From the NCBI GenBank assembly GCA_902795355.1, contig CADBKZ010000004.1, positions 65,029-129,028 of the forward strand: a stretch of DNA of 64,000 bases, written 5' to 3'. The position numbers were made by a program, and so were the translations under genes. The notes under the pieces are model-generated. The model did not search any database, was not told the origin of the DNA, and saw nothing but the letters and a program-made list of their open reading frames with translations. The stretch comes from an uncultured Ruminococcus sp. GTDB lineage: Bacteria; Bacillota; Clostridia; Oscillospirales; CAG-272. This document shows positions 1 to 64,000 of the stretch, piece after piece (positions within the stretch are counted from its first letter, which is position 1; each line of letters begins with the position of its first letter).

Positions 1-10
1 GGCGGCGTTA

Positions 11-1222
11 TTGCTGTTTCTGGTCCTTCAGTTTGTAACATGGGTGGTCTACTTTATTGTCACCTTGGTGCTGCACGGTCCCATTAAACGCCGCGAGGAG
101 CGGAGACATTTCCGCTTTATCCGCGCGCTGGTTTACGGCGCGGCGCAGTTCCTGATCATTCTGTTTGTGTTTTTAACGCCGCTGTTCTGCTACTTGCAAT
201 TCGCGCCCGCCATGGTACGCGCCGCAACGGACGTAGAGCTGATCCCCGCGGAAGCGCAGGCAACCGTGAACGAAGAGGAGATCCAGAAGGTTGCGGACAG
301 CCCCGTTTTCCGCCTTTACGGGAAATTGGGCGGCGATAAGCTGAACCGGTCGCTGACCAAGATTACGGTGAGCGGAGAGACCACCTATCTCGCCGCCGAA
401 ATGGATTCCATCGCTTCCCTGACGGGAGACGTTGTGACGTTGAAAAAAGCGGGAGACATTGAAAATTGGAGCGCGAAAGAAGCGGAAGCGATCAAGTCGC
501 TTGCCGCGTCGCTCGGCAACTCCAAGATCATCTCCGCGCTGATTGGCGACGTGGTTGGAAACGCCACCGGAAAATGGATCGCGGGCGAGGCGTTCTTCGG
601 AATGGAGAAACCGTCCGTCGGCGAGTACCTCGATCCGCTCTTCAACCTGCTGTTGCAGGATCTGAACAAGGATTCCCAAAGCGTAAACGCCATTTCGGAC
701 GATCTGGAAACCATTGGAGACATGCTTTCCATCCTGATCCGCGACGGCGTTCTGACCAAGCTCAACGACACCGACAACCTTGTGGACCTGCTGACGAAGG
801 GCACCACGGTCAAGGATATTATCGACGTTCTCAAAGCCAACGAAACCATGAGCAATCTGGTTGACGAGTTTACCAAGATCGGTCTGAAAGCCGTTGGCGA
901 CATGCTGCAGTTGCCCGAGATCAACCTTGACGACTACGAGCAGTTCTTCGACGAAGTGACCGATAAGCTCAACGAGGTTCTTCAGGACATCGACTTCTCC
1001 GATCAGGAGAGCGTCGACGCGGCCATCGATAACCTGACCGAGAAGCTCCAGACCGAGCTTGCAAACGCAAATGTGGACGTGGAACTCAACGATGAAATCA
1101 TCGACCTTTACTCCGATGTTATCATCGAACAGTTCAAGGACAAAGAGGGCGAAGTCACAATCGACGACCTCAAAGAGTTGTTCGGCATTGTCGAAACTCC
1201 CGCGTCCGTCCCCGCGGAATAA
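11..1222 (+). CDS. Hypothetical membrane-anchored acidic protein (5' end possibly outside window)
   Basis: Longest ORF here and it opens at the window edge. Two N-terminal hydrophobic helices (VTWVVYFIVTLVL, FLIILFVFLTPLFCYL) are followed by ~330 aa of D/E/L/I-rich helical sequence. Overlapping opposite-strand ORFs are Arg/Ser-rich junk. No family recognised. Confidence 0.5.
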   Translation: MLFLVLQFVTWVVYFIVTLVLHGPIKRREERRHFRFIRALVYGAAQFLIILFVFLTPLFCYLQFAPAMVRAATDVELIPAEAQATVNEEEIQKVADSPVFRLYGKLGGDKLNRSLTKITVSGETTYLAAEMDSIASLTGDVVTLKKAGDIENWSAKEAEAIKSLAASLGNSKIISALIGDVVGNATGKWIAGEAFFGMEKPSVGEYLDPLFNLLLQDLNKDSQSVNAISDDLETIGDMLSILIRDGVLTKLNDTDNLVDLLTKGTTVKDIIDVLKANETMSNLVDEFTKIGLKAVGDMLQLPEINLDDYEQFFDEVTDKLNEVLQDIDFSDQESVDAAIDNLTEKLQTELANANVDVELNDEIIDLYSDVIIEQFKDKEGEVTIDDLKELFGIVETPASVPAE

Positions 1223-1242
1223 TCTTCAAATCCAATTCTTTC

Positions 1243-1271
1243 GGGCGGTCGCAACGCGGTTGCGGCCGCCC
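1243..1271 (+). terminator. Hairpin after the first ORF
   Basis: GGGCGGTCGCAAC-GCG-GTTGCGGCCGCCC (one mismatch), then TGCTTTCC. Confidence 0.45.
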
Positions 1272-1330
1272 TGCTTTCCGGCAAAACGGCGGCAGGGCTT
1301 TCCGGAATCGTAAAATTTTGCAAAAACCTA

Positions 1331-1359
1331 TTGTAAAATCCGCGCGGGTTTGATATAAT
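1331..1359 (+). promoter_or_regulatory. Sigma-A-type promoter
   Basis: TTGTAA-N17-TATAAT with TGa extended -10, 40 nt upstream of the ATG at 1399. Confidence 0.5.
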
Positions 1360-1398
1360 AAATAGGTATTATCAGAAATCGGCGAAAGGAGAACGCGC

Positions 1399-2190
1399 AT
1401 GGAGCAGAAACCGCTGCCCGATTTCCGCGCCGCGCGAACGGATGCGGGAGTTATTTTATCGAAAAACGGCAATCGCCTGAAATTGATGGAAGGGATTGCG
1501 GTTTGTCTGTTGTCCGTTTTTCTTTCGGTCGTTCTGGCCGAGCTTTTCCAAAGCGTGGTCGGGCTGGCAACCGAAAAGGAATCGATCCTCTTTTTTGCCG
1601 ACGTAGCCGTTTTCTGCTTTTCCGCACTCTTCCAACTGTTTTTCACGTTGCCGCTTTTCGCGGGTCTGCTCGGCATGGCGGCCGGTATGGCGCGGGGCGA
1701 GGCGGTTCTGCTGACCGATCTGTTCGAGCCGTTCTCCGGCAAATCGTCCTATCGCCGCGCGCTCGGCTTGGTCGTTCGCCCGTTTCTGTTCACGGTCGGC
1801 ATGATCCTTGCGGTTCGTTGGACGGCCGGAATATTCGGAGCCGTCGGCGGCGCGTTCTGGGTGGCGTTTCTTGCGGCGGTTGTAATCGTTGCGGAAGTAA
1901 TCCTTTGGCTTCGGATTCTGGCGCGCGGGTTCTTTGCCGCCCTGTTCGTCTGCTTTTGCGGAATGCCGGCGGTGGACGCGTGGTGGAAAAACGACCGCAT
2001 GGCCGGAACCGCGAAACGCGGCGGAACGGTTTGGCTGCTTTGCAACCTGCCGTGGATCCTGCTCGGGCTTCTGACGGTTGGCATCCTGCTCCTTGCCGAC
2101 GTTTTTCCGCGAATGTGCGTTTCCTATTTTCTTTATGCCGGTCGGATGACCGACGCTGTTAATTCTTCGGAGGGTACGAACCATGAATGA
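1399..2190 (+). CDS. Hypothetical polytopic membrane protein
   Basis: ATG preceded by GAAAGGAGAA. Five to six hydrophobic segments. 8-nt overlap with the metG start. Family not recognised. Confidence 0.55.
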   Translation: MEQKPLPDFRAARTDAGVILSKNGNRLKLMEGIAVCLLSVFLSVVLAELFQSVVGLATEKESILFFADVAVFCFSALFQLFFTLPLFAGLLGMAAGMARGEAVLLTDLFEPFSGKSSYRRALGLVVRPFLFTVGMILAVRWTAGIFGAVGGAFWVAFLAAVVIVAEVILWLRILARGFFAALFVCFCGMPAVDAWWKNDRMAGTAKRGGTVWLLCNLPWILLGLLTVGILLLADVFPRMCVSYFLYAGRMTDAVNSSEGTNHE

Positions 2191-4144
2191 ACCTTACTAT
2201 TTGACAACCGCCATTGCCTATGCTTCGCGAAAGCCGCATTTCGGCAATACGTATGAAGTGATCATGAGCGACGCAATGGCGCGCTACCAAAGGGCGCTCG
2301 GCAAGGATGTTTTCTTCTGCACGGGAACGGACGAGCACGGGCAGAAAATTGAAAACTACGCGAACGAGGCGGGAATTTCGCCAAAGGCGTATGTGGACGG
2401 CGTTGCGGGCGAGATCCGCGGCGTTTGGGACCGGATGAACGCGAGCTACGATTATTTCATCCGCACCACCGACGAGCCGCATGTCCGCGCCGTGCAGAAA
2501 ATTTTCAGAAAATTCTACGATCAGGGCGATATTTACAAAGGCGCCTACGAAGGGTGGTACTGCACCCCCTGCGAATCGTTCTTTACGGCAACGCAGGCGG
2601 CAAACGGCGTTTGCCCCGATTGCGGCGCGCCGCTTAAACAGGCGAAAGAGGAAGCCTATTTCTTCCGCATGAGCAAGTACGCCGACCGCTTAATGGCCTA
2701 TATCGAGGAAAATCCCGATTTCATCCAGCCGGAGCTTCGCAAAAAGGAGATGGTCAATAACTTTCTCAAAGCGGGTTTGCAGGACCTTTGCGTGTCTCGC
2801 ACCTCGTTCCAATGGGGGATTCCGGTGGATTTTGACCCCAAGCATGTGATTTACGTATGGGTGGACGCGCTTTCCAATTATATCACCGCTCTCGGTTATG
2901 ATCCCGATAAGACCTACGAGGAACAATCCGACCGCTTCCGCCGCTATTGGCCGGCCGACGTGCATATCATCGGCAAGGATATTCTGCGGTTCCACACCAT
3001 CTATTGGCCCATCTTCCTGATGGCGTTGGGCCTGCCGCTTCCCAAAAAGGTGTTCGGGCATCCGTGGTTCAATTTCGGAACCGATAAAATGTCCAAGTCC
3101 AAGGGCAACGTAATTTATGCCGACGAGCTTGCCGACCATTTCACGGTGGATGGCGTTCGTTATTACGCGCTCTCCGAAATGCCGTTTTCGAGCGACGGCT
3201 CCGTAACCTACGAAGCGGTAATCAAACGGTACAATATGGATCTGGTGAACAACCTCGGAAACCTCGTCAAGCGCACGCTTGATATGGAGAAGAAATATTT
3301 CGGGCAGACCGTTCCCGCGCCCGCCGCGGAAGAGGGAACCGACGCCGAATTGAAAGAAACCTTTGTCCGCGCTTTCGCAAACCTGAAAACCTGCATGGAC
3401 GATTTCCATGTTGCCGACGCGCTCGAAGGCGTTTTCGGGGCTTTGAGCCGCGCAAACAAGTATATCGACGAAACCACGCCGTGGTCGCTCGCCAAGAACG
3501 AGGCCGATCGGGAACGCCTCGGAACGGTTCTGTACAACCTGCTGGAAGCCATCCGGTGGGGCGCGGTTATGCTGACGCCGTTTATCCCCGATACCGCGGC
3601 GGAGATCCTGAACGAGCTGGGAACCGAAAAACGCGGTTTTGAAACGCTCGGGGATGTTTCCGCGTTTTGCGGAATGGCCGCAGGTGCGAAAGTCGGCGAT
3701 TCCAAAGTCCTCTTTGCGCGGGTGGACGAAGCGAAAAAGCTCGAGGAGTTTGCCCGCCTGATCGAGGAGCGGAAAGCCGCCGCCGAAAAGGCGAACGCAA
3801 AGCCCGAAAAACCGGAAGGATGCGCGCAGATCGGCATTGACGATTTCGGAAAGGTCGAGTTGCGAACGGCGCGGGTCGTCGCTTGCGAGCCGGTTCCGAA
3901 AGCCAAGAAACTGCTGAAATTGCAGCTTGACCTCGGATACGAAAAGCGGCAGGTGGTTTCGGGCATTGCCAAATGGTACGCGCCCGAGGATCTGATCGGC
4001 AAAAAGCTGATCGTGGTTGCCAATCTCAAACCCGCCGTGCTCTGCGGCGCGGAGTCCGAGGGGATGATCCTTGCCTCGGGCGAGGAAACGGTTCGCGTGG
4101 TGTTCCTCGATCCCGAAACGCCGCTTGGCGAACGGGTTCGTTGA
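2183..4144 (+). CDS. metG: Methionyl-tRNA synthetase with C-terminal tRNA-binding domain
   Basis: Class I aaRS core (AIAYASRKPHFGNTYE, KMSKSKGN, CPDCG zinc knuckle). C-terminal EMAP-like domain (LQLDLGYEKRQVVSGIAKWY). Confidence 0.95.
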   Translation: MNEPYYLTTAIAYASRKPHFGNTYEVIMSDAMARYQRALGKDVFFCTGTDEHGQKIENYANEAGISPKAYVDGVAGEIRGVWDRMNASYDYFIRTTDEPHVRAVQKIFRKFYDQGDIYKGAYEGWYCTPCESFFTATQAANGVCPDCGAPLKQAKEEAYFFRMSKYADRLMAYIEENPDFIQPELRKKEMVNNFLKAGLQDLCVSRTSFQWGIPVDFDPKHVIYVWVDALSNYITALGYDPDKTYEEQSDRFRRYWPADVHIIGKDILRFHTIYWPIFLMALGLPLPKKVFGHPWFNFGTDKMSKSKGNVIYADELADHFTVDGVRYYALSEMPFSSDGSVTYEAVIKRYNMDLVNNLGNLVKRTLDMEKKYFGQTVPAPAAEEGTDAELKETFVRAFANLKTCMDDFHVADALEGVFGALSRANKYIDETTPWSLAKNEADRERLGTVLYNLLEAIRWGAVMLTPFIPDTAAEILNELGTEKRGFETLGDVSAFCGMAAGAKVGDSKVLFARVDEAKKLEEFARLIEERKAAAEKANAKPEKPEGCAQIGIDDFGKVELRTARVVACEPVPKAKKLLKLQLDLGYEKRQVVSGIAKWYAPEDLIGKKLIVVANLKPAVLCGAESEGMILASGEETVRVVFLDPETPLGERVR

Positions 4145-4159
4145 TCGGGTGCAAAAAAA

Positions 4160-4190
4160 CGGGGAAGGGGTCCGCTTCTTCCCCGATTTT
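4160..4190 (+). terminator. Hairpin after metG
   Basis: CGGGGAAG-N10-CTTCCCCG followed by ATTTT. gpsA starts 19 nt later, so termination is probably partial. Confidence 0.45.
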
Positions 4191-4208
4191 CATTTCGGAG
4201 GAAAAAGA

Positions 4209-5186
4209 ATGAATCTTTCCATGATCGGGTGCGGCCGCTGGGGGTCGTTGATCACATGGTATCTTGACCGCATCGGCCATAGGGTCACGCTGTACGGCAG
4301 GAGCGATTCCGAGCATTTCAAAGCCTTTGCGGAAACGCGGGGAAACGGATTGCTCACGCTTCCCGAAACGGTAACGCTGACGTCGGATCTGGAACGCGCG
4401 TGCCAAGCCGAAATCCTTCTTATCTCGGTGCCGTCCCAGAGGTTGCGGGGGCTGATGGAAGAATTGCGCCCGCTCGCATTGCAAAACCGCGTGTTTGTCC
4501 TTTGCATGAAAGGGATCGAAACCGAAAGCGGCAAACGCCTTTCCGAGGTCGTTGCGGAAACAACGCATCCATCCAACCGCGTGGCGGTCTGGCTCGGCCC
4601 AGGGCATGTGCAGGAGTTTTTGGCGGGCGTTCCGAACTGCATGGTGATCGACAGTTTGCATAACGACTTGAAAGCGCGTCTCGTAACCGCTTTTTCGAGC
4701 GATCTGATCCGGTTCTATTACGGGGAGGACCTGATCGGAAACGAGGTGGGCGCGGCTTCCAAAAACGTAATCGGCATTGCGGCGGGAATTTTGGACGGAC
4801 TCGGCATGTCCACGCTCAAAGGCGCGCTGATGAGTCGGGGAACGCATGAAATCGCGCGGCTGATCGAGGCGATGGGCGGAAACCCGTTTTCGGCCTACGG
4901 GCTCTGCCACCTCGGCGATTACGAAGCCACGGTGTTTTCGCGGTATTCGCATAACCGGCGGTTCGGCGAATGTTTTGCGCGCGGGGAATCCTATGGGGAA
5001 CTTGCCGAGGGGTATGCCACCGCGGCCGCCATGCAGGTCCTCGCAAAGCGACATGGCGTGGAGCTTCCCATTTGCACGGCCGTTTACCGCATCCTGTACG
5101 AGGGCGCGCTGCCCGCGGAGGAGATTGACCGCCTGTTCCGCCGGACGCTGAAACGGGAATTGGGCGCCAAGGCGGTGGCGGAATGA
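4209..5186 (+). CDS. gpsA: NAD(P)H-dependent glycerol-3-phosphate dehydrogenase
   Basis: Internal ATG at 4209 with GGAGGAAAAAG upstream. Rossmann N-terminus MIGCGRWGS. Also GPGHVQEF, KNVIGIAAGILDGLG and HLGDYEATVFSRYSHNRRFG. Confidence 0.85.
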   Translation: MNLSMIGCGRWGSLITWYLDRIGHRVTLYGRSDSEHFKAFAETRGNGLLTLPETVTLTSDLERACQAEILLISVPSQRLRGLMEELRPLALQNRVFVLCMKGIETESGKRLSEVVAETTHPSNRVAVWLGPGHVQEFLAGVPNCMVIDSLHNDLKARLVTAFSSDLIRFYYGEDLIGNEVGAASKNVIGIAAGILDGLGMSTLKGALMSRGTHEIARLIEAMGGNPFSAYGLCHLGDYEATVFSRYSHNRRFGECFARGESYGELAEGYATAAAMQVLAKRHGVELPICTAVYRILYEGALPAEEIDRLFRRTLKRELGAKAVAE

Positions 5187-6010
5187 GCGGCGGATACGAG
5201 GGGATTTTCGATAGCCACGCGCATTATTTCGACGCGCGGTTCGACCGAGAATCCGAAGGCGGCGCGGACGCGATTTTGCATACCGTGTTATCGAAAACGG
5301 TCAAATATATCGTCAATGTGGGAACCAATCCGGAAACATCCCGCGCGGCGGTCGCGCAAGCGGCAAGGTATGCGGGAATGTTCGCCGCGGTGGGCATCCA
5401 CCCCGAGGACGCGCACGCCCTTAACGAAACCGCCGCCATGGAAGATTTGTGCGGCCTGCTCGGCACCGCGGAAACGCGAAAACGCGATAAAATCGTCGCC
5501 ATTGGGGAGATCGGGCTGGATTACCATGCCGGAAACTTCGGGCCGCATCCGTTGGATAAACCGTTGGAAATGCGGGTGTTCGAGGCGCAGCTCTCGCTTG
5601 CCGAGGAGCTGGACCTGCCGGTGATCGTTCATGATAGGGACGCGCACGGCGACATTTTTGAAACGGTTTTGCGCCATCCGGCCGCGCGCGGGGTGATGCA
5701 CAGTTTCGGCGGGAGTCCCGAGCTGGCGCGGGAGTATGTCCGGCGCGGGTGGTATGTCTCCTTTTCGGGAACGCTCACCTTTCTCAACGCGCCGCGCGTT
5801 CGCGAGGCGGCGCGGGCAGTTCCGCGGGATCGGTTGCTGATCGAAACGGATTGCCCCTATCTCGCGCCGCATCCCATGCGGGGCAGGCTGAACCACTCGG
5901 GGCTTCTGGTCTATACGGCGGAAACGCTGGCGGAGCTTTGGAACTGCTCCCCGCAGGAAGCGATCGACCTGACCCGACAGAACGCGGAAAGACTGTTTTT
6001 CGGCGCATAA
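5183..6010 (+). CDS. TatD-family metal-dependent hydrolase
   Basis: DSHAHY, IGEIGLDYH, VIVHDRDAH and ETDCPYLAPHP motifs. ATGA overlap with the gpsA stop. Confidence 0.9.
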   Translation: MSGGYEGIFDSHAHYFDARFDRESEGGADAILHTVLSKTVKYIVNVGTNPETSRAAVAQAARYAGMFAAVGIHPEDAHALNETAAMEDLCGLLGTAETRKRDKIVAIGEIGLDYHAGNFGPHPLDKPLEMRVFEAQLSLAEELDLPVIVHDRDAHGDIFETVLRHPAARGVMHSFGGSPELAREYVRRGWYVSFSGTLTFLNAPRVREAARAVPRDRLLIETDCPYLAPHPMRGRLNHSGLLVYTAETLAELWNCSPQEAIDLTRQNAERLFFGA

Positions 6011-6080
6011 TTTGTGCAATTTTGCCAATTTTCGGCGTTTGTTTTCTACATCGCGCTGCCCGAAAAGTGCGGCATTTCCC

Positions 6081-6109
6081 TTGAAAATTGCAAAAAACTA
6101 TGTTATACT
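6081..6109 (+). promoter_or_regulatory. Sigma-A-type promoter of the EF-G2-like gene
   Basis: TTGAAA-N17-TATACT with TGt extended -10. Confidence 0.55.
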
Positions 6110-6195
6110 AATAATATCAATGTGTTTAATGTCCGGCCTTCCGTCGGCATTTGCATTTTTTCAAACACCGCAGAAAGGATTTCAGGGGAAACGAA

Positions 6196-8253
6196 ATGGC
6201 AAAGATCGAGACCAAAAACATCAGAAACATCGCTCTTTTGGGTCATGGTGGGAGCGGAAAAACATCGCTCGCGGAGGCAATGCTCTATCTGACGGGCGAA
6301 ACCGACCGGCTGGGAACCGTTGCGGCGGGGAACACGGTCAGCGATTTTGATCCGGAAGAGATCGCAAGAAAAATATCGGTTTCCGCGTCGCTGCTCAATA
6401 TGGCGTGGAAGGACGTTAAAATCAACCTCATCGATACCCCCGGGTATCTGGATTTTGTCGGCGAGGTCGTGCAGGCGCTCCGCGTGGTGGATAGCGCCAT
6501 TATCACCGTGGATGGCAAAGCCGGCATCGAGGTCGGTACCGAAATCGCGTGGGATCAGGTCACGCGGGCGGGTCTGCCTTGCGCGTTCTTCATCAATAAA
6601 TTCGACGATAACGAGGCGCGGTTCGGCCGCGTGCTGGACGCGCTCCATGAACGCTTCGGAAAGCATGTTTGCCCGCTGACCATTCCCATGGTGAAAAACG
6701 GCGAGGTGGTGGGATCGATCGATTTGATCGACCGCACCGCGCATGTGTTCGATGATAAGGGCCGGCACAGCGTGGAAATAATCCCCGCGGAGAGCGAAGA
6801 GGCCTCCGCGAAATACCGCGACATGCTGATGGAAGCGATTGCAAGCACCGACGAAGAACTGATGATGAAGTACTTCGACGGCGAGGAGATCGGCCACATG
6901 GAAGCGGTCAACGCCGTTCACGAGGGCATTATCCGCGGCGAGATCGTTCCCGTGTTCTGCGGCGCCGCCACCAAGCTGTGGGGCGTTTGGACGCTTCTTG
7001 ATAAAATTGCGGAGTCCTTCCCGCGCCACACCGCCAAAAAACAGGAAACCCTTGCGGACGGTTCCAAAACCGACATCAAACCCGAGGGCGGCGAACCCGC
7101 GCTCTTTGTGTTCAAAACGGTTGCCGACCCGTTTGTGGGAAAAATGTCGTTCTTCAAAGTTATGAACGGCGCGGTGAAGCGCGATCAGACCATGCGCAAC
7201 AACACCACGGGCGAAACCGAGAAACTCGCGCACCTGTATGTAATGAAAGGGAAGAAGCAAACCGAGGTGGAAGAGCTGGTTTGCGGCGACATCGGCATGG
7301 TGGCGAAGCTCTCCGCCACCAACACCAACGATACGCTGACGTGGAACACCCCGTTTTCCTATTCCAAAATCGAGTTCCCGACCCCCTATTATGTAAAAGC
7401 CATGGTTCCCGCCGGAAAGGGCGACGAAGGCAAGCTCTCGCAGAGCATTGCCCGCATGGTGGAAGAGGACTACACGCTCCGCTTTGAGAACGACGCCGAA
7501 ACCAAACAAATGCTGATCTACGGGCTTGGCGAAGTGCATCTCTCGGTGCTTTCCGCGCGGTTGAAGAGCCGCTTCGGCCTGAACATCAACTATGAAGTCC
7601 CGCGCATTGCCTACCGCGAAAAGATTACCAAGGCGGTGGACGTGGAAGGAAAGCACAAAAAGCAAAACGGCGGATCCGGCCAATACGGGCATGTGAAAAT
7701 GCGGTTCGCTCCGTCCGAGACCGAGGGCCTGACCTTTACGGTTTCGGTGGTTGGCGGAACGGTTCCGAAAAACTTCTATCCCGCCGTGGAAAAAGGGATT
7801 CAGGACGCCATGGCCAAAGGCGCGGCCGGCTTCCCGCTCATGGGGCTTTCCGCCGACCTCTACGACGGCTCCTACCATGCCGTGGACTCGGATGAAATTT
7901 CGTTCAAAACGGCGGCGTCCCTCGCCTATAAAAAGTGCTTGGAAGAAGCCGCTCCCGTAATTCTCGAACCGGTTGGCGATATGAACATTACGGTTCCGGA
8001 CGGAATGGTGGGCGACGTAATGGGCGATCTGAACAAACGCCGCGGCAGCGTAATGGGTATGGAACCCGCCGCCGACCGCAAGGGCTACACCACCGTGCAG
8101 GCGGTTGCGCCCAAGTCCGAAATTTTGGATTATCCCATTGTTCTCCGCGCGATGACGCAGGGGCGCGGATCCTTCAGCTTTAAGGTTACGGGCTACGACA
8201 CCGTTCCCGCCAACCTTTCCGCAAAGATCAAGGAAGAATATAAGGATCGCTGA
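6196..8253 (+). CDS. Elongation factor G paralog (EF-G2-like translational GTPase)
   Basis: Start MAKIETKNIRNIALLGHGGSGKTSLAEAMLYLTG. DTPGYLDF (G3), NKFD (G4) and the full five-domain length (685 aa). It stands alone, not in a str operon. Confidence 0.85.
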   Translation: MAKIETKNIRNIALLGHGGSGKTSLAEAMLYLTGETDRLGTVAAGNTVSDFDPEEIARKISVSASLLNMAWKDVKINLIDTPGYLDFVGEVVQALRVVDSAIITVDGKAGIEVGTEIAWDQVTRAGLPCAFFINKFDDNEARFGRVLDALHERFGKHVCPLTIPMVKNGEVVGSIDLIDRTAHVFDDKGRHSVEIIPAESEEASAKYRDMLMEAIASTDEELMMKYFDGEEIGHMEAVNAVHEGIIRGEIVPVFCGAATKLWGVWTLLDKIAESFPRHTAKKQETLADGSKTDIKPEGGEPALFVFKTVADPFVGKMSFFKVMNGAVKRDQTMRNNTTGETEKLAHLYVMKGKKQTEVEELVCGDIGMVAKLSATNTNDTLTWNTPFSYSKIEFPTPYYVKAMVPAGKGDEGKLSQSIARMVEEDYTLRFENDAETKQMLIYGLGEVHLSVLSARLKSRFGLNINYEVPRIAYREKITKAVDVEGKHKKQNGGSGQYGHVKMRFAPSETEGLTFTVSVVGGTVPKNFYPAVEKGIQDAMAKGAAGFPLMGLSADLYDGSYHAVDSDEISFKTAASLAYKKCLEEAAPVILEPVGDMNITVPDGMVGDVMGDLNKRRGSVMGMEPAADRKGYTTVQAVAPKSEILDYPIVLRAMTQGRGSFSFKVTGYDTVPANLSAKIKEEYKDR

Positions 8254-8270
8254 AACGGCGAAACCGCGGC

Positions 8271-8306
8271 GGCGGGGCGCAATGTTGCCAAACATTGCGC
8301 CCCGCC
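8271..8306 (+). terminator. Perfect 16-bp hairpin after the EF-G2-like gene
   Basis: GGCGGGGCGCAATGTT-GCCA-AACATTGCGCCCCGCC. Confidence 0.6.
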
Positions 8307-8416
8307 GTATTCTGTCGGAAAAACGCGTTTTCCGCCATATGGTATTCAAATTTCAGAAAAACGCGCACGATTGCTTTTTTTTGCCGAAAAACGGCGATTT
8401 TTGACGACACGGTACG

Positions 8417-8446
8417 AAAAAAACAGGTCGGTTGACCTGTTTTTTG
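8417..8446. terminator. Bidirectional terminator
   Basis: A7-CAGGTC-GGTT-GACCTG-T6, 8 nt from the histidine phosphatase stop. Confidence 0.6.
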
Positions 8447-8453
8447 TTTTCCG

Positions 8454-9098
8454 CTATACCGTTTTCGGCAATTCGGTAATCAACCCCGTCAAATGCCCGT
8501 CGTAACCGTACTGCACAATGCGCGGGGCGTCGGAATCGCGGTATTCCACCGTTGTTACCGACGCGTTCGCGCTCCACGGAACCTTGGCAACCTCTTTCAG
8601 CGAAAGCCCGTTCCAATGGCACCAAAGCACGCGCAAAGGGGTTGCGTGGCTGAACAGCGCAACGCATTTCCCGCGGTTTTCCGCAACGATCCGGTCCACG
8701 CAGGCGGCCGCGCGCCGATATACATCCGCAACCGATTCTCCCAAAGGGCAGGAAGCGTTTCCAAGGTCGTGGAGCCATGTGTCAAATTCCCGCGGATAAC
8801 GCGCGGCAATCTCCCCAAACTCCATCCGTTCCCATGCCCCCGCTTGGATTTCCCGCAGGTCGGCCGCGGGAAGTATGGGAAGCCCGTGGTCTTCGGCCGT
8901 CGGCTCCGCGGTTTGCATGGCGCGGCGCAGATCGCTCGCGTAAATCCTGTCAATTGCGGCGCGGCGCAGGTATTCCGCGGTTCGCGCCGCTTGGCGAAGC
9001 CCGAGCGCGGTCAGCGGAACGTCGCTTTGCCCCGTAAAGGTGTTGGAAAGGTTGCTTTCGCTCTGTCCGTGGCGAACAAAAATCAGCGTGGTTTTCAT
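8454..9098 (-). CDS. Histidine phosphatase family protein (phosphoglycerate mutase-like/CobC-like)
   Basis: LIFVRHGQSESN (RHG catalytic motif) and FSHATPLR (second His). ATG at 9098 overlaps the stop of the upstream MFS gene (ATGA). Confidence 0.85.
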   Translation of the reverse strand: MKTTLIFVRHGQSESNLSNTFTGQSDVPLTALGLRQAARTAEYLRRAAIDRIYASDLRRAMQTAEPTAEDHGLPILPAADLREIQAGAWERMEFGEIAARYPREFDTWLHDLGNASCPLGESVADVYRRAAACVDRIVAENRGKCVALFSHATPLRVLWCHWNGLSLKEVAKVPWSANASVTTVEYRDSDAPRIVQYGYDGHLTGLITELPKTV

Positions 9099-10300
9099 AA
9101 CGATTTCTCCTTTTTTCGCCCGATGCGCGTCAGCAGGAACAGGGCGACGAGTTCCAGAATCGGGAAGACCAGCGCAAACAGGAATCCGCGCCGCAAATTT
9201 CCCCCGAAAACGTCCGAGATCCAACCCGACGCCGTCGGCCCCGCGAGGCATCCCAGATCCCCCGCCAGCGCGAGAAGGGCGAACATGGATATTCCGCCGG
9301 CGGGAATCCGCTCGGCCGCCAAAGAGAGGGTTGCCGGCCAGAAAATGCCAACCGAAACGCCGCAGAGCATGCAGCCGAGCAGCGCGGCCCAAGCGGGGGC
9401 CGCCAACGCCGCGAGCAGATAGGCCACGATGCAGAGCGAGGCAAAAAACGCCATTTGCGCGGTTATGCGGATTTTTTCCGAGAGCCGACCGCCGAATACG
9501 CGCGTTAACGCCATGGCAAGCGCAAACAGCCCCGGGCCGAGCATGTCGCCCATGGTTTTGGGGATTCCGAGGCCCGATTCGGCAAAGCTCGATGCCCATT
9601 GGCTCATGCATTGTTCGGCCGCGCCGGCGCAGACCATCATCAGCAGGAACAGCAGGAACACGGGCATGGAAAAGAGCTTTTTCGCGGTCATGCCGCTCTC
9701 TTTTACGGTCGGTAACCGGTAAATCGGAACCACGCAGAACGCAACCAAGCCAACCAGCGGGATGATCGCCCAGATCAGGGGCAGATAATGCCAATAGGCG
9801 TCAATATCGAGCAGCAGGAACCAAAGGCCCGAAAGAAAGACCACGGCGGCCTGCCCCCAGCTGTAAAAGGAGTGGAGCATGGTCATGTTGCGGCTTTTCC
9901 CCTCGGTGGGGCAGGCTTCCACCAGCGGGCTGATCATCACTTCAATCAACCCGCCGCCGATCCCCGTGAGCGAAACCGAGATCATCAGAGCAGCAAACGG
10001 GTTCATAAGCCTCGGCAGAACCGAGAGGCAGACCAACCCGAGGAAAGCGCAAAAGTGCGCCAACAGGACTTGTCCGCGCACCGAAAAACGGTCGCCGACG
10101 CGCGAGGCGAGAAAGTCGATCGCGAGCTGAATCGAAAAATTTACGGCAATCAGGCCGCTCAATTGCGAAAGCGTAATTCCGAATTGCCGCTGAAACAGAA
10201 CGAAAAACAGCGGCGCGAGGTTGATGCTGATCGCCTGAACGACATAGCCGTTATAGCAGGCGAGAACGGTGGAACGGTAGGAAAGGGACGAACTGCGCAT
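9095..10300 (-). CDS. MFS transporter
   Basis: About 12 hydrophobic segments and ~400 aa. Start MRSSSLSY with GGAGGT 5 nt upstream. A consensus promoter lies upstream. Confidence 0.8.
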   Translation of the reverse strand: MRSSSLSYRSTVLACYNGYVVQAISINLAPLFFVLFQRQFGITLSQLSGLIAVNFSIQLAIDFLASRVGDRFSVRGQVLLAHFCAFLGLVCLSVLPRLMNPFAALMISVSLTGIGGGLIEVMISPLVEACPTEGKSRNMTMLHSFYSWGQAAVVFLSGLWFLLLDIDAYWHYLPLIWAIIPLVGLVAFCVVPIYRLPTVKESGMTAKKLFSMPVFLLFLLMMVCAGAAEQCMSQWASSFAESGLGIPKTMGDMLGPGLFALAMALTRVFGGRLSEKIRITAQMAFFASLCIVAYLLAALAAPAWAALLGCMLCGVSVGIFWPATLSLAAERIPAGGISMFALLALAGDLGCLAGPTASGWISDVFGGNLRRGFLFALVFPILELVALFLLTRIGRKKEKSL

Positions 10301-10350
10301 GATAACCTCCAAAGAGAAAGCCCGCGGAAAAAGTTTCCGCAAACGATATT

Positions 10351-10379
10351 ATTATATCACGCCGCGCGGCTTTTGTCAA
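10351..10379 (-). promoter_or_regulatory. Consensus sigma-A promoter of the MFS/histidine-phosphatase operon
   Basis: The minus strand reads TTGACA-N17-TATAAT with TGa extended -10. Confidence 0.6.
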
Positions 10380-10472
10380 TCGGTCGGATTCCGGAAAAAG
10401 GGGACTTTCCGAAAAAAATCCCCTTTTTTAAGGCGCAGAGCGCGAATGGCGCGGCGTTGGCTTTCTGAAAGA

Positions 10473-11009
10473 CTATTCGCAGGGCGGGCGTTCGAACAGC
10501 GCGTTGTAACGCTCGGCAATTTCGTTCCACGTTTTGCGGTCCGCCTCGCCGCTGCATTCCAAGCCGGAGCAGCATTCCTGAAAAGCCCGAACGGCTTCCT
10601 CGGTGGCGTCGTCGAACACGCCGTTGATTTCAATCGGAATCCCGTCGCCCGTTTTTTGCTGCAATTCCCGAAGCATGTATTGCAGGGCGGCAACCGAAAA
10701 ATCGCGGCATCCGCGTTTGAGGCAATAGCGGTTCGGGTAAGGCGGGAACAGCGCAACGCGGCAGGGCATGGCGTTTTCGGCAAGGGAGAGCCGGTAAGCC
10801 GCGTAAAGCGCGTCCCATGTCGCGCGGTCGGCAACGCCGCTGACGGGCAGACCGCTTCGCTTTTGAAATTCGCAGAGCGAGCGGCGCGTTTCGTTGCCGA
10901 AGATCCCGTCAATCGGCGGGGGCGTTATTTCGGGGTCGTGGTAGGAGATCTGCCGCAGGTAGGTTTGCAGATTGCGAACGGCGGCGGATAAAGTTTGCGG
11001 TTGCTGCAT
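10473..11009 (-). CDS. Peptidoglycan-binding (PG_binding_1 x2) protein
   Basis: Two repeats of the type LQxYLxxI...DGIFGxxTxxAvxxFQ...GxADxxTW. RBS GAAAGGAGATTTT. It is the last gene of the sleC-like operon. Confidence 0.7.
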   Translation of the reverse strand: MQQPQTLSAAVRNLQTYLRQISYHDPEITPPPIDGIFGNETRRSLCEFQKRSGLPVSGVADRATWDALYAAYRLSLAENAMPCRVALFPPYPNRYCLKRGCRDFSVAALQYMLRELQQKTGDGIPIEINGVFDDATEEAVRAFQECCSGLECSGEADRKTWNEIAERYNALFERPPCE

Positions 11010-11024
11010 GGAAAATCTCCTTTC

Positions 11025-12419
11025 TTACGCGCCCACTTCATACCCGGGGTATTGGCCGTCCCGCAGGCGATTTCCGAAATAGAGGGCGTCGTAAAGCGAG
11101 GTCAGGGCGGTCCATGTTGCGGCTTCGGCAACGCCGGTTTGCGTCAGCCCTTCCAATCGCTGAAAAGCGAGGATCGCCTGCTGGGTCTGCGTTCCGAAAT
11201 AGCCGGTGGGCGTAACGGACGGAATTTCCGGATAATAGGCGGAAACATAATTCAGGTATTCCTGCAAGGTGCGCACCGATTCGGATTCGCTCCCGAGCCG
11301 CAGGGGAACGCCGCCGTAGGGAACCGTTTCCCCCTCGGTATATGTGGACGGAATGGTTCTCGCAATGCCGAGGTAAGCGTTGTAAATGCGGTACCATGTG
11401 GCGGGGCCGACGATCCCGTCCACGGGAAGCCCGAACGTTCGCTGCACCTCTTCCACGGCGCTGCGGGTCAGGGGACCGAACACGCCGTCCGGCCGGAGCG
11501 ACGGAATGGTGTTGTAGTAGTTGGAAAGATAGTCGATATAGTATTGCAGGTTGTAAACTTCCACCCCTGTGGAGCCCTCGGCGAGCGCGCTCGGCAATTC
11601 CTGCGCAATTTCTTCCAGCCGGATCCCCTCGGAAGAAAGATCGGAGAGCCGCTTAACGCTGGTATAAAGGCTCTGAATGGCATACCATGTGGCTTTTCCG
11701 ACAATTCCGTCCGCCGTAAGACCGAACACTTCCTGAAAGCGTTTCACGGCGGCTTCGGTGTCGGTGCTGAAAATGCCGTCGGTCAGCGCGATCTTCGGAA
11801 TGGACGGAAAGTTGTTGGAAATGCGGTTGAGCCGCAGTTGAACGGTGCGAACGTTGTTGCCGAAGCTCCCGAGGCTCAAAGGAAACGGCGGCGCGCTTTC
11901 GGCGGGGCTTGCAATGGGGGTATTTTCCATCAGAACAATGTTGTCCCCATAGTAATAGCGAAGAATATCAAAGGGGGAATACCCGCTGTTCGCCAGCGAA
12001 ACGCTGCCCCATTGGGAAAGGCCGTTGCAGGTTACTTCAATTCCGTCGCAGAACTGCGCAAAGAGCGGCTCCACGCTGTTTTCGCGGCGGATATACGTGG
12101 TAAACAGATCGCCGACCAATTGGCGGACGTTCTCGAAAATACCGCGGCCGCTGACGTATGCCTGATCGTAGGCGGTGGAGTTGGTAATGTCAAAATCGTA
12201 GCCGCGGGAGCGGTAATATTCGGTGTAAACACGGTTCAGCGCAAAGGAGACCTGCGCGATGATGTTGGCGCGCAGGGCGTTTTCGGGCCATGTGGGGTAC
12301 AGCTCGCTGGAAGCCACGTTCGCAATGTAATGAATGAAAGGAACCGTAACGTTCTCGGCGGGGGCGGAAGGCGGGCCGAGATGAACGGTGATGTTTTCGG
12401 GAATGGTTGGGAGCGCCAT
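11025..12419 (-). CDS. sleC: SleC-type spore cortex-lytic enzyme: catalytic domain plus three PG-binding repeats, lacking an N-terminal propeptide
   Basis: ITVHLGPPSAPAENVTVPFIHYIANVASSELYPTWPENALRANIIAQVSFALNRVYTEYYRSRGYDFDITNSTAYDQAY matches my memory of the clostridial SleC catalytic core. Three PG_binding_1-like repeats follow. Confidence 0.75.
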   Translation of the reverse strand: MALPTIPENITVHLGPPSAPAENVTVPFIHYIANVASSELYPTWPENALRANIIAQVSFALNRVYTEYYRSRGYDFDITNSTAYDQAYVSGRGIFENVRQLVGDLFTTYIRRENSVEPLFAQFCDGIEVTCNGLSQWGSVSLANSGYSPFDILRYYYGDNIVLMENTPIASPAESAPPFPLSLGSFGNNVRTVQLRLNRISNNFPSIPKIALTDGIFSTDTEAAVKRFQEVFGLTADGIVGKATWYAIQSLYTSVKRLSDLSSEGIRLEEIAQELPSALAEGSTGVEVYNLQYYIDYLSNYYNTIPSLRPDGVFGPLTRSAVEEVQRTFGLPVDGIVGPATWYRIYNAYLGIARTIPSTYTEGETVPYGGVPLRLGSESESVRTLQEYLNYVSAYYPEIPSVTPTGYFGTQTQQAILAFQRLEGLTQTGVAEAATWTALTSLYDALYFGNRLRDGQYPGYEVGA

Positions 12420-12423
12420 GCCG

Positions 12424-12870
12424 TCAGAATCCCCCTTCGTTGATCTCGTCGGTCTCGGTGTCAAAATAGCGGGTTTCGGGCGCGGGCAGGCCGCTTCCGT
12501 TCTCGGGGAGCGGAATCAGGACCACGGGTTGGATCACGGTGATCCCCTCGTAAACGGGAATGCCGACGTGAACCTGATCGTAGTAGCCCTCGTGGCGGAC
12601 TTCCGCTTGGTAGAGCGCATAGGGGCGGCCGGAATCGGGGCTGCCCGCATTGGAACAGGGCGGGGACGGCAGGCGGATGGTGGGGGTGTTCCCGTCGCTG
12701 TTCGTCGTCAGCGTAACAATCAGCGTTCCCTTGGTTTCGGGCGGCGGATCCACGGGATCATAGGTCAGAATATCCACTTGCGCGTTTTCCAGCGGGATCG
12801 CGCCGCGGGCGGTTGTTACCTGCACCACCAGAAAACCGTAGCAGGAGTCGGTTGCGGGCTCGTTGTTCAT
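12424..12870 (-). CDS. SleC pro-domain-like protein (carboxypeptidase-regulatory-like beta-sandwich), separate ORF
   Basis: GFLVVQVTTARGAIPLENAQVDIL ... SDGNTPTIRLPSPP ... RPYALYQAEVRHEGYYDQVHVGIPVYEG resembles the N-terminal pre/pro region of SleC zymogens. RBS GAAAGGAGATTTC. Its stop lies 4 nt before the sleC-like ATG. Confidence 0.55.
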   Translation of the reverse strand: MNNEPATDSCYGFLVVQVTTARGAIPLENAQVDILTYDPVDPPPETKGTLIVTLTTNSDGNTPTIRLPSPPCSNAGSPDSGRPYALYQAEVRHEGYYDQVHVGIPVYEGITVIQPVVLIPLPENGSGLPAPETRYFDTETDEINEGGF

Positions 12871-12962
12871 CGGGAAATCTCCTTTCGGAATATCGCTGCT
12901 ACCATCCTATGCGGAAAGCCGGAAAACGGTGCAAAAAATCTGTCTTTTTTTCGCGGGCGGTG

Positions 12963-12991
12963 TTGACTTCCGCGCGCATTTGTGTTATAAT
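12963..12991 (+). promoter_or_regulatory. Sigma-A-type promoter of uvrB
   Basis: TTGACT-N17-TATAAT with TGt extended -10. Confidence 0.6.
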
Positions 12992-13107
12992 AACATCGTA
13001 TGCCGCCGTTTTTCTGTTTTTGGCAGAAAAACAGCTTTTCAAAAGCGCAAAACCGCTTCAAAACCTGCAAAAATAACCGATTTTGGAACCGGAAAGGAGA
13101 ACGACCG

Positions 13108-15096
13108 ATGGATGCGTTCCGCCTCAAAAGCGAATATACGCCAACCGGCGACCAACCGTCCGCAATCGCCGCGCTCTGCCGCGGCTTGCGCGAGGGGGAG
13201 CGGATGCAAACGCTCCTCGGCGTTACCGGCTCGGGCAAAACCTTTACCATGGCGAACGTAATCGCCGAAATGAACCGCCCCACCATCATTCTGGAACCGA
13301 ACAAAACCTTGGCGGCGCAGGTCTGCTCCGAAATGCGGGAGTTTTTCCCCGAGAACGCGGTGGAGTTTTTCGTATCCTACTATGATTACTACCAGCCCGA
13401 GGCCTATATCCCCGGGAAGGATATGTATATTGAAAAGGACGCTTTGGTGAACGACGAGATCGACCGCCTGCGCCATAGCGCAACCAGCGCGCTGTTCGAG
13501 CGGCGGGATGTGATCATTGTGGCGTCGGTCTCCTGCATTTATTCGCTCGGCGACCCCTCGGAATACAGCGGGCTTGTGGTTGCCGTTCGGACAGGGATGC
13601 AGATGAGCCGCGATATTTTCATTCGCAAGCTGGTGGCCAACAGCTATAACCGCAACGATTTTTCGTTGGCGCGTGATTGCTTCCGCGTCAACGGCGACAC
13701 GGTGGAAGTAATCCCGTCCAACATGAGCGAAAGCGCCATTCGCGTGGAGTTCTTCGGCGACGAGATCGACCGCATCACGGAGATCAATATCGTTACGGGA
13801 GAGGTCAAACGTCTGCTTTCCTACGCGGCCATTTACCCCGCGACGCACTATGCCGTTTCGGATGAAAAACGAGAGGCCGCCCTTGCCGAAATCGAGCGGG
13901 AAATGGAAGAACGGGTGCGTTTTTTCGAGTCCGAAAACAAGCTGATTGAAGCGCAGCGCATTCGGGAGCGCGTGAAGTACGACTTGGAAATGCTCCGCGA
14001 GATCGGCTTTTGCTCCGGCGTGGAAAACTATTCGCGCGTGTTGGCCGGCCGACCCGCGGGGTCAACGCCGTTTACCCTGCTCGATTATTTTCCGGACGAT
14101 TACCTGATGTTTATCGACGAATCGCACGTCACCGTTCCGCAGGTGCGCGGCATGAGCGGGGGCGATACGGCGAGAAAGAAAAACCTGATCGACTACGGCT
14201 TCCGTCTCCCCTCGGCCTACGATAACCGCCCGCTCTATTTCAAGGAGTTTGAGCAGAGCATTCACCAAGCGGTGTTCGTCAGCGCCACCCCCGGGGACTA
14301 TGAGGAAGCGCACGCCGAACAGGTGGTGGAGCAGATCATTCGCCCAACGGGCTTGCCGGACCCCGAAATTGAGGTGCGGCCGATTGAAGGGCAGGTGGAC
14401 GACCTGCTCGGGGAGATCCGCGTTCGGGCAAAGAAGGGCGAGCGCGTGCTTGTTACCACGCTGACCAAGAAAATGGCCGAGGAATTGACCGATTATCTGG
14501 AAAACAACGGCGTGAAAGTGCGGTATATCCACTACAATGTGGAAACCATCGAGCGCATGGAGATCATCCGCGATCTGCGGCTCGGCGTGTTCGACGTTCT
14601 GGTCGGCATCAATCTGCTGCGCGAGGGGTTGGATATTCCCGAGGTTTCGCTGGTCGCCATTCTCGACGCGGATAAAGAGGGCTTCCTGCGCGCGGAACGG
14701 TCGCTGATCCAAACGGTCGGCCGCGCGGCGCGGAACGCCGAGGGCAAGGTGATTATGTATGCCGACACAATAACGGGTTCCATGCGCGGCGCCATTCTGG
14801 AAACCAACCGCCGCCGGAGCATTCAGCTGGAATATAACCGCGCGCACGGGATCGTTCCGAAAACGGTTATCAAGGGCGTGCGCGACGTTATTGAGATCGG
14901 AAGTCGGGAAGATCATAAATCCCGCAAGGGAGAGAAGGGCGGCGTCAACCGCAAGCTGAACGCGAGCGAGCGCGAAAAGCTGATCGAAACGCTGACGCGC
15001 GAGATGAAAACCGCCGCTTCCAAGCTCGAGTTCGAGCAGGCCGCGTACCTGCGCGACCGCATTAAAAAGATTCGGGAAGGCAAGGTTGACCATTGA
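13108..15096 (+). CDS. uvrB: Excinuclease ABC subunit B
   Basis: [26 protein letters not shown] and helicase motifs. C-terminal UVR motif [13 protein letters not shown]. Confidence 0.97.
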
Positions 15097-15137
15097 CCGA
15101 GGCCGAACCCCTTTGATTCAGATTCAGGAGTAACAAA

Positions 15138-18005
15138 ATGCCAAAGAAAATTCAGATCCGCGGCGCGCGGGTCCATAACCTCAAAAACATCAATGTTGAC
15201 ATTCCACGCGATCAATTGGTCGTTTTAACCGGCCTTTCGGGTTCGGGGAAATCGTCGCTCGCGTTCGACACGATCTATGCCGAAGGACACCGGCGTTTTG
15301 TCGAGTCGCTCTCGTCCTATGCCAGAATGTTCCTCGGGCAGTTGGATAAACCCGATCTCGATTCCATCGAGGGCCTTTCGCCCGCCATCGCCATCGACCA
15401 AAAGACCACGTCCAAAAACCCGCGTTCCACCGTTGGAACGGTCACGGAAATTTATGATTATCTCCGCCTGCTCTACGCGCGCATCGGGATTCCGCATTGC
15501 CCCGTTTGCGGCAAGGAGATCCGCCAGCAGACCACCGACCAGATCATTGACCGCATCCTGACGCTTCCCGAAGGCACGCGCTTTCTGATTCTCGCCCCCG
15601 TGGTCCGCGCGCAGAAGGGTATGCACGAAAAAATCTTTGCCGACGCGAAGAAGCGCGGGTATGTCCGCGTGCGCGTAGACGGCAACATGTACGATTTATC
15701 CGAGCAGATCTCGCTCGATAAAAACAAGAAACACAACATTGAAATCGTTGTGGACCGCCTTGTGATCCGCGAGGGGATCGAGGCGCGCCTTTCGGATTCG
15801 GTGGAAAACGCGCTTGCCGTTGCGGACGGGCATCTGATCGTTCAAACCGCCCCGCGCGAGGGCGAGGGGGACGCGCAGGAGCTGGAATTTTCGCAGTCCT
15901 ACGCCTGCGAGGAACACGGCATTTCGTTCGGCGAGCTGGAACCCCGCATGTTTTCGTTCAACAATCCCGTCGGGGCCTGCCCGCATTGCGCGGGGCTGGG
16001 GGAAATGCAGCGGGTCGCCGTCAATCGCCTGATCCCCAATAAAAAGCTCTCCCTGCGCGGGGGTGCCATCGCCGTCAACGGCTTTAAGACTTTGGAAGAA
16101 GAAAGCTGGAACGGCCCGCTGTTCGCCGCTGTGGGCGAGCGGTTCGGGTTTACCATGGATACGCCCGTCGAGCAGTTCACGCCCGAGCAGTACCACCTGC
16201 TGATGTACGGAACAGGCGACGAAATTTACGATATTCACCGCTGGTTCGGCAGGGAAGAACACCACCAGAAAACCAAGTTCGACGGCCTCGTTGCCATGAT
16301 CGAAAATCGCGCGCAAACATGGGGCAACGAGTATTACGACCAATTCATTGAAGCCGCGCCTTGCCCCGAATGCGGCGGCCGACGCCTTTCTCCCACCATG
16401 CTGGCCGTTACCGTCGGGGGGCTGAACATTCATGAATTTTGCTCGCTCTCGGTGGAAAAAGCATTGGATTTCGTGAACCGTATGGAGCTGAACGACACCG
16501 AGGCGAAGATTGCGGCCGAAATTCTGAAAGAGATTCGCTCGCGGCTCGGTTTTTTGGTCAGCGTGGGTCTCGGCTATCTTTCGCTTGCCAACAAATCGGG
16601 AACGCTTTCGGGCGGCGAGGCGCAGCGCATCCGCTTGGCCACGCAAATCGGCTCCTCGCTTGTCGGCGTGCTGTATATCCTCGATGAACCGAGCATCGGC
16701 CTGCACCAGCGCGATAACTCCAAGTTGATCGCAACCCTGAAACGCCTGCGCGACCTCGGCAACACCGTTATTGTGGTGGAACACGACGAGGAGACGATGG
16801 AGAACGCCGACTACCTGATTGACATCGGCCCCGGGGCGGGGATCCACGGCGGCGAGGTTGTCTCGTCCGGCACCCCCGCCGAGGTGATGGCGGACCGACA
16901 TTCGATTACGGGCGATTACCTTTCCGGCCGTCGCCGCATCCCCGTCCCCGCGGAACGTCGGGCGGGGAACGGCGCGTATCTGCGCGTCCGCGGCGCGGCG
17001 CAAAACAACCTGAAAAAGCTGAATGTGGATATTCCGCTCGGGTGTTTCGTGTGCGTAACGGGCGTTTCCGGCTCGGGAAAATCCTCGCTGGTCAACGACA
17101 TTCTGTATCCCGTTCTGGCCGAGCAGCTCAACCGCGCCGTTACCTACGCGGGCGCATACGATGAAATTACGGGCGTGGAAAACCTCGATAAGGTGATCTG
17201 CATCGATCAAAGCCCCATCGGCCGAAACCCGCGCTCCAATCCCGCCACTTATACGGGGTTGTTCAACGACATTCGCGACCTGTTTGCGCAAACCAAGGAC
17301 GCCAAGGCCAAAGGATTTACGGCGGGGCGGTTCTCGTTCAACGTCAAAGGCGGCCGGTGCGAGGCCTGCGAGGGCGACGGCGTAAAAAAGATCGAAATGC
17401 ACTTTTTGCCCGACGTGTACGTCACTTGCGACGTTTGCAAGGGCAAACGCTACAACCGCGATACGCTCGACGTGCATTATAAGGGGAAGAATATTTCCGA
17501 TGTGCTGGAAATGACCGTGGAAGAGGGTGTGAGCTTTTTCGACGGCCTGCCCGCCATCCAGCGCAAGCTCCAAACGCTTTACGACGTTGGGCTGGGCTAT
17601 GTAAAAATCGGGCAACCTGCCACCACGCTCTCGGGCGGCGAGGCGCAGCGCGTGAAACTCGCAACCGAGCTTGCAAGGCGCGGAACGGGCAAAACCATTT
17701 ATATCCTCGATGAACCCACCACGGGGCTGCACACGGCCGATGTGGAAAAACTGCTCGAAGTGTTGCAGCGGCTTTGCGACGGCGGCAATACGGTGTTGGT
17801 AATCGAGCATAACCTTGACGTAATCAAATCCGCCGATTGGATTATCGATCTCGGCCCCGAGGGCGGCGAGGGCGGCGGAACGCTGATTGCCGAGGGAACG
17901 CCCGAAGAGGTTGCGGCCGTGGAACGTTCCTACACGGGTCAGTATCTCAAAAAATGGCTGGCGCGCGCAAAAGCGGCACCGGTTCCGGCAACGGATCGGA
18001 GCTGA
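15138..18005 (+). CDS. uvrA: Excinuclease ABC subunit A
   Basis: Two ABC modules (GLSGSGKSSLAFDT, GVSGSGKSSLV; LSGGEAQR x2). Zinc fingers CPVCG, CPECGG and CEACEGDG. Confidence 0.97.
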   Translation: MPKKIQIRGARVHNLKNINVDIPRDQLVVLTGLSGSGKSSLAFDTIYAEGHRRFVESLSSYARMFLGQLDKPDLDSIEGLSPAIAIDQKTTSKNPRSTVGTVTEIYDYLRLLYARIGIPHCPVCGKEIRQQTTDQIIDRILTLPEGTRFLILAPVVRAQKGMHEKIFADAKKRGYVRVRVDGNMYDLSEQISLDKNKKHNIEIVVDRLVIREGIEARLSDSVENALAVADGHLIVQTAPREGEGDAQELEFSQSYACEEHGISFGELEPRMFSFNNPVGACPHCAGLGEMQRVAVNRLIPNKKLSLRGGAIAVNGFKTLEEESWNGPLFAAVGERFGFTMDTPVEQFTPEQYHLLMYGTGDEIYDIHRWFGREEHHQKTKFDGLVAMIENRAQTWGNEYYDQFIEAAPCPECGGRRLSPTMLAVTVGGLNIHEFCSLSVEKALDFVNRMELNDTEAKIAAEILKEIRSRLGFLVSVGLGYLSLANKSGTLSGGEAQRIRLATQIGSSLVGVLYILDEPSIGLHQRDNSKLIATLKRLRDLGNTVIVVEHDEETMENADYLIDIGPGAGIHGGEVVSSGTPAEVMADRHSITGDYLSGRRRIPVPAERRAGNGAYLRVRGAAQNNLKKLNVDIPLGCFVCVTGVSGSGKSSLVNDILYPVLAEQLNRAVTYAGAYDEITGVENLDKVICIDQSPIGRNPRSNPATYTGLFNDIRDLFAQTKDAKAKGFTAGRFSFNVKGGRCEACEGDGVKKIEMHFLPDVYVTCDVCKGKRYNRDTLDVHYKGKNISDVLEMTVEEGVSFFDGLPAIQRKLQTLYDVGLGYVKIGQPATTLSGGEAQRVKLATELARRGTGKTIYILDEPTTGLHTADVEKLLEVLQRLCDGGNTVLVIEHNLDVIKSADWIIDLGPEGGEGGGTLIAEGTPEEVAAVERSYTGQYLKKWLARAKAAPVPATDRS

Positions 18006-18039
18006 AAACGCAATAACGGTATAGAAAAACAATAAAAAA

Positions 18040-18074
18040 GAGCGGCGCGACCCCGCAGGGGGCCGCGCCGCTCT
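18040..18074. terminator. Bidirectional terminator between uvrA and the AraC gene
   Basis: A-run, GAGCGGCGCGACC ... GGCCGCGCCGCTC, then T-run. Confidence 0.65.
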
Positions 18075-18077
18075 TTT

Positions 18078-18965
18078 TTATACGCGATTCTTCCGGATGA
18101 ACTCGGAAGGCGTCATGCCGTATTTTTGCTTGAACGCTTTCACAAACGAGGAATATCCCGAATATCCCGCGCGGGTCGCCACCTCGCCAATGGGGAGCTG
18201 GGTGGAAAGCAGACAGTTTTCCGCGTAGCCGAGTTTCGTGTTCTGAATGTAGTCGCGCAGCGTCATTCCCGTAACCTTGCGAAACACGTTTGCCGTCAGA
18301 TATTTGCGGCTGTACGCAAACTGTTTTGCAACCTTTTCCACGGTCACGTCCGGCAAATGGCGGTTGATATAAGTTTGAATTTCGGCAACCAGCGGCGCGC
18401 GCGGATCCTCTTGTTCTTCTGCGTGTTCTTCAATCAGAAGGTCCGAGGCCAGAATGTCCGAAAAGCATTTGGCAATCTTTTCCATTTTTGCCGCGCGATG
18501 TTCGGTATAAATCATATACCGAAACAGGTTTTTCAGCTCGGCGGCGTTTTTCAGGTGGTAAACGCGGTTGGTCTCCAAATTGAATTTGTTTTGCATTTCT
18601 ATGGCGGCGTCGCCCTTCCAAACGCACCAATAAAGCTCCCAAGGGTCGTTTGCGTCGGCTTGGGTGTCTTTACGCGCTTGGGGGTGGATTGCGAACATTT
18701 CGTTCTCTCCGAAGGGCAAATCGTTGTAGGTGCCCTTGCCCGAAACAATGAAGTGGAGATAAAACCCCCGCGCCTTGGTTTTCAGCGTGTAGTTCGGAAC
18801 CGAGCGTTCGTGGCCGCAAACAAACACGCCGTTGGAAAGGGTAACATGAATGTATTCGCTGAAATACGGAGTGGTGGGCAGGGGGAAGGGATGCGCGGAA
18901 AAATGCTTGATCGGATCGAGCTCGGGCTGCACGGAGCTTGTTCTCACATAACGAATGTCGGCCAT
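18078..18965 (-). CDS. AraC-family transcriptional regulator (cupin N-domain)
   Basis: C-terminal dual HTH (TLRDYIQNTKLGYAENCLLSTQLPIGEVATRAGYSGYSSFVKAFKQKYGMTPSEF). ATG at 18965 chosen (MADIRYV). Confidence 0.85.
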   Translation of the reverse strand: MADIRYVRTSSVQPELDPIKHFSAHPFPLPTTPYFSEYIHVTLSNGVFVCGHERSVPNYTLKTKARGFYLHFIVSGKGTYNDLPFGENEMFAIHPQARKDTQADANDPWELYWCVWKGDAAIEMQNKFNLETNRVYHLKNAAELKNLFRYMIYTEHRAAKMEKIAKCFSDILASDLLIEEHAEEQEDPRAPLVAEIQTYINRHLPDVTVEKVAKQFAYSRKYLTANVFRKVTGMTLRDYIQNTKLGYAENCLLSTQLPIGEVATRAGYSGYSSFVKAFKQKYGMTPSEFIRKNRV

Positions 18966-19218
18966 GTCGGTGTCCCTTTCTTTGTCGGTTTTCCGAATTA
19001 TAACCATATTCTATCAGATTTTTCCACGAAAGTCAATTTTTTATCCACATAAAAACGACATTTTTCCACATTCAAGAGACAATAGTGAATTGAAAACCGG
19101 CCCATCCCGTGTTAAAATGGAATAGGTAACGGGAAAAAGCGCGGAAGAGGAAACGCGGCGGTTTCCGTTGTTGCCCGAAAAAACTGACTTTTTTTCAGTT
19201 GGAAGTGACTTCCTGTGA

Positions 19219-19247
19219 TTGACAAAAAAACGGGAGTGTGCGATAAT
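19219..19247 (+). promoter_or_regulatory. Sigma-A-type promoter of the EEP lipoprotein gene
   Basis: TTGACA-N17-GATAAT with TGc extended -10. The palindrome GGAAGTGACTTCC (19201-19213) lies just upstream of the -35 box. Confidence 0.5.
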
Positions 19248-19343
19248 TTTAATGGAAATTATTTTTTTGGAGAAAACCATGAAAAGAAAAGGAAAAAACA
19301 GGAAAGTTTGTTCATTTTCTCAGAAATCGGGGGAGGTGATTCT

Positions 19344-21059
19344 TTGAAACGAAATCGAATGCCAATCCGCGCGGCGTGTTTCTTTCTCGGCGGATGGCTG
19401 ATGCTGTGCGGCCTGTTTTCCTCATGCGGGAAAGAAAGCAAGGAAAACCAAAAGGAGACGGACGAGGTTGTACAAACCGAAATGTTGCTCTCGTCCTGCG
19501 CCTTGGTGTACCCGAGCGGCGCAAACCAAACGCTCAAAACCGCCGTAACGAACCTTTGGCGGGAATTTTCCAACCGCTTCGGCGTTACTTTGGAGCTATC
19601 CGACGATTTTGAAGCCGCGTCTGCCGACGCGCCCGAAATTCTCATCGGCTACACATCGCGTCAGGAATCGCGCGAGGCCATGGAAGCAATCGGCTACTAT
19701 GATTGGACGGTGCGCGTCGTCGGCTCCAAGCTCGTGGTCGCCTCGCATACCGAGGAATCGCTCTTCGCGGCCGTCGAGTCGCTCCGTACCGAGCTGCTGG
19801 CGGAAGGAAAGGACGAACGCGGCAATCCCGCGCCAATCCTGACCGCCGAAAAAACGCACCGTTCCGACACCTATGAATTCTTCTTCGATGAAAACCCGTT
19901 TTCGGCATATCGCATCGTTTATCCCGATGGGAACGACCTGCTCAAACAGAAAGCGGACCGCATGGCGCAACTTCTCAAAAAGCGGTTTTCCGCAACGATC
20001 CCCGTGGTCAGCGACGCCGAACCCGCGCAGGAATCCGAAATCCTGTTCGGGGTTACGAACCGCACCGCCTATTCCGCGTACTACACGGGCGCGGAAGCTC
20101 CGGACCGGCTGCATTATGTAATCTCGGCCGAGGGAAGCCGCGTGCTGTGCGTCGGTACCGACAGCCGGACCGCCGATTCTGCCTGCGAACGCTTTATAGA
20201 GCTGTTTTTCGGCGAGGTGGGATATTCCTATGAATGGAATCTGCCGGACGGCTTCTATCTTTGCGATGTTGCCCACGCCACTGATGCCGACCGCACCCGT
20301 GACAGCGGCGTTGACCTTCGGATTATGTCCTATAATATCCTGACGAGCGACTTTTCCGCCGAAACCGCCCCGTTCGGGGATCGGTGTCCCTATGTCGCTT
20401 CCGAGATCCTGTACTATCTTCCCGACGTTGCGGGCTTGCAGGAAGTTGGCGAAAACGAATACCGCCTGCTGGAAGCGGCCGTGGGCGACACCTACGCGTT
20501 CACCGATAAGCTCACATCCACCGGCGCGTACAGCTACACCACGCTCCTGTACAATAAAAACACCGTCCGCTTCGTAACCGGCGATAACACCCCCTATGTA
20601 AATGCGGGAAGCCCCCGCATCCGCCTGATGTCATGGGGGCTCTTCACGCACATCGAAACCGGCAAACGCTTCCTTGTGGTCAACACCCATTGGGAAGTTC
20701 ACGAAAACGATAAGGGCTACCGCGTGAAGCAATCGCAGGAAATGGCCGCGTTCGTCAACGAGCTTTCGGCAAAGTACCATTGCCCCGTGTTCACAACGGG
20801 CGACTTCAACACCCCCGAAACCGCGGACTATTTTCAGGAATACCTGACCGTTTCCGCCCAAAAAGAGGCGCGCTACACGGCAAAACGCATTGCAAACGCG
20901 AAATCCGACGCCGTAATCGATCATATCAACTATACCCCGAATCTTTCCGGCGCCGCCTGCCTCGAAGCCTTAACCTTCAAACTGATCCGGTCGGGCGAAA
21001 CCGTTCTCGGCTCGGACCACGACCCCATTTGGGCGGATTTCCGCTTTTCATCACCGTAA
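19344..21059 (+). CDS. Lipoprotein with unknown N-domain and C-terminal endonuclease/exonuclease/phosphatase (EEP) domain
   Basis: TTG at 19344 lies 5 nt after GGGAGGTG and gives KRNRMPIRAACFFLGGWLMLCGLFSSCG (lipobox). An ATG at 19359 is the alternative start. EEP motifs: IMSYNIL, GLQEV, NTHW, TGDFN, GSDHDP. Confidence 0.75.
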   Translation: MKRNRMPIRAACFFLGGWLMLCGLFSSCGKESKENQKETDEVVQTEMLLSSCALVYPSGANQTLKTAVTNLWREFSNRFGVTLELSDDFEAASADAPEILIGYTSRQESREAMEAIGYYDWTVRVVGSKLVVASHTEESLFAAVESLRTELLAEGKDERGNPAPILTAEKTHRSDTYEFFFDENPFSAYRIVYPDGNDLLKQKADRMAQLLKKRFSATIPVVSDAEPAQESEILFGVTNRTAYSAYYTGAEAPDRLHYVISAEGSRVLCVGTDSRTADSACERFIELFFGEVGYSYEWNLPDGFYLCDVAHATDADRTRDSGVDLRIMSYNILTSDFSAETAPFGDRCPYVASEILYYLPDVAGLQEVGENEYRLLEAAVGDTYAFTDKLTSTGAYSYTTLLYNKNTVRFVTGDNTPYVNAGSPRIRLMSWGLFTHIETGKRFLVVNTHWEVHENDKGYRVKQSQEMAAFVNELSAKYHCPVFTTGDFNTPETADYFQEYLTVSAQKEARYTAKRIANAKSDAVIDHINYTPNLSGAACLEALTFKLIRSGETVLGSDHDPIWADFRFSSP

Positions 21060-21076
21060 ACCGAAAAGGAGACCCT

Positions 21077-21895
21077 ATGAATTTACCAAACCAAATCATC
21101 CACCAAACCATTCCCCTCGCCGCGGGAACGGATGTCCGCATCCTTTCATGGAACATCCTCTCGGAAGAGCTTTCCCCCATCGCTCCCGACATTCGCGAGC
21201 GGATCGACCGCATTGCCGGAACCGTTCGCGCGCTTGCGCCGGACGCCATGGGCATTCAGGAAATTTCCGAAAGCGGCTATGCGCTGTTTGCCGAGAAATT
21301 GCCCGAGTATGTGTTTACCAACCCGAAAACCGCGGCGGGCGAATATAGCTTTACGGGGGTTGCCTACCGCCGCGACCGCTATTTGCTCACGGCCTCGGGC
21401 ATTGAAAATTTCGACCGCGGGAACGCCCGCATCCGCCTGATGAATTGGATTCATCTGGAAGCCGTCGAAGGCGACCGCAAATTCACCCTTGTCAGCACGC
21501 ATTGGGATCGCCATGCGCGCAACCGCCCCGCCGATTCGGACCAGATGGCGCGCTATGTTCTTTTGCTGACGGCGCGTTTCGGCGACCCCGTAATCTGCAC
21601 GGGCGATTTCAACACGCGGGAGAACGCGGAAATTTTCCAATCGTTTCTTTCTGTTTCGGGGCAGAGGGACGCCAAATATCTCGCCCCCTCGGTGGTAAAC
21701 CTTTGCTTTACGGGGCATCCCGTCGGTTCGTTTGTTCCCGAAAGCGAGGAAGAAACGTCCATCGACCACATCACGGTGGCGGATGGAATCCGCGTCCTGC
21801 AATATGAACAAATGATCAACCAAACGGTAGTGGACGTCAGCGACCATTTTCCCGTATGCGCCGATCTTCGCTTCCCGCAAGGGGAGATAAGATAA
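21077..21895 (+). CDS. Endonuclease/exonuclease/phosphatase family protein (no signal peptide)
   Basis: ILSWNIL, GIQEI, STHW, TGDFN, VSDHFP. Paralogous to the C-domain of the preceding gene (about 30% identity by eye). Confidence 0.8.
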   Translation: MNLPNQIIHQTIPLAAGTDVRILSWNILSEELSPIAPDIRERIDRIAGTVRALAPDAMGIQEISESGYALFAEKLPEYVFTNPKTAAGEYSFTGVAYRRDRYLLTASGIENFDRGNARIRLMNWIHLEAVEGDRKFTLVSTHWDRHARNRPADSDQMARYVLLLTARFGDPVICTGDFNTRENAEIFQSFLSVSGQRDAKYLAPSVVNLCFTGHPVGSFVPESEEETSIDHITVADGIRVLQYEQMINQTVVDVSDHFPVCADLRFPQGEIR

Positions 21896-21918
21896 ATTCA
21901 AATGGAAAAGAAAGGAGA

Positions 21919-23403
21919 ATGATTTCCATGAGATTACCCGTTCGACGATGGCTTTGCGTTGCGTTTGCGCTTCTGTTTGCGGTATCCGCCTTTGCGGGAT
22001 GCGGGAAGAAGCCAAAAGAAACGGCGGAGTCATCCCAAACAACCGAGCCCGTAACCAAAATGGAGTGGGGGGACGATCTGCCCTCGTCGCTCGATTTCGG
22101 CGGCACGGATTTCCATGTTTATGCGTGGCAGGAAACGCAGGAATCCGATTGGCAATCCGAAATGAGCTCGGACATTATCAACCAAGCGGTGTGGAGGAGC
22201 CGCGAGGAGGTGGCGGACCGCCTGAACGTTTCGTTTGACATTTCGTTCACCCCCGGAAACTGGGATAACCGCAACACCTTTGTTTCCAACCTCAAAACCT
22301 ACATGATGAGCGGCATGCAGTTCGACCTTGTCGGGCAGTATACGCCAACCGCGGCCGTTGGGGCAATGGAAGGGCTGTATACCGACCTTTCCGCGCTCCC
22401 GTACCTGAATTTCCATTCGGTGTATTGGCCCGGGAACTTCCTCGAATCCTGCAACATCGGCAACCGCGTGTATTTCTGCTCGGGGGATATCACGCAGTCG
22501 CTTATCACGCAGCTCGGCGTTATGTATATCAACCTCGATCTTTGGGAGGACATGGGCATTTCGGAAAACATCTATGAATTGGTGGAATCCCGCGAATGGA
22601 CCATGGAAACCATGCAGTCGCTCCTGCTCGGCCGCATTGGAATCTCGGACGACGTTGCATCCCAGAAATACGGCCTGCAAATGGAAGGGCGCATCGTGTA
22701 CGATAACCTCTTCTATGCCGCGGGGCTGAATTGGGTCACGCACGAAGAGGACGGCACGCTCTTCCTTTCGGAAGAAATAACCGCAACAAAAGCGGGCGAA
22801 TGGTATGAAACCTGCCATAAGCTCCTGTGGGAGAACGCCGACGTTTGCTCCCAGGACGACCCGCGTTACGGAGCGAACGACCCGCGTTACGGCATTACCA
22901 TTGCGGATACGTTCATGGCGGGCAAATCCATCGCGTTCATGGCGTTGAACCTGAACAGCGCAAAAACCTATGTCCGCGACGCGTCGTTCGATTTTGCGGT
23001 GGTTCCGTACCCGCTCTATAACAGCGAGCAAACCGACTATCATTCCATAACGGGGTACAGCGTTTCCATGTTCAGCGTACCAACAACGTTCCAAAGCGCG
23101 TCCATGTCGGGCGCGGTGCTGGAAGCGTTGGGTTCGTCGGGCTACCGGAACATCACGCCCAAGGTATACGACCAATCGTTCCGTCAGCGTTTCCTGCAAA
23201 CCGAGGAAAACGCGCGGATGCTCGATCTGATCCACGATTCCGTAACCTATGATACGGGCCGCATCTTCGCCGACGACATTGCCGTTTTCAACATGTATCG
23301 CAACGCGTTTTATAACACCTATTCATGGACGACGCTTTACACCGGCCGCCATGAAACATGGGAAGCGAACGTTGAAAAAGTGAACAACAAGCTCGGCGGT
23401 TAA
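21919..23403 (+). CDS. ABC-transporter extracellular solute-binding lipoprotein (large family-1 type), orphan
   Basis: AAAGGAG RBS. Signal plus lipobox LLFAVSAFAGCGKK. About 495 aa, with composition typical of LplA-like sugar-binding proteins. No permease or ATPase genes adjacent. Confidence 0.75.
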   Translation: MISMRLPVRRWLCVAFALLFAVSAFAGCGKKPKETAESSQTTEPVTKMEWGDDLPSSLDFGGTDFHVYAWQETQESDWQSEMSSDIINQAVWRSREEVADRLNVSFDISFTPGNWDNRNTFVSNLKTYMMSGMQFDLVGQYTPTAAVGAMEGLYTDLSALPYLNFHSVYWPGNFLESCNIGNRVYFCSGDITQSLITQLGVMYINLDLWEDMGISENIYELVESREWTMETMQSLLLGRIGISDDVASQKYGLQMEGRIVYDNLFYAAGLNWVTHEEDGTLFLSEEITATKAGEWYETCHKLLWENADVCSQDDPRYGANDPRYGITIADTFMAGKSIAFMALNLNSAKTYVRDASFDFAVVPYPLYNSEQTDYHSITGYSVSMFSVPTTFQSASMSGAVLEALGSSGYRNITPKVYDQSFRQRFLQTEENARMLDLIHDSVTYDTGRIFADDIAVFNMYRNAFYNTYSWTTLYTGRHETWEANVEKVNNKLGG

Positions 23404-23425
23404 TCTTTCGGTTTTCCGCGCGGCG

Positions 23426-24040
23426 GAGCAAAGTGACAGGCAAGCGGAAGCCTCATCCACCGCTACGCGGTCCCCCTTCTCCGATGGGAGAAGGCTCGTG
23501 ATGGTTGCGGATAGTGGAAATAAAGCAAAATGCGATATTTTCCAATGTGTTGTAACTTGAAGCCTTCCCCTTTGGGAAGAGTTCGTGCGGCAAGCGGCGG
23601 TGAGCGGGTTCTCCATTAGCCTTCCCCTTGGGGGAAGGTGCCGAGCTTGCGAGGCGGATGAGGCCTTCCAACGGGAACTTGCATGAAACCTCCACCTATG
23701 GCAAAACCGGCAAAGCCGGTTTATTGAGGGGAACCGCGAGCGAAAGCGAGCGGTGGAAGGAGTTTCCAATGGGCAGTTCCTTCAAGGCTCCCCCTCGGGG
23801 GGAGCTCTCGCGAAGCGAGTGAGAGGGCTTTTGAACCCTCTCCGGCTGCTTGCAGCCTGACCTCGTAATCGGCTTGCCGATTTTCCCAAGGGCGAGGCGA
23901 AGTGACAAGCGAGCGGTGGAAGGAGTAAAAAACTCCTACCGACTTGTCGCTCCGCTCCAAGCCACCGTCTTGCGAATGCCGTGCGCGGCATTTTCGCTCG
24001 GTCACGGCGCGGCTTGTCACTGGCGCCGCCGCTTCGCTAC
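23426..24040. repeat. Mosaic of short GC-rich stem-loops and degenerate direct/inverted repeat units (REP/BIME-like)
   Basis: At least 10 hairpins with 5-8 bp stems and 3-8 nt loops, for example 23475-23494, 23620-23638, 23787-23805, 23704-23722 and 23975-23992. Exact 17-mer GCGAGCGGTGGAAGGAG at 23746 and 23909. GTGACAAGC at 23902 pairs with GCTTGTCAC at 24012. Confidence 0.7.
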
Positions 24041-24202
24041 CCAAGGCGGAGATAAAGAAACAGCCAAACGGAAAAACCATGCGCGCGGCGCGCCGAAAGA
24101 ACGCAATCCATTTCTTTTATCCTGTTTTATCAGTCGTGATCGCTTTTCGCGATCCAATCAAATTTTTAATAAAAAAACAAAAATCAAAAGGAGACTTCAA
24201 TC

Positions 24203-25765
24203 ATGAAAAAAGCGTTTATTCTGATTCTGTCGGTCGCAATGCTTCTCTCCTGTTTTATCCCTGTTTGTGCCAGCGCAGAGGAGCCGACGGCAATCTCAAC
24301 TCGCGAGCAGTTTGAAGCAATTACTTCAACGGGCAACTATTATCTCACCGACGATATTGATTTCGAAGGGAAGGTCTACTCCACCTATGTTGCTCCCTGC
24401 GAGGACGATGCCAACAAACAATTCAAAGGCACTCTTGATGGCAGAGGACACACGATTCACAATTTTTCAATTTCCACATCGGAAGCAACCGGCGGTATTT
24501 TCAAGGATACCGCGAATGCAACGATTACCAACCTTAACATTGGAACCCAATCCAATCCCGTTTCTATTACGGGTGCGGCTACAACAACGGCTGTTGGAAC
24601 GATTTCCAGCGCGGCATACGGCCCTAACGTTTCCAATGTAACCGTTTGGGCTAACATTTCGGTAACAGGCGTTACATCATCCGGCGGTTCCTATGGCGGA
24701 TTTTTTGGAACACATAATAATATCAACGTAACAAACTGTGTTATGAACGGCTCTGTTTCCGTAAGCACTACTGCAAATGATATTTTTGCAGGCGGTTTTT
24801 CGGGCAAAACCCAAAGACAATGGCCGTATTACACCAATTGTATCAACAATGCGGATGTTACGGTTGTTTCCTGCGCGCGAACCGGATATGTCGGCGGTAT
24901 CGTCGCCTTTGCCACCACTGCAAATAGTTACACCCCTACCATGACCTTTACGGGATGTATCAACAATGGGACTTTGGATACCAGCGGGGCAAAGAGAATG
25001 AATCGTTGCGGCGGTATCGTTGGCGATAATCAAGGCCACCAAAATACGGTTATCACAAACTGCTTTAACTTCGGAACTTTGAATGGCCGTACAACCGCGA
25101 ATGCAAATAATGGTGTTGGCGGCATGATTGGTTATGCTTCTACTGCCGTTTCCATTACAGGGTGTGCCAACTATGGTACATTCAATGCGGCAACCGATGA
25201 TTGCGGAGCAATATATGGAAACGGAGCTGGAACGATTACCGCTTCCAATAACTTTGATCGCTCCGGCACGCTCGATGTCGGCGACGTCAGCGCGAGCGTA
25301 AAAGTCAAAGGCGTGCAGTATACGGCGGTGAACGAGCATTACAAGGCGACCCCCGAAGCCGAGGAAACGTCCGTGTTTGATATTCGCTTTGTGGGTACCG
25401 TGGATTCGCTGGAATATGCCAAAGTCGGGTTCCTTGTGGAAGTCTACTACACCGCGGACGGCGAGGTGCAAAACCGCTCCGTTCCCGTGGAATGCAAGCA
25501 TGTTTATGATTCCATCTATGCCACCGTTGGCGAAACGGCCGAGGAAATCGACGTAACCGACCTTGGCGAAACGGCGGGCGAGGCCTACATTGTGGCTCTT
25601 TCGGTCAACGCCGTTCCCGCAACCGCCGCGGCGGGCACCGTAACCTTTATCTTCCGCGCGTTCGCCGAGGACGCCGAGGGCGAAGCAATATACGGAAATG
25701 CCGCTATGTATGCGTTCCAAGCGGGCAGCCTTGTATTTTCCAGCGCGGTTCCTTGCAGTCTTTAA
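24203..25765 (+). CDS. Secreted GLUG-motif repeat protein
   Basis: Signal peptide MKKAFILILSVAMLLSCFIPVCASA. N-terminal I.T.EQF..I...GNYYLTDDIDF...FKGTLDGRGHTIHNF module. Repeated GG(I/F/M)(V/I/S)G units (GGFFG, GGFSG, GGIVA, GGIVG, GGMIG). Confidence 0.7.
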   Translation: MKKAFILILSVAMLLSCFIPVCASAEEPTAISTREQFEAITSTGNYYLTDDIDFEGKVYSTYVAPCEDDANKQFKGTLDGRGHTIHNFSISTSEATGGIFKDTANATITNLNIGTQSNPVSITGAATTTAVGTISSAAYGPNVSNVTVWANISVTGVTSSGGSYGGFFGTHNNINVTNCVMNGSVSVSTTANDIFAGGFSGKTQRQWPYYTNCINNADVTVVSCARTGYVGGIVAFATTANSYTPTMTFTGCINNGTLDTSGAKRMNRCGGIVGDNQGHQNTVITNCFNFGTLNGRTTANANNGVGGMIGYASTAVSITGCANYGTFNAATDDCGAIYGNGAGTITASNNFDRSGTLDVGDVSASVKVKGVQYTAVNEHYKATPEAEETSVFDIRFVGTVDSLEYAKVGFLVEVYYTADGEVQNRSVPVECKHVYDSIYATVGETAEEIDVTDLGETAGEAYIVALSVNAVPATAAAGTVTFIFRAFAEDAEGEAIYGNAAMYAFQAGSLVFSSAVPCSL

Positions 25766-25795
25766 CCCCGTATCGTGAAAAGGAGGAATTTTCAG

Positions 25796-25924
25796 ATGAA
25801 ACATTATCAAACCCCCGATATGGAGTTGATTTCCATTCTCCAAAACGATATTCTCACCTATTCCTACCAAGCCGGAGAAATCGGCGACGGAGATGTTGTG
25901 AATTTCTTTGATGTGTTCGAATAA
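25796..25924 (+). CDS. Candidate 42-aa acidic peptide (MKHYQTPDMELISILQNDILTYSYQAGEIGDGDVVNFFDVFE)
   Basis: Below the 60-aa track cutoff. Strong AGGAGG sits 9 nt upstream of the ATG. It fills the gap between two same-strand genes. No homolog recognised. Confidence 0.35.
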   Translation: MKHYQTPDMELISILQNDILTYSYQAGEIGDGDVVNFFDVFE

Positions 25925-25943
25925 CCGAAAAGGAGGGATTCCT

Positions 25944-26321
25944 TTGAAGAAATTTTTGATCCTTGCGGCGTTGATCCTGACCGCGGTTTGCCTGCTCGCT
26001 TCCTGCGGCGGCAAGACCGGCGGCGCGGAAACGGCTTCCGCCGAGGAAAGCGGTACCGCGGAGCCGGAGAGCGAAACCACGCGTGCGCGCGTGACCCACT
26101 CCACGCTCCCCGCCATCACCACCAACGAGGGGAATGAACCGTCCGGCTCGTCAACGGCGGGGAACGTTACCACCCAGCCGGAAAAGAGAACCACCGCTTC
26201 GGTGGAGATCATCACCGACGGTTTCTTCGTCCCCGAACGCTCCACGGAAGAGGGCGCGAGCCTGTTTGTTACCGAGGACGCACGCGAGTATGAAACCTAC
26301 CCGTTGATCGGTTTGAATTAA
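25944..26321 (+). CDS. Small lipoprotein
   Basis: TTG start 6 nt after AAGGAGGG. LKKFLILAALILTAVCLLASCGG lipobox. Low-complexity T/S/E linker, then a ~45-aa C-terminal module. Confidence 0.6.
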   Translation: MKKFLILAALILTAVCLLASCGGKTGGAETASAEESGTAEPESETTRARVTHSTLPAITTNEGNEPSGSSTAGNVTTQPEKRTTASVEIITDGFFVPERSTEEGASLFVTEDAREYETYPLIGLN

Positions 26322-26334
26322 GGAGAAAGCAACC

Positions 26335-27567
26335 ATGAAAAAAATTGTTTCCGTTGCGCTCTGCTTGGTTCTTGCGGCGTTGTTCTGCTTTGGCGCCGCG
26401 GCCGAGGGCGCAACCACCGCGCTGACCGCCTACCAAAGCGGAACGCTGACCTTTGCCGAGACCACCGCGGGCGCGGAAGCCGCCTTTGACGGCGACAACA
26501 AAACCGCGTTCGCAGGCTCGATTACCGGCCGCTTCGCCAAAAGAAGCGTTCTGATGGGCGTCAGCGTTCGCGCGGGCAAAAAAATCCGCAATTTGCGCGT
26601 CCTCGGCTCCGAGGACGGCGCGGAATGGATGGAGCTGTTCTCCGCGGAAAAAATCAGCACCGTGGCGGTTTTCGGCTACAACGGCGCGCTCGACGAGGCG
26701 GGAGAGGAAAACTACGCTTCCAGCAACCTTTCCCAAATGTTTACCTACGCGCTCCGGTATCTGCGCGTGGAGTTGGAGTACGGCAGCATTGCCGAGCTGA
26801 CGCTCCGCGGCTATGAAACCGACGTAACGGGGAAACTTGCCCCGCTGGATCCGTCCTATGGCGACGGCAACGGCTGGACTTCCACAAGATCCTTTTATAA
26901 CGACGGCCGCACGCGATATGTGTTCGACCATTGCGTTGGAAGCGGCGACCACGGCGAAGCGTTCTTGGGGGACGCTACCGCGGAGCAGCACGCGTTTATT
27001 GCCGCGAAATTTGCGCTGACAACGCCCATGACCGCCCTCGCACTCCTGCATAAGAGCGAGGATAAGAACTACAACCGTTGGAACGGCATGATTGTGGACG
27101 TTTCCGCCGACGGCGAAACATGGGTCAACGCCTACACGTTCCCGAGCAACGCGGCCGATACCATGGCGTCCACCATCGCGGGCCGCGAAATGATGTTCTT
27201 CTATTTTTCCGGCGAGAATAACTATCGTTATGTGCGCGTAACGGGCGCAAAGTATTCGGCGGTCGGCATTTCCGAAATTGACGTTTACAACGCCGAACCC
27301 GAGGGAACCGCGCCCGTAAACGTGCTTTCAGGGTGGAACGGCGACCCCTACCAAGGCGAAGCCGCACCCGCTGAAAGCACAGAGAAAACGACCTTTGCAA
27401 CCGATCCCGTAACCGAGCCTGCCGCCACCGAGTCGGCGCCCGCAACCACCGCGGCGTCGGGCGGCAAGTCGTCGGGCGGGTGCGGAAGCATTGTAGGCGG
27501 CGCGGGCGTTCTGCTCGCGCTCGTCCCCGCCGCGTGCCTGCTCCCCCGCCGCAAAAAGCGGAAGTAA
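26335..27567 (+). CDS. Secreted protein with two discoidin (F5/8 type C)-like domains and a C-terminal GGCGS-TM-RRKKRK tail
   Basis: Signal peptide. AFDGDNKTAF and GISEIDVY type motifs. T/P/A-rich linker. The last 36 aa are SGGKSSGGCGSIVGGAGVLLALVPAACLLPRRKKRK. Confidence 0.65.
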   Translation: MKKIVSVALCLVLAALFCFGAAAEGATTALTAYQSGTLTFAETTAGAEAAFDGDNKTAFAGSITGRFAKRSVLMGVSVRAGKKIRNLRVLGSEDGAEWMELFSAEKISTVAVFGYNGALDEAGEENYASSNLSQMFTYALRYLRVELEYGSIAELTLRGYETDVTGKLAPLDPSYGDGNGWTSTRSFYNDGRTRYVFDHCVGSGDHGEAFLGDATAEQHAFIAAKFALTTPMTALALLHKSEDKNYNRWNGMIVDVSADGETWVNAYTFPSNAADTMASTIAGREMMFFYFSGENNYRYVRVTGAKYSAVGISEIDVYNAEPEGTAPVNVLSGWNGDPYQGEAAPAESTEKTTFATDPVTEPAATESAPATTAASGGKSSGGCGSIVGGAGVLLALVPAACLLPRRKKRK

Positions 27568-27790
27568 GCGCGCGCCGGAACCATCCGCGGCGGCAAAGCC
27601 GGAAAGAGCGGCGTTTACTGCCAAAGCCGGCAATGCCGCCGCGGATGAAACCGCAATGCCCCTTCCTTTCCCGCAAAAGGGCAGGGGCGGCATTTCCCGA
27701 AACATTCCCCAAACAGGATAAAAGAAAAATCGGCCTGCGCGGCCGGAAACTCAAAACACGAAAACAAAAAACAGACCGATACCACCAGAA

Positions 27791-27852
27791 CCCCCTTGGC
27801 GGGCGCAAGTTCGTTTTTGCGGACTTGCATACCCGTCAAGGGGGCTTTTTTT
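27791..27852 (+). terminator. Compound stem-loop plus T7 run
   Basis: CCCCCTTG (27791-27798) pairs with CAAGGGGG (27837-27844), enclosing inner hairpin GCAAGT/ACTTGC. TTTTTTT follows. Confidence 0.55.
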
Positions 27853-27883
27853 CGGAACAGGTTGGCGGAAAACGCCCGATTTG

Positions 27884-29155
27884 CTACGGTTCCCGCGCGC
27901 CGACGCGGCGGACGTCCGCGCCGAGCGATTGCAGCTTCGCTTCCAGATCGGGGTAGCCGCGGTCTATGTGTTCCACACCCGTAATGCGGGTGGAACCGCC
28001 GGCGCAAAGCCCCGCGATTACCATGGCCGCGCCAGCGCGCAGGTCGGTGGCGGCAACGTCGGCTCCCGTCAATTTCGCGCCCCCGCGAATGAACGCGCAC
28101 CGCCCGTCAACGCGAATTTCCGCGCCCATGCGGCATAGCTCGGGAACATAGCGAAAACGGCTTTCCCAAACATGTTCGCAAATGCGTCCGCCGCCCGAGG
28201 AAAGGCAGAGGAGCGGCGCGAATTGCGGTTGCATGTCGGTCGGGAAAAGCGGGTAGGGCAGGGCTTCAATGTCCGCGCCGAGCAGGGGAGACGTGCGGCA
28301 GAGCGTCAGGCGGTCGCCGGAGGCCGAGATCTGCGCGCCCATAGCGGTCAGCTTTTCGGAAACCGCCGCAAGATGGGCGGGGTCCACCGAGCGCAGCCGC
28401 AACCGCCCGCCCGTTCCGGCAACGGCGGCCATGTAGGTGCCCGCCTCAATCATGTCGGGAATGACGGCATGGCGGCAACCGCGCAATATTTTCGCACCGT
28501 GTATGCGAATTTCGGATGTTCCCGCACCGGAAATATCCGCACCGCATGCGTTGAGAAAGGCCGCGAGATCGGCCACATGCGGTTCGCGGGCAGCGTTTTC
28601 GATGACCGTGGTTCCCTCGGCCGTCGCGGCGGCGAGGATGCCGTTGAGCGTTGCGCCCACCGAGGGGAACGAGAGCCGGACGGCCGCGCCGCGCAATCCG
28701 CGCGGCGCGCGAACGCGGAGAAGGTTTGCATCCGGTTCGCATTCGGCGCCGAGCGCGGTAAAAATTCTGAAATGCTGATCCAGCGGGCGAACGCCGAAAT
28801 CGCATCCCCCGGGAAGACCCGTAAACGCGCGGCCAAAGCGGCCGAGGCATGCGCCGAGCAGGTAAGAGGAGCCGCGCAAGCGGGTGGTAAGGTCCGGCGG
28901 GACAGCGTCGGGATCAAGGTCGGCGGCATTCACGCGCGCCGTTGTCGGCGAGAGCATATCCACGCGCGCCCCCATAGCGGCGAGAATGCGGAGCGTGGTC
29001 TGAATGTCGGTCACGGGCGGCAGGTTTTCAATCGTAACCGAGTCGCGGACCAGAATCGAGGCAAACAGGATGGGCAGGGCGGCGTTCTTCATTCCGCAAA
29101 CGGTAATCTCGCCGGATAACCGCCTGCCGCCCCGAACGGTAATGAACGGGATCAT
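27884..29155 (-). CDS. murA: UDP-N-acetylglucosamine 1-carboxyvinyltransferase
   Basis: [27 protein letters not shown]. Active-site Cys context [15 protein letters not shown]. About 423 aa. Confidence 0.95.
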
Positions 29156-29337
29156 GGAGTTTCCTTTCCCGATCTCCGCCGCAAAAATGAATGGAAACGA
29201 CCGCTTTTCGCACATACAGTGCGCAAAAACGGTCGTTTTCTTTGTTTTTATCCTGTTTTTTGTCGAGGCGGAAACCGAATTGATCGATCATTACAGTTTA
29301 TGCCTCTTGGCGGAAACGGGTTCGGAAAACCCGATGG

Positions 29338-30450
29338 TTATTCGGTTGTAAATTGCGGCCGGTAATAGGCAACGGCAAGGTCCACCACCATGTCGTAGCT
29401 TTTCGACCCCTCTTTCGCGCCCTGCGATTGCAGATAAGCGTTGTTGGTCTTTTCGCTGATGGTTGCGGCAACGTTTTTGCGGAACTGTTCAAAAAACACG
29501 GCATATGCCCGCTCTTCCGAAACGGCGTTTTCGTCAAGTTCGGCATAGGCGGCGCGGTAGAGCGTCCGGTCGGCGGAATAGAGCGCGCCCGCAACGTATT
29601 CGTAAACATTGAGCAAACCGCTGTAACGGATATAGTCGTCGTCCGATGAAACGCAGACCAGAAACGCGATGAAATTCGCCTCGTCCTCGCGGGCAACGCC
29701 GCGTTGGTGCGCGAGTTCGTGCGCCGCCGTAAAGGGGATGCAGTAATCGGGAAACGCCACATTGACGTTTGCTTCCCCCGTAAAGAACGAGTACACGCCC
29801 GTGATGTGCGTGTAGGACATGGCATGGCTCAACATAACGGGCTTCACGCGGCTGTGGAAGCGGTCGGGAAAATCGCGGTTTTCGGTGAAGGCGTCGTAGG
29901 CGGCCATCAGTTTTTCGTTCATTTCCGAAAGGGAATAGGGCATGACCGACGCGCCGTTCGAGGCGATCAGCAACCGCTCGGCCAGCGGGTTGATCTCCTC
30001 GGTCAGCAGAACGGCGGTCCGGTAAAGATCGTCGGCCGAGACCTTTTCGCGCGAAAGGCCGAGTTTCCGGTCCAGCGCGGTTCCGTAATATCCGGCCGCG
30101 AAACACCAGACAAACAGAATTGCCACCACGCAAACGGCCGAGAGGAGACGGCCGAGGAACGAAAGCACGGTTTTCCGGCTTTGGGAATAGTATCTGACGG
30201 CGAGAAAAATCAGAAATCCAAGAATTACGGGCAAAAGCAGGATCAGCATTTCCGCGGCGGAAAACGGGAACCACCCCGTCAGCGCGGCGAGCGCGCGACG
30301 GAACCAACGGCTGATCGCGCGGTCAAATCCGTCGGCAAACGCGGGACTGCGCGTAAAAATCGCGTAAATAACCGCGCTGACGGCCGTTAGCAGATAGATT
30401 ACGACGCAGGCGCGCGGGAGACGTTCTCGGTTGCGAACGCGTATGTTCAT
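29338..30450 (-). CDS. DUF3810-like membrane zinc-metalloprotease-like protein
   Basis: N-terminal TM helices. HELAHQRG (HExxH) followed by EDEANF. ATGA overlap with the upstream rluA-family stop. Confidence 0.7.
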   Translation of the reverse strand: MNIRVRNRERLPRACVVIYLLTAVSAVIYAIFTRSPAFADGFDRAISRWFRRALAALTGWFPFSAAEMLILLLPVILGFLIFLAVRYYSQSRKTVLSFLGRLLSAVCVVAILFVWCFAAGYYGTALDRKLGLSREKVSADDLYRTAVLLTEEINPLAERLLIASNGASVMPYSLSEMNEKLMAAYDAFTENRDFPDRFHSRVKPVMLSHAMSYTHITGVYSFFTGEANVNVAFPDYCIPFTAAHELAHQRGVAREDEANFIAFLVCVSSDDDYIRYSGLLNVYEYVAGALYSADRTLYRAAYAELDENAVSEERAYAVFFEQFRKNVAATISEKTNNAYLQSQGAKEGSKSYDMVVDLAVAYYRPQFTTE

Positions 30451-31385
30451 GTCTGGCTCCTTTCGGGTTCGGAATCGGGATTGAAAAGCGGAAACAGGCC
30501 GGAGAGTAAGGCGGACATATCGGCGGGAATCGGCGCGGTAACGGCAACGGTCTCGCCCGTGGTCGGGTGCGGAAAGACGACCGAGCGCGCGTGGAGCATC
30601 TGGCGCGGCGCGCGGCCGTTCGGGATCCCGTAAAGGCTGTCCCCCGCAACGGGATGCCCGAGCGACGCGAAATGAACGCGCAGTTGGTGCGTTCTTCCGG
30701 TCAGCGGCTGCGCTTCCGCAAGCGAGCAGCCGTTTCCGCGCGCCAGAATGCGGTAGCGGGTGTATGCGGGCTCCGCGCCGGCGTCGTCCGGTCGGCAGGT
30801 CTGCCGGATGATGATGCTTTCGGCCGAGCGGCGGAGCGGGCGGTCAATGAATCCCTCGTCCGGCAGGGCGTCGCCTTCCAGAACGGCAAGATAGGTCTTT
30901 CGGATCAAACCGTTCTGCATCGCGGCGGTCAGGCGTCCCGCGGCGGGCTTGTTGCGCGCAATCAGCAGTACGCCGCTGGTGTCGCGGTCCAAACGGTTAA
31001 CGGGGCGAAAGACGAACGGGATCCCGAGCGAGCGGTAGCGGTAGGCAAGCGCGTTCGCAACCGTGTCGCGGTAGTGGTCGTGCGAGGGGTGCGTGGGCAT
31101 GAACGGCGGTTTGTCCGGAACCGCAACGTCGTCGTCCTCGTAGAGAACGGGCAGGGGAAGTTCCACAGCTTCCAGCGCGGGTTGGTCGACGCGGTCGGCA
31201 ACCGAGATCGCCAGCGTTTCCCCCGCGCGCAGGACATGGCGAACGGTTACGCGCCGACCGTCCACAAGGATCCCGTCGTTGCGGTATTTGAGAAATTTCA
31301 GCATTTTGGAAGAGAAGTCGGCATGCGCGGCGAGAAACGCGCGAACCGTGGAGCCGTTGTCGGCTTCCGTAATTCGGAATTGCAT
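30447..31385 (-). CDS. RluA-family pseudouridine synthase
   Basis: S4-like N-terminus. PDKPPFMPTHP. Catalytic VNRLDRDTSGVLLIA. THQLRVH. Confidence 0.9.
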   Translation of the reverse strand: MQFRITEADNGSTVRAFLAAHADFSSKMLKFLKYRNDGILVDGRRVTVRHVLRAGETLAISVADRVDQPALEAVELPLPVLYEDDDVAVPDKPPFMPTHPSHDHYRDTVANALAYRYRSLGIPFVFRPVNRLDRDTSGVLLIARNKPAAGRLTAAMQNGLIRKTYLAVLEGDALPDEGFIDRPLRRSAESIIIRQTCRPDDAGAEPAYTRYRILARGNGCSLAEAQPLTGRTHQLRVHFASLGHPVAGDSLYGIPNGRAPRQMLHARSVVFPHPTTGETVAVTAPIPADMSALLSGLFPLFNPDSEPERSQT

Positions 31386-31488
31386 GTCGTCCCCCTTTCC
31401 GGAATCGATGTGATGGTTTTATTATAACATTCCGGCCCACCGTTTACAAGGGAAAAGCGGCCGAATTTACAAAAAAATCAAAAAATGC

Positions 31489-31517
31489 TTGCAGAATGCG
31501 GAAATCTATGCTAAAAT
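31489..31517 (+). promoter_or_regulatory. Sigma-A-type promoter of the LRR lipoprotein gene
   Basis: TTGCAG-N17-TAAAAT with TGc extended -10. Confidence 0.55.
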
Positions 31518-31546
31518 AAAGAGAGAAAAACGAAAGGGAGATCTTT

Positions 31547-32749
31547 ATGAAACAGGTTTTGATCCTGCTTTGCGCTGTTGCGTTGTTGGCTTCCTGCGGC
31601 GCGGGACCGGCGGCTCCGGCAACCGACCCCGTCGGGCAAACCGCCCCGACCGCGACGCCGGACGTTCCCGATCCGACGCCGGATGACACCGACTATCCCG
31701 CTTTATTCGAGCGTTTGTTCGGGGATGTTCCGGTGAACGGCGAATCCGATTTTGCGTTTGCGGTGGAGAACGGAAGCGCGACCGTGACCGCGTATATCGG
31801 CGCAGGCGGCGCGATTCGTGTTCCCGATACCCTCGGCGGCGCGACCGTGACCGCGGTGGGAGACGGCGCATTTGCGGGAAGAGACGACTTGGAAACGCTG
31901 ATTTTGCCGGATACCGTAACCGATTTCGGGAGCGGGGTCCTCGCGGGGACCGCGCTTGCGGCGTTGCGCACGCCGTTTCCGCTGTCGGTCGGTTATCTGG
32001 GCTTTTTGTGGGGAGCCGCGCAATATCTCGAAAACAGCCAGCCCGCGCTCCGTTCGCTGAAATATCTGGAACTTCGCACCCATCCGGATGCCGACGCGGC
32101 GTTCTGCCTGCCCCCGCACGCGCTCTACGAATGCAACGATCTGGTTGCCGTTCATTTGCCAAACGCGGCGAAGGTCGGAGAATACGCGTTCTGCCATTGC
32201 GAAAGCCTGCGTTATGTGAACGCGGGGGTGATCGCCGAAATCGGCGCGCACGCGTTTGATTCCTGCTTTGAATTGAGAACGCTGGCGTTCGGAGAGGGAC
32301 TTTCCCGCATCGGGTTTGCCGCGCTGCGCGATTGCAGCAGCCTTACTGATCTGACCTTGCCGTTTCTCGGAGAAACGCGGGAAGAAAACACCTATCTCGG
32401 GTATCTTTTCGGAGCGGAAACGGTCGGGTTTTCAAGCGGGTTCTATTCGCCGGTTCTTCGCCGCGTTACCCTGACGTCGGGGTGCGCCGTGTTGCCGGAT
32501 TTTGCGCTGTATGAATGCCGTTCCCTTCAAGCGGTATTCCTGCCCGAAACGCTGACCGCCGTCGGCGCGCGCGCTTTGAGCGGATGCACGTCGCTGACCT
32601 CGCTGGCGTTTCCCGCTTCCTGCGCGTCCATCGGCGACGCGGCTTGCGCGGGGTGTATCTCGTTGCGCTCGGTCACATACGCGCCGTCCGCCGAAATCGG
32701 CGTCAACGCGTTTCTCGGCTGCCCGCTCGATTCCCGAACCGCCGGCTGA
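31547..32749 (+). CDS. Lipoprotein with BspA-type leucine-rich repeats
   Basis: MKQVLILLCAVALLASCG lipobox. Repeated IPDTVT.IG..AF..C..L..I.LP units. Confidence 0.8.
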   Translation: MKQVLILLCAVALLASCGAGPAAPATDPVGQTAPTATPDVPDPTPDDTDYPALFERLFGDVPVNGESDFAFAVENGSATVTAYIGAGGAIRVPDTLGGATVTAVGDGAFAGRDDLETLILPDTVTDFGSGVLAGTALAALRTPFPLSVGYLGFLWGAAQYLENSQPALRSLKYLELRTHPDADAAFCLPPHALYECNDLVAVHLPNAAKVGEYAFCHCESLRYVNAGVIAEIGAHAFDSCFELRTLAFGEGLSRIGFAALRDCSSLTDLTLPFLGETREENTYLGYLFGAETVGFSSGFYSPVLRRVTLTSGCAVLPDFALYECRSLQAVFLPETLTAVGARALSGCTSLTSLAFPASCASIGDAACAGCISLRSVTYAPSAEIGVNAFLGCPLDSRTAG

Positions 32750-32766
32750 AAAATGAAAAAAGAAAA

Positions 32767-32800
32767 ACGGCGGGTCCGCATGGCGGAGCCGCCGTTTTTT
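32767..32800. terminator. Bidirectional terminator between the LRR gene and spoIIIAH
   Basis: ACGGCGGGTCCGC-ATG-GCGGAGCCGCCGT flanked by an A-run and T6. Confidence 0.65.
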
Positions 32801-32806
32801 CAACGG

Positions 32807-33427
32807 TTATTTGTTGATAATGGTAACGCCGGCGGGGGTGATTCCCGTGGTGGAGTACACAATCTCGTTGATCTGCGCGATCTGCGCGGGCTGTAACGCG
32901 TCCGATTTGACGATGATGCTCACGCTGTCCCCGTTGAGAACGGCAACGCATTGTTCAAACCCCTTGGCGGTGATCAGCGATTCCATGTCGGCCTCTTTGC
33001 GGATCTCTTCGGCAATGCCCGCAATGCCGGCGAGAGCTTCGTTTTTCATCTGCTCGCCCGCGTCAACGTTTTCCACTACCGATTGCAGAACTTCAAGGGC
33101 CTCGTCGCGGGCGCGCTGGCGGCTGACCTGCGTTGCGGAGAAGTAGGCGTCGGTGTTGTTGACCTGTGTGGCTTGGTCGGCGGTTTGCTCATCCGCAACG
33201 GTTCCGCTGGGCTGGTCGTAGCCTTGGTAGCCGGCGTTCTTGTTGCGGCTTCCGTTTGCGAAAAGCATCCAATTCAGCCAAACGGCGGCTCCGATCAGCA
33301 AAACCGACGCGGCGATAATGGCGTTGCGTTTGCCGATTTTTGCCATTACGCGGCGGAATTTATTCGGTTTCTTTTGCGGTTCTTCGGGTTGCGTCGTGGC
33401 GCTGATTTCGGTTTTTTCGGATTTCAT
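32807..33427 (-). CDS. spoIIIAH: Stage III sporulation protein AH
   Basis: Single TM. C-terminal YscJ/FliF-like region (DAYFSATQVSRQRARDEALEVLQ ... ITAKGFEQCVAVLNGDSVSIIVK). Last gene of the spoIIIA operon. Confidence 0.85.
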   Translation of the reverse strand: MKSEKTEISATTQPEEPQKKPNKFRRVMAKIGKRNAIIAASVLLIGAAVWLNWMLFANGSRNKNAGYQGYDQPSGTVADEQTADQATQVNNTDAYFSATQVSRQRARDEALEVLQSVVENVDAGEQMKNEALAGIAGIAEEIRKEADMESLITAKGFEQCVAVLNGDSVSIIVKSDALQPAQIAQINEIVYSTTGITPAGVTIINK

Positions 33428-33523
33428 GGGAAATTCCTCCTGTTTTTTCGTTTGGATTTGTTACACTATATGAAGCGGCTCGCGGGATTATTCCGTTTCC
33501 GAAAAAAAGATTCGGAACACCGT

Positions 33524-34030
33524 TTATTTTTTTGCTTCGGCAATGTAAATGCGGTTGCTCGGAACGCGGAATGCCGAGGAGAGCAGGGCGGTCAGTTCGC
33601 CGCGAATCGCAGGATCCCCGCCGCCGCGGCAGACCACGCCGATTCCCGCCACCTCGGGCGGTTTGCGCGAAATCACGAGAGCTTCGGCGTTCGATCCGCT
33701 CCCAACCGTGGCGTAAACCGTCGCGCCGTTTTTGGTTTCGGTGGCGTAAACCGTTTCAAATCCGCCCGCGAGCGTAACCGCCGCCCGAACGTTTCCCACC
33801 CCCGCAACCGAGGAGCAGAGCGCGGCGATCCGTTCTTCCAGCGAGGCGCGGTAGGCTTCCAGCTCTTCCTGCGTTGTTGGAATTTCCGCGCTCTCGGTCG
33901 CTTTTTTCGGCGAGGAGAACCACCCGCTGCCGATCAGGAGCAAGAGGATTCCCGCTCCCGCGCCGAGCAGAATGAACATGATTTTTTTGCGGCTTTGCTT
34001 TCCCGCGGGGGATCCGTCGTCGTTTTTCAT
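33524..34030 (-). CDS. spoIIIAG: Stage III sporulation protein AG
   Basis: TM segment then LEERIAALCSSVAGVGNVRAAVTL ... PPEVAGIGVVCRGGGDP. ATG at 34030 chosen (MKNDDG). Confidence 0.85.
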   Translation of the reverse strand: MKNDDGSPAGKQSRKKIMFILLGAGAGILLLLIGSGWFSSPKKATESAEIPTTQEELEAYRASLEERIAALCSSVAGVGNVRAAVTLAGGFETVYATETKNGATVYATVGSGSNAEALVISRKPPEVAGIGVVCRGGGDPAIRGELTALLSSAFRVPSNRIYIAEAKK

Positions 34031-34052
34031 AAGCGTTTTCCTTTCTTTTCCG

Positions 34053-34517
34053 TTATGCAATCGCGGTGTCGCAGGGACAGCCGAGCAGGTCGGCGACATA
34101 CTGTTCCAATTCGTGCGGATCGCGGAATCGCGCGCTTCCCGAAAGAATGAGCGTAATTTTCGAGGGGTGTGCTCCGGTTTCGTCCCAGCGAACGGCACAG
34201 GTAATTTCTTCCTGTTTCAGCGAAAATTTTTGCGCGATGTTTGCGCGCAGAGCTTGCGCGAAATAGGCGCGCGAGGCGTCGTCCAAAGCGGTTTGCGAGC
34301 GCGCCTCGAACGGTTCTTCCCCCGCGTTTTCCGAAAGGCGGTCGGGCAGATCGCGCAAACCTGCGAACGCGCGCGGCAGGGGCGCGGCGATTACGCAGAG
34401 AACCGCCAAGGAAGCGAGCAAACGAACATAGCGTCCCGCGCCTCCCTCGGGGGTCAGAACGCCGACCGCCGCCGCGAGGACCGCCGCGCCGAGCAGGGAG
34501 ATCAGATAAATTTTCAT
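34053..34517 (-). CDS. spoIIIAF: Stage III sporulation protein AF
   Basis: Two N-terminal TM helices, the right size and the right operon position. The sequence itself is weakly diagnostic. Confidence 0.7.
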   Translation of the reverse strand: MKIYLISLLGAAVLAAAVGVLTPEGGAGRYVRLLASLAVLCVIAAPLPRAFAGLRDLPDRLSENAGEEPFEARSQTALDDASRAYFAQALRANIAQKFSLKQEEITCAVRWDETGAHPSKITLILSGSARFRDPHELEQYVADLLGCPCDTAIA

Positions 34518-34526
34518 GTCCGCCCC

Positions 34527-35675
34527 CTATCCAACCGCCGCCCCGCATCGCACCAACAGCACGACCGAGAGAAACAAAACGGAAGAACATATGCAGGCGG
34601 CAGCCAAAAGATACCCGCAAAGCGAGGCGGTCTCGTCCAACAGTTTTTTTTCGGAAGAACAGCCGAGCAGGTCGGCAACCGAGGCCGCGATCTGCCAGCA
34701 GAATTGCGAGATCAGCAGATTGCCGACCATGGGGAAAAGGGAGAGAAAGATCAGCAACAGCGCGCAAACGCCCAGCGTTCCGCGCAGGTAGGAGACCCCC
34801 GCGCTGACCGTTCGCAGCAGCTCGGAAACCGACCCGCCCACCACGGGAATCAGGTTGCCCGCCGCAAATTTCGCGCCGCGCATGGCAAGGCTGTCCGCTC
34901 GGGCGGCAAGCGTGGTTTGAAAGCCGAGCATGGCGAGCAGGAGCGTCATCAGCCCCGCGAGGAAGGTGGTATAATGCTTTTTCAGCGAGGAGAGCAGGGA
35001 GCCGAGGCGCAGGTTGGGGTCCATTGCGCCAATTGCCGAAAACGCCATGCAGATCCCGCAAAACGGAACCACGCTGTTTCCCACCGCCTCTTCCGAAACG
35101 GTGAGATAAACGGTCAATCCGGCGGCGGAAGCGGTTGCGGCGGTCACATTCCCGCCCAACGCCCAAAGCGCCCCCGAAAGGGGGATCACCGCGCCCGTCA
35201 GCCGGTTGAGACGCTCAAAATAGGAAACGACCGCGCCGATCGCGCCATAGGCCTGTATCAAGAGCGAGGCAAGAATCGCGAGCGAGGACGCGAACGAAAA
35301 CGCGCGACCGACCGATTCGCTCCGGAAAGCGGAGCGGAGCGCGCCGAAAACGGCGGAAAGCAGAAGCAGACCCGCCACACGGCCGAGCGTTGCAAAATTT
35401 TCCCCGAGCGAGGAACCGAGCAGGGCGAGAACAGTTTTCAAAAGCCAAGAAAAATCGCTGATTTCGCGCGCCCCCGCCGCAATGTTTTCGGTGTCGCCGG
35501 AAAAAAGGCTGTCCGGCAACAGTTCGGCAATGTCCTCGGGGATTGCGTCGAGAAAATCGGTAAATTCATCGGGCGGTGCGTCGGTTTCGGCGGGTTCTTC
35601 CGCGGCGGCCGGTATCGCCCCGAAAAACACAAACAACAATACCGCGCAGAGCAGAGCGGCAGCGCGGGCGATCAA
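34527..35675 (-). CDS. spoIIIAE: Stage III sporulation protein AE
   Basis: Signal peptide plus polytopic membrane protein. TTG start at 35675 overlaps the spoIIIAD TGA (GGTTGATC). The longer 516-aa ORF would overlap all of spoIIIAD. Confidence 0.8.
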   Translation of the reverse strand: MIARAAALLCAVLLFVFFGAIPAAAEEPAETDAPPDEFTDFLDAIPEDIAELLPDSLFSGDTENIAAGAREISDFSWLLKTVLALLGSSLGENFATLGRVAGLLLLSAVFGALRSAFRSESVGRAFSFASSLAILASLLIQAYGAIGAVVSYFERLNRLTGAVIPLSGALWALGGNVTAATASAAGLTVYLTVSEEAVGNSVVPFCGICMAFSAIGAMDPNLRLGSLLSSLKKHYTTFLAGLMTLLLAMLGFQTTLAARADSLAMRGAKFAAGNLIPVVGGSVSELLRTVSAGVSYLRGTLGVCALLLIFLSLFPMVGNLLISQFCWQIAASVADLLGCSSEKKLLDETASLCGYLLAAACICSSVLFLSVVLLVRCGAAVG

Positions 35676-36064
35676 CCCGCGAGCGCCAGCAGCTCTTTCG
35701 CTGTGGAGAGCAGTTCGCCGATCAGCGGAATGCAGAGCAACAGGATTTCCGTTTTCCCCGCAAGCTCCACCCCGCCCGCAACTCCGCTCTCGCCCGCATC
35801 GCGGCAAATGTCCGAACAGCATTGCGTCAGGATCGCAATACCCAACGCTTTGACGAGGAACGAGGCGTAGGAAGAAATTCCCGCGGCGTCGGTCAGCTCG
35901 CGCAGGTAGGAAACCAGCGGAGCCGCGATTGAGAGGATTGCGCCGGCAAAGAGGACCGTTAACGCCAACCGCAACAGGGGCAGAAAATCCGACTTCCATT
36001 GCTTGACGATCACGCAGAGGCAAACGCCCGTTACCGCAACGAGGCAAATTTTCGCGCTGTCCAT
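35672..36064 (-). CDS. spoIIIAD: Stage III sporulation protein AD
   Basis: 130-aa, 4-TM protein (MDSAKICLVAVTGVCLCVIVKQW...). Operon position fits. Confidence 0.85.
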   Translation of the reverse strand: MDSAKICLVAVTGVCLCVIVKQWKSDFLPLLRLALTVLFAGAILSIAAPLVSYLRELTDAAGISSYASFLVKALGIAILTQCCSDICRDAGESGVAGGVELAGKTEILLLCIPLIGELLSTAKELLALAG

Positions 36065-36073
36065 CCGTCGGTT

Positions 36074-36271
36074 TCATCCAACGCCGAAAACCGAGGTCAC
36101 AAAGTCGAACAGCTCGCGGATCTGGCTGACAAGGAGCATCAACGCAACCAGAATCCCCGCCAGCGTTACGAACATGGCTTGTTCATCCCGCCCCGTTTTG
36201 GAGAGGATCTGCGCGGCAACGGCAACCAGAATGCCGATGCCGGCAATTTTGATAATCAAAGAAATATCCAT
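36074..36271 (-). CDS. spoIIIAC: Stage III sporulation protein AC
   Basis: 65 aa, two TM helices: IIKIAGIGILVAVAAQILSKTGRDEQA. Confidence 0.85.
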   Translation of the reverse strand: MDISLIIKIAGIGILVAVAAQILSKTGRDEQAMFVTLAGILVALMLLVSQIRELFDFVTSVFGVG

Positions 36272-36307
36272 TTTCTTCCTTTTCCTTTGCTTTATCGGAA
36301 TTTGTTT

Positions 36308-36784
36308 TTACCAGAGCAAAATTGCCGCCATGGCCGCCATTCCAAGGCAAACGGCAACGGCAATGCGCGTTCGCGCGGGGAGTTCTTCCATTCGCTTGGA
36401 GCGGATCTTCCCGAGCGACGCGATGTAATAATCGCACCTGCGGAGCATTTCTTCCCGATACCCGCCGCCGATCTCGCGGACGAACGTGCAAAGCAGACGC
36501 TTGGTTTCCTTGTCAAGGTAGAGTTGGGACGCGTGGTAAACGTCCGTCAGATTCGGGCGGGTTTCGGAGCAGCCGCAGGCTGCGAGAAGAGAGCGGTCCG
36601 CGCCCGCTAAAATTTCCGGCAGGGGCATCAGGTAGCAGTCGATCTGCGAGCGGATGTACCAAATCAGATCCGACCACCCCGCCAGAACGGCGATTTTTCT
36701 TTTTTCGTAGCGGATCAACGCGGCGGCGGCAAACGCGCCGGCCCCGAGGATCAGGATTACCCCGAGAATTTTAAGAATCGGCAT
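36308..36784 (-). CDS. spoIIIAB: Stage III sporulation protein AB
   Basis: MPILKILGVILILGAGAF ... LPEIL ... FVREIGGGYREE. ATG at 36784 overlaps the spoIIIAA end. Confidence 0.8.
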   Translation of the reverse strand: MPILKILGVILILGAGAFAAAALIRYEKRKIAVLAGWSDLIWYIRSQIDCYLMPLPEILAGADRSLLAACGCSETRPNLTDVYHASQLYLDKETKRLLCTFVREIGGGYREEMLRRCDYYIASLGKIRSKRMEELPARTRIAVAVCLGMAAMAAILLW

Positions 36785-37682
36785 CGGCGTTCTCCCATTT
36801 CCGAAGATCATAGCGGAATCCGCCCGCGCCGTTGCGCGAAAGACCCGCGTAGGCTCCGAAAACCCGCGCGCGGTGCAGGCGGGCCATGGCGGGGCGGCGG
36901 AGCAGCTCGGGGAGCGTGCGGGCATGCGCCGAGGCGAGCAGGGGAACCCCGCGGTTCATCGCGGAAAGGATCGCGTGCGCGTCGGCGTCGGTGCCGATCT
37001 CGTCGCAGACGATCAATCCCGCGCCGAGGTTGCGAACGGCAATGTCGATTCCCGCGTCGTGGGGGTATCCCGAAAGAATGTCGAGCAGGAGATCCCGACC
37101 GTCAAGGCCCATGGAAAGTTCCTCGCGCGTGTCAACCACAACGGTGCGCCAACCCCACGCGGGAGAGGACGCGTCGCGCGCGGCCGAGCGGAGAAAGGTG
37201 GTTTTTCCAACGGTTGGCGGGGCGTACACCAGAATGCCGCCCAGCCCGCGCATTTCGCGCAGGCATTGCAGGATCGGAGCGGTGTCCACGCGGTGGACAT
37301 GCGGCAAACGCACCACCAGCCCGTTCACATTCCCAACGCCGACGATATGCCCGCCTTCGGTTGCGGCATGGCCGCAGACCCCGACGCGGATTCCGCCGTT
37401 CAGCGTCAGGAACCCCTCGCGAATGCGGTCGCGGTAGGCATAGAGCGAGCCGTCGCACATGCGGTTCAGAATGTCGGATAGCTCGGCCTCGGAAAGCGCA
37501 ACGTCGGTGTATCGGTTCCGGCCGCCGCAGGTCACGGTGCAAAAGCGGTCGGCGTGCAATCGGATCTCTTCGGGGCGTTCCGCGTCCAAGGCAAGAATCG
37601 CGGCGGTCAGGCGCGGCGGCAGGCAGCGGGTCAGAACCTCGGGAAGCGCGGAAACGGCGCGTTTCCGCTCCGTAATTTGCAT
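36771..37682 (-). CDS. spoIIIAA: Stage III sporulation protein AA (secretion-type ATPase)
   Basis: Walker A PPTVGKTTFLR. Walker B LIVCDEIG. First gene of the operon. Confidence 0.85.
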   Translation of the reverse strand: MQITERKRAVSALPEVLTRCLPPRLTAAILALDAERPEEIRLHADRFCTVTCGGRNRYTDVALSEAELSDILNRMCDGSLYAYRDRIREGFLTLNGGIRVGVCGHAATEGGHIVGVGNVNGLVVRLPHVHRVDTAPILQCLREMRGLGGILVYAPPTVGKTTFLRSAARDASSPAWGWRTVVVDTREELSMGLDGRDLLLDILSGYPHDAGIDIAVRNLGAGLIVCDEIGTDADAHAILSAMNRGVPLLASAHARTLPELLRRPAMARLHRARVFGAYAGLSRNGAGGFRYDLRKWENADADS

Positions 37683-37705
37683 TTTGCCACCCCCCTTTTT
37701 GGTTC

Positions 37706-37733
37706 AATATATGCGGACGGGCCGGACAATAGA
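37706..37733 (-). promoter_or_regulatory. Candidate sigma-E-type promoter of spoIIIA
   Basis: The minus strand reads TCTATT-N14-CATATATT, about 24 nt upstream of the spoIIIAA ATG. Consensus recalled as ATAtt-N14-CATAcanT. Confidence 0.35.
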
Positions 37734-37824
37734 ACCGAAGAACCTTTTTTCGCAACGCGCATAGGATGGTTAATGGATTTTCCATCCGAAAACGCACAAA
37801 ACGCTTGAAAAAAGGAGCTTTGCC

Positions 37825-38928
37825 ATGAAGAAAACCGAAAAAAAAACGGCTCCCGCCGTTCGTACCACAGGGGAGGACGCCTACTTTGCCGCTTCCAACA
37901 GCGCAAAGGGATTTCATAGTTATTATGCCGCCTGTTTCGATAACGCCCGCGTCGGCCGGCTGTACGCGGTCAAGGGCGGCCCGGGGACGGGGAAAAGCCG
38001 CTTTTTGCGCGAGGTCGCCGTTTTCGGCGCGGAGCGCGGTTGGCATGCCGAATACATCTATTGCTCTTCCGACCCCGATTCGCTCGACGGCGTAATTCTG
38101 ACCAAGAGCGGGGAACAGGGCGTTGCCCTGCTCGACGCGACTGCGCCGCACGTGTACGAACCGAACCGCGTTGGCTACCGCGAGGAGATTGTCAACCTCG
38201 GCGCGTTTTGGGATTCGGACGCGCTGCGCGCGAAAGCCGACGAGATTGCCGAGTGGAACCGCCGCAAGCAAGAGGCCTACCGCCGCGCCTACCGTTACCT
38301 TGCGGGCTATGGCGAGATGAGCGACACACGGGACGAACTAACGGCTCCCTTTCTCCGCAGGGACGCCATTCGCGCCTATGCCGAGCGGCTGATGAAGGAC
38401 ATTCCGGACGGCGAGCGGTTCTGCCCGCAAACCGCGCTGATCTGTTCGGTGGGAATGCGGGGCGTGGTGGCGTTCGACACGTTTTTTGCCATGGCCGAAA
38501 AGCGGTATCTGATTGAGGATTGCCGCGGAAGCGCGGCGATTCTGACGGACGCGCTTTACCGGATTGCCGAGAAAAAACGGCTTTCGGCGCGCGTTTCGAG
38601 AGACCCGATTCTGCCGGAGAAGATCGATGGCTTGTATTTCCCCGAGGCGGGGCTTGCGTTTGTGGTTTCCCGCGGGGGCGGTTCCGCGCTGCCGCATCGG
38701 CGCGTGGGCATGCGGCGGTTTGTGGAAACGGGAGCCATGCACGGGATTCGGGGAAAGCTCAACTTTTCAGAGCGGATGCGCCGCGCCATGTTGGAAGGGG
38801 CGGTGGAAATGCTCGGAGAGGTGCGGGAAGCGCACTTCAAGGTAGAGGAAATCTACATCCGCGCAATGGATTTCGGCGCGAAAGAAACCTTTACCAAAGC
38901 GTTCTGCGAATTGCTGTTCCAATCATAA
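37825..38928 (+). CDS. P-loop NTPase of unknown function
   Basis: Walker A GGPGTGKSRF. 367 aa. Divergent from spoIIIA. Strong terminator downstream. Confidence 0.6.
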   Translation: MKKTEKKTAPAVRTTGEDAYFAASNSAKGFHSYYAACFDNARVGRLYAVKGGPGTGKSRFLREVAVFGAERGWHAEYIYCSSDPDSLDGVILTKSGEQGVALLDATAPHVYEPNRVGYREEIVNLGAFWDSDALRAKADEIAEWNRRKQEAYRRAYRYLAGYGEMSDTRDELTAPFLRRDAIRAYAERLMKDIPDGERFCPQTALICSVGMRGVVAFDTFFAMAEKRYLIEDCRGSAAILTDALYRIAEKKRLSARVSRDPILPEKIDGLYFPEAGLAFVVSRGGGSALPHRRVGMRRFVETGAMHGIRGKLNFSERMRRAMLEGAVEMLGEVREAHFKVEEIYIRAMDFGAKETFTKAFCELLFQS

Positions 38929-38936
38929 GGCAAAAG

Positions 38937-38970
38937 AAAAGCGGGCGGATCGCCGGATCCGCCCGCTTTT
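38937..38970 (+). terminator. Rho-independent terminator
   Basis: GCGGGCGGATC-GCCG-GATCCGCCCGC followed by TTTT. Confidence 0.7.
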
Positions 38971-39075
38971 CTAATGATTTTTTGAAAAACAATTGACAAA
39001 ATCAGGAAAAAACGCTTTTGGCGTCAGAGCAATTTACAGGCAAACGCGTCCGATTTTTCCCCCTTGCGGCCTTTT

Positions 39076-39924
39076 TTATTCCGCCGGTTCGAGCTTCAGC
39101 TTGGAAATGATGGTTTGCGCCGCCTCGTCGAGGTAGTTGTTTTCCATCAGTTCAATCATGCCGCGATCCACCAAAGCCGAGAGCTTGGGATCCATGGGAA
39201 TGCGCGCGAGCAGGTCGTAGCCGAACGACTTTGCAACGTCGCCAATGTGGCTTTCGCCGAACACCTTGATCTCCTTGCCGCAATCGGGGCATTTGACATA
39301 GGAAAGGTTCTCCACAAGCCCCAGCACGGGAATGTTCATCATTTGCGCCATGTTCGCCGCCTTGCTCACAATCATGGAAACGAGATCCTGCGGGCTGGAA
39401 ACAATAATGATGCCGTCGAGCGGCATGGTCTGGAACACCGTCAGGGGAACGTCGCCCGTTCCGGGGGGGCAATCCACCAGCAGAACGTCCGCTTTCCAAA
39501 TGGTCTCCTGCCAGAATTGCTGAACGGTGCCCGCAATCAGGGAGCCGCGCCAAACCACGGGTTTGGTCTCGTCGCCAAGGAGCAGGTTGACCGAAATCAT
39601 GTCAATGCCGGTTTTGCTTGCGGCGGGGATCATGCCGTTCTGGTCGCCGTAAATTTCCACCTTTTTCATGCCGAACGCTTTCGGAATGGAAGGACCTGTA
39701 ATGTCCGCGTCGAGAATCCCCACGCGGTAGCCCTCGCGGCGGAGCAGAACGGCGAGCATGGCGGTAACAAGCGATTTTCCAACGCCGCCCTTTCCGCTCA
39801 CCACGCCGATCACGTGCTTGACCTCGCTCAATTGGTTTGCGGGAAGCCGCATGCTGTCCGCGCTTTGTCTGGATGCGCAATTGCTCGAGCAGGTGGAGCA
39901 ATCGTGCGTACATTCTTCTGCCAT
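39076..39924 (-). CDS. Mrp/NBP35/ApbC-family Fe-S cluster carrier ATPase
   Basis: N-terminal Cys cluster CTHDCSTCSSNC. Deviant Walker A VVSGKGGVGKS. Also CPPGTGD and CPDCG. Confidence 0.9.
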   Translation of the reverse strand: MAEECTHDCSTCSSNCASRQSADSMRLPANQLSEVKHVIGVVSGKGGVGKSLVTAMLAVLLRREGYRVGILDADITGPSIPKAFGMKKVEIYGDQNGMIPAASKTGIDMISVNLLLGDETKPVVWRGSLIAGTVQQFWQETIWKADVLLVDCPPGTGDVPLTVFQTMPLDGIIIVSSPQDLVSMIVSKAANMAQMMNIPVLGLVENLSYVKCPDCGKEIKVFGESHIGDVAKSFGYDLLARIPMDPKLSALVDRGMIELMENNYLDEAAQTIISKLKLEPAE

Positions 39925-40087
39925 TTTGGTAACTCCTTTTTCGTAGTCGCATTTATTATACACCCAAAGGAAAAAAAAAACAAGCCCCCAAAGCCATTTT
40001 TCGCCTTTTTTTGGGCAAAAGGTATTGACAAAAGGTTTCGCCGGATGATATAATATAGTAGCACATTCAAAAAAGGAGAGTTTGACC

Positions 40088-40528
40088 ATGAAAAAATTTT
40101 TGGACGAAATTCTGCTCGGCTGCGCCGCTTTCTTTGCGGTTCTGACGCTGATTCTGATGAATGCCCCGGGCCTGACCGCCTCGGCGTTCGGATTGACCGC
40201 GAAATCCTCGGTTTACGATCTTTTGAGCGTCAACGGCGACGCGACCGTGGGCTTGATTTTCGCGCTGATTTTCGTGATCCTTGTGTTGGTTGCCTCGGCC
40301 TGCCTGCTGGTTTTGAAGTTGCTCAAAATCAAATTTGACTTTGCGGGCATTGCGGCGTTTGCCGCCGCGGTTCTTTCGCTGGTCGCGGGCATCCTCTATT
40401 TCAGCACAAAAGGGTTGGTTGGCGCTTCCGGCGCGTCGCTCGGCGTTGGCGCGGTGTTTTGCGCGATCTTTTCGCTGATCAACGCGGGCGTTCTCGGGTT
40501 CTACGGTTTCACCAAACTGCAAAAATAA
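40088..40528 (+). CDS. Small hypothetical membrane protein
   Basis: AAAGGAGAG RBS. Four hydrophobic segments. No family recognised. Confidence 0.5.
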   Translation: MKKFLDEILLGCAAFFAVLTLILMNAPGLTASAFGLTAKSSVYDLLSVNGDATVGLIFALIFVILVLVASACLLVLKLLKIKFDFAGIAAFAAAVLSLVAGILYFSTKGLVGASGASLGVGAVFCAIFSLINAGVLGFYGFTKLQK

Positions 40529-40547
40529 GCGGTTACGCAAAAAAGAG

Positions 40548-40577
40548 CGTGCGGGAGCGATCCCGCGCGTTTTTTTT
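40548..40577 (+). terminator. Rho-independent terminator
   Basis: CGTGCGGGA-GCGA-TCCCGCGCG followed by T8. Confidence 0.65.
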
Positions 40578-40597
40578 GAAAACATTTGCAAATCCTC

Positions 40598-40626
40598 TTG
40601 CATTTCGACGCGTTTTGACTTATAAT
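40598..40626 (+). promoter_or_regulatory. Sigma-A-type promoter of gpmI
   Basis: TTGCAT-N17-TATAAT. Confidence 0.6.
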
Positions 40627-40677
40627 ATACATTGTGGAAATTTGCGCTCCCGCAGGGAGCAACCGGAGGTTATCAAC

Positions 40678-42336
40678 ATGAAAAAACTTGTGAAAAGCAA
40701 ACAGTTCGAGGGCGTAAAAGGCCCTGTTCTTACCATTGTGATGGACGGCGTGGGGCTTGCGCCCGATACCGTTTCCAACGCGGTCAAGAGCGCCTACACG
40801 CCCAATCTGGACTACCTGATGGAAAACTACCCCATGGTCGCGCTCAAAGCGCACGGGACCGCCGTCGGGCTTCCTTCCGACGACGACATGGGCAACAGCG
40901 AGGTCGGCCACAACGCGCTCGGCGCGGGGCAGGTGTTCGCGCAGGGAGCAAAATTGGTGTCCAACTCCATTGAGAGCGGCAAAATGTTCGCCTCGGCAAC
41001 TTGGCGGGAGCTGGTGGAAAACGTTAAGGCCAACCGCGGAACGCTCCATTTTCTCGGCCTGTTTTCGGATGGGAACGTCCATTCGCATATCGACCACCTG
41101 AAAGCGATGATCTCCGAGGCGAAAAAAGAGGGCGTCGCGCGCGTTCGCGTTCACATCCTGCTCGACGGCCGCGACGTTGGAGAAACGTCCGCGCTGGATT
41201 ATATTCTCCCGTTCGAGGCGTTTCTGAACGGTTTGCGCGCCCCCGATTTTGATATTTGCATCGCTTCCGGCGGCGGACGCATGCAGATTACCATGGATCG
41301 CTACGAGGCCAATTGGCCCATGGTGGCGGCGGGGTGGAAAACCCATGTTCTGGGCGAGGGTCGGCAGTTCGCGAGCGCGGCGGAAGCCGTTGAGACCTAC
41401 CGCAAGGAGCTTCGCGTGATCGATCAGGACCTGCCCGCGTTCGTAATTGCGGAGAACGGCAAGCCGGTTGGAACCGTTGAGGATGGCGACAGCGTGATCT
41501 TCTATAACTTCCGCGGCGACCGCTCCATTGAAATTTCCAAGAGCTTCGACGCGCCCGAGGGGGCGTTTGATAAGTTCGACCGCGTCCGCGTGCCAAAGGT
41601 GAAGTTTGCGGGCATGCTCGAATACGACGGCGACCTGCATATTCCGAAGAAATACCTCGTTTCGCCCCCCGAAATTACAAACACCATGGGCGAATACCTC
41701 GCGGGAACGGGCGTTCCCGTGCTCGCCATGTCCGAAACGCAGAAATACGGCCACGTCACCTATTTCTGGAACGGCAACAAGTCGGGAAAATTCGATGAAA
41801 AACTCGAAACCTACATTGAAATTCCTTCGGATGTGGTGCCGTTCGAGCAGCGGCCGTGGATGAAGTGCGCGGAGATCACCGATCGGCTCATCGAGTGCCT
41901 GCAATCGGGCAAATACAAGGTGTTGCGCGTCAATTTCCCGAACGGCGATATGGTGGGGCACACCGGCTCGCTCGCGGCAACGCGCTGCTCCATGGAAGCG
42001 TTGGATCTGCAACTCGGGCGCATTCTGCCCGTGGTGGATTCGCTCGGCGGCGTCGCCATCATCACGGCCGACCACGGAAACGCCGACGAAATGTTTGAGA
42101 TGGACAAAAAAACCGGCCTGCCCAAGGTGGGGAAGGACGGCAAAATGAAGGCGAAAACCAGCCACACGCTCAATCCCGTCCCCTGCATCATTTACGACAA
42201 TACCGACGCGAAAAACCACTATACGGTCAAGGAAAACGGCAAGTTCGGGCTTTCCAACGTTGCGGCGACCACCGTGAATCTGCTCGGCTACGACGCGCCC
42301 GACATGTGGGATGAATCCATCATCGAGCTGAAATAA
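40678..42336 (+). CDS. gpmI: 2,3-bisphosphoglycerate-independent phosphoglycerate mutase
   Basis: DGVG, MGNSEVGHNALGAG (catalytic Ser), ADHGNADEM. 552 aa from the ATG at 40678. Confidence 0.93.
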   Translation: MKKLVKSKQFEGVKGPVLTIVMDGVGLAPDTVSNAVKSAYTPNLDYLMENYPMVALKAHGTAVGLPSDDDMGNSEVGHNALGAGQVFAQGAKLVSNSIESGKMFASATWRELVENVKANRGTLHFLGLFSDGNVHSHIDHLKAMISEAKKEGVARVRVHILLDGRDVGETSALDYILPFEAFLNGLRAPDFDICIASGGGRMQITMDRYEANWPMVAAGWKTHVLGEGRQFASAAEAVETYRKELRVIDQDLPAFVIAENGKPVGTVEDGDSVIFYNFRGDRSIEISKSFDAPEGAFDKFDRVRVPKVKFAGMLEYDGDLHIPKKYLVSPPEITNTMGEYLAGTGVPVLAMSETQKYGHVTYFWNGNKSGKFDEKLETYIEIPSDVVPFEQRPWMKCAEITDRLIECLQSGKYKVLRVNFPNGDMVGHTGSLAATRCSMEALDLQLGRILPVVDSLGGVAIITADHGNADEMFEMDKKTGLPKVGKDGKMKAKTSHTLNPVPCIIYDNTDAKNHYTVKENGKFGLSNVAATTVNLLGYDAPDMWDESIIELK

Positions 42337-42415
42337 CGAAATCATACGGCCGCGGGGCGGGGAACGCCGCCGTCCCGCGGCCGGTCAATTTACCGAAAGG
42401 CAGGAAAACCAACGA

Positions 42416-42979
42416 ATGGCAACGCTCAAAGAAGTATATACGTCCTGCGAAAACTGCCAAAAATGCGCGCTCGGAGCCACGCGGACCAACCTTGTGTTCG
42501 GCGTTGGCAACGAAAACGCGCGGTTGATGTTTGTGGGAGAGGCTCCGGGGGAGCAAGAGGATTTAACGGGAACGCCCTTTGTGGGAAAGGCGGGGCAGCT
42601 GCTCGATAAATTCCTGTTCGCCGTGGACATCCCGCGAGAGGACGTTTACATCGCCAACATTCTCAAATGCCGGCCGCCCAAGAACCGCGACCCGCTCCCC
42701 GAGGAAGAGGACGCCTGCATCGGGTATCTGCGCGAGCAGGTCAAGGCGATCCGCCCCGAGATCATCGTTTGTTTGGGGCGTATTTCGGCCATGCGGCTGA
42801 TCAAACCCGATTTCAAAATTACCGCCGAGCACGGAAAATGGTTCCAGAAGGGCGGGTTTTGGATGACGGCGGTTTACCACCCCGCCGCGCTCCTGCGCGA
42901 CCCCCGCAAAAAAGAGGACATGCTGGAGGACATGAAAGCCATTCGGCAAAAGCTGGAAGAGGGAAGCGCGGAGAAATGA
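42416..42979 (+). CDS. Family 4 uracil-DNA glycosylase
   Basis: CENCQKC...GEAPGEQEDLTGTPFVGKAGQLL ... HPAALLR. Confidence 0.9.
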   Translation: MATLKEVYTSCENCQKCALGATRTNLVFGVGNENARLMFVGEAPGEQEDLTGTPFVGKAGQLLDKFLFAVDIPREDVYIANILKCRPPKNRDPLPEEEDACIGYLREQVKAIRPEIIVCLGRISAMRLIKPDFKITAEHGKWFQKGGFWMTAVYHPAALLRDPRKKEDMLEDMKAIRQKLEEGSAEK

Positions 42980-43929
42980 ACATTTTCCACTCCCTTGTGG
43001 GCATTATGATAACGCTCTTTCTTCTGCTTGCGGTCGGTTTTTTCAGCCGGAAAGCAGGGCTTTTGAACGACGCGTCGTCGAAAAACCTTTCCAAGCTGAT
43101 CATTTGTTTGGGTCAGCCCGCGCTGATCATTGCCGCGCTGAACAACGCGGAGTGGAGCGAGGAGCGGCTCAAAATTGCGCTTTGGGCAACGGTGATCGGC
43201 TTCGCCATGCACACGTTCATGGCGGTTGCGGCGTTTCTGATCTGCCGCGGCATGAAGAAGAACGCCGACCACGCCAAAATTTTCGAGTTTGCCCTTGTGT
43301 TTGCCAATTGCGGCTTTCTCGGCTTTCCCGTGCTGGATTCGGTGTTCGGCGATGGCATGGGGAGCTTTATGGGCGCGTTCTACGTCATCAGCTGCCACCT
43401 TTTTATGTGGACGTGGGGCATTGCAATTCTTGCCCGCGGACGGGACGACATTCGGCTGACCCCCAAGAAGGCTCTGCTGAATTACGGGACGGTTCCTTGC
43501 GCCGTCGGGATTGTTCTTTACATGCTCAAACCCGTGTTTGAGCTGCCCGAACCCATTGGAAAAACGCTGAATTACCTCGGCGGGCTTTGCACGCCGATCT
43601 CGCTCCTGATTACGGGCGGATTGCTTGCCACAATCCCGCTCAAAAAGCTGTTCGGAACGCCGAGCCTGTATGCGCATAGCGCCGTCAGCCTGTTCGCGTT
43701 TCCAATGGTTGTGTGCGTGCTCACAAAACTGATGCGCCTGCCCGACCAATACATCCTGTTCTGCACGGTTATGGCGGGGCTTCCCGCGGCCAGCTCGGTT
43801 ACCATGCTCGGGGAGCTCCACAACATCGATCCCGCCTACGCCTCGCAGATTGTCGGTATCACGTCGGTTCTGACCACCGTTACGCTCCCCGTTGTGTTCC
43901 TCTTTGCGGAGTGGGTGATCGGGCTGTAA
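42976..43929 (+). CDS. AEC (auxin efflux carrier) family transporter
   Basis: ATGA overlap with the UDG stop. About 10 TM segments. N-terminus IFHSLVGIMITLFLLLAVGFFSRKAGLL. Confidence 0.85.
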   Translation: MNIFHSLVGIMITLFLLLAVGFFSRKAGLLNDASSKNLSKLIICLGQPALIIAALNNAEWSEERLKIALWATVIGFAMHTFMAVAAFLICRGMKKNADHAKIFEFALVFANCGFLGFPVLDSVFGDGMGSFMGAFYVISCHLFMWTWGIAILARGRDDIRLTPKKALLNYGTVPCAVGIVLYMLKPVFELPEPIGKTLNYLGGLCTPISLLITGGLLATIPLKKLFGTPSLYAHSAVSLFAFPMVVCVLTKLMRLPDQYILFCTVMAGLPAASSVTMLGELHNIDPAYASQIVGITSVLTTVTLPVVFLFAEWVIGL

Positions 43930-43946
43930 AAAGATAATATAAGACC

Positions 43947-43998
43947 TTGCGGGCGGGGGCGCTTTTTCTTGCGGAAGAAAAAGCGCCCCCGCCCGCAA
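43947..43998. terminator. Perfect 24-bp-stem hairpin (4-nt loop) between convergent genes
   Basis: TTGCGGGCGGGGGCGCTTTTTCTT-GCGG-AAGAAAAAGCGCCCCCGCCCGCAA. No canonical 3' U tract. Confidence 0.5.
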
Positions 43999-44040
43999 AC
44001 ACCCGCCCCCGAAAAAGAACGGTCGCGGGGAACACGATTG

Positions 44041-44073
44041 GCCCCTACCGCCCCGTTTCGGGGCGGTAGGGGC
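44041..44073. terminator. Perfect 14-bp-stem hairpin between convergent genes
   Basis: GCCCCTACCGCCCC-GTTTC-GGGGCGGTAGGGGC. No adjacent U tract. Confidence 0.5.
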
Positions 44074-44090
44074 CGTGAATCACGGGCGAT

Positions 44091-46145
44091 TCAGATCACC
44101 TCTATAATATTGTGGATGTTCACCCGATCGATGCTGCAATAGATTCTCCCGTTCTTGTATTCAAAATCAATACGTTTATTTTCCGGTTGAAGCAGGAGTT
44201 TTTCCGGCGGGGCGTCGGCTTGAATGGAGAGCGAAATATCCAATACCGGCGGTATGGAGTCCTCGGAAATACATCCGACGTCCGAATGCCCCCCGTTTGC
44301 GTTGATCAGCTGGATCATAAGACGGCCGTTCTTTTCCAAACACACCAGCTCCAATTTTCCGCAGGCCGATTCTATTTTTGCCAGCGGCGAATAAAGATCC
44401 GACGTGATTTGTTGGATCAATCTGCAATGCTGATATTGCCTTCCGATGAAATATTGAATCCCGAGGTCGATGCTGATTACCGCAATTTTCCCTTTTCCGA
44501 ATCCAAAGCTCACGGCAAAGGGAACTCCTTCGGAGCGCAATGAATGGTGCAGCTCGCCGTATACCTTGGCGTTTTTGCTCCCCGCGGTTACTTTGCATGC
44601 GTCCGTTGTTACGCCGAAATCATGTCCGCCAAGCGAGAAATAGCAGGAACGATTCAGAACTTCGGGGCCGAGATCATGCCCGATGGAACGAGACGCCCAA
44701 TTCGGAATTTCCATTTGTTCGCTGTATTTTTCAACTTCAAACCCAAACCCCTTTTCCGCAAAAAGACGGCTTGTTTTCGTCCCGATAATCAGCAGGCTCC
44801 CGCCGTTCAAGGCATATTGTTTCAAGTCGCCAACGGTTTCCTCGTCCAGCCCATAGTAAAGCTCGGGAACAATGATCAAAGGGTACTGATGGTAGTGGTC
44901 TTTTAACGTATACTCTCCAACCAATTCCAGCGATTGCCCCGCGTCGCAGAAAAGCCCTGTCAGCCCAATGAATTTGCTCTTTCCTTTTCTGTCGAAGGGC
45001 ATGTGCAATTCATGATACCTGTCGTAGCTTGAAACGAGCATGGCGGCCTGGTGAATCTGTTTTCCTTGGAAGCAGTATGGCTCTCTTTCGCGCATGAATT
45101 TGGCAAGAGGAACGAGGTTTTTGATTTGTTCCAGATTATGTGTGGCGTCCGGAAATTGCGAAATGTTGTCCTGAAATGCTCCGCCGAGAGCGATTACCGA
45201 CGCCGCTTCCTGCATGATTTGAACAGGGTGTTTTGGGGGAATCAAAAGCGAATCATATACGTGATACCTGAAGTTCCAAGACATCAGATCCCATGGCATA
45301 TTCTGTTGGGCAATCATTCTTCCGGCGTATCTTGCGGAATTGACGGCGTTGATGGGGGATAAATCTCCAGACAGAAAGTCGACATTGGCACATACTTTTT
45401 CCGGCATGTGATCGGAAAACGCCCAATTGGAGCAGATTTGAAGTTCGGGGTGTTTTTGGTGCAGAATATCCGTATAATGCCGCAAGGACTTTCTGAACCG
45501 CTCTCTTGTAAACTCCAAATATTCATAGTAGTACGGGTCGCCGAAATTCTTCGGGGCTTTTCCGCCAAGATCGATCCCTGTTTGCAATTCAAATTCCGAT
45601 AGCGTTTCGGGGCGGTAATCCAATTTTACAGACCAGCAGTCGCCGTCAATCCATACGCCGTCAATGTTGTAGTTCTCCGCAAGCTCCGATATTTGCGGAA
45701 TAAAATATTCATCGTAGTATTTGCTGAAAGGCAGAACGGCCGATTCATAGTTTCCGTCGGCGTTCAGCACCGCGTCCTCGGGATGCTCCCGACAGTATTT
45801 TTCATCGTAAACGCCCGAAAAATGGCAATAAAGACCAATGCCGTATTCTTTGGTAACTTTTCTCCAGAGCATTAACGGGTCGGCCTTGAAAGAAGGCATA
45901 GCGTTGGACATTTTTGTTGGGTAGGAAGCCCACCCGAAGTGGCCTTTACAATCGATCTGTACGAAATCGGGCTTCAAACATTCGCATATTTCCCGAATGT
46001 CGCTTTCCTTCAGGGTTGCGCCAATTACAAGCCCCTCTTTGGGGATGGCGTGAAAATCGCTGTGTATGCCGAAAAAGCAGTCTTTTCGCCTTTTGATCTG
46101 CGGCTCTTTCGTCAGGTTCCCGTTGCTTTCAACCGAAATATTCAT
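44091..46145 (-). CDS. Putative cytoplasmic glycoside hydrolase-like protein (TIM-barrel N-domain, GH42-type trimerisation-like middle domain)
   Basis: 684 aa with no signal peptide. FGIHSDFHA, DCKGHFGW and GVWIDGDCW resemble hypothetical GH-like TIM barrels. YPLIIVPELYYGLDEETVGDLKQYALNGGSLLIIG resembles a GATase1-like trimerisation domain. Codon usage and GC are clearly lower than in neighbouring genes. Confidence 0.45.
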   Translation of the reverse strand: MNISVESNGNLTKEPQIKRRKDCFFGIHSDFHAIPKEGLVIGATLKESDIREICECLKPDFVQIDCKGHFGWASYPTKMSNAMPSFKADPLMLWRKVTKEYGIGLYCHFSGVYDEKYCREHPEDAVLNADGNYESAVLPFSKYYDEYFIPQISELAENYNIDGVWIDGDCWSVKLDYRPETLSEFELQTGIDLGGKAPKNFGDPYYYEYLEFTRERFRKSLRHYTDILHQKHPELQICSNWAFSDHMPEKVCANVDFLSGDLSPINAVNSARYAGRMIAQQNMPWDLMSWNFRYHVYDSLLIPPKHPVQIMQEAASVIALGGAFQDNISQFPDATHNLEQIKNLVPLAKFMREREPYCFQGKQIHQAAMLVSSYDRYHELHMPFDRKGKSKFIGLTGLFCDAGQSLELVGEYTLKDHYHQYPLIIVPELYYGLDEETVGDLKQYALNGGSLLIIGTKTSRLFAEKGFGFEVEKYSEQMEIPNWASRSIGHDLGPEVLNRSCYFSLGGHDFGVTTDACKVTAGSKNAKVYGELHHSLRSEGVPFAVSFGFGKGKIAVISIDLGIQYFIGRQYQHCRLIQQITSDLYSPLAKIESACGKLELVCLEKNGRLMIQLINANGGHSDVGCISEDSIPPVLDISLSIQADAPPEKLLLQPENKRIDFEYKNGRIYCSIDRVNIHNIIEVI

Positions 46146-46175
46146 GGTGACGTTCCTTTCCGATATCTTGGGGTT

Positions 46176-46198
46176 TCATAATACGGAAATCGTATTAT
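46176..46198 (-). promoter_or_regulatory. Perfect 9-bp inverted repeat at the predicted transcription start of the GH-like gene
   Basis: CATAATACG-N5-CGTATTATG lies between the -10 box (46207-46212) and the RBS. Confidence 0.35.
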
Positions 46199-46206
46199 GT
46201 ACCCCT

Positions 46207-46235
46207 ATTATAATGGATGAACGCCCCCGTGTCAA
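46207..46235 (-). promoter_or_regulatory. Consensus sigma-A promoter of the GH-like gene
   Basis: The minus strand reads TTGACA-N17-TATAAT. Confidence 0.55.
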
Positions 46236-46324
46236 TGTCCGATTCGACTTTTTTGTGGTTGAACCGATTTTTTTGCGGATGGAAATTTCCAAATCTGCCG
46301 AAAGTTCTTTCGGGAGAAGAAAGA

Positions 46325-46372
46325 GGGGAGCGGGGAAACCGTTTCTTTCCGGAAATGGTTTCCCCGCTCCCC
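46325..46372 (-). terminator. spo0A terminator hairpin
   Basis: GGGGAGCGGGGAAACC ... GGTTTCCCCGCTCCCC (16-bp stem). On the minus strand a T-rich TCTTTCTTCTC follows. It begins 12 nt after the spo0A stop. Confidence 0.6.
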
Positions 46373-46383
46373 AAGGTCTGTTT

Positions 46384-47163
46384 TCAATACATTTTGTATT
46401 TCAATCGCAAATTATCGGCGATCATGGCGATGAACTCGCTGTTGGTCGGCTTGCCGCGGTTGTTTTGGATGGTGTAGCCGAAATAGGAATTGAGCGTATC
46501 CACGTCGCCGCGGTCCCATGCCACCTCTATGGCGTGGCGGATGGCGCGCTCCACGCGGCTGGTTGTGGTGGAATATTTCTTGGCCACCGAGGGGTAGAGA
46601 ACCTTTGTTACCGAATTGATAATGTCGTTGTCCTGCACCGTCAGCAGAATGGCAGTGCGCAGGTATTGGTAGCCCTTGATGTGCGCGGGAACGCCGATTT
46701 GATGGATGATCTGCGTGACCTGCGATTCAATGTCCGGCGTTTTCTCCATGGCTCCGGCGGTTCGCGCCGCGTCGCTCTGGCGTTGCGCCAGCAGGCTTTC
46801 AATGTGGTTGCACAGGCTCGACATGCTAACGGGCTTGGGCAGGCAAATGTCCGCGCCCGCCTCGCTCGCGCGAATGAAGAGGCTCTGGTTTGTGACCGAC
46901 GAAACGACAATAAAGATCGGTTTCGCCTCGTTCTTTTTGTCCTCTGCGTGGCAGGCGCGCAAAAGGCCGATGCCGTCCAGCTTGGAAAGCCATACGTCAA
47001 GTATCACCACCGAGGGCCGCGCCCGCTCGATTACGGAGAGCGCGTCCTCGCCGTTCGTCACCTCTTCCACATTCCGGTATCCCGCCCGCAGCAGCCCGTC
47101 GCGCAGTTGCGAACGGCTTGCGGAGCTTTCGTCGGCAATCAAAATTTTCGTGGTATATTCCAT
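46384..47163 (-). CDS. spo0A: Sporulation master regulator Spo0A
   Basis: Receiver domain ([22 protein letters not shown]). Diagnostic C-domain [20 protein letters not shown] and [18 protein letters not shown] at 47163 follows CAGGAGGA. Confidence 0.95.
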
Positions 47164-47206
47164 GGTAAAATCCTCCTGTATTTTGCTTGATTTCCTTGAC
47201 AGGAAT

Positions 47207-47235
47207 ATTTTACCATATTTTGGAAAATTTTGCAA
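47207..47235 (-). promoter_or_regulatory. Sigma-A-type promoter upstream of spo0A
   Basis: The minus strand reads TTGCAA-N17-TAAAAT with TGg extended -10. Confidence 0.5.
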
Positions 47236-47312
47236 GTCCTTTTTGCTCGAAATGTTTACCAAAAATGTAGTCTGAAAAATGGTAAATTTTTACAAATTTG
47301 GGCGGAAACGGA

Positions 47313-47705
47313 TTATTTCGGGGAATGTTTGCAGGGTTCGTAGAAAAAACCTGTCAAATCCACTTCCAATCTGCCCGCGGAATTTCGGGAAAAACCGATG
47401 GCTTTGACGAGCGTTTCGTTGTCGCAAGCCGCGTCGAAAAACGCGCGATGCACGCCGCAGAGGTCGATAAAGTTGAGAGCGGCGCGCCCGAGGATGAAAA
47501 AGGTCTGAAAATCGTATTTTTCGGGGACCCACGCAAAATCGGTAATCCGACCGCCCGCGGCGTCCATGGTGAATTGGCAAATGCCGCGGAAATCGCCGTC
47601 CACGGCGGCGCGGTAGGCGAGCGTTTCGGGGCGGTAGGGGACCCCGCAGAGCGCGCACAGGCGTTCCTGCTCGGATTTTTCCTGAATGGGCAGCACTTCT
47701 AACAT
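47313..47705 (-). CDS. Hypothetical 130-aa protein
   Basis: ATG at 47705 (MLEVLPIQEK) overlaps the upstream pseudouridine synthase stop by 7 nt. Composition looks coding. No family recognised. Confidence 0.5.
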   Translation of the reverse strand: MLEVLPIQEKSEQERLCALCGVPYRPETLAYRAAVDGDFRGICQFTMDAAGGRITDFAWVPEKYDFQTFFILGRAALNFIDLCGVHRAFFDAACDNETLVKAIGFSRNSAGRLEVDLTGFFYEPCKHSPK

Positions 47706-48442
47706 GTTGGTTTCTCGCTTTCCGAATGTAATTTCCCGCCCGAACGAAGATAATCCAGCTCTTGCGGGGTCAGCTCGCGCCATGCTCCCGCACGGAGCGC
47801 GCCGAGTTTCAGTTTGCCGATGGCAACGCGGCGCAAACGGGCAACCGAAAGCCCCGCCCGCTCGCACATGCGGCGGATCTGGCGGTTGCGGCCTTCCCAA
47901 AGCGTCATTTCAAGCTTGTCCGCGCCGAGGGGACGAATGCCGACGGGGCGCAGGGAATAGTCGTCCAGCACCATGGGCGCGGAGAGGACGCGGAGCTGTT
48001 CCGCGTCGGGCGGGGTTTTCAGCGTGACCTCGTAAATTTTCGGGATCTCGTGGCTCGGGTGGGTCAGGCGGTTGGCAAAGTCGCCGTCGTCCGTCAGGAG
48101 CAGAAGCCCCTCGGAATCCATATCGAGCCGACCCACGGGGTAGAGCCGCGCGCCGTCAATGCGAACAAGGTCGGTCACGGGGGTTCGGCCTTTCTCGTCC
48201 TTTGCCGTGCAAACGATGCCGCGGGGCTTGTTGAGCAGAATATAGTGTTTCGGCGCGGCGGCCGGCAAAACGCGCCTGCCGCGGTATTCCACAACGTCGC
48301 GCTCGGGGTCGATTTTTTGCCCGAGCGAGGCGGGAACGCCGTTTACGCGGATCTCCCCCGCGGCAATCCGCGCCTCGGCGGCGCGCCGCGAGCAAAGGCC
48401 GCAATCGGCGCAATATTTCTGAATACGGATCGGATCCGGCAT
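47699..48442 (-). CDS. RsuA/RluB-family pseudouridine synthase
   Basis: S4 domain (RIQKYCADCGLCSRRAAEARIAAGEIRVNG). Catalytic YPVGRLDMDSEGLLLLTDDG. ATG at 48442 follows AAAGGGGG. Confidence 0.9.
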   Translation of the reverse strand: MPDPIRIQKYCADCGLCSRRAAEARIAAGEIRVNGVPASLGQKIDPERDVVEYRGRRVLPAAAPKHYILLNKPRGIVCTAKDEKGRTPVTDLVRIDGARLYPVGRLDMDSEGLLLLTDDGDFANRLTHPSHEIPKIYEVTLKTPPDAEQLRVLSAPMVLDDYSLRPVGIRPLGADKLEMTLWEGRNRQIRRMCERAGLSVARLRRVAIGKLKLGALRAGAWRELTPQELDYLRSGGKLHSESEKPTC

Positions 48443-48483
48443 GGCGGCCCCCTTTCTGCTGAAAACGATGTGATTAATTGCGA

Positions 48484-49659
48484 TTATTTGAAGATTTTTT
48501 CCCACAGGCGGCGGAACCAACCGGCCTTTTTCGGCGTTCCGACGTCCGATTTTGCAAGGAGCGCAACCTCGCAAACGGGAACTCCGTCCAACCGCCAGAC
48601 CACGCGGCCGACCGCGTCGCCCGCCGCAACGGGGGCGTACAGAAAGCGGGGAAGCTCCACCGAGGCGGTGATCTCCCCGTGGCCCGACGGCAGGATCAGG
48701 CGTTTCGGCTCGGCGTTTGCAACCGTGACTTCCGGTTCGGTACCGCCAACCGCGGGGACTTGCAGGGAAATGCCGTCCGCGGCGCAGAGCGGGACCGAGA
48801 CCAACGCGGCAAAGCCTTGGTCGAGCATGGTTTTGTGGTCGTTCCAATCGTTCGGCGCGTTCAGGGTAACGGCGATCAACGTAACGCCGTTGCGCTCGGC
48901 CGCCGAAACAAGGCAGCGGCCGCTCCGCTTGGTAAATCCGGTTTTCATGCCGATGGCGCCCTCGTACTGCCGCAGCAGCTTGTTGTGGTTCAGAAGCAGG
49001 CGTCGGCCCTCTTCGCCGTTGTGGGGAATGGCGGTTTTGCGCGTGGATACCATTTTGCGGATCAGGTCGTTCCCGAGCGCCGCGCGGGCAATTACGGCAA
49101 GCTCGCGGGCGGTGGTGTAGTGGTCGGGATCGTCCAGCCCGTTGGGGTTGACGAAATGCGTGTTAGTCAGACCCAGCGCGGCGGCCTTTTCGTTCATCAA
49201 CGCCGCAAACGGTTCCACACCGCCCGCAACGCCATAGGCAATGGCAACGGCCGCGTCGTTGGCCGAGGCGAGCAGAAGCGCGTAGAGCAGCTGCTCCAAC
49301 GTCAGTTGTTCGCCCTCGAACAGATAGACCGACGACCCTTCGGTTCCGACGGCCTCGCGCGGAACGGTGACGATGGTTTCGGGAGCGGCATGCTCCAACG
49401 CGACCAAAGCGGTCATAATTTTGGTGGTGCTTGCCATGGGCAGGCGATCATCGGCCGATTTTGCAAACAGGACCTCGCCGCTTTCGGCTTCCGTTAAAAC
49501 CGCGCTCTGCGCCGAAACCGACGGGAAAACGCGAACCCCCGCAAGGAGCGGGACAGGCGTTTCCGCGGCCGCGGAGCGGGCGGCGCAAACGGGCAGGAGA
49601 CCGACAAGCAGGGAAACCAGCGCGGCAACGGCCGCGAGACAAACCAACGGTCTTTTCAT
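48484..49659 (-). CDS. D-alanyl-D-alanine carboxypeptidase (S11, DacB/DacF-like)
   Basis: Signal peptide. Active-site MASTTKIMT (SxxK), SANDAA (SxN) and KTGFT (KTG). Confidence 0.9.
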   Translation of the reverse strand: MKRPLVCLAAVAALVSLLVGLLPVCAARSAAAETPVPLLAGVRVFPSVSAQSAVLTEAESGEVLFAKSADDRLPMASTTKIMTALVALEHAAPETIVTVPREAVGTEGSSVYLFEGEQLTLEQLLYALLLASANDAAVAIAYGVAGGVEPFAALMNEKAAALGLTNTHFVNPNGLDDPDHYTTARELAVIARAALGNDLIRKMVSTRKTAIPHNGEEGRRLLLNHNKLLRQYEGAIGMKTGFTKRSGRCLVSAAERNGVTLIAVTLNAPNDWNDHKTMLDQGFAALVSVPLCAADGISLQVPAVGGTEPEVTVANAEPKRLILPSGHGEITASVELPRFLYAPVAAGDAVGRVVWRLDGVPVCEVALLAKSDVGTPKKAGWFRRLWEKIFK

Positions 49660-49731
49660 AAGGAACCTCCGGAAAAACATACCTTTGATTCATGTATATT
49701 TTTCCGGAGTTCGGATTATGCGGAAAAGCGG

Positions 49732-50415
49732 TCAGTCCTCGTCGGCGTAGTCAAAGCTGGCGCGGCGGCGGGCGGCTTCCTTTTTGGCGTTTTTCAATTC
49801 GGCAAGTTCTTTCTTTCTTGCCGCTCTCTGCGCCGCTTTTTCCTCTTTTGTCGGACGTTTTTCGGGTTCTTCCTCGGGTTCTTCCGCGCTTTCGGGGGCG
49901 GCATAGCCTTCATCTTTTGCCATGTCGGTCAGCACCTGCTCGGTCAGACCGCCCTCGGCTTTTACGGCAGACCGCTCCTCTTTTTTGGCCGGAGCGGCCG
50001 CGGTTTCTTTTTTCTCTTCGGGCTTTTTGCTTTCGAACACGTCCTTGATTTTTCCGAGAATCTCGGGGGTTCGGTTGAGAATATCGGCGATTTGCTCAAT
50101 GGGGGAAGATTGCTCCTGTTTGAGCGGGAGCATCTCCACGCGGCCGTCCGGAAAAGCGGTCAAAAACCCGATGGGAACGACCGAAACGCCCGTTCCGCCG
50201 CCACCGCCGAAATTCTTTTTGCCATCCGGCTCGGCTTTGTTCGGCAGGTCGAGCCCGCCCGAGGCAAAGCCCATTGAAACCTTGGAGATGGGAATAACGG
50301 TTGCGCCGTTATCGAGTTTTACGGGTTGCCCCACGATGGTATCCGCGTCCATCACCGAGCGTACCTCTTCGAGCGCGTTGCGAATGATCTCCTTGATCGA
50401 GCTTTCGTTTTCCAT
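49732..50415 (-). CDS. ytfJ: Sporulation protein YtfJ (GerW family) with a long K/E-rich C-terminal extension
   Basis: IVGQPVKLDNGATVIPISKVSMGFASGG ... GGGGGTGVSVVPIGFL core, followed by ~90 aa of charged low-complexity sequence. Confidence 0.8.
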   Translation of the reverse strand: MENESSIKEIIRNALEEVRSVMDADTIVGQPVKLDNGATVIPISKVSMGFASGGLDLPNKAEPDGKKNFGGGGGTGVSVVPIGFLTAFPDGRVEMLPLKQEQSSPIEQIADILNRTPEILGKIKDVFESKKPEEKKETAAAPAKKEERSAVKAEGGLTEQVLTDMAKDEGYAAPESAEEPEEEPEKRPTKEEKAAQRAARKKELAELKNAKKEAARRRASFDYADED

Positions 50416-50482
50416 AATGAATGAAATCCTTTCCTGTTTTCTATGTGGGAAGCATGATTTTTGAATGGGAGAAAAGCGGCGG

Positions 50483-51214
50483 TCAGACATTTTTGGCGGC
50501 ATGCGTCCGCTTTGCGGCGCGCCGTCGCGCGCGTTTCCGCTCCGAAAAGTAGGCGCGGAGCATCCCGATGCCGATTCCGACCGCGCGGAAGAGACGAACC
50601 GAAATGCGAACGTCCACCTCGGCGGCGGATCTTGACGAAACGAAGTCCGGTTCCACCGTCATGTCGCCGTCCTCGCGGCGAACGCGGTTGAAATGATCCT
50701 CGGACCATTGCAGCAGATATGCCGCGCTCTGAACGACCACGCCGTAGAGAATGGCGGTTCCGGCGGCGTCGCCGGTTGCAACCCGCAGGTGCATTTTGCG
50801 GAAGCGGACGCCGATTTTTCCTTTGGTCAGGGTATATGCTTTTTTCAGAAGCGCGAGAATCATATCCAGATTCTCTTTCAGGTTCGGTGCGGGCGCGGCC
50901 GCTCCAGCCTTTTTTGCGGCTTTCTTCTGCTCTTGCTTCAGCCGTTTCTGTTCCGCTTTGGCGGCGGCTTTTCGCCGTCGTTTTTCCTCGCGGCGCAACA
51001 GGCGGTCGGGGTTGCGGCATTGCGAAACGTCCCGCAGGTTTTCCCGCGGCTTGGGGCGGGGAAGCAAACGCTTGCGGATTCCGAGAACCGAAACCGCAAC
51101 CGTAACCTCGCCGTCAATCGAGAGGCGGACGCTTGCCGAACCGAGAAACAGGACGAGAAGCAGGAGCGCGAGAACGCCGCCGACCACCGAAAGCGCGATC
51201 AGCCATCCGTACAT
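50483..51214 (-). CDS. DUF2953-like sporulation-associated membrane protein
   Basis: N-terminal TM. Usual partner of ytfJ. Internal R/K/E/A-rich insert. Confidence 0.65.
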   Translation of the reverse strand: MYGWLIALSVVGGVLALLLLVLFLGSASVRLSIDGEVTVAVSVLGIRKRLLPRPKPRENLRDVSQCRNPDRLLRREEKRRRKAAAKAEQKRLKQEQKKAAKKAGAAAPAPNLKENLDMILALLKKAYTLTKGKIGVRFRKMHLRVATGDAAGTAILYGVVVQSAAYLLQWSEDHFNRVRREDGDMTVEPDFVSSRSAAEVDVRISVRLFRAVGIGIGMLRAYFSERKRARRRAAKRTHAAKNV

Positions 51215-51237
51215 ATCCGGTCTCCTTTTTGGGGAAA

Positions 51238-52056
51238 TTATTCTGGCTCTTCTTCGGGCGGAAGCTCCGCGGCAATTTTCTCGGAGCCGTCGGATTCGGG
51301 CTCTTCCTCGGCGGCGGTTTCCGCTTCCGCGGGGAGCGGTTCCGCTCCGTTTTCAAAAATAACGTCGGTTTCTTCCGCGTCTATGGCCTCGGCGTATTCC
51401 TTCGGCTCCACGGGGGCTTCTTCCTCGGTTTTTTCCGCGCTTTCGGCGTTTTCGCCGATCTCGGCGTTCATGTTCAGCTGTTCCGCTTGCGCGGCGACGC
51501 TGAGCGCCTCGGTGGCGGGAAGCTCGTCGAGCGAGTTGATGCCGAATACGCGCAGAAATTTATCGGTGGTAACGTAGAGCATGGGGCGCCCTGGGGCGTC
51601 GAGCCGCCCCGCCGCCTCGATCAACCCCTTATCCAACAGGGAGTTGACGGCATAGGAACTGTCCACCCCGCGGACTAGATCGACGAACGACCGCGTGACC
51701 GGTTGGTTATAGGCAACCACGGCGAGCACTTCCATGGACGACGCCGAAAGGTTTCCGCCGCGGCGGATCCCGAGGGCTTCGCGGATGTAGGGCGCGTATT
51801 TTTCCTTGGTTGCGAGCTGGCAGGTGGAAGGATAGACCAGCAGCTGAATCCCGTGGTAGGTTTCATCCTCGCCGAATTTCTTTTGCAGATCGCGGACCAT
51901 GGTTTTCACGTCCTTTACCCCAACGCCGAGGACTTCCGCCAATTTATCGAACCGGACGGGGTATCCTGCCGCGTAGAGAATGGCCTCGATTGCCTGCTCC
52001 ACCTCTTTCGCGCTGCCGAGCGGTTCCAGAACGGGTTGTTGTTTCTTTTCTTCCAT
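51238..52056 (-). CDS. scpB: Segregation and condensation protein B
   Basis: AIEAILYAAG.PV, LSASSMEVLAVVAYNQPVTRSFVDLVRGVDS, GRPMLYVTTDKFL. Acidic ~85-aa tail. Confidence 0.9.
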   Translation of the reverse strand: MEEKKQQPVLEPLGSAKEVEQAIEAILYAAGYPVRFDKLAEVLGVGVKDVKTMVRDLQKKFGEDETYHGIQLLVYPSTCQLATKEKYAPYIREALGIRRGGNLSASSMEVLAVVAYNQPVTRSFVDLVRGVDSSYAVNSLLDKGLIEAAGRLDAPGRPMLYVTTDKFLRVFGINSLDELPATEALSVAAQAEQLNMNAEIGENAESAEKTEEEAPVEPKEYAEAIDAEETDVIFENGAEPLPAEAETAAEEEPESDGSEKIAAELPPEEEPE

Positions 52057-52078
52057 TATTTGTTATGATCCTTTGCTT

Positions 52079-53194
52079 TCAGTCTGTTTCGTCGGTATTT
52101 TTCGGGAAAGATTGCGCTTGCTTTGCCATGTGGGAGACGATCTCGTTCATATCGAGGCCGATGTCGTCCAACAGATCCTCGTCCTGCGCGGAGAGCTGAT
52201 CTTCCAGCATTGCGGCAACGCGCTCCTCGGCTTCCAGATCGCTGTCGTCGGCGGGAACGGCGTTTGCGTCCGGTTGCCCTTCGGCGGCCAGCCGCGAGCG
52301 TTCTTCGGCGCGCGCGCGCTTTTGCTCGGCGAGTTTCTGCTCGCGCAGGATCCTGCGCTGTTCGCGGTGCATTTCGGCTTTGGAAGAGAGCGGGATGGGC
52401 TCGTTGCTGTCGGGCAGGATCCGTTTCGGTTCCACGCCCGCTTCGGGCGGCGGCTCGTCGTTGATGATAAAGACCGTGTCCGCGCCGTGGATGGAGTCGT
52501 CCGCGAACGCGTCCTGCTCGATTTTAATCTTTCGGACTTTCATCAGTTCCAGAATCCCGAGGAAAATGGCGATCAGGTCTGGCAGGGATGTTGCGTCCGA
52601 AAGCAATTCCTTCATGGACGTTGCAACGCCTTTTTTCTTTTTCTCCATGCGGTGAAGGATTCCGACAATCTTGATGTCAACGGGGATGATCGGTTTGGCG
52701 ATCATGGGGGCGAACACCGCTTTTTCCACTTTCGGGCGGCTCTCGTTTGCCGCGATGATGCGGCGAACGGCAAGGCAAAGGCTTGTAACCTGCTGGTCGG
52801 CGACATAGGAAGTGTCCACGGTGATCTCATCGGTATCCTTCACCATGCGGCCGCTGTAAATCTTGTATAGCTCCGCCATTTTCACAGCCGCCTGTTTGGC
52901 TTGCTGGTAGCGGCGGAGCGCGTCGGCAAGGTCGGCGCGCGGGTCGTCCTCGTCCTCGGGAGCGCGCGGCAGGAGCATGCGGCTTTTAATGAGCATCAGC
53001 TCGCTCGCCATAACGATGAACTCGCCGGCGATCTCCATGTCCATGCTCTGCGCCTCGCGCAGGTATTCGAGATACTGATCGCAAATGATGGAGATCGGAA
53101 TGTCCTCGATATTCACTTTGTTTTTCTGGATCAGCGTCAAGAGCAGGTCGAGCGGGCCTTCAAACTGATCCAAGCGGTAGGTGAGTGCTTCCAT
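52079..53194 (-). CDS. scpA: Segregation and condensation protein A
   Basis: LDQFEGPLDLLLTLIQKNKVNIEDIPIS. ATG at 53194. About 120-aa charged C-terminal extension. Confidence 0.9.
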   Translation of the reverse strand: MEALTYRLDQFEGPLDLLLTLIQKNKVNIEDIPISIICDQYLEYLREAQSMDMEIAGEFIVMASELMLIKSRMLLPRAPEDEDDPRADLADALRRYQQAKQAAVKMAELYKIYSGRMVKDTDEITVDTSYVADQQVTSLCLAVRRIIAANESRPKVEKAVFAPMIAKPIIPVDIKIVGILHRMEKKKKGVATSMKELLSDATSLPDLIAIFLGILELMKVRKIKIEQDAFADDSIHGADTVFIINDEPPPEAGVEPKRILPDSNEPIPLSSKAEMHREQRRILREQKLAEQKRARAEERSRLAAEGQPDANAVPADDSDLEAEERVAAMLEDQLSAQDEDLLDDIGLDMNEIVSHMAKQAQSFPKNTDETD

Positions 53195-53216
53195 GCGGAC
53201 TCCTTCGGAGATGATT

Positions 53217-53930
53217 TCAGGACAGAGCGCGGTACGTTGCGTTGGCAACGGGGTTGGCGATCAGGTCGGTCAGCTTTTCGGCAACCCACGAGAACGGGGA
53301 AACCGGCAAAACCGTTGCGCAAACGATCAGAACGGCCAGAACAACCAGCATAATCTGCCGTTCGTACCGCATCACCGAGAAATACGCGCGGGGCGGCAGA
53401 AAGGCATAGAGGATCCGCGAACCGTCGTAGGGCGGAATGGGGATCATGTTGAATACGGAATAAATAAAGTTGAGCATGGCGGCGTAAAAGAAGAAATTCA
53501 CCGTCCAATAGAGCAGGGTCAGCGCAAAACCCGCGGTTCCCGCGGCGTAAACATGGGCGTAAACCGCAAAGAGAACGCCGTAAACCGCCGCGTTGAACGC
53601 GCCGAGCAAAAAGTTGGAGAGCGGACCCGCCAACGCAACCAGCGCAAACCCCCATTTCGGGTTTTTGAAATAGCGGGCGTTGATCGGAACGGGTTTTGCC
53701 CAACCGAACCCGAAGATCAGCAGAACGATGAACCCGACGGGGTCGATGTGCTTTCTCGGATTGAGCGTGAGCCGGCCGAGGTTGCGCGCGGTGGGGTCGC
53801 CCAATTTGAGCGCAACGAAGCCGTGCGCCGTTTCGTGGAGCGAGAGCGCAAAGAACATAATGGGCAGGGTCAGCAGCATGGAGATGAAGAACGAGCGGAT
53901 GTCGGAACCGGTAAACAGGTAAAAAAGCAT
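53217..53930 (-). CDS. Site-2 protease (M50) family membrane metalloprotease
   Basis: HETAHGF (HExxH) within a TM helix. LNPRKHIDPVG. Polytopic. Confidence 0.8.
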   Translation of the reverse strand: MLFYLFTGSDIRSFFISMLLTLPIMFFALSLHETAHGFVALKLGDPTARNLGRLTLNPRKHIDPVGFIVLLIFGFGWAKPVPINARYFKNPKWGFALVALAGPLSNFLLGAFNAAVYGVLFAVYAHVYAAGTAGFALTLLYWTVNFFFYAAMLNFIYSVFNMIPIPPYDGSRILYAFLPPRAYFSVMRYERQIMLVVLAVLIVCATVLPVSPFSWVAEKLTDLIANPVANATYRALS

Positions 53931-53974
53931 TCCGTTTCTCCTTTTTCGGAAAAGATGTAGGCCGATCCGCGCGG

Positions 53975-54583
53975 TCAGAGCTTTACGCCGGTCGCCCGCG
54001 CGATCTGCTGCCAGATCTCGGCTTTTCCCGCGCCGTTTTGCGAGGACGCAAAGACGATCGGAACATCGCTCGGGATGAGCGGATGGGAGCGGAAGCGTTC
54101 TTCCGCGGCGCGCCGCTCGGTTGCGTTGAGTTTATCGCATTTGGTGGCAACCGCAAGGAACGGCACGCCCGTTCGGATCAGATAATCCAGCATCGTTTCG
54201 TCGTCGCGCGTCGGCCCCACGCGGCTGTCGATCAACTGAACGGCCAGCCGGATGCGGTCCGCGTTGCGGTTGGCGGTAAAATAGCCGTCGGTCAATCCGG
54301 ACCAGCGCGCCTGTTCCTCTTTGGTGCGTTTGGCAAAGCCGTACCCGGGAAGATCGACCAGCAGGAGCTGCCCGTCCGCGTCGTAAAAATTCACGGTGAT
54401 CGTTTTTCCGGGAGCCGAGCTGACCCGCGCCAGCGATTTGCGGCCGATCAACAGGTTGATCAAGGAGCTTTTGCCAACGTTGGAGCGTCCCGAAAACGCC
54501 ACCTGCGGCAGCGGGTCGGCGGGGAATTGCTTCGGCGTTCCCGCGCTGATGCGCAGGGATACGCGGTTGAGGTTCAACGGCAT
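53975..54583 (-). CDS. engB: Ribosome biogenesis GTPase EngB/YsxC
   Basis: GRSNVGKSSLIN (G1), DLPGYG (G3), TKCDK (G4). Conserved position downstream of lon. Confidence 0.92.
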   Translation of the reverse strand: MPLNLNRVSLRISAGTPKQFPADPLPQVAFSGRSNVGKSSLINLLIGRKSLARVSSAPGKTITVNFYDADGQLLLVDLPGYGFAKRTKEEQARWSGLTDGYFTANRNADRIRLAVQLIDSRVGPTRDDETMLDYLIRTGVPFLAVATKCDKLNATERRAAEERFRSHPLIPSDVPIVFASSQNGAGKAEIWQQIARATGVKL

Positions 54584-54607
54584 CGGAACGGCTCCTTTCT
54601 TCGGGAA

Positions 54608-57031
54608 TCAGATGCGGATCTGCGCGCTCGGAGCGGGCTGAGGAATGAACACGGGAGCGGGCTGCGCCGCTTCCGCGCGTTCGGCGGGGCGGAGCAGGGG
54701 GTCGGCCGGCAGAAGCGCGGCGGAAAGCACATCGTCCGCGGTGCGGCAGGCGATGAAGCGCAGGTTTTCCCGCGCGGCCGCGTCAATCTCTTCAAGGTCG
54801 CGTTGGTTGTCCTGCGGAATCAGAACGGTTTTCGCGCCCGCGGTATAGGCGGCCATGGTTTTTTCTTTGAGACCGCCGATGGGCAGGACCTTGCCGCGCA
54901 GGCTGATCTCCCCCGTCATGGCGACATCATGGCGGACGGCGCGCCCCGTCAACGCGCTGACGAGAGCCGTTACCATGGTAACTCCCGCGGAAGGGCCGTC
55001 TTTCGGCACGGCGCCTTCGGGAAAGTGAATGTGAATATCCTTGGTTTTATAAAAGTCGGTCGGAATCCCGAACGCCGAGGCGATGGAGCGGACGTAGCTG
55101 ACGGCGATATGCGCCGATTCTTTCATAACGTCGCCCAAAGAGCCGGTGGTTTCGATTTTGCCGGTTCCTTCGAGCACGGCGACTTCCACTTTCAGAAGCG
55201 TTCCGCCAAGCTCGGTGTAAGCCAATCCGTTCACCACGCCAACCTCGTCCTCGCCCACCGATTCGGGCAGGACCTTGCGAACGCCGAGGTAGTCGGCAAT
55301 GTCTTTTCGCGTCAGAGAGAATTGCTTTTGCTTTCCCTCGATCAGCCGGCGGTCCGTCTTGCGGCAAACCGAGGCAATGGCGCGTTCCAGATTGCGGACG
55401 CCCGCTTCATGGGTGTAGTAATCGATGATCTCGTCGATCGCGTCGTCCGAAAATTTCAGCTGGCGGCGGGTCAACCCGTGCCGTTTGAGCTGTTTGGGAA
55501 TCAGGTGATCCTTGGCGATTTCGCGCTTTTCGCGGCGGGTGTAGATGCCGAGTTCAATGATCTCCATGCGGTCGCGCAGGGGGCGCGGAATGGTTTCAAG
55601 GCTGTTTGCCGTGGCGATGAACACGCATTCCGAAAGATCGAACGGAAGCTCCACGAAATGGTCGCGGAAAGCCTTGTTCTGCTCCCCGTCCAACACTTCC
55701 AGAAGAGCGGAAGTCGGGTCGCCGTGCGCGTCGCGGGTCAGCTTGTCGATTTCATCCAGAAGGATCAGCGGGTTGCGGACGCCCGCCTGCGTGATCGCAG
55801 TGATCACGCGCCCCGGCATGGCGCCGATATAGGTTTTGCGGTGCCCGCGGATGTCGGCCTCGTCGCGGATGCCGCCGAGCGAGATCCGAACGTATTTGCG
55901 GTGCATGGCGCGGGCGATGGAAGATGCGATCGAGGTTTTTCCGACCCCGGGGGGGCCGACCAAGCAGAGGATCTGATTGCGGAGCGCGGGACTCATCTGT
56001 TTGGCGGCGATATATTCCACAATGCGCTCTTTCACCTTTTCAAGGCCGTTGTGGTCGTCGTCCAACACCTTTTGGACCGCCGCGGCGTTCAGCCGATCCT
56101 TGGAGGCCTTTGTCCACGGAATGTCAAGGCAAGTGTCAAGGTAGTTGATGATAACGGTGGACTCCGCCGAGCCGTAGGGCGTTTTGTCGAGCCGATCGGT
56201 TTCTTTGAGAAGTTTTTCTTCCACTTCTTCCGGCAGTTTTGCCGCCGCGATCCGTTCGCGGTATTCGTCAACGTCCGAGCCGCCCTCGCCAAGCTCTTCC
56301 TCGATTACCTTGATCTGCTCGCGCAGATAGTATTCGCGCTGATTCCGGTTCATCCGCTCGCCGGTGCGGCGGCGGATGGAAGCCTCTTCCGACATCAGCT
56401 CGGATTCCTGTTTGAGCAGGGTCAGAAGAACCTCTGCGCGCGCAAACGGGTCGAAGCATTCGAGAACGGCCTGTTTGTCCTCCGGGCGGACGAGCACGTT
56501 GGCCGCAATGAAGTCGGCCAGCTCCCCGGGGTTGGAATAGAGGCGGGCGGCGTTGAGAATATCGGCGGCGCCGGTTGGCATGAAGGAAAGATTCTCTTTC
56601 AGCGTTTCGAGCAATTCATGAACGCAGGCCTCGCCGCGAACGCCGCCGTAGTCGGGCAGGGAAACGGTTTTGCAAACCAAGTCGGCTTCAATGTAGCCGC
56701 GCGTTTTGCGGTACTCCGAAACCACCGCGCGGGTAAATCCTTCCAGAATCACGCGCGTGGCGCCCTCGGGCGTGCGGAGCATCTGCTTGATTTTTGCAAC
56801 GGTTCCAACGCGGTAAAGGCGGTCGGGCTCCGGCGTTTGCCCCGCGGGAACGGGGACCGACGCGGACACCACAAAAACGAACGGGCTGCCGTTGCCGGCG
56901 GTGCGGATTGCTGCGTCGGAAGCATCGTCGCCGATCTCAAGGTTTACGGGAACCGACGGAAACGCCGTTGTTCCGCGAAGAAAGACCGCGGGAAGCGTAA
57001 TTTGTTCTGCTGTTTCGATATAAGAAGACAT
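54608..57031 (-). CDS. lon: ATP-dependent Lon protease (LonA)
   Basis: LON N-domain. Walker [10 protein letters not shown]. Proteolytic [11 protein letters not shown] (catalytic Ser). Confidence 0.97.
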
Positions 57032-57089
57032 TTCGGAATTTCGGATCCTTTCGGGGTCTCAACCAAGTGAAAACCATAGTTATCACAAT

Positions 57090-57118
57090 ATTATACCACA
57101 TTTCTTCCTGAATTTCCA
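57090..57118 (-). promoter_or_regulatory. Proximal promoter candidate for lon
   Basis: The minus strand reads TGGAAA-N17-TATAAT with TGg extended -10, about 60 nt upstream of the lon ATG. Confidence 0.4.
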
Positions 57119-57316
57119 TAGGTTTTCCGAAAAAAATGATGAAAATAAGGAAATAATTGATCCGGTTCCTTCCGGAACGCCGGAAAGACGCAAAAAAATT
57201 GCACACCATTGGTGCGTTCCTGCGCAGGAGATGTCATGAGTTTGGCATTTCGCAGAATCCGTAGCATTCGGTGTGCAATCGTTAAGGGAACCTGTCGGCG
57301 ATCCGACAGCACAATC

Positions 57317-57345
57317 ATTATACCAAAAATCGGGCGATTTGTAAA
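57317..57345 (-). promoter_or_regulatory. Distal minus-strand promoter (lon long leader or independent small transcript)
   Basis: The minus strand reads TTTACA-N17-TATAAT with TGg extended -10. Confidence 0.5.
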
Positions 57346-57504
57346 TATCCGAAAGTCACAAAAATGAGGGCAAATTTTTGTGAAAAACATGGTGACATAG
57401 AAATTTCAGCCGAAAAAGCGGCTCTTTTTTGGAAGTTTTTCCGATAGACATCGTGTCGTACCAAAAAATGGAAGGAGATTTTTTGAAAAAATTTTGCAAA
57501 ACTC

Positions 57505-57533
57505 TTGACAAACGGGGAAGATTGTGGTAAAAT
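57505..57533 (+). promoter_or_regulatory. Promoter of the infC-rpmI-rplT operon
   Basis: TTGACA-N17-TAAAAT with TGg extended -10. Confidence 0.65.
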
Positions 57534-57539
57534 GGCAGG

Positions 57540-57662
57540 GAAAACAAAGCAGAGTTTCCGCTCTCACCCGCCGCAAAGCGCAAACGGGTTGATAACCGAA
57601 CTTTTCCCCAACCCATGGGGAGCAGTGCCGCGCGGAGACGATTGTCTTTGTGCGGAATTTTT
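57540..57662 (+). promoter_or_regulatory. infC leader with terminator/attenuator (L20-leader-like)
   Basis: About 140-nt leader ending in a 12-bp stem (57628-57639 / 57444-equivalent arm 57644-57655, three G-U pairs), followed by AATTTTT, immediately before the infC RBS GAGGTG. Confidence 0.5.
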
Positions 57663-57682
57663 GTATTGTGAGGTGTTGAACG

Positions 57683-58204
57683 ATTAGCGCGAAGGACAAA
57701 GAGACGTTGCTCAATGAGGCGATCACCGCAAAAGAGGTCCGTTTGATCGGGCCGGCGGGGGAGACCCTTGGCATCATGAGTTCCCAAAAGGCGTTGGAAA
57801 CGGCATACGACCGCGGCATGGATCTGGTTATGATGGCGGCGCAGGCAACCCCGCCCGTTTGCAAGATCATGGATTACGGTAAGTTCTGTTTCGACCGCGA
57901 TAAACGGGAGAAAGAGGCGCGCCGGAAACAGCAGACCGTGGAACTCAAAGAAATTCAGCTTTCCTGCCGCATCGATACGCACGACTTTGAAACCAAGGCG
58001 CGCCATGCCGTCCGGTTTTTGACCGAGGGCAACAAAGTGCGCGTGGTCATGAAGTTCAAGGGGCGCGAAATGAGCCACCAGCAGATCGGGCAGGAAGTCC
58101 TCGAAAATTTCAAAAACGCATGCGCCGAGGTCGGAACGGTGGAAAAGAAGCCGGTTCTGGACGGTCGGTTTTTGAGCATGGTCATTTCACCCGTCAAAAA
58201 ATAA
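57683..58204 (+). CDS. infC: Translation initiation factor IF-3, ATT start codon
   Basis: The frame opens after TGA at 57677. ATT at 57683 lies 7 nt after GAGGTG. The product (I)SAKDKETLLNEAITAKEVRLIG aligns with the canonical IF-3 N-terminus, and 173 aa matches the usual size. Confidence 0.88.
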   Translation: MSAKDKETLLNEAITAKEVRLIGPAGETLGIMSSQKALETAYDRGMDLVMMAAQATPPVCKIMDYGKFCFDRDKREKEARRKQQTVELKEIQLSCRIDTHDFETKARHAVRFLTEGNKVRVVMKFKGREMSHQQIGQEVLENFKNACAEVGTVEKKPVLDGRFLSMVISPVKK

Positions 58205-58279
58205 CCGTTCATTGCCGCAAGGCGAACCGCAAATTGCATTCAAATCGTAATCAACAAGAAGAGAAAAGGAGTTTTCAAA

Positions 58280-58471
58280 ATGGGAAAGATCAAAACACAT
58301 AAGGCTTCGGCCAAACGGTTTACCGTTACCGCAAACGGCAAGGTGAAGATGTTCCACAGCTCTCACCGCCACAACACGGGCAACAAGAGCGCCAAACAGC
58401 TTCGCCACCTGCGTTCCGACGCGATGGTGCAGGGCAAAATGGCAAGCAACATCAAGGCAATGGTAAAGTGA
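58280..58471 (+). CDS. rpmI: 50S ribosomal protein L35
   Basis: [18 protein letters not shown]. 63 aa. Confidence 0.95.
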
Positions 58472-58493
58472 TCGGAAACGGAGGATAAGAGAA

Positions 58494-58847
58494 ATGGCAA
58501 GAATCAAAGGCGCAATGATGACGCGCAAAAGAAGAAAATCGACGCTGAAAGCGGCAAAGGGATATTGGGGCGCGAAATCCAAGCACTTCAAGATGGCGAA
58601 AGAAGCCGTTATGAAGAGCGGCAACTACGCGTTTGCCGGCAGAAAGATGAAGAAGAGAGATTTCCGCAGCCTTTGGATTACGAGAATCTCCGCGCAGGCA
58701 AAGGTCAACGGCATGAACTACTCCACGTTTATGCACGGCCTGAAAAAAGCGGGCGTCAACCTCAACCGCAAGATGCTCTCCGAAATCGCAATTGCGGATA
58801 AGGAAGCGTTCGCAACACTCGCGGCGCAGGCGAAAGCCGCTCTTTGA
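58494..58847 (+). CDS. rplT: 50S ribosomal protein L20
   Basis: [29 protein letters not shown] ... [11 protein letters not shown]. Confidence 0.97.
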
Positions 58848-58856
58848 TCAAACAAC

Positions 58857-58887
58857 CGAAAACCCGATGGTACGCATCGGGTTTTTG
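58857..58887 (+). terminator. Rho-independent terminator after rplT
   Basis: AACCCGATG-GTACG-CATCGGGTT followed by TTTT. Confidence 0.7.
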
Positions 58888-58955
58888 TCATAGATAGCGC
58901 GCTTCCAACGGGCGGCAAAGCCGCCCGAAAATCGCCTGAAAAAGGGGGAAAAACC

Positions 58956-59792
58956 GTGTTTTTTTCGTCCGAAACCATCCGTTCGAGGCAGAATCGAGCG
59001 GTAACGGAACTCGCCAAATTAACCGATCGGCGCGAGCGGGAAACCGTCGGGCGTTTTCGCTTCGACGGGGTAAAACTCGCGGAAGAGGCGATCCGAAGCG
59101 GGATTGAGATCCCGCTGCTGTTTTTGCGGGAAAGCGAGGCGGAAACCGTTGCGGCAAGACTCGCGGAGCGGATCGGCGGCGATCCGACCGAGCGGGTCGG
59201 GCGCGCGGTGATCCTCGAAAACAGCGTTTTTGACCGCATTTCGGAAGAAAAATCGCCCGAGGGCGTGATCTGTGTTGCAAAATATATTGACAAATTCCAA
59301 AAAAATGTTACAATATATAGTAGCAGCGAATTATCGGAACTCGCGGGGGAACGGATTGTTCTGCTCGAATCGGTGCGCGATCCGTCCAACATCGGCGCCG
59401 TTATCCGTTCGGCGGCGGCGTTCGGCGTGGATCGGTTGATCATCAGCGCGGATTGCGCCGATATTTACCATCCCCGCGCGGTGCGCGCTTCCATGGGAAC
59501 GCTGTTCCGCCAGAAGATTGACCGGACCGACCGTTTGGGAGACGTAATCGGGCAGCTTCGCCAAGCGGGGCGGCGCGTGTTTGCCGCAACGCTCGACGCA
59601 AACGCGATGCGGCTGGGGTCGTTTCCCGTTGAAACCGGAGATTGCGTTGTAATCGGAAACGAGGGACACGGGCTTTCAGGGGCGACGGTCGCCGCCTGCG
59701 GGAACAGCGTGTATATCCCCATGGGCGGGCGCGCGGAGTCGCTCAACGCGGCGGTTGCCGCGGCGCTTCTGATGTGGGAGTTTGCGAAATAA
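58956..59792 (+). CDS. TrmH/SpoU-family RNA 2'-O-methyltransferase
   Basis: GTG start. LLESVRDPSNIGAVIRSAAAFG, VIGNEGHGLS, ESLNAAVAAALLMWEF. Confidence 0.85.
   Translation: MFFSSETIRSRQNRAVTELAKLTDRRERETVGRFRFDGVKLAEEAIRSGIEIPLLFLRESEAETVAARLAERIGGDPTERVGRAVILENSVFDRISEEKSPEGVICVAKYIDKFQKNVTIYSSSELSELAGERIVLLESVRDPSNIGAVIRSAAAFGVDRLIISADCADIYHPRAVRASMGTLFRQKIDRTDRLGDVIGQLRQAGRRVFAATLDANAMRLGSFPVETGDCVVIGNEGHGLSGATVAACGNSVYIPMGGRAESLNAAVAAALLMWEFAK
59287..59314 (+). promoter_or_regulatory. Near-consensus sigma-A promoter embedded in the methyltransferase coding sequence
   Basis: TTGACA-N16-TGtTACAAT inside a ~55-nt AT-rich patch (59277-59335) of an otherwise GC-rich gene. Confidence 0.45.
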
Positions 59793-59828
59793 AAGCATAA
59801 GAATTGGGACCGGAGCAGAAAAGAGGAA

Positions 59829-61136
59829 ATGGGGGTGTCCGTCGGTTTGGAACGGAACGAATTGATCGATTGGATCCGCCTTGCAGAGGCGATCGGTCGC
59901 TCGGGAACGGTTTTTCGCAAGTTGGTCGGGCATTTCACCCATCCGGCGGAGCTTTTCGGAGCGGGCGAGGAAACTTTGCGGGCCATTCCGGAGCTGACCG
60001 GAAATAACATTCGCGCGTTGCGGTCGGGAGACCCCGCCGGAGCAATCGCGATTTTTGAAGCCTGCGAACGCCTCGGGATCCGGATTCTGCCATACGGGGA
60101 CGACGATTTCCCGCGGATTCTGCGGGAAATTCCGGACCCGCCGCCGTTGCTTTATTCTGTCGGAACCTTGCCCGATTTTGCAAACACCTTTTGCGTGGGC
60201 ATGGTTGGAACGCGGAAAATGACCGAATCGGGTCTGGAAAACGGCTATCGGCTGGCGTATGAACTTGCGAGCGCGCAGGCGTTGATCATCAGCGGGCTGG
60301 CCGAGGGGATCGACGGCGTTTGCGCGGTCGGCGCCATGGAAGGCGGCGGAAAAACCGTTGCGGTGATCGGCTGCGGGTTGGATATTGCCTATCCGCGCCA
60401 CCACGGAAAGCTGATGAACCGTATTGTGGAAAGCGGGGGCGCGATTTTTTCGGAGTATCCGCCCGGCACGCGCCCGATGCATTATCATTTTCCAATCCGC
60501 AACCGCATCATCAGCGGCCTTTCGCAGGTGGTAATCGTTGTGGAAGCCGGAGCGGCCAGCGGCTCGCTGATTACGGCGAGGGAAGCGGTTACGCAGGGGA
60601 GAAAGGTGTTCGCCGTCCCTGCCGACGCGGAAGCCGAGGAAGCCGCCGGAAACAACCAACTGCTGCGGGACGGCGCGAGCGTTGTTCTGGAAGCGCAGGA
60701 CCTTGTGGACCGCTACCGATACGTGTTCGATACGCGGCCGCTGGCCGAAAAGGTCAGGCCGCTGGTCGGCGGGGCGGATCGCGAAGTTCTGAAACGCTGT
60801 GGCGTTATCGCGTGGGATCGCCCCGAGCGGGAGCATCCCGCCAAAAGGCAACCGGTCGGCAACGGCCTGCCGCGGGAAAACGAACCGCGCGTTTCTCCGG
60901 CACGGGACGAGGAACAGCCGCCGCAACCGGCGAAAACCAAAATGCCGGACGAGGTTCTGCAATCGCTCACGCCGGTGCAGAGAGCGGTGTTGGAAGCCAT
61001 GCCGGACGATATTCCCGTAACGTCGGAATCCATTCGGACGGAGTACCCGTTCGGCGAGGTTCTCGCGGCGCTCACCATGCTGGAAATCCTCGGCATTGTG
61101 CGCAAGCTCCCGGGATCCATGTACGGAAAAGTTTAA
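59829..61136 (+). CDS. dprA: DNA processing protein DprA (Smf)
   Basis: GMVGTRKMT..G, SGLAEGIDG, YPRHHGKL, HFPIRNRIISGLS, AGAASGSLITAREA. C-terminal winged-helix-like extension. Confidence 0.9.
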   Translation: MGVSVGLERNELIDWIRLAEAIGRSGTVFRKLVGHFTHPAELFGAGEETLRAIPELTGNNIRALRSGDPAGAIAIFEACERLGIRILPYGDDDFPRILREIPDPPPLLYSVGTLPDFANTFCVGMVGTRKMTESGLENGYRLAYELASAQALIISGLAEGIDGVCAVGAMEGGGKTVAVIGCGLDIAYPRHHGKLMNRIVESGGAIFSEYPPGTRPMHYHFPIRNRIISGLSQVVIVVEAGAASGSLITAREAVTQGRKVFAVPADAEAEEAAGNNQLLRDGASVVLEAQDLVDRYRYVFDTRPLAEKVRPLVGGADREVLKRCGVIAWDRPEREHPAKRQPVGNGLPRENEPRVSPARDEEQPPQPAKTKMPDEVLQSLTPVQRAVLEAMPDDIPVTSESIRTEYPFGEVLAALTMLEILGIVRKLPGSMYGKV

Positions 61137-61201
61137 TTGAAAAAATAAGAATTATTCAACAGATCATTTCATAGAAGCTGAAAGAGAAGAAAGGAACCGA
61201 A

Positions 61202-63523
61202 ATGGCAAATAATCTGGTTATCGTGGAGTCGCCTTCCAAGGCGCTTACCATCAAAGGGTATCTTGGGAGCAACTATAAAGTAATCGCGTCCGTCGGGCAT
61301 GTCCGCGATCTCCCCAAGAGCTCGCTCGGAGTGGACATTGAGAACGGATTCGCCGCGCACTATATCAGCATCCGCGGCAAAGGAGACCTGATCAAGGAGA
61401 TCAAAAAAGAAGCGAAGAACGCAAACAAAATCTATCTCGCAACCGACCCCGACCGCGAGGGAGAGGCCATTTCATGGCACCTCGCGGCAACGCTGGATAT
61501 TCCCGTGGAAAAAACCCAGCGCATCTGCTTCAACGAGGTCACGAAGAACGCCGTTCGCGCGGCGATCAAAGCGCCGAGACAGATCGATATGAATCTGGTC
61601 AATTCCCAGCAAACGCGTCGGATCCTCGACCGTATTGTCGGTTATAAATTAAGCCCGCTGCTCTGGAAAAACGTGAAGAGCGGGTTGAGCGCGGGGCGCG
61701 TGCAATCGGTTGCAACGCGCATCATCGTGGAGCGCGAGGAAGAGATCCGCGCGTTCGTTCCCGAGGAATATTGGACGGTGGACGCCGTTCTTTGCACCGA
61801 CGACGGAAAAACCGTTCCCGTGCGCTTCTGGGGCGACGCCAACGGAAAGATCCGCCTGACCGACGAGACTGTTACAAACAAGATTGTCGGCGCGGTCAGC
61901 GGGAAGCCGTATGCGGTGTCGTCGGTCCGCCGCGCGGCCAAGCACAAAATGCCGGCTCCGCCGTTCACCACATCCACCATGCAGCAGGAAGCCGCGCGCA
62001 AGCTCGGTTTTCAATCCCAGCGCATCATGCGGGTGGCGCAGGAGCTTTACGAAGGAATCAACCTCGGCCCCGAGTTCGGCGGAACACAGGGTCTGATCAC
62101 CTATATGCGCACCGATTCGCTCCGCGTTTCGGAAGAGGCGCAGGACGCGGCAAGATCGTATATTCTCGGGAAGTACGGCAACTCGTTCTGCCCCGAAACG
62201 CCACGCACCTATAAATCCAAAGCTGGCGCGCAGGATGCGCACGAGGCCATTCGCCCGTCCCGCGTCGATCTCGAACCGCAAAAGATCCGCAAAATGCTTT
62301 CCACGGACCAATACAAACTCTATAAACTGATTTGGGAGCGGTTCATCGCAAGCCAGATGGAGTCGGCCGTGCTCGACACCGTAACCGCCGATTTCTCCTG
62401 CGAGGGCTATCTGTTCCGCACGAGCGGGTATTCGGTAACGTTCCAAGGGTATATGGCGGTGTACGAGGAGAGCGAGGACGAAACCGCCGCGGACGCGGAC
62501 GATCCCGCCGAGGTCAAAAACATCCGTTTGCCCGATCTGGCGAAGGGACAGCGGCTCAACGCTTCGGAAATTACGCCCGCCAAGCATTTCACCGAGCCGC
62601 CCGTCCGCTATAACGACGCGTCGCTCATCAAAATGCTCGAAGAGCAGGGCTTGGGGCGTCCGAGCACCTATGCAACCATCATTTCCACGATCTTGGCGCG
62701 CAATTATGTCAAGCGCGAGGGCAAAGCGTTCGTTCCAACGCCGCTCGGCGAGGTGACGAACAAACTGATGCGGGAGTATTTCTCCTCGATCGTTGATTAT
62801 CAGTTCACCGCCGATATGGAGAACGAACTCGACGGGATCGAGAACGGAAAAGAGACGATGGGAGCGGTTCTCGAAGCGTTCTGGAAAGATTTTTCCAAGC
62901 AGTTGGAGGAAGCCGAAAAGAAAATCGGGGAAAATACCATCGAGGTTCCGCCCGAGGAAACCGACATCATCTGCGAAAAATGCGGAAGCCGCATGGTGGT
63001 GCGCAACGGCCGGTTCGGCAAGTTTGCCGCTTGCCCGAATTACCCGACCTGCCGCAATACCAAGCCGCTGGTAACGAACGCCGGAAACAACGAAGGCGGA
63101 CCCGATGAAATCTCGGAGAACGGCGAGGAAAAAGCGGAAGAAAAAAAGACGACCGTGGCCGCAGACATGAAATGCGAAAAGTGCGGTGCGGATATGGTTC
63201 TGCGCACGGGCAAATTCGGCAGCTTCTGGGCTTGCAGCCGGTATCCCGAATGCAAATTTACCAAGGCGAGAGTGCGCGATACGGGCGTTACCTGCCCCAA
63301 ATGCGGCGCCAAGATCGTAACCAAATTCGGAAAGAGCCGCACCGTGTTTTACAGTTGCGAACGCTATCCGGAATGCGATTTTTCCTCGTGGGATATGCCA
63401 ACAAAGGAACTCTGCCCTTCGTGCGGGAAAATGCTGTTCCGCAAGAAAGGGAAGAACCTGCTGGTTTGCCATGAGCGCGACTGCGGCTATTCGCGCGAGA
63501 TCGAGGCAACGGAAGAAGCCTGA
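61202..63523 (+). CDS. topA: DNA topoisomerase I
   Basis: [27 protein letters not shown]. Active-site region ITYMRTDS. Three C-terminal C4 zinc fingers. Confidence 0.97.
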
Positions 63524-64000
63524 TGATGGGAATTACCGTTTACGGAGCGGGGCTTGCGGGGTGCGAGGCGGCATGGCAGGCCGCAAAGCGCGGAATTTCC
63601 GTGCGGCTTGTGGAAATGAAGCCGAGCAAAAAAACGCCCGCGCATCATACGGAGCAATTTGCGGAGTTGGTCTGCTCCAATTCGCTGCGCTCCGATAGCG
63701 TAAGCAACGCCGTGGGGCTTCTCAAAGAGGAGCTGCGGCGGTCGGGATCGCTGATTATGGAAGCGGCGGACGCAACCCGCGTTCCGGCGGGGTCCGCGCT
63801 CGCCGTGGATCGCAACGCGTTTTCCGCGTATGTCACCGAGCGCATCCGCTCCTGCCCGCAGATCGCGGTGGAAGAGCGGGAAGCGGGATCGGTCGCGGCG
63901 GATGAAATCAGCGTTATCGCCACGGGGCCGCTGACGAGCGACGCCATGGCGGCCTGTATTGCGAACGACCTCGGCTGCGGCGGATTGCATTTTTACGACG
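63523..64000 (+). CDS. trmFO: Methylenetetrahydrofolate--tRNA-(uracil-5-)-methyltransferase TrmFO (3' end outside window)
   Basis: [55 protein letters not shown]. dprA-topA-trmFO synteny as in Bacillus. Runs off the window. Confidence 0.9.

Follow-up and report, generated by a model that had tools for sequence, protein, structure and literature searches.

The question raised by this locus is whether a sleC gene whose two halves lie in different reading frames is a gene broken by mutation or by a sequencing error, or whether the cortex-lytic enzyme is here genuinely made as two polypeptides. The window, that is, the whole stretch of 64,000 nucleotides that was analysed, comes from an uncultured Ruminococcus sp., also carries a spoIIIA operon and yielded no match when searched in full against Rfam. 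It contains three co-directional ORFs on the minus strand, at 12870-12424 (148 aa), 12419-11025 (464 aa) and 11009-10473 (178 aa). The first of them, a stand-alone gene for a protein resembling the SleC pre/pro region, runs from an ATG to a TGA at 12426-12424, and a candidate Shine-Dalgarno sequence, AAAGGAG, which also occurs in relatives, can be read upstream of it at 12885-12879. Four nucleotides (12423-12420) separate its stop codon from the ATG of the second gene, which is in another frame and remains open upstream as far as a TTG at 12464. The two frames meet at a run of five G residues (12435-12431 on the minus strand), contained in the sequence AAGGGGGA (12437-12430), which lies within the last codons of the small ORF and ends 10 nt before the downstream ATG. 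Removal of a single G from this run would yield ...DEINEGDSDGMALPT..., one continuous reading frame. The third gene begins 15 nt past the stop codon of the second. The original prediction had described this arrangement, and its coordinates, frames, spacing and one-base junction all agree with the sequence; it had left three readings of the junction side by side, namely a homopolymer error, a genuine two-polypeptide SleC and expression dependent on slippage.

The identity of the second gene product, which had been proposed to be the catalytic core of SleC followed by three PG_binding_1 repeats, was borne out. A phmmer comparison with C. difficile SleC (PDB 9h68) gave an E-value of 2.5e-74 over residues 4-262, with 94% of the positions confidently aligned. 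The SpoIID-like catalytic domain occupies residues 1-185 (11865-12419, minus strand) and scores 28 bits against Pfam SpoIID (PF08486), for which the cut-off is 23. Its putative catalytic residue, a role deduced from knowledge of the SpoIID family, is Glu39 (codon 12305-12303) within the motif NVASSELY; the pattern NV[AST]SSE[ILV][YF] was found in 79 of 79 related loci, and its counterpart in C. difficile SleC is NIASSEIY. Three PG_binding_1 repeats follow at 11861-11100 (residues ~187-248, 278-346 and 373-440; PF01471, E 5e-52) and are matched by PDB peptidoglycan-binding domains as well. The sequence thus indicates that the 464-aa protein is the SleC catalytic domain plus three peptidoglycan-binding repeats, devoid of any N-terminal pre/pro region. 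Its orthologues are 460-469 aa long in all 73 complete loci, start with M-[AP]-x-[LT]-P-x-[IV]-P-E, and relatives of the protein are named "spore cortex-lytic protein" by NCBI.

The small protein was less easily recognised. The ORF of the window matches no Pfam or NCBIfam model, its homologues all bear the source name "hypothetical protein", and no Pfam or NCBIfam model is significant for the family. DUF3869, quoted for SleC in a preprint, is absent from the Pfam and NCBIfam results on the small ORF and its family. Nevertheless, used as a single-sequence query, the 148-aa ORF matched the N-terminus of C. difficile SleC (9h68) with an E-value of 1.4e-5, which reached 7.8e-15 when a profile of the family was used instead. 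Its AF2 model, built from the family alignment, found its best fold match in the PDB in chains A-D of the same 9h68 structure (Foldseek E 2e-9, TMq 0.68). In that model, strands span residues 10-117 with mean pLDDT values of 67-96 per 10-residue block, and the region of residues ~10-120 (12511-12843, minus strand) is predicted to form a β-sandwich "pre" domain of the transthyretin/CarboxypepD_reg-like type; PF13620 is matched weakly by 11 of 33 family members, and likewise by the N-terminus of C. difficile SleC. The remaining residues, 121-148 (12427-12510), would form a flexible C-terminal tail carrying a propeptide-like segment, R-Y-F-D (12471-12460), followed by TETDEINEGGF. The loci share a conserved tail motif, [RI]F[FY]E-x-EN-P-x-L, that lines up with IFDIGEHTL, the beginning of the C. 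difficile propeptide; SleC residues 120-132 read QSELIFDIGEHTL in 9h68. The YabG sites of SleC are R119 and R114, the R119 site being that of C. difficile (PMC6464247), and the position after R119 corresponds in the alignment to residues 130/131 of the 148-aa protein. On this evidence, the 148-aa protein is a homologue of the SleC pre-domain extended by the equivalent of the first ~13 residues of the propeptide. The original prediction was therefore right about homology to the pre/pro region, whereas its term "pro-domain" is too narrow for a protein that is mostly pre-domain.

Whether the separation of these two proteins is real was addressed through its conservation. The junction with its five G residues is identical in eight independent assemblies and sequencing runs, three of which represent strain variants distinguished by SNPs, one of them with two substitutions adjoining the run itself. 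When orthologous loci were compared, as had been suggested originally, the genes proved to be split in 79 of 79 loci and fused in none. The small gene lies immediately 5' of the catalytic gene in 78 of 80 GTDB loci, and the other two are truncated where the contig ends. Stand-alone small proteins were also the rule in database searches: 73 of 73 homologues from a word-index search (121-160 aa); the best 120 matches of a broader profile search (128-202 aa, all of them "hypothetical proteins" of MAGs); and the 150 best-scoring of the 2004 cluster representatives that an exhaustive profile search gave at E<=1e-10, none of these 150 bearing a catalytic domain. Some of the 2004 will belong to canonical fused SleCs, as their N-termini. 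The reciprocal search for homologues of the catalytic domain returned mainly contig-end fragments from the same clade. The carriers are all uncultured MAGs. The arrangement is conserved in at least 79 species-level genomes, and the stand-alone small proteins form a very large family.

These data bear directly on the three explanations in which the locus would be, or would once have been, a single gene. It could be argued that the true sequence has four G residues and encodes a normal fused pre-pro-SleC of ~610 aa, given that homopolymers are prone to error and that deleting one G restores a continuous frame. The probability of such an error is, however, negligible, because the junction is the same in eight assemblies and because relatives lacking any such run have the split at this same position, the second gene lying in any of the three frames relative to the first and up to 286 nt away from it, while a fused form was not found among the hundreds of homologues listed; the eight assemblies and the 79 related junctions rule it out. 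A programmed ribosomal frameshift or transcriptional slippage at the run, delivering a fused zymogen as the functional product, would make use of the overlap of the two frames across the G residues and of the open catalytic frame that extends to 12464, but it would have to rely on features that are not maintained. The run of five G residues is confined to the lineage of the window and its nearest relative (L005); the frame offset between the genes is random (of the 79 loci, 23 are in frame, 32 at +1 and 24 at +2); all three stop codons are used; and the distance between the genes varies from -20 to +286 nt. Moreover, the downstream gene has its own ATG in 73 of 79 loci and a Shine-Dalgarno-like motif 5' of its start in 74 of 79. 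With neither slippery run nor frame relation conserved, such a mechanism was rejected for the family and is extremely improbable as an account of the locus; accidental slippage at a low level may occur in this one organism, although it is not needed to explain anything. As to the decay of a fused sleC recently inactivated by a frameshift, the single base that separates the ORFs from a joined frame is what could be expected, but both ORFs are intact, their GC3 is high (0.77 and 0.70, compared with an overall GC of 0.57), and they are kept at 40-99% identity with invariant residues across a huge family, in which the promoter, the Shine-Dalgarno sequences and the third gene are conserved too. Conservation refutes pseudogenisation, for which the probability is likewise minimal.

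From these comparisons, the locus can be considered a real, widely conserved two-gene SleC, not a broken or frameshifted gene, as the second of the original readings had it. The G run is simply the Shine-Dalgarno sequence of the downstream gene, and its five G residues are incidental to the split; other relatives have GAAGGAG or AGGAGG at this place. The statement that the zymogen was split exactly at a homopolymer was hence accurate as to position but misleading in its emphasis, while the possibility of separate translation from AAGGGGGA, raised at the same time, fits the conservation of the motif.

The surroundings of the two genes suggest that they form part of a three-gene sporulation operon. 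Upstream of the small ORF, a mother-cell promoter of the σK type is predicted at 12904-12930 (minus strand), with a -35 "AC" at 12930-12929, a 17-nt spacer and a -10 "CATAGGAT" at 12911-12904. The pattern AC-N15-18-CATAnnnT is present 5' of the small ORF in 71 of 82 loci, compared with a mean of 3.8 and a maximum of 12 after shuffling, and it sits 40-50 nt before the ATG; the spacer measures 17 nt in 42 loci and 16 nt in 22, giving the consensus AC-16/17-GCATAnaaTgaTA. Assignment to σK follows from this match to the consensus and would imply late transcription of the operon in the mother cell, as for C. difficile sleC, whose dependence on σK has been demonstrated (PMC3738446). The first two genes are probably translationally coupled, so that both chains would be made together. 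The third gene is found directly downstream in 71 of 73 loci, at distances of -17 to +89 nt, and mostly encodes proteins of 172-188 aa; the 178-aa product in the window consists of two PG_binding_1 domains (Pfam E 4.6e-29). The operon appears to end there, since the gene that follows has a perfect σ70 promoter of its own at 10379-10351.

The resemblance to canonical SleC, as known from C. difficile (CD0551) and C. perfringens, is extensive. The N-terminal β-sandwich pre-domain is the same, at 26-27% identity; the propeptide starts in the same way, with F-F-E...L here and I-F-D...L there; and the SpoIID-like catalytic domain, ~50-60% identical as estimated from the alignment, contains the shared NxASSE(I/L)Y and is followed by PG_binding_1. 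However, canonical SleC is one polypeptide, whereas here a stop codon, a Shine-Dalgarno sequence and an ATG stand between two; it has one PG_binding_1 repeat instead of the three of the catalytic protein, and it is not accompanied by a further conserved gene whose product has two peptidoglycan-binding domains. A further difference concerns what lies between the two chains. In the alignment with C. difficile SleC, the first methionine of the catalytic ORF falls at residues ~154-157, where we presume, from a C. perfringens propeptide that we take to be 35 residues long and from the YabG sites, that the Csp cut creates the mature N-terminus; a limited literature search found no residue number for this cleavage. 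The catalytic chain would then begin at about the expected mature start. By alignment, the part of the propeptide equivalent to C. difficile residues ~133-154, its C-terminal two-thirds, is absent from the split system, and this part should include the Csp scissile bond.

In canonical SleC, the prepeptide is removed during sporulation (PMC3567191). Here, YabG and Csp have no covalent junction on which to act: YabG processing of the pre/pro boundary would be unnecessary, and Csp could not make its canonical cut at the boundary of propeptide and enzyme, because there is no covalent propeptide and the segment with the scissile bond appears to be missing. Activation without Csp cleavage is therefore plausible, and, since the pre/pro piece is made separately, control of the enzyme must differ from that of the textbook SleC. 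As originally stated, no csp gene was recognised in the window, in a check by regular expression for the subtilisin-type catalytic motif; the expression HGT...GTSxAxP also found no csp-like gene in 624 kb of flanking sequence of related loci, a search that pseudoproteases would escape. A model can be proposed in which the β-sandwich and the conserved F-F-E...L tail of the small protein hold it to the enzyme by non-covalent contacts, mimicking the pre/pro region inside the single-chain zymogen. The small protein would act in trans as a folding or stabilising partner and as a latency factor in the dormant spore. Canonical SleC offers a precedent for such action in trans: its prepeptide is detached during sporulation and, as the title of Okamura et al. 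(2000) has it, is needed if active enzyme is to be produced at germination. Germination would then activate the enzyme by release or degradation of the small protein, or else control would be exerted on the substrate or on location. Taken as a whole, the explanation comprising a three-gene sporulation operon, a naturally split SleC, a partner acting in trans and a non-canonical activation is the one that we regard as rather probable.

Two alternatives accept the two genes as real but dispute the role given to the first. In one of them, the small ORF is functionally unconnected with the lytic enzyme, just an unrelated neighbour such as a gene for a coat or surface protein of β-sandwich fold, an idea that draws on the commonness of the β-sandwich fold and the lack of a Pfam or NCBIfam match for the protein of the window. 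This is very improbable, given that the best match by sequence, by profile and by fold alike is specifically the N-terminus of SleC and that the gene keeps its place next to the catalytic one, with spacers that are tight or overlapping and with the Shine-Dalgarno sequence of the second gene inside the first. A more serious alternative limits the small protein to the role of a folding chaperone or of a targeting or anchoring factor, latency being set otherwise, by modification of the substrate, compartmentation, the third, peptidoglycan-binding protein or a Csp-type protease with a different target. For C. perfringens SleC, the title of the report of Okamura et al. describes the prepeptide as required for production of the active enzyme at germination; SleB and CwlJ of B. 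subtilis are stored in mature form. In addition, when the two chains were joined and modelled by AF2 with an unpaired alignment, the domains were confident but their docking was not (pTM 0.58, pLDDT of the tail <50), and the model could be fitted to 9h68 only one domain at a time (TM 0.41, rmsd ~25 Å). Furthermore, C. difficile SleC acts on cortex fragments in vitro in its full-length form, and GerS controls SleC activity downstream of propeptide removal (PMC4619724); the pre/pro region may thus be no inhibitor at all. Against this stand the inactivity of the C. perfringens pro-form until it is cleaved (PMC4619724) and the conservation of the propeptide-like F-F-E...L segment in the tail, which is strong enough to suggest a specific contact with the enzyme beyond transient folding. 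A chaperone or anchor without a part in latency is, in consequence, a possible but less likely role than that of the trans-acting latency partner proposed above.

The proposed partnership can be set beside several known systems. In Bacillus, the sleB-ypeB pair encodes a cortex-lytic transglycosylase with PG_binding_1 and a co-transcribed, non-enzymatic partner on which the enzyme depends for its stability or latency and which is eliminated on germination. A bicistron of enzyme and partner resembles the split SleC in outline, but there is no homology: the Hydrolase_2 domain of SleB and the PepSY domains of YpeB are absent here (no PepSY match was obtained in a Pfam scan of the small-protein family), and the SleB model TIGR02869 gives 97 bits on the catalytic protein, with a cut-off of 236.5, in a match confined to the peptidoglycan-binding repeats. 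The order of the genes is also reversed, the partner coming first, and expression probably takes place in the mother cell rather than in the forespore. The catalytic domain belongs to the same superfamily as the SpoIID/LytB lytic transglycosylases, but the protein has no membrane anchor, is much closer to SleC and is not an orthologue of these enzymes (TIGR02870 for SpoIID, 33.6 bits with a cut-off of 234.75; TIGR02669, 41 with a cut-off of 83). A conceptual parallel, with unrelated folds and enzymes, is provided by the pro-domains of the subtilisin and α-lytic-protease type, which serve as intermolecular chaperones and inhibitors in trans; in CspB and other subtilases, the pro region is able to fold and inhibit as a separate chain (PMC7200643). 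In those cases the separation is experimental or results from autoprocessing, whereas here it is genetically encoded and conserved.

An immediate practical consequence is that automated pipelines should not "repair" the junction as a frameshift, and that a hitherto unannotated family of small proteins can now be annotated as "SleC pre/pro-domain protein". Beyond annotation, the means by which dormant spores keep SleC silent, and the contribution of propeptide removal, are matters on which the inactive pro-form of C. perfringens and the active full-length enzyme of C. difficile point in different directions (PMC4619724), and a large family in which the pre/pro part is a separate gene may serve as a natural test of what prepeptide and propeptide do in trans. 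It may tentatively be proposed that a large clade of uncultured gut and rumen Clostridia, represented by MAGs of the Oscillospiraceae/Ruminococcaceae type, carries out cortex lysis without proteolysis of SleC by Csp, the enzyme being kept latent by a separate pre/pro protein whose release or degradation constitutes activation; the two-chain state may even be ancestral, and the fused zymogen processed by YabG and Csp derived. The family suggests that many commensal spore-formers of the gut and rumen germinate without the canonical Csp cleavage of SleC, and such Csp-independent germination would be relevant to predicting germinant responses and the specificity of anti-germination drugs directed at the Csp/SleC axis.

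The locus is made of three co-directional minus-strand ORFs, encoding a small protein of 148 residues (gene 1, 12870-12424), a catalytic protein of 464 residues (gene 2, 12419-11025, whose frame is open to 12464) and a third protein of 178 residues (gene 3, 11009-10473). The TGA stop of the small ORF (12426-12424) and the ATG of the catalytic ORF (12419) are separated by 4 nt, and a run of five G (G5, 12435-12431) is found within AAGGGGGA. This layout, including the joining of both frames by the removal of one G, is as the original prediction had described it, and its proposal that both ORFs correspond to portions of SleC also held. The 464-residue protein, composed of a SpoIID-type domain and three PG_binding_1 repeats, matched with its first 262 residues the C. 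difficile SleC zymogen (PDB 9h68; E 2.5e-74) and, from its domain content and similarity, can be considered a SleC orthologue. The 148-residue protein gave no significant match in Pfam or NCBIfam; it aligned with the N-terminus of 9h68 as a single sequence (E 1.4e-5) and, as a family profile of 33 members, at E 7.8e-15. Its AF2 model (pLDDT 78.9) displays a β-sandwich at residues 10-117 and a flexible tail in which TRYFD forms a single short strand, and the top four matches in a fold search with this model were 9h68 A-D (E 2e-9, TMq 0.68, 128 columns). CarboxypepD_reg yielded weak matches at best for the small-ORF family, and likewise for the C. difficile SleC N-terminus. The sequence, profile and fold matches to 9h68 thus make the assignment of both ORFs to SleC solid.

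Three readings of the split had been put forward: a homopolymer sequencing or assembly error, a genuine two-polypeptide SleC and slippage-dependent expression. Contigs of at least seven independent samples encode exactly the same 148-, 464- and 178-residue proteins, and one more carries a near-identical variant; the junction DNA, including G5, did not differ among the eight. SNPs elsewhere mark three of them as strain variants, and in one there are two substitutions next to the G5 run. The 73 small-ORF homologues retrieved by a word-indexed search (40-99% identity) were all 121-160 residues long. When 1.84 billion representatives were searched exhaustively with a profile, 2004 matched at E<=1e-10; the 150 best of them were all short or ended straight after the domain, none having a catalytic domain, and a broader profile again gave solely proteins of 128-202 residues among the matches listed. 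The relatives listed are named 'hypothetical protein' in their sources, save for P0388, a small-protein relative evidently mis-annotated at JGI as 'energy-converting hydrogenase Eha subunit F'.

Related loci were collected from 80 species-level genomes, all of them uncultured Clostridia, Oscillospiraceae or Eubacteriales MAGs from gut or rumen, and from one metagenome locus. The catalytic gene came next after the small gene in 79 loci, that is, in every locus whose contig continues, and the two were fused in none of them. The gap between both genes varied from -20 to +286 nt, the frame offset was 0, +1 or +2 in 23, 32 and 24 loci, and the small gene ended in TGA (41), TAA (37) or TAG (1). The catalytic gene started with ATG in 73 of the 79 and was preceded by an SD-like motif in 74, in agreement with the separate translation also contemplated in the original prediction. 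Since G5 is restricted to the window locus and its closest relative, and the others present GAAGGAG or AGGAGG at the equivalent place, it is the gene 2 Shine-Dalgarno, lying within the final codons of gene 1; for this reason many members of the small-protein family end in Gly-Gly. A sequencing error, which the one-G deletion might suggest, is therefore ruled out, as the junction is unchanged in eight samples or variants and the relatives are split without G5. Pseudogenisation was rejected because both ORFs are intact and conserved across the family, and programmed frameshifting was discarded because frame, gap and G5 all vary. The split of SleC into two genes is real, on four independent lines of evidence.

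The spacers of 286 nt (L063) and 104 nt (L071) in two related loci indicate that the gene pair evidently tolerates physical separation. That of L063 (L063:4387-4673) is bounded by inverted repeats of about 45 nt (attatagttt...gtgccctcatc / gatgagggcac...aaactataat) and looks like a MITE-like insertion. In five small-protein relatives (P0297, P0329, P0262, P0249 and P0254), the short tail of the window protein is replaced by low-complexity, acidic, Gly/Ser-rich C-terminal tails of 60-140 residues; these still end in Gly-Gly codons, probably encoding the SD of the next gene.

As for the position of the split, the YabG cut at the pre/pro junction comes after R119 in C. difficile preproSleC, where Edman sequencing gave the N-terminus QSELI, and after R114 in C. 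perfringens SleC (PMC6464247). When a hypothetical fusion was aligned to 9h68, in which chain residue 58 is the native Met1, R119|Q120 mapped to the 130/131 bond of the small protein. The small-protein tails of the 79 loci share IQPxxLIPLPENG...[RI]-F-[FY]-E-x-E-N-P-x-L, whose counterpart in the C. difficile propeptide, I-F-D-I-G-E-H-T-L, is spaced alike in the alignment. From both alignments, the small protein comprises the pre-domain plus about the first 13 residues' worth of propeptide; the rest of the latter (C. difficile ~133-154) is without counterpart. The catalytic proteins (460-469 residues in all 73 complete loci, with the NV[AST]SSE[ILV][YF] motif in 79/79) all start M-[AP]-x-[LT]-P-x-[IV]-P-E-x-I-T-V-H and align from native residue ~154-157 on. 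C. perfringens SleC reportedly (Urakami 1999, Okamura 2000) consists of pre (113), pro (35), mature (264) and C-pro (25) residues, and the Csp-made mature N-terminus, 35 residues past the pre/pro cut, would presumably lie at about C. difficile residue 155. The boundary between the two genes would thus fall at the Csp site, give or take a few residues.

The σK consensus is formed by AC at -35 and CATA---TA at -10. An AC-N15-18-CATAnnnT motif was found 40-50 nt ahead of the small-gene ATG in 71 of 82 loci (shuffle mean 3.8, maximum 12), the spacer most often being 17 nt (42 loci) or 16 nt (22 loci) long (consensus AC-16/17-GCATAnaaTgaTA); in the window it lies at 12930-12904 (minus), as a predicted promoter of σK-type mother-cell architecture. 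C. difficile sleC is σK-dependent (PMC3738446). Gene 3 (~175 residues, two PG_binding_1 domains) came next in 71 of 73 loci, with a gap of -17 to +89 nt, and the operon moves as a three-gene unit. This conserved protein is made solely of those two domains and could serve as a cortex anchor, competitor or scaffold; we know of no partner like it in canonical sleC loci. A perfect extended σ70 promoter (TTGACA-17 nt-TG-TATAAT, 12/12; 10379-10351, minus), serving the MFS transporter gene that follows (9095-10342), marks the operon end. Divergently upstream lies uvrB-uvrA (13000-18005, plus), also found there in Oscillospiraceae MAG SIG719 (L001/L085), a relative with 72% identity; the more distant L003 has a different operon neighbourhood.

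The window also carries the spoIIIA operon (32807-37682, minus), with Pfam matches for spoIIIAA (36771-37682), spoIIIAB (36308-36925), spoIIIAE (34527-36077) and spoIIIAH (32807-33427), so the source organism has core endospore machinery. Long ORFs at 11-1222 (+), 21856-23403 (+), 24203-26245 (both strands) and 47762-49120 (+) had no Pfam match at E<=1e-5. Overlapping putative ORFs of ~520 residues with low GC3 (0.52-0.56) occupy both strands of the 24.2-26.2 kb region. Rfam gave no match anywhere in the window.

The gene trio is conserved, co-oriented and tightly spaced, often overlapping, behind a sporulation-type promoter, and the enzyme has no covalent pre/pro region. Translational coupling would bring the small and catalytic chains together, and the former might associate with the enzyme non-covalently, in the way that the pre/pro region of 9h68 does in cis, helping it to fold or stabilising it and probably also keeping it latent. 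In a joined-chain AF2 model the domains were confident, but their mutual arrangement was not (pTM 0.58; TM 0.41 to 9h68). The prepeptide is reportedly, as worded in the title of Okamura 2000, required for producing active enzyme. By the time the spore is mature, it has become a chain of its own in canonical systems (PMC3567191). Activation would not proceed by the canonical Csp cut, because the junction and the scissile segment are both absent; it would instead depend on the small protein being released or degraded, or on another level of control, and YabG processing would be dispensable for this protein. Csp proteases are documented in Peptostreptococcaceae, Lachnospiraceae and Clostridiaceae (PMC7200643); a motif scan found no csp-like motif in the window, as originally predicted, or in 624 kb of related flanks. 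A serious, though less probable, rival explanation is that the small protein is purely a chaperone or targeting factor, since C. difficile SleC shows activity in vitro even at full length, and the step at which GerS acts comes after the propeptide has been removed (PMC4619724).

The searchable literature yielded no account of a split SleC or of pre-domains forming a stand-alone family, and a survey preprint describes SleC solely as a multidomain protein. Canonical SleC is defined as a single-chain pre-pro-zymogen, a feature that the split system lacks; sleB-ypeB follows a like functional logic (an enzyme and a co-transcribed partner), without homology to it. As gene fission and fusion are common events, a split SleC is not astonishing. 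What makes it informative is a gene boundary that seems to imitate a protease-processing site, together with the great size of the family among uncultured gut and rumen spore-formers.

Follow-up and report, generated by a model that had tools for sequence, protein, structure and literature searches.

Dispersed three-block DNA repeats of probable triplex type form a patchwork inside an operon spacer of an uncultured Ruminococcus

BoxC, PIT and other triplex-motif repeats were first described some 30 years ago, and to our knowledge no function or mobilising enzyme has been assigned to them. Other short foldable sequences offer further points of comparison: REP elements at malE-malF in Escherichia coli stabilise the message or attenuate read-through, DNA mini-hairpins of the d(GCGAAGC) or C(GNA)G type were reportedly found to be extra-stable by Hirao and colleagues in the 1990s, and Whalefall-1, known from metagenomes, is a candidate small RNA.

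Among the triplex-motif repeats, TMECO has the form CCCTCNCCC-N3-6-GGGNGAGGG-N3-GGGNGAGGG, belongs to class II and is intergenic without strand bias, with 23 copies in E. coli MG1655 (PMC4666352). According to that study, RNA does not form triplexes of the purine motif (Holder et al. 2015, PMC4666352); its authors obtained no support for TMECO forming a stable triplex in vivo, and its main text contains neither the word Firmicutes nor the word Clostridia. The loops allowed in published searches are of 1-6 nt (ITxF) or 0-10 nt (Hoyne et al. 2000), and loop 2 of TMECO has 3 nt (PMC4666352). As the repeat unit described here has a loop 2 of 10-45 nt, it lies outside both published search definitions and is missed by such screens.

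The window analysed is a stretch of 64,000 nucleotides from an uncultured Ruminococcus sp. (GenBank assembly GCA_902795355.1, contig CADBKZ010000004.1, positions 65,029 to 129,028 of the forward strand). Within it, two operon genes are separated by 799 bp that hold the block of repeats whose features are listed in Table 1. This block is a mosaic built from a dispersed DNA repeat that is small and foldable, and is neither a single RNA nor a REP/RAYT element; most probably, it consists of some 0.7 kb of selfish, lineage-specific repeat DNA of the triplex type that was inserted in the operon spacer.

Table 1. Features of the repeat block and of the genes at its sides (positions in the window; copies are those in the genome).
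Feature	Coordinates	Strand	Evidence
Upstream operon gene	21928..23403	+	ORF listing; 491 aa from later ATG; no Pfam match
Left arm of the 19-nt imperfect inverted repeat bounding the repeated region, TCTTTCGG...CGCGCG	23404..23422		79% complementary to 24082-24100
Junction module travelling with unit A(-)	23422..23450	-	46-60 copies; 28 BLAST alignments begin at 23422
Complete unit A(-), minus strand CCTTCTCC-CATC-GGAGAAGG-GGGACCGCGTAGCGGT-GGATGAGG	23451..23494	-	Unit-regex match
68-nt core between head-to-head units	23495..23562		38-57 copies
Degenerate A-like unit: CTTCCC/GGGAAG hairpin intact, mini-hairpin and third block decayed	23563..23613	+	Copies about 3 past 23577
Complete unit A(+), CCTTCCCC-TTG-GGGGAAGG-TGCCGAGCTTGCGAGGC-GGATGAGG	23620..23663	+	Unit-regex match; 71 alignments begin at 23618
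Composite module: CCTCCACC block, AAACCGGC-AAA-GCCGGTTT hairpin, GAGGGG block, GCGAGCGAAAGCGAGC, GGTGGAAGGAG	23670..23766	+	15-50 copies
24-nt leader/junction (TTTCCAATGGGCAGTTCCTTCAAG) before next unit	23763..23786	+	Direct-repeat family D1
Complete unit B(+), GCTCCCCC-TCG-GGGGGAGC-TCTCGCGAAGCGAGT-GAGAGGG	23787..23827	+	Unit-regex match; 60-80 copies
C-type variant unit, minus strand CGCCTCGCCC-TTG-GG[AAAATCGGCAAGCCGATTAC]GAGGT-CAGGCTGCAAGCAGCC-GGAGAGGG	23836..23899	-	Direct sequence reading; 41-54 copies
Second AAGCGAGCGGTGGAAGGAGT copy with junction	23900..23926	+	Exact 20-nt direct repeat of 23744-23763, family D4
Low-copy module with AATGCCG-TGCG-CGGCATT hairpin	23927..24078		7-10 copies; hairpin verified
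Right arm of bounding inverted repeat, CGCGCG...CCGAAAGA	24082..24100		No other genome copy
Unique AT-rich leader with ribosome-binding site AAGGAG of next gene	24101..24202	+	No other genome copy
Downstream operon gene, 520 aa	24203..25765	+	ORF listing; no Pfam match

The history of the spacer was followed through three syntenic operons of relatives (L166, L167 and L168), in which the gene after the upstream gene encodes 497-515 aa and the two are only 54-55 bp apart. Since the spacer is that short in the relatives, the block is an insertion inside the operon. The upstream gene has orthologues in the same operon with 63% and 52% identity, and its 491-aa protein is 100% identical on seven public contigs, whereas an exact-protein look-up of its 515-aa form gave no match. 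The downstream gene showed matches in 2 of 40 genomes of the genus, its conservation being too low for a genus-wide comparison of the locus. The block itself was present in four independent assemblies, identical or with one base different. At this site, the insertion probably either is neutral or partly uncouples the two genes. As a separate observation, no hairpin followed by a T tract, and so no terminator-like signal, was found on the coding strand of the block, which has one promoter-like and one terminator-like match, each of them on the minus strand and no better than chance.

When the spacer was compared by BLAST with its own genome, the multi-copy part was confined to 23409-24078, and 381 matches to the block were detected elsewhere. 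The copy number varies along the block, from 40-90 copies for 23422-23916 to 7-10 copies for 23920-24075, with a segment of about 3 copies at 23577-23613. Among the matched segments there were stretches of 119 nt at 97.5% and 191 nt at 91% identity, and the longest match of the composite module had 83 nt at 98.8% identity (C4:16584-16666). The remaining stretch, 24079-24202, is a unique, AT-rich sequence that finishes with the ribosome-binding site of the downstream gene; its last 38 nt or so correspond to the ancestral spacer, ATAAAAAAACAAAAATCAAAAGGAGACTTCAATC-ATG aligning with ATATAAAAAAACAAAAGAAGGAGCGAAATCTC-ATG of L166. In the minimum-energy RNA structure, the two arms of the 19-nt inverted repeat that bounds the repeated region (23404-23422 and 24082-24100) pair as the outermost stem. 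This inverted repeat is not the terminus of an element because its right arm is unique in the genome. No target-site duplication was found at the block edges, and no excision footprint.

The initial annotation had listed ten stem-loops in this block, and all of them were located where it had placed them, with perfectly complementary arms; one (AGGAGT-A5-ACTCCT, 23921-23937) spans the left boundary of the low-copy module. The exact 17-mer noted at 23746 and 23909 was also present, and a repeat search extended it to an exact direct repeat of 20 nt (23744-23763 and 23907-23926). The other repeat pairs are as written, apart from GGAAGCCTCATCCACCGC, whose start is 23446 and not 23447. That the block lacks a credible ORF was borne out as well, as its three longest ORFs gave no Pfam match even at E ≤ 1. 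In contrast, neither flanking protein matched any Pfam family, and their names 'solute-binding' and 'GLUG' were not confirmed. Folded as single-stranded DNA, 23404-24080 reached -160.6 kcal/mol vs. -124.7 ± 5.3 in dinucleotide shuffles (z -6.8), and folding of 23404-24202 as RNA gave a z of -4.9 against shuffles, with programs that take into account Watson-Crick and wobble pairs only; none of 20 shuffles folded as well as the block, either as DNA or as RNA.

The complete unit, found three times in the block, has 42-50 nt and consists of a pyrimidine block (Y), a loop of 3-6 nt, a complementary purine block (R1), a second loop that forms a hairpin of its own (mini-hairpin hp2) and another purine block (R2), which is the mirror of R1. 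The dominant blocks in this genome are CCTTCYCC, GGRGAAGG and GGATGAGG, and their sequence is conserved across phyla. The mirror rule, in which R2 equals the reversed R1 with A to T allowed, holds in at least 10 distinct R1 classes, and a terminal C of R1 corresponds to T in R2. By the purine-motif rule, eight of eight triplets are valid in the mirror pairs GGAGAAGG to GGATGAGG (the pair of unit A(-)), AAGGGAGG to GGAGGGAT, GGGAGAGG to GGAGAGGG and GGAGAGGG to GGGTGAGG, and only six of eight in subfamily B of this genome. Under a reverse-Hoogsteen criterion (G.G-C, A.A-T and T.A-T, with at most one mismatch), 7-8 of the 8 positions agree in at least 10 block classes, which co-vary, and a triplet score of at least 7 was reached much more often by the antiparallel reading (168, 123 and 13 times) than in parallel (24, 26 and 0 times, respectively). 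This co-variation across ten or more subfamilies constitutes comparative evidence for a three-stranded fold being kept, and not the hairpin alone.

The mini-hairpin hp2 is a small and presumably very stable hairpin of the C(GNA)G type, with a stem of typically 4-7 bp and a loop that is mostly GAA, GCA, GGA or GTA, closed by a C-G pair in 73 out of 87 cases. Its sequence is variable and the variation is compensatory, with 59 perfect and distinct stems in other genomes and 13 in this one. In unit B(+) it reads TCTCGC-GAA-GCGAGT, and that of A(+) (GCCGAGC-TT-GCGAGGC) requires two G-A mismatches. The design is that of the class II intrastrand triplex of BoxC, PIT and TMECO with loop 2 replaced by a hairpin. 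We infer from it a triplex folding of single-stranded DNA in which Y would pair with R1 in a hairpin, hp2 would then turn the chain, and R2 could return alongside R1 to serve as the third strand through reverse-Hoogsteen pairing.

A search with a regular expression for the complete unit revealed 272 copies in the 2.16-Mb genome and none in a shuffled genome. The repeats fall into about 118 clusters, each of 100 bp or more, adding up to 48.8 kb or 2.3% of the bases, and the units are assembled in mosaics of 0.4-1.2 kb. Head-to-tail units have a modal gap of 22-26 nt, whereas (-,+) pairs are separated by a modal gap of 67-68 nt (23 of 41 pairs genome-wide). Such fixed junction modules (22-26 or 67-68 nt) link the units into palindromic composites, and these are copied as blocks. 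In the present block, the C-type unit lies tail-to-tail with B(+) across 8 nt (23828-23835) and its first purine block holds a nested hairpin; the order A+ B+ C- is found again on contigs C17 and C23. Exact 44-nt copies have up to 11 occurrences, a number reached by the exact A(+) sequence, and point to recent amplification, as do the 119-nt and 191-nt matches and the dominant hp2 variant that each species has of its own. With respect to the strand, 139 units are plus and 133 minus. As many as 268 of the 272 are outside confident genes, and the remaining four are 31-156 nt from ORF ends; divergent and convergent gaps also contain units. Genes were called by codon usage, which still mis-called the atypical downstream gene, and for this reason the orientation statistics were limited to confident genes: with respect to co-directional flanking genes, 81 units have the same direction and 83 the opposite one.

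The units are also present in most species of the genus, so the suspicion that the block belongs to a multi-copy family was correct for this genome and for its relatives. The initial annotation had likened the block to palindromic units of gut Oscillospiraceae genomes; units of the present family occur in Oscillospiraceae of gut and rumen, in Acutalibacteraceae and in other Clostridia. The form with a hairpin in the loop ranges from rumen Clostridia to Xanthomonas, Rhizobium, Acidobacteriota and Bacteroidales. In Proteobacteria, units with TMECO-like blocks plus hp2 were found, and the very blocks of TMECO (CCCTCTCC / GGAGAGGG / GGGTGAGG) are present in certain units of other phyla.

These data bear on several other ways in which the block could be explained. 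The first reading of the sequence had compared it to REP/BIME clusters, and its description as non-coding and as a BIME-like mosaic in which short GC-rich hairpin units lie in either orientation was upheld, the fixed linkers, the intergenic location and the REPIN-like inverted doublets being additional points in common. However, classical REP/BIME elements are palindromic units moved by a RAYT (IS200/IS605 TnpA family) on folded single-stranded DNA, whereas no match to PF01797 (Y1_Tnp) was found in this 97.4%-complete genome, although control genomes gave positive signals; the units have no GTAG/CTAC tag, they show a three-block mirror motif in place of a simple palindrome, and the gene between inverted units in the genus is a DUF559 gene and not a RAYT. 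The architectural part of the comparison holds and an identity with REP is very unlikely. The other suggestion had been one long structured RNA, and a single non-coding RNA gene of 0.7-0.8 kb would agree with the absence of a coding signal and with a fold energy far below that of the shuffles. Nevertheless, no Rfam family reached threshold when the whole window was searched at the gathering score and the block at E ≤ 10, so that the scan proposed at the outset gave no family; each module recurs alone, with changed order and orientation, at over 100 sites; the units show no preferred direction relative to genes; and the orthologous site of the relatives has no block. The modular recurrence effectively refutes this reading, which we consider extremely improbable. 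The weak Rfam matches that appeared (mir-483, LDH1 5'UTR, SMCR2 and BLi_r0872) were regarded as chance.

A chain of hairpins acting in cis on the mRNA, by stabilising the upstream message or attenuating read-through to the downstream gene, deserves separate attention, as the block is very likely transcribed, given that the flanking genes are co-directional and 55 bp apart in relatives. The RNA fold is also better than that of the shuffles and the third blocks resemble Shine-Dalgarno sequences. Against such a role, none of the coding-strand hairpins precedes a T tract, both orientations are equally common and extend to divergent and convergent gaps, related species do without the block, and the mirror rule is meaningless for RNA pairing, purine-motif triplexes not being formed in RNA (PMC4666352). 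A functional role of this kind is improbable, whereas an incidental effect of the block on expression is possible. Finally, the repeats are clustered around the origin region: 192 of the 272 units (71%) lie on 15.5% of the bases, namely contigs C16, C17, C18, C20 and C23, and C23 carries dnaA, dnaN, gidB and parB while C17 carries gyrB, gyrA and a DUF559 gene, although the contigs are unordered and hence only these last two are shown to be near the origin. This concentration, which includes dnaA-dnaN-gyrB-gyrA, and the conservation of CCTTCYCC, GGRGAAGG and GGATGAGG across phyla would be expected of functional binding sites for chromosome-organising or replication proteins rather than of selfish DNA. 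Nonetheless, species of the genus have between 0 and 122 copies and the dominant hp2 variant differs species by species, which fits amplification and not conserved function; in one genome (G016) the units are scattered over many contigs, and dimeric duplex-binding proteins would not be expected to recognise mirror repeats. Functional origin sites are accordingly a highly improbable explanation, and selfish dispersed repeat DNA is the reading followed below.

A candidate for the partner enzyme of the repeats is the small DUF559 protein, a Vsr-like nuclease of the PD-(D/E)XK kind. A single intact DUF559 gene was detected in this genome (C17:10662-11048), 41 nt after a unit, but on a contig where repeats make up a quarter of the bases such adjacency means little. 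This gene shows no canonical bracketing, as its nearest unit is reversed and a lipoprotein gene directly follows, and the block in the window has no DUF559 gene. Across the genus, 16 of the 23 small DUF559 genes have a complete unit at 120 nt or less. The gene lies between inverted units, with the third blocks facing it, in L028 (genome G036), where the bracketing units are of the A(-) subtype, and in G039:C51; a cassette with C-type units was found in L030, and a partial form in L018-L024 and L032. In these cassettes the third blocks are 4-5 nt before the start codon and Shine-Dalgarno-like, and at two loci from other Clostridia families the DUF559 gene begins immediately after a unit. That inverted units commonly bracket the DUF559 genes of the genus supports, short of proof, a putative role of DUF559 as the partner enzyme.

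Two observations speak against this association. In the unit-bearing loci from other genomes, 78 of 80 have no DUF559 gene within 8 kb, and four genomes of the genus (70-86% complete) in which no small DUF559 gene was detected still have 11-23 units. Over 41 genomes, the presence of DUF559 and the number of units are weakly and positively related (median of about 5 units with the gene vs. about 1.5 without it), a relation confounded by incomplete genomes, by kinship and by a search pattern limited to one subfamily, and hence not counted here as evidence. The genus offers contrasts that are useful for the question of the enzyme, from cassette-only genomes (G036, whose only two units bracket its DUF559 gene), through a genome with a cassette of the G036 type and many gene-less doublets with a 21-nt spacer (G039), to the massive origin-centred expansion of the present genome; in G042, seven of nine units are within 19 kb of gyrA-DUF559. 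From these gene neighbourhoods, it is conceivable, if tentative, that the DUF559 nuclease encoded next to gyrA recognises or moves the repeats. The repeats would act and spread at the DNA level via a folded single strand, and may spread chiefly over short distances, which would account for their accumulation near the DUF559 gene. A broader proposal, in which small DUF559 proteins are the partner of BoxC/triplex repeats in general, recognise the folded unit with its Y/R1 hairpin, mini-hairpin and third strand and drive mostly short-range copying, one gene at the side of gyrA having seeded the origin-centred expansion, is possible but rather doubtful. If it were true, this expansion would now part nearly all the genes of the dnaA-dnaN-gyrB-gyrA region and split operons elsewhere, and the hairpin in loop 2 would represent the widespread, general form across phyla, of which the BoxC of E. 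coli would be a reduced form.

The three-block mirror design with a hairpin in loop 2, a form that the loop limits of both published screens exclude, exceeds 2% of the DNA in the genome of this rumen bacterium. Blocks of this kind break assemblies, yield spurious Arg/Gly/Pro-rich ORFs and can split operons, so their recognition matters to those who annotate gut and rumen genomes.

When compared to known systems, some likeness to an RNA family was detected. The model consensus of the Whalefall-1 family (Rfam RF01762), with CUCUCC, a loop, GGAGAG, a 23-nt insert and AGGGUGAGGAC, has the layout of the units, of which A(+) and B(+) match it best within the block. Membership was rejected, as the match of B(+) has 17.0 bits and that of A(+) 13.8 bits vs. 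a gathering threshold of 37 bits, and no match at the cut-off was obtained in 15 further unit-holding loci from other phyla; in contrast to an RNA gene, the elements described here behave as DNA repeats. The likeness of hp2 to the C(GNA)G mini-hairpins, which are a structural motif and not a repeat family, would consist in its GNA triloop closed by a C-G pair.

With REP, BIME and REPIN elements the repeats have in common that they are short, GC-rich and foldable, form mosaics with fixed linkers and inverted doublets, lie between genes, including inside operons, and may flank a single-copy enzyme gene in inverted orientation. They differ in that the unit has, instead of the GTAG/CTAC tag, conserved flanks made up of its third block and the junction modules, and in that the flanked gene encodes DUF559 in place of a RAYT. 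The closest relatives are BoxC, PIT and TMECO, which show the same pyrimidine-purine-purine order of G/C-rich 8-9-nt blocks with the third mirroring the second, and which are likewise intergenic, multi-copy, unbiased in strand, often in inverted pairs and highly conserved in sequence. Unlike TMECO, with 3 nt in loop 2 and 23 copies in E. coli MG1655, the unit described here carries a co-varying mini-hairpin in a loop 2 of 10-45 nt and is present in a Clostridia host as 272 units arranged in mosaics of 0.4-1.2 kb.

When the gap between the 491-aa and 520-aa genes (23404-24202) was compared by BLAST with the whole 2.16-Mb assembly, in which the window spans C4:65029-129028, 381 further matches were found, at copy numbers given for each segment in the table below; the units are thus multi-copy, so that the single-copy outcome by which the initial annotation would have dismissed a repeat family did not occur. 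A 16-mer census of the genome revealed ~118 repeat clusters with a minimum length of 100 bp; many measure 0.6-1.25 kb, and together they sum to 48.8 kb (2.3% of the genome), and contig ends frequently lay inside these clusters. Four regular expressions covering the main subfamilies detected 272 complete units in the genome, three of them in the block, vs. none in a shuffled genome. An assembly artefact was rejected as the source of the block: downstream of the 491-aa gene, four independent public assemblies have it at 100% identity, save for a single mismatch in one assembly, and three of these four contigs break within it. The block belongs to a dispersed DNA repeat family, of which it is a real and well-defined member.

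The stem-loops described earlier for the block were all found in place with perfectly complementary arms, and the sequences of the listed repeats were correct, apart from the start of GGAAGCCTCATCCACCGC, which is 23446 and had been put one base off. The exact repeat reported at two sites was confirmed at a length of 20 nt (23744-23763 = 23907-23926). The GAGAGGG-N8-CCCTCTC 'hairpin' arises because the B(+) and C-type units stand tail-to-tail. Folded as single-stranded DNA, positions 23404-24080 reached -160.6 kcal/mol compared to -124.7 ± 5.3 for dinucleotide shuffles (z -6.8), and the whole gap folded as RNA gave a z of -4.9 against shuffles; none of 20 shuffles folded as well as the real block, either as DNA or as RNA. 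The repeated region is bounded by the two arms of an imperfect inverted repeat of 19 nt (TCTTTCGG...CGCGCG / CGCGCG...CCGAAAGA), the right arm of which is single copy in the genome; conceivably, the insertion split what had been an ancestral post-stop hairpin.

Features of the block, with copy numbers in the genome (positions in the window)
Feature	Position	Strand	Remark
Bounding inverted repeat	23404-23422 / 24082-24100		19 nt, imperfect
Block segment	23422-23916		40-90 copies
Complete unit A(-)	23451-23494	minus	
Degenerate A-like unit	23563-23613		
Block segment	23577-23613		~3 copies
Complete unit A(+)	23620-23663	plus	
Composite module	23670-23766		
Complete unit B(+)	23787-23827	plus	
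C-type unit	23836-23899	minus	Hairpin nested in R1
Block segment	23920-24075		7-10 copies
Lower-copy module	23927-24078		
Block segment	24079-24202		Unique
Fixed junction pieces	Remainder of block		

The layout of the unit was derived by aligning copies together with their flanks. Each unit has first a pyrimidine block Y (e.g. CCTTCCCC), which a 3-6-nt loop separates from its purine complement, R1 (GGGGAAGG); one or two bases further on comes a small second hairpin whose sequence varies (hp2), and then a second purine block, R2 (GGATGAGG). Across the genome the gaps between units are quantised, being 67-68 nt in head-to-head pairs, 22-26 nt in head-to-tail pairs and either 22-26 nt or ~90-117 nt in tail-to-tail pairs. 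The succession A+ B+ C- A- was seen repeatedly, and segments of 119-191 nt have matches elsewhere in the genome at 91-97% identity; therefore, composites were copied and not just single units. An AT-rich module of ~70 nt (CAAGTTTTAACAGATAAAAGTTATGGTGTGTAAATCA...) follows A units ending in GGATGAGGAGAG at four or more sites; it was seen at 10282-10392 of contig C17 (1100-1210 of locus L009), with copies near C18:27610, C20:46060 and C17:35360, and one of the copies lies in the middle of a large nested palindrome immediately upstream of the DUF559 gene.

The 171 A-type units of this genome carry 72 distinct hp2 spacers. Perfect stems of at least 4 bp were present in 117 of these units vs. 60 after shuffling, and stems of at least 5 bp in 112 vs. 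12. In other genomes, 126 distinct spacers included 94 with a perfect end-anchored stem; the stems had 59 different sequences, the loops were mainly GAA, GCA, GGA or GTA, and the closing pair was C-G in 73 of 87 cases. Thus, the structure of hp2 is retained while its sequence drifts. Its C(GNA)G form is shared with DNA mini-hairpins of unusual stability that were reported in the 1990s. Copy number per species in the genus ranged from 0 to 122 and each species had its own dominant hp2 variant, which fits lineage-specific amplification. Such variants were GTCGCC/GGCGAC in G016, ACCACC/GGTGGT in G039, GGCGAG/CGAGCC in G032 and GACCGCG in G042; the preferred pairs were head-to-head, ~122 nt apart, in G016 and tail-to-tail, 21 nt apart, in G039. 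These species-specific variants and geometries suggest separate bursts or concerted evolution.

To relate R2 to R1, Y/R1 hairpins were sought without prior bias in this genome and all fetched loci, and the downstream window was scored either antiparallel to R1 (triplets G.G-C, A.A-T and T.A-T) or parallel to it. Scores of at least 7/8 were far commoner in the antiparallel sense, with 168 vs. 24 cases for R1 GGGGAAGG, 123 vs. 26 for GGAGAAGG and 13 vs. 0 for AAGGGAGC. R2 covaried with R1 in at least ten classes, including GGAGAAGG with GGATGAGG, AAGGGAGG with GGAGGGAT, GGGAGAGG with GGAGAGGG, GGAGAGGG with GGGTGAGG, GAGGGAGG with GGAGGGAG and TGGGGAGG with GGAGGGGT; where R1 has a terminal C, its counterpart in R2 was always T. 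Subfamily B follows the rule more weakly (6/8). Neither Watson-Crick pairing nor a dimeric duplex-binding protein would explain such a mirror repeat within a single strand; judging from sequence, it is what a purine-motif intrastrand triplex would require.

A coding block was rejected: the absence of a credible ORF was borne out, the three longest ORFs of the gap having no Pfam match even at E <= 1. The RNA folding energy counts in favour of the alternative of one long structured RNA; against it, a search of the gap with Rfam gave nothing at threshold. The units stand on both strands (139 plus, 133 minus) with no biased contig; between co-directional confident genes 81 run along the gene direction and 83 opposite to it, and repeat blocks are found between tandem, divergent and convergent genes alike. 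No T tract was seen after any coding-strand hairpin of the block, and purine-motif triplexes do not form in RNA according to Holder et al. (PMC4666352). This placement, the missing T tracts and the reported incompatibility of such triplexes with RNA argue against both a dedicated RNA element and a single long RNA. Almost all units (268 of 272) lie outside confident genes, and the other four, at 31-156 nt from ORF ends, probably reflect mis-called starts or stops.

The block is a BIME-like mosaic of such units inserted in an operon spacer. Orthologues of the 491-aa protein (63% and 52% identity) lie in operons of identical gene order, namely a divergent AraC regulator, two endonuclease/exonuclease/phosphatase-family genes, the 491-aa orthologue, a 497-515-aa gene, a small gene and an F5/8-type-C protein. 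The spacer between the two genes is 54-55 bp in the related species vs. 799 bp here, and the last ~38 nt upstream of the ATG can be aligned between species; therefore, ~0.7 kb was gained. The conserved operon occupies 19215-27567 of the window. Its ~490- and 520-aa proteins have no Pfam match, so that the labels 'solute-binding' and 'GLUG' given to these flanking genes are unsupported, although the genes themselves are real.

Most units (192 of 272, 71%) lie on contigs C16, C17, C18, C20 and C23, which hold 15.5% of the bases, a clustering that may reflect either the origin or units spreading locally from the DUF559 gene; nine contigs totalling ~0.5 Mb have no units. C23 carries gidB, parB, dnaA and dnaN and terminates in a repeat, and C17, which starts in a repeat, has gyrB, gyrA and DUF559; as both ends lie in repeats, the two contigs are probably adjacent in the chromosome. 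The dnaA-dnaN, gyrB-gyrA and gyrA-DUF559 junctions each contain 0.3-1.1 kb of repeats. Along C23:44299-49738 and C17:1-10441, repeat blocks of 0.3-1.1 kb separate the genes typical of an origin region, dnaA, dnaN, a 367-aa ORF, gyrB and gyrA, that in the dnaA-dnaN gap measuring 1135 bp (C23:46495-47629).

The single intact DUF559 gene of this genome (C17:10662-11048, 97 bits), encoding a small Vsr-like nuclease, is found 41 nt past a unit, with gyrA on one side and a lipoprotein gene on the other. Units do not bracket it in the canonical way, and adjacency by itself carries little weight on a contig this rich in repeats. Small DUF559 genes were found in 23 of 41 genus genomes, with a maximum of five per genome, and a complete unit lay within 120 nt at 16 of 23 genus loci. 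At seven DUF559 loci only 4-13 nt lie between the end of the upstream unit and the start codon, which places R2 at the position expected for the ribosome-binding site. In G036 the only two A-type units of the assembly bracket the DUF559 gene, and G039 has a cassette of this type together with numerous tail-to-tail doublets that contain no gene and have a 21-nt spacer, an arrangement reminiscent of an autonomous element accompanied by miniature derivatives. Seven of the nine units of G042 are no more than 19 kb from the orthologous gyrA-DUF559 locus. The association is real within the genus, and DUF559 is a candidate partner enzyme that may act on the units. Among 80 unit-bearing loci from other genomes, two, from other Clostridia families, have a DUF559 gene that begins directly at the unit, and at the other 78 no DUF559 was found within 8 kb. 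Apart from the small genes, most genus genomes encode a ~1250-1310-aa protein with a weak DUF559-like segment (E ~1e-6 to 1e-7; e.g. G011:C14:22187-22441 and G034:C48:69354-69599).

Regarding known systems, the likeness to REP/BIME clusters holds for the mosaic organisation, whereas a REP system with its RAYT transposase was rejected, since no RAYT gene was found in this 97.4%-complete genome. The closest relatives appear to be the BoxC/PIT/TMECO repeats, with the consensus CCCTCNCCC-N3-6-GGGNGAGGG-N3-GGGNGAGGG (Holder et al., 2015, PMC4666352). TMECO is a class II (pyrimidine, purine, purine) purine-motif intrastrand triplex with 23 copies in E. coli MG1655, all intergenic, without strand bias and some in inverted pairs; promoter or terminator activity was not found, a connection with genomic rearrangement was made, and the triplex formed in vitro but is unsupported in vivo (PMC4666352). 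In contrast, loop 2 of the units described here is a hairpin of 10-45 nt, which exceeds the loop limits of that search (1-6 nt) and of the earlier one of Hoyne et al. (0-10 nt), so that the units escape both; the words Firmicutes and Clostridia are absent from the main text (PMC4666352).

In the species-representative collection, at least 119 stretches match the A-type pattern (CCTTCYCC, GGRGAAGG, hp2, GGATGAGG), compared to a rough chance estimate of a handful to a few tens. Hosts among the matches listed include Oscillospiraceae, Acutalibacteraceae, Lachnospiraceae and Christensenellales, and also Xanthomonas, Rhodanobacter, Rhizobium, Sphingomonas, Acidobacteriota, Bacteroidales and others. 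Units from Proteobacteria and other phyla combine TMECO-like blocks with hp2 (e.g. CCCTCTCC-CTGTG-GGAGAGGG-TGGCTGCAGAGCAGCC-GGGTGAGG), and thus the TMECO and hp2 forms look like one family. Assignment to an Rfam family was rejected; the units at 23617-23665 and 23784-23828 share the block layout of Whalefall-1 (RF01762) but score far below its cut-off (at best 17 vs. 37 bits), and this 'RNA motif' could in fact be a DNA repeat of the hp2 kind. The family is best described as a hairpin-in-loop-2 variant of the BoxC/PIT/TMECO triplex-motif repeats. New findings are the loop-2 hairpin, which places the family beyond published definitions, the covariation supporting the mirror rule, the scale on which the family occurs in a Clostridia genome, with its origin-centred distribution, and the empty site in related species as proof of insertion at the locus of the block.
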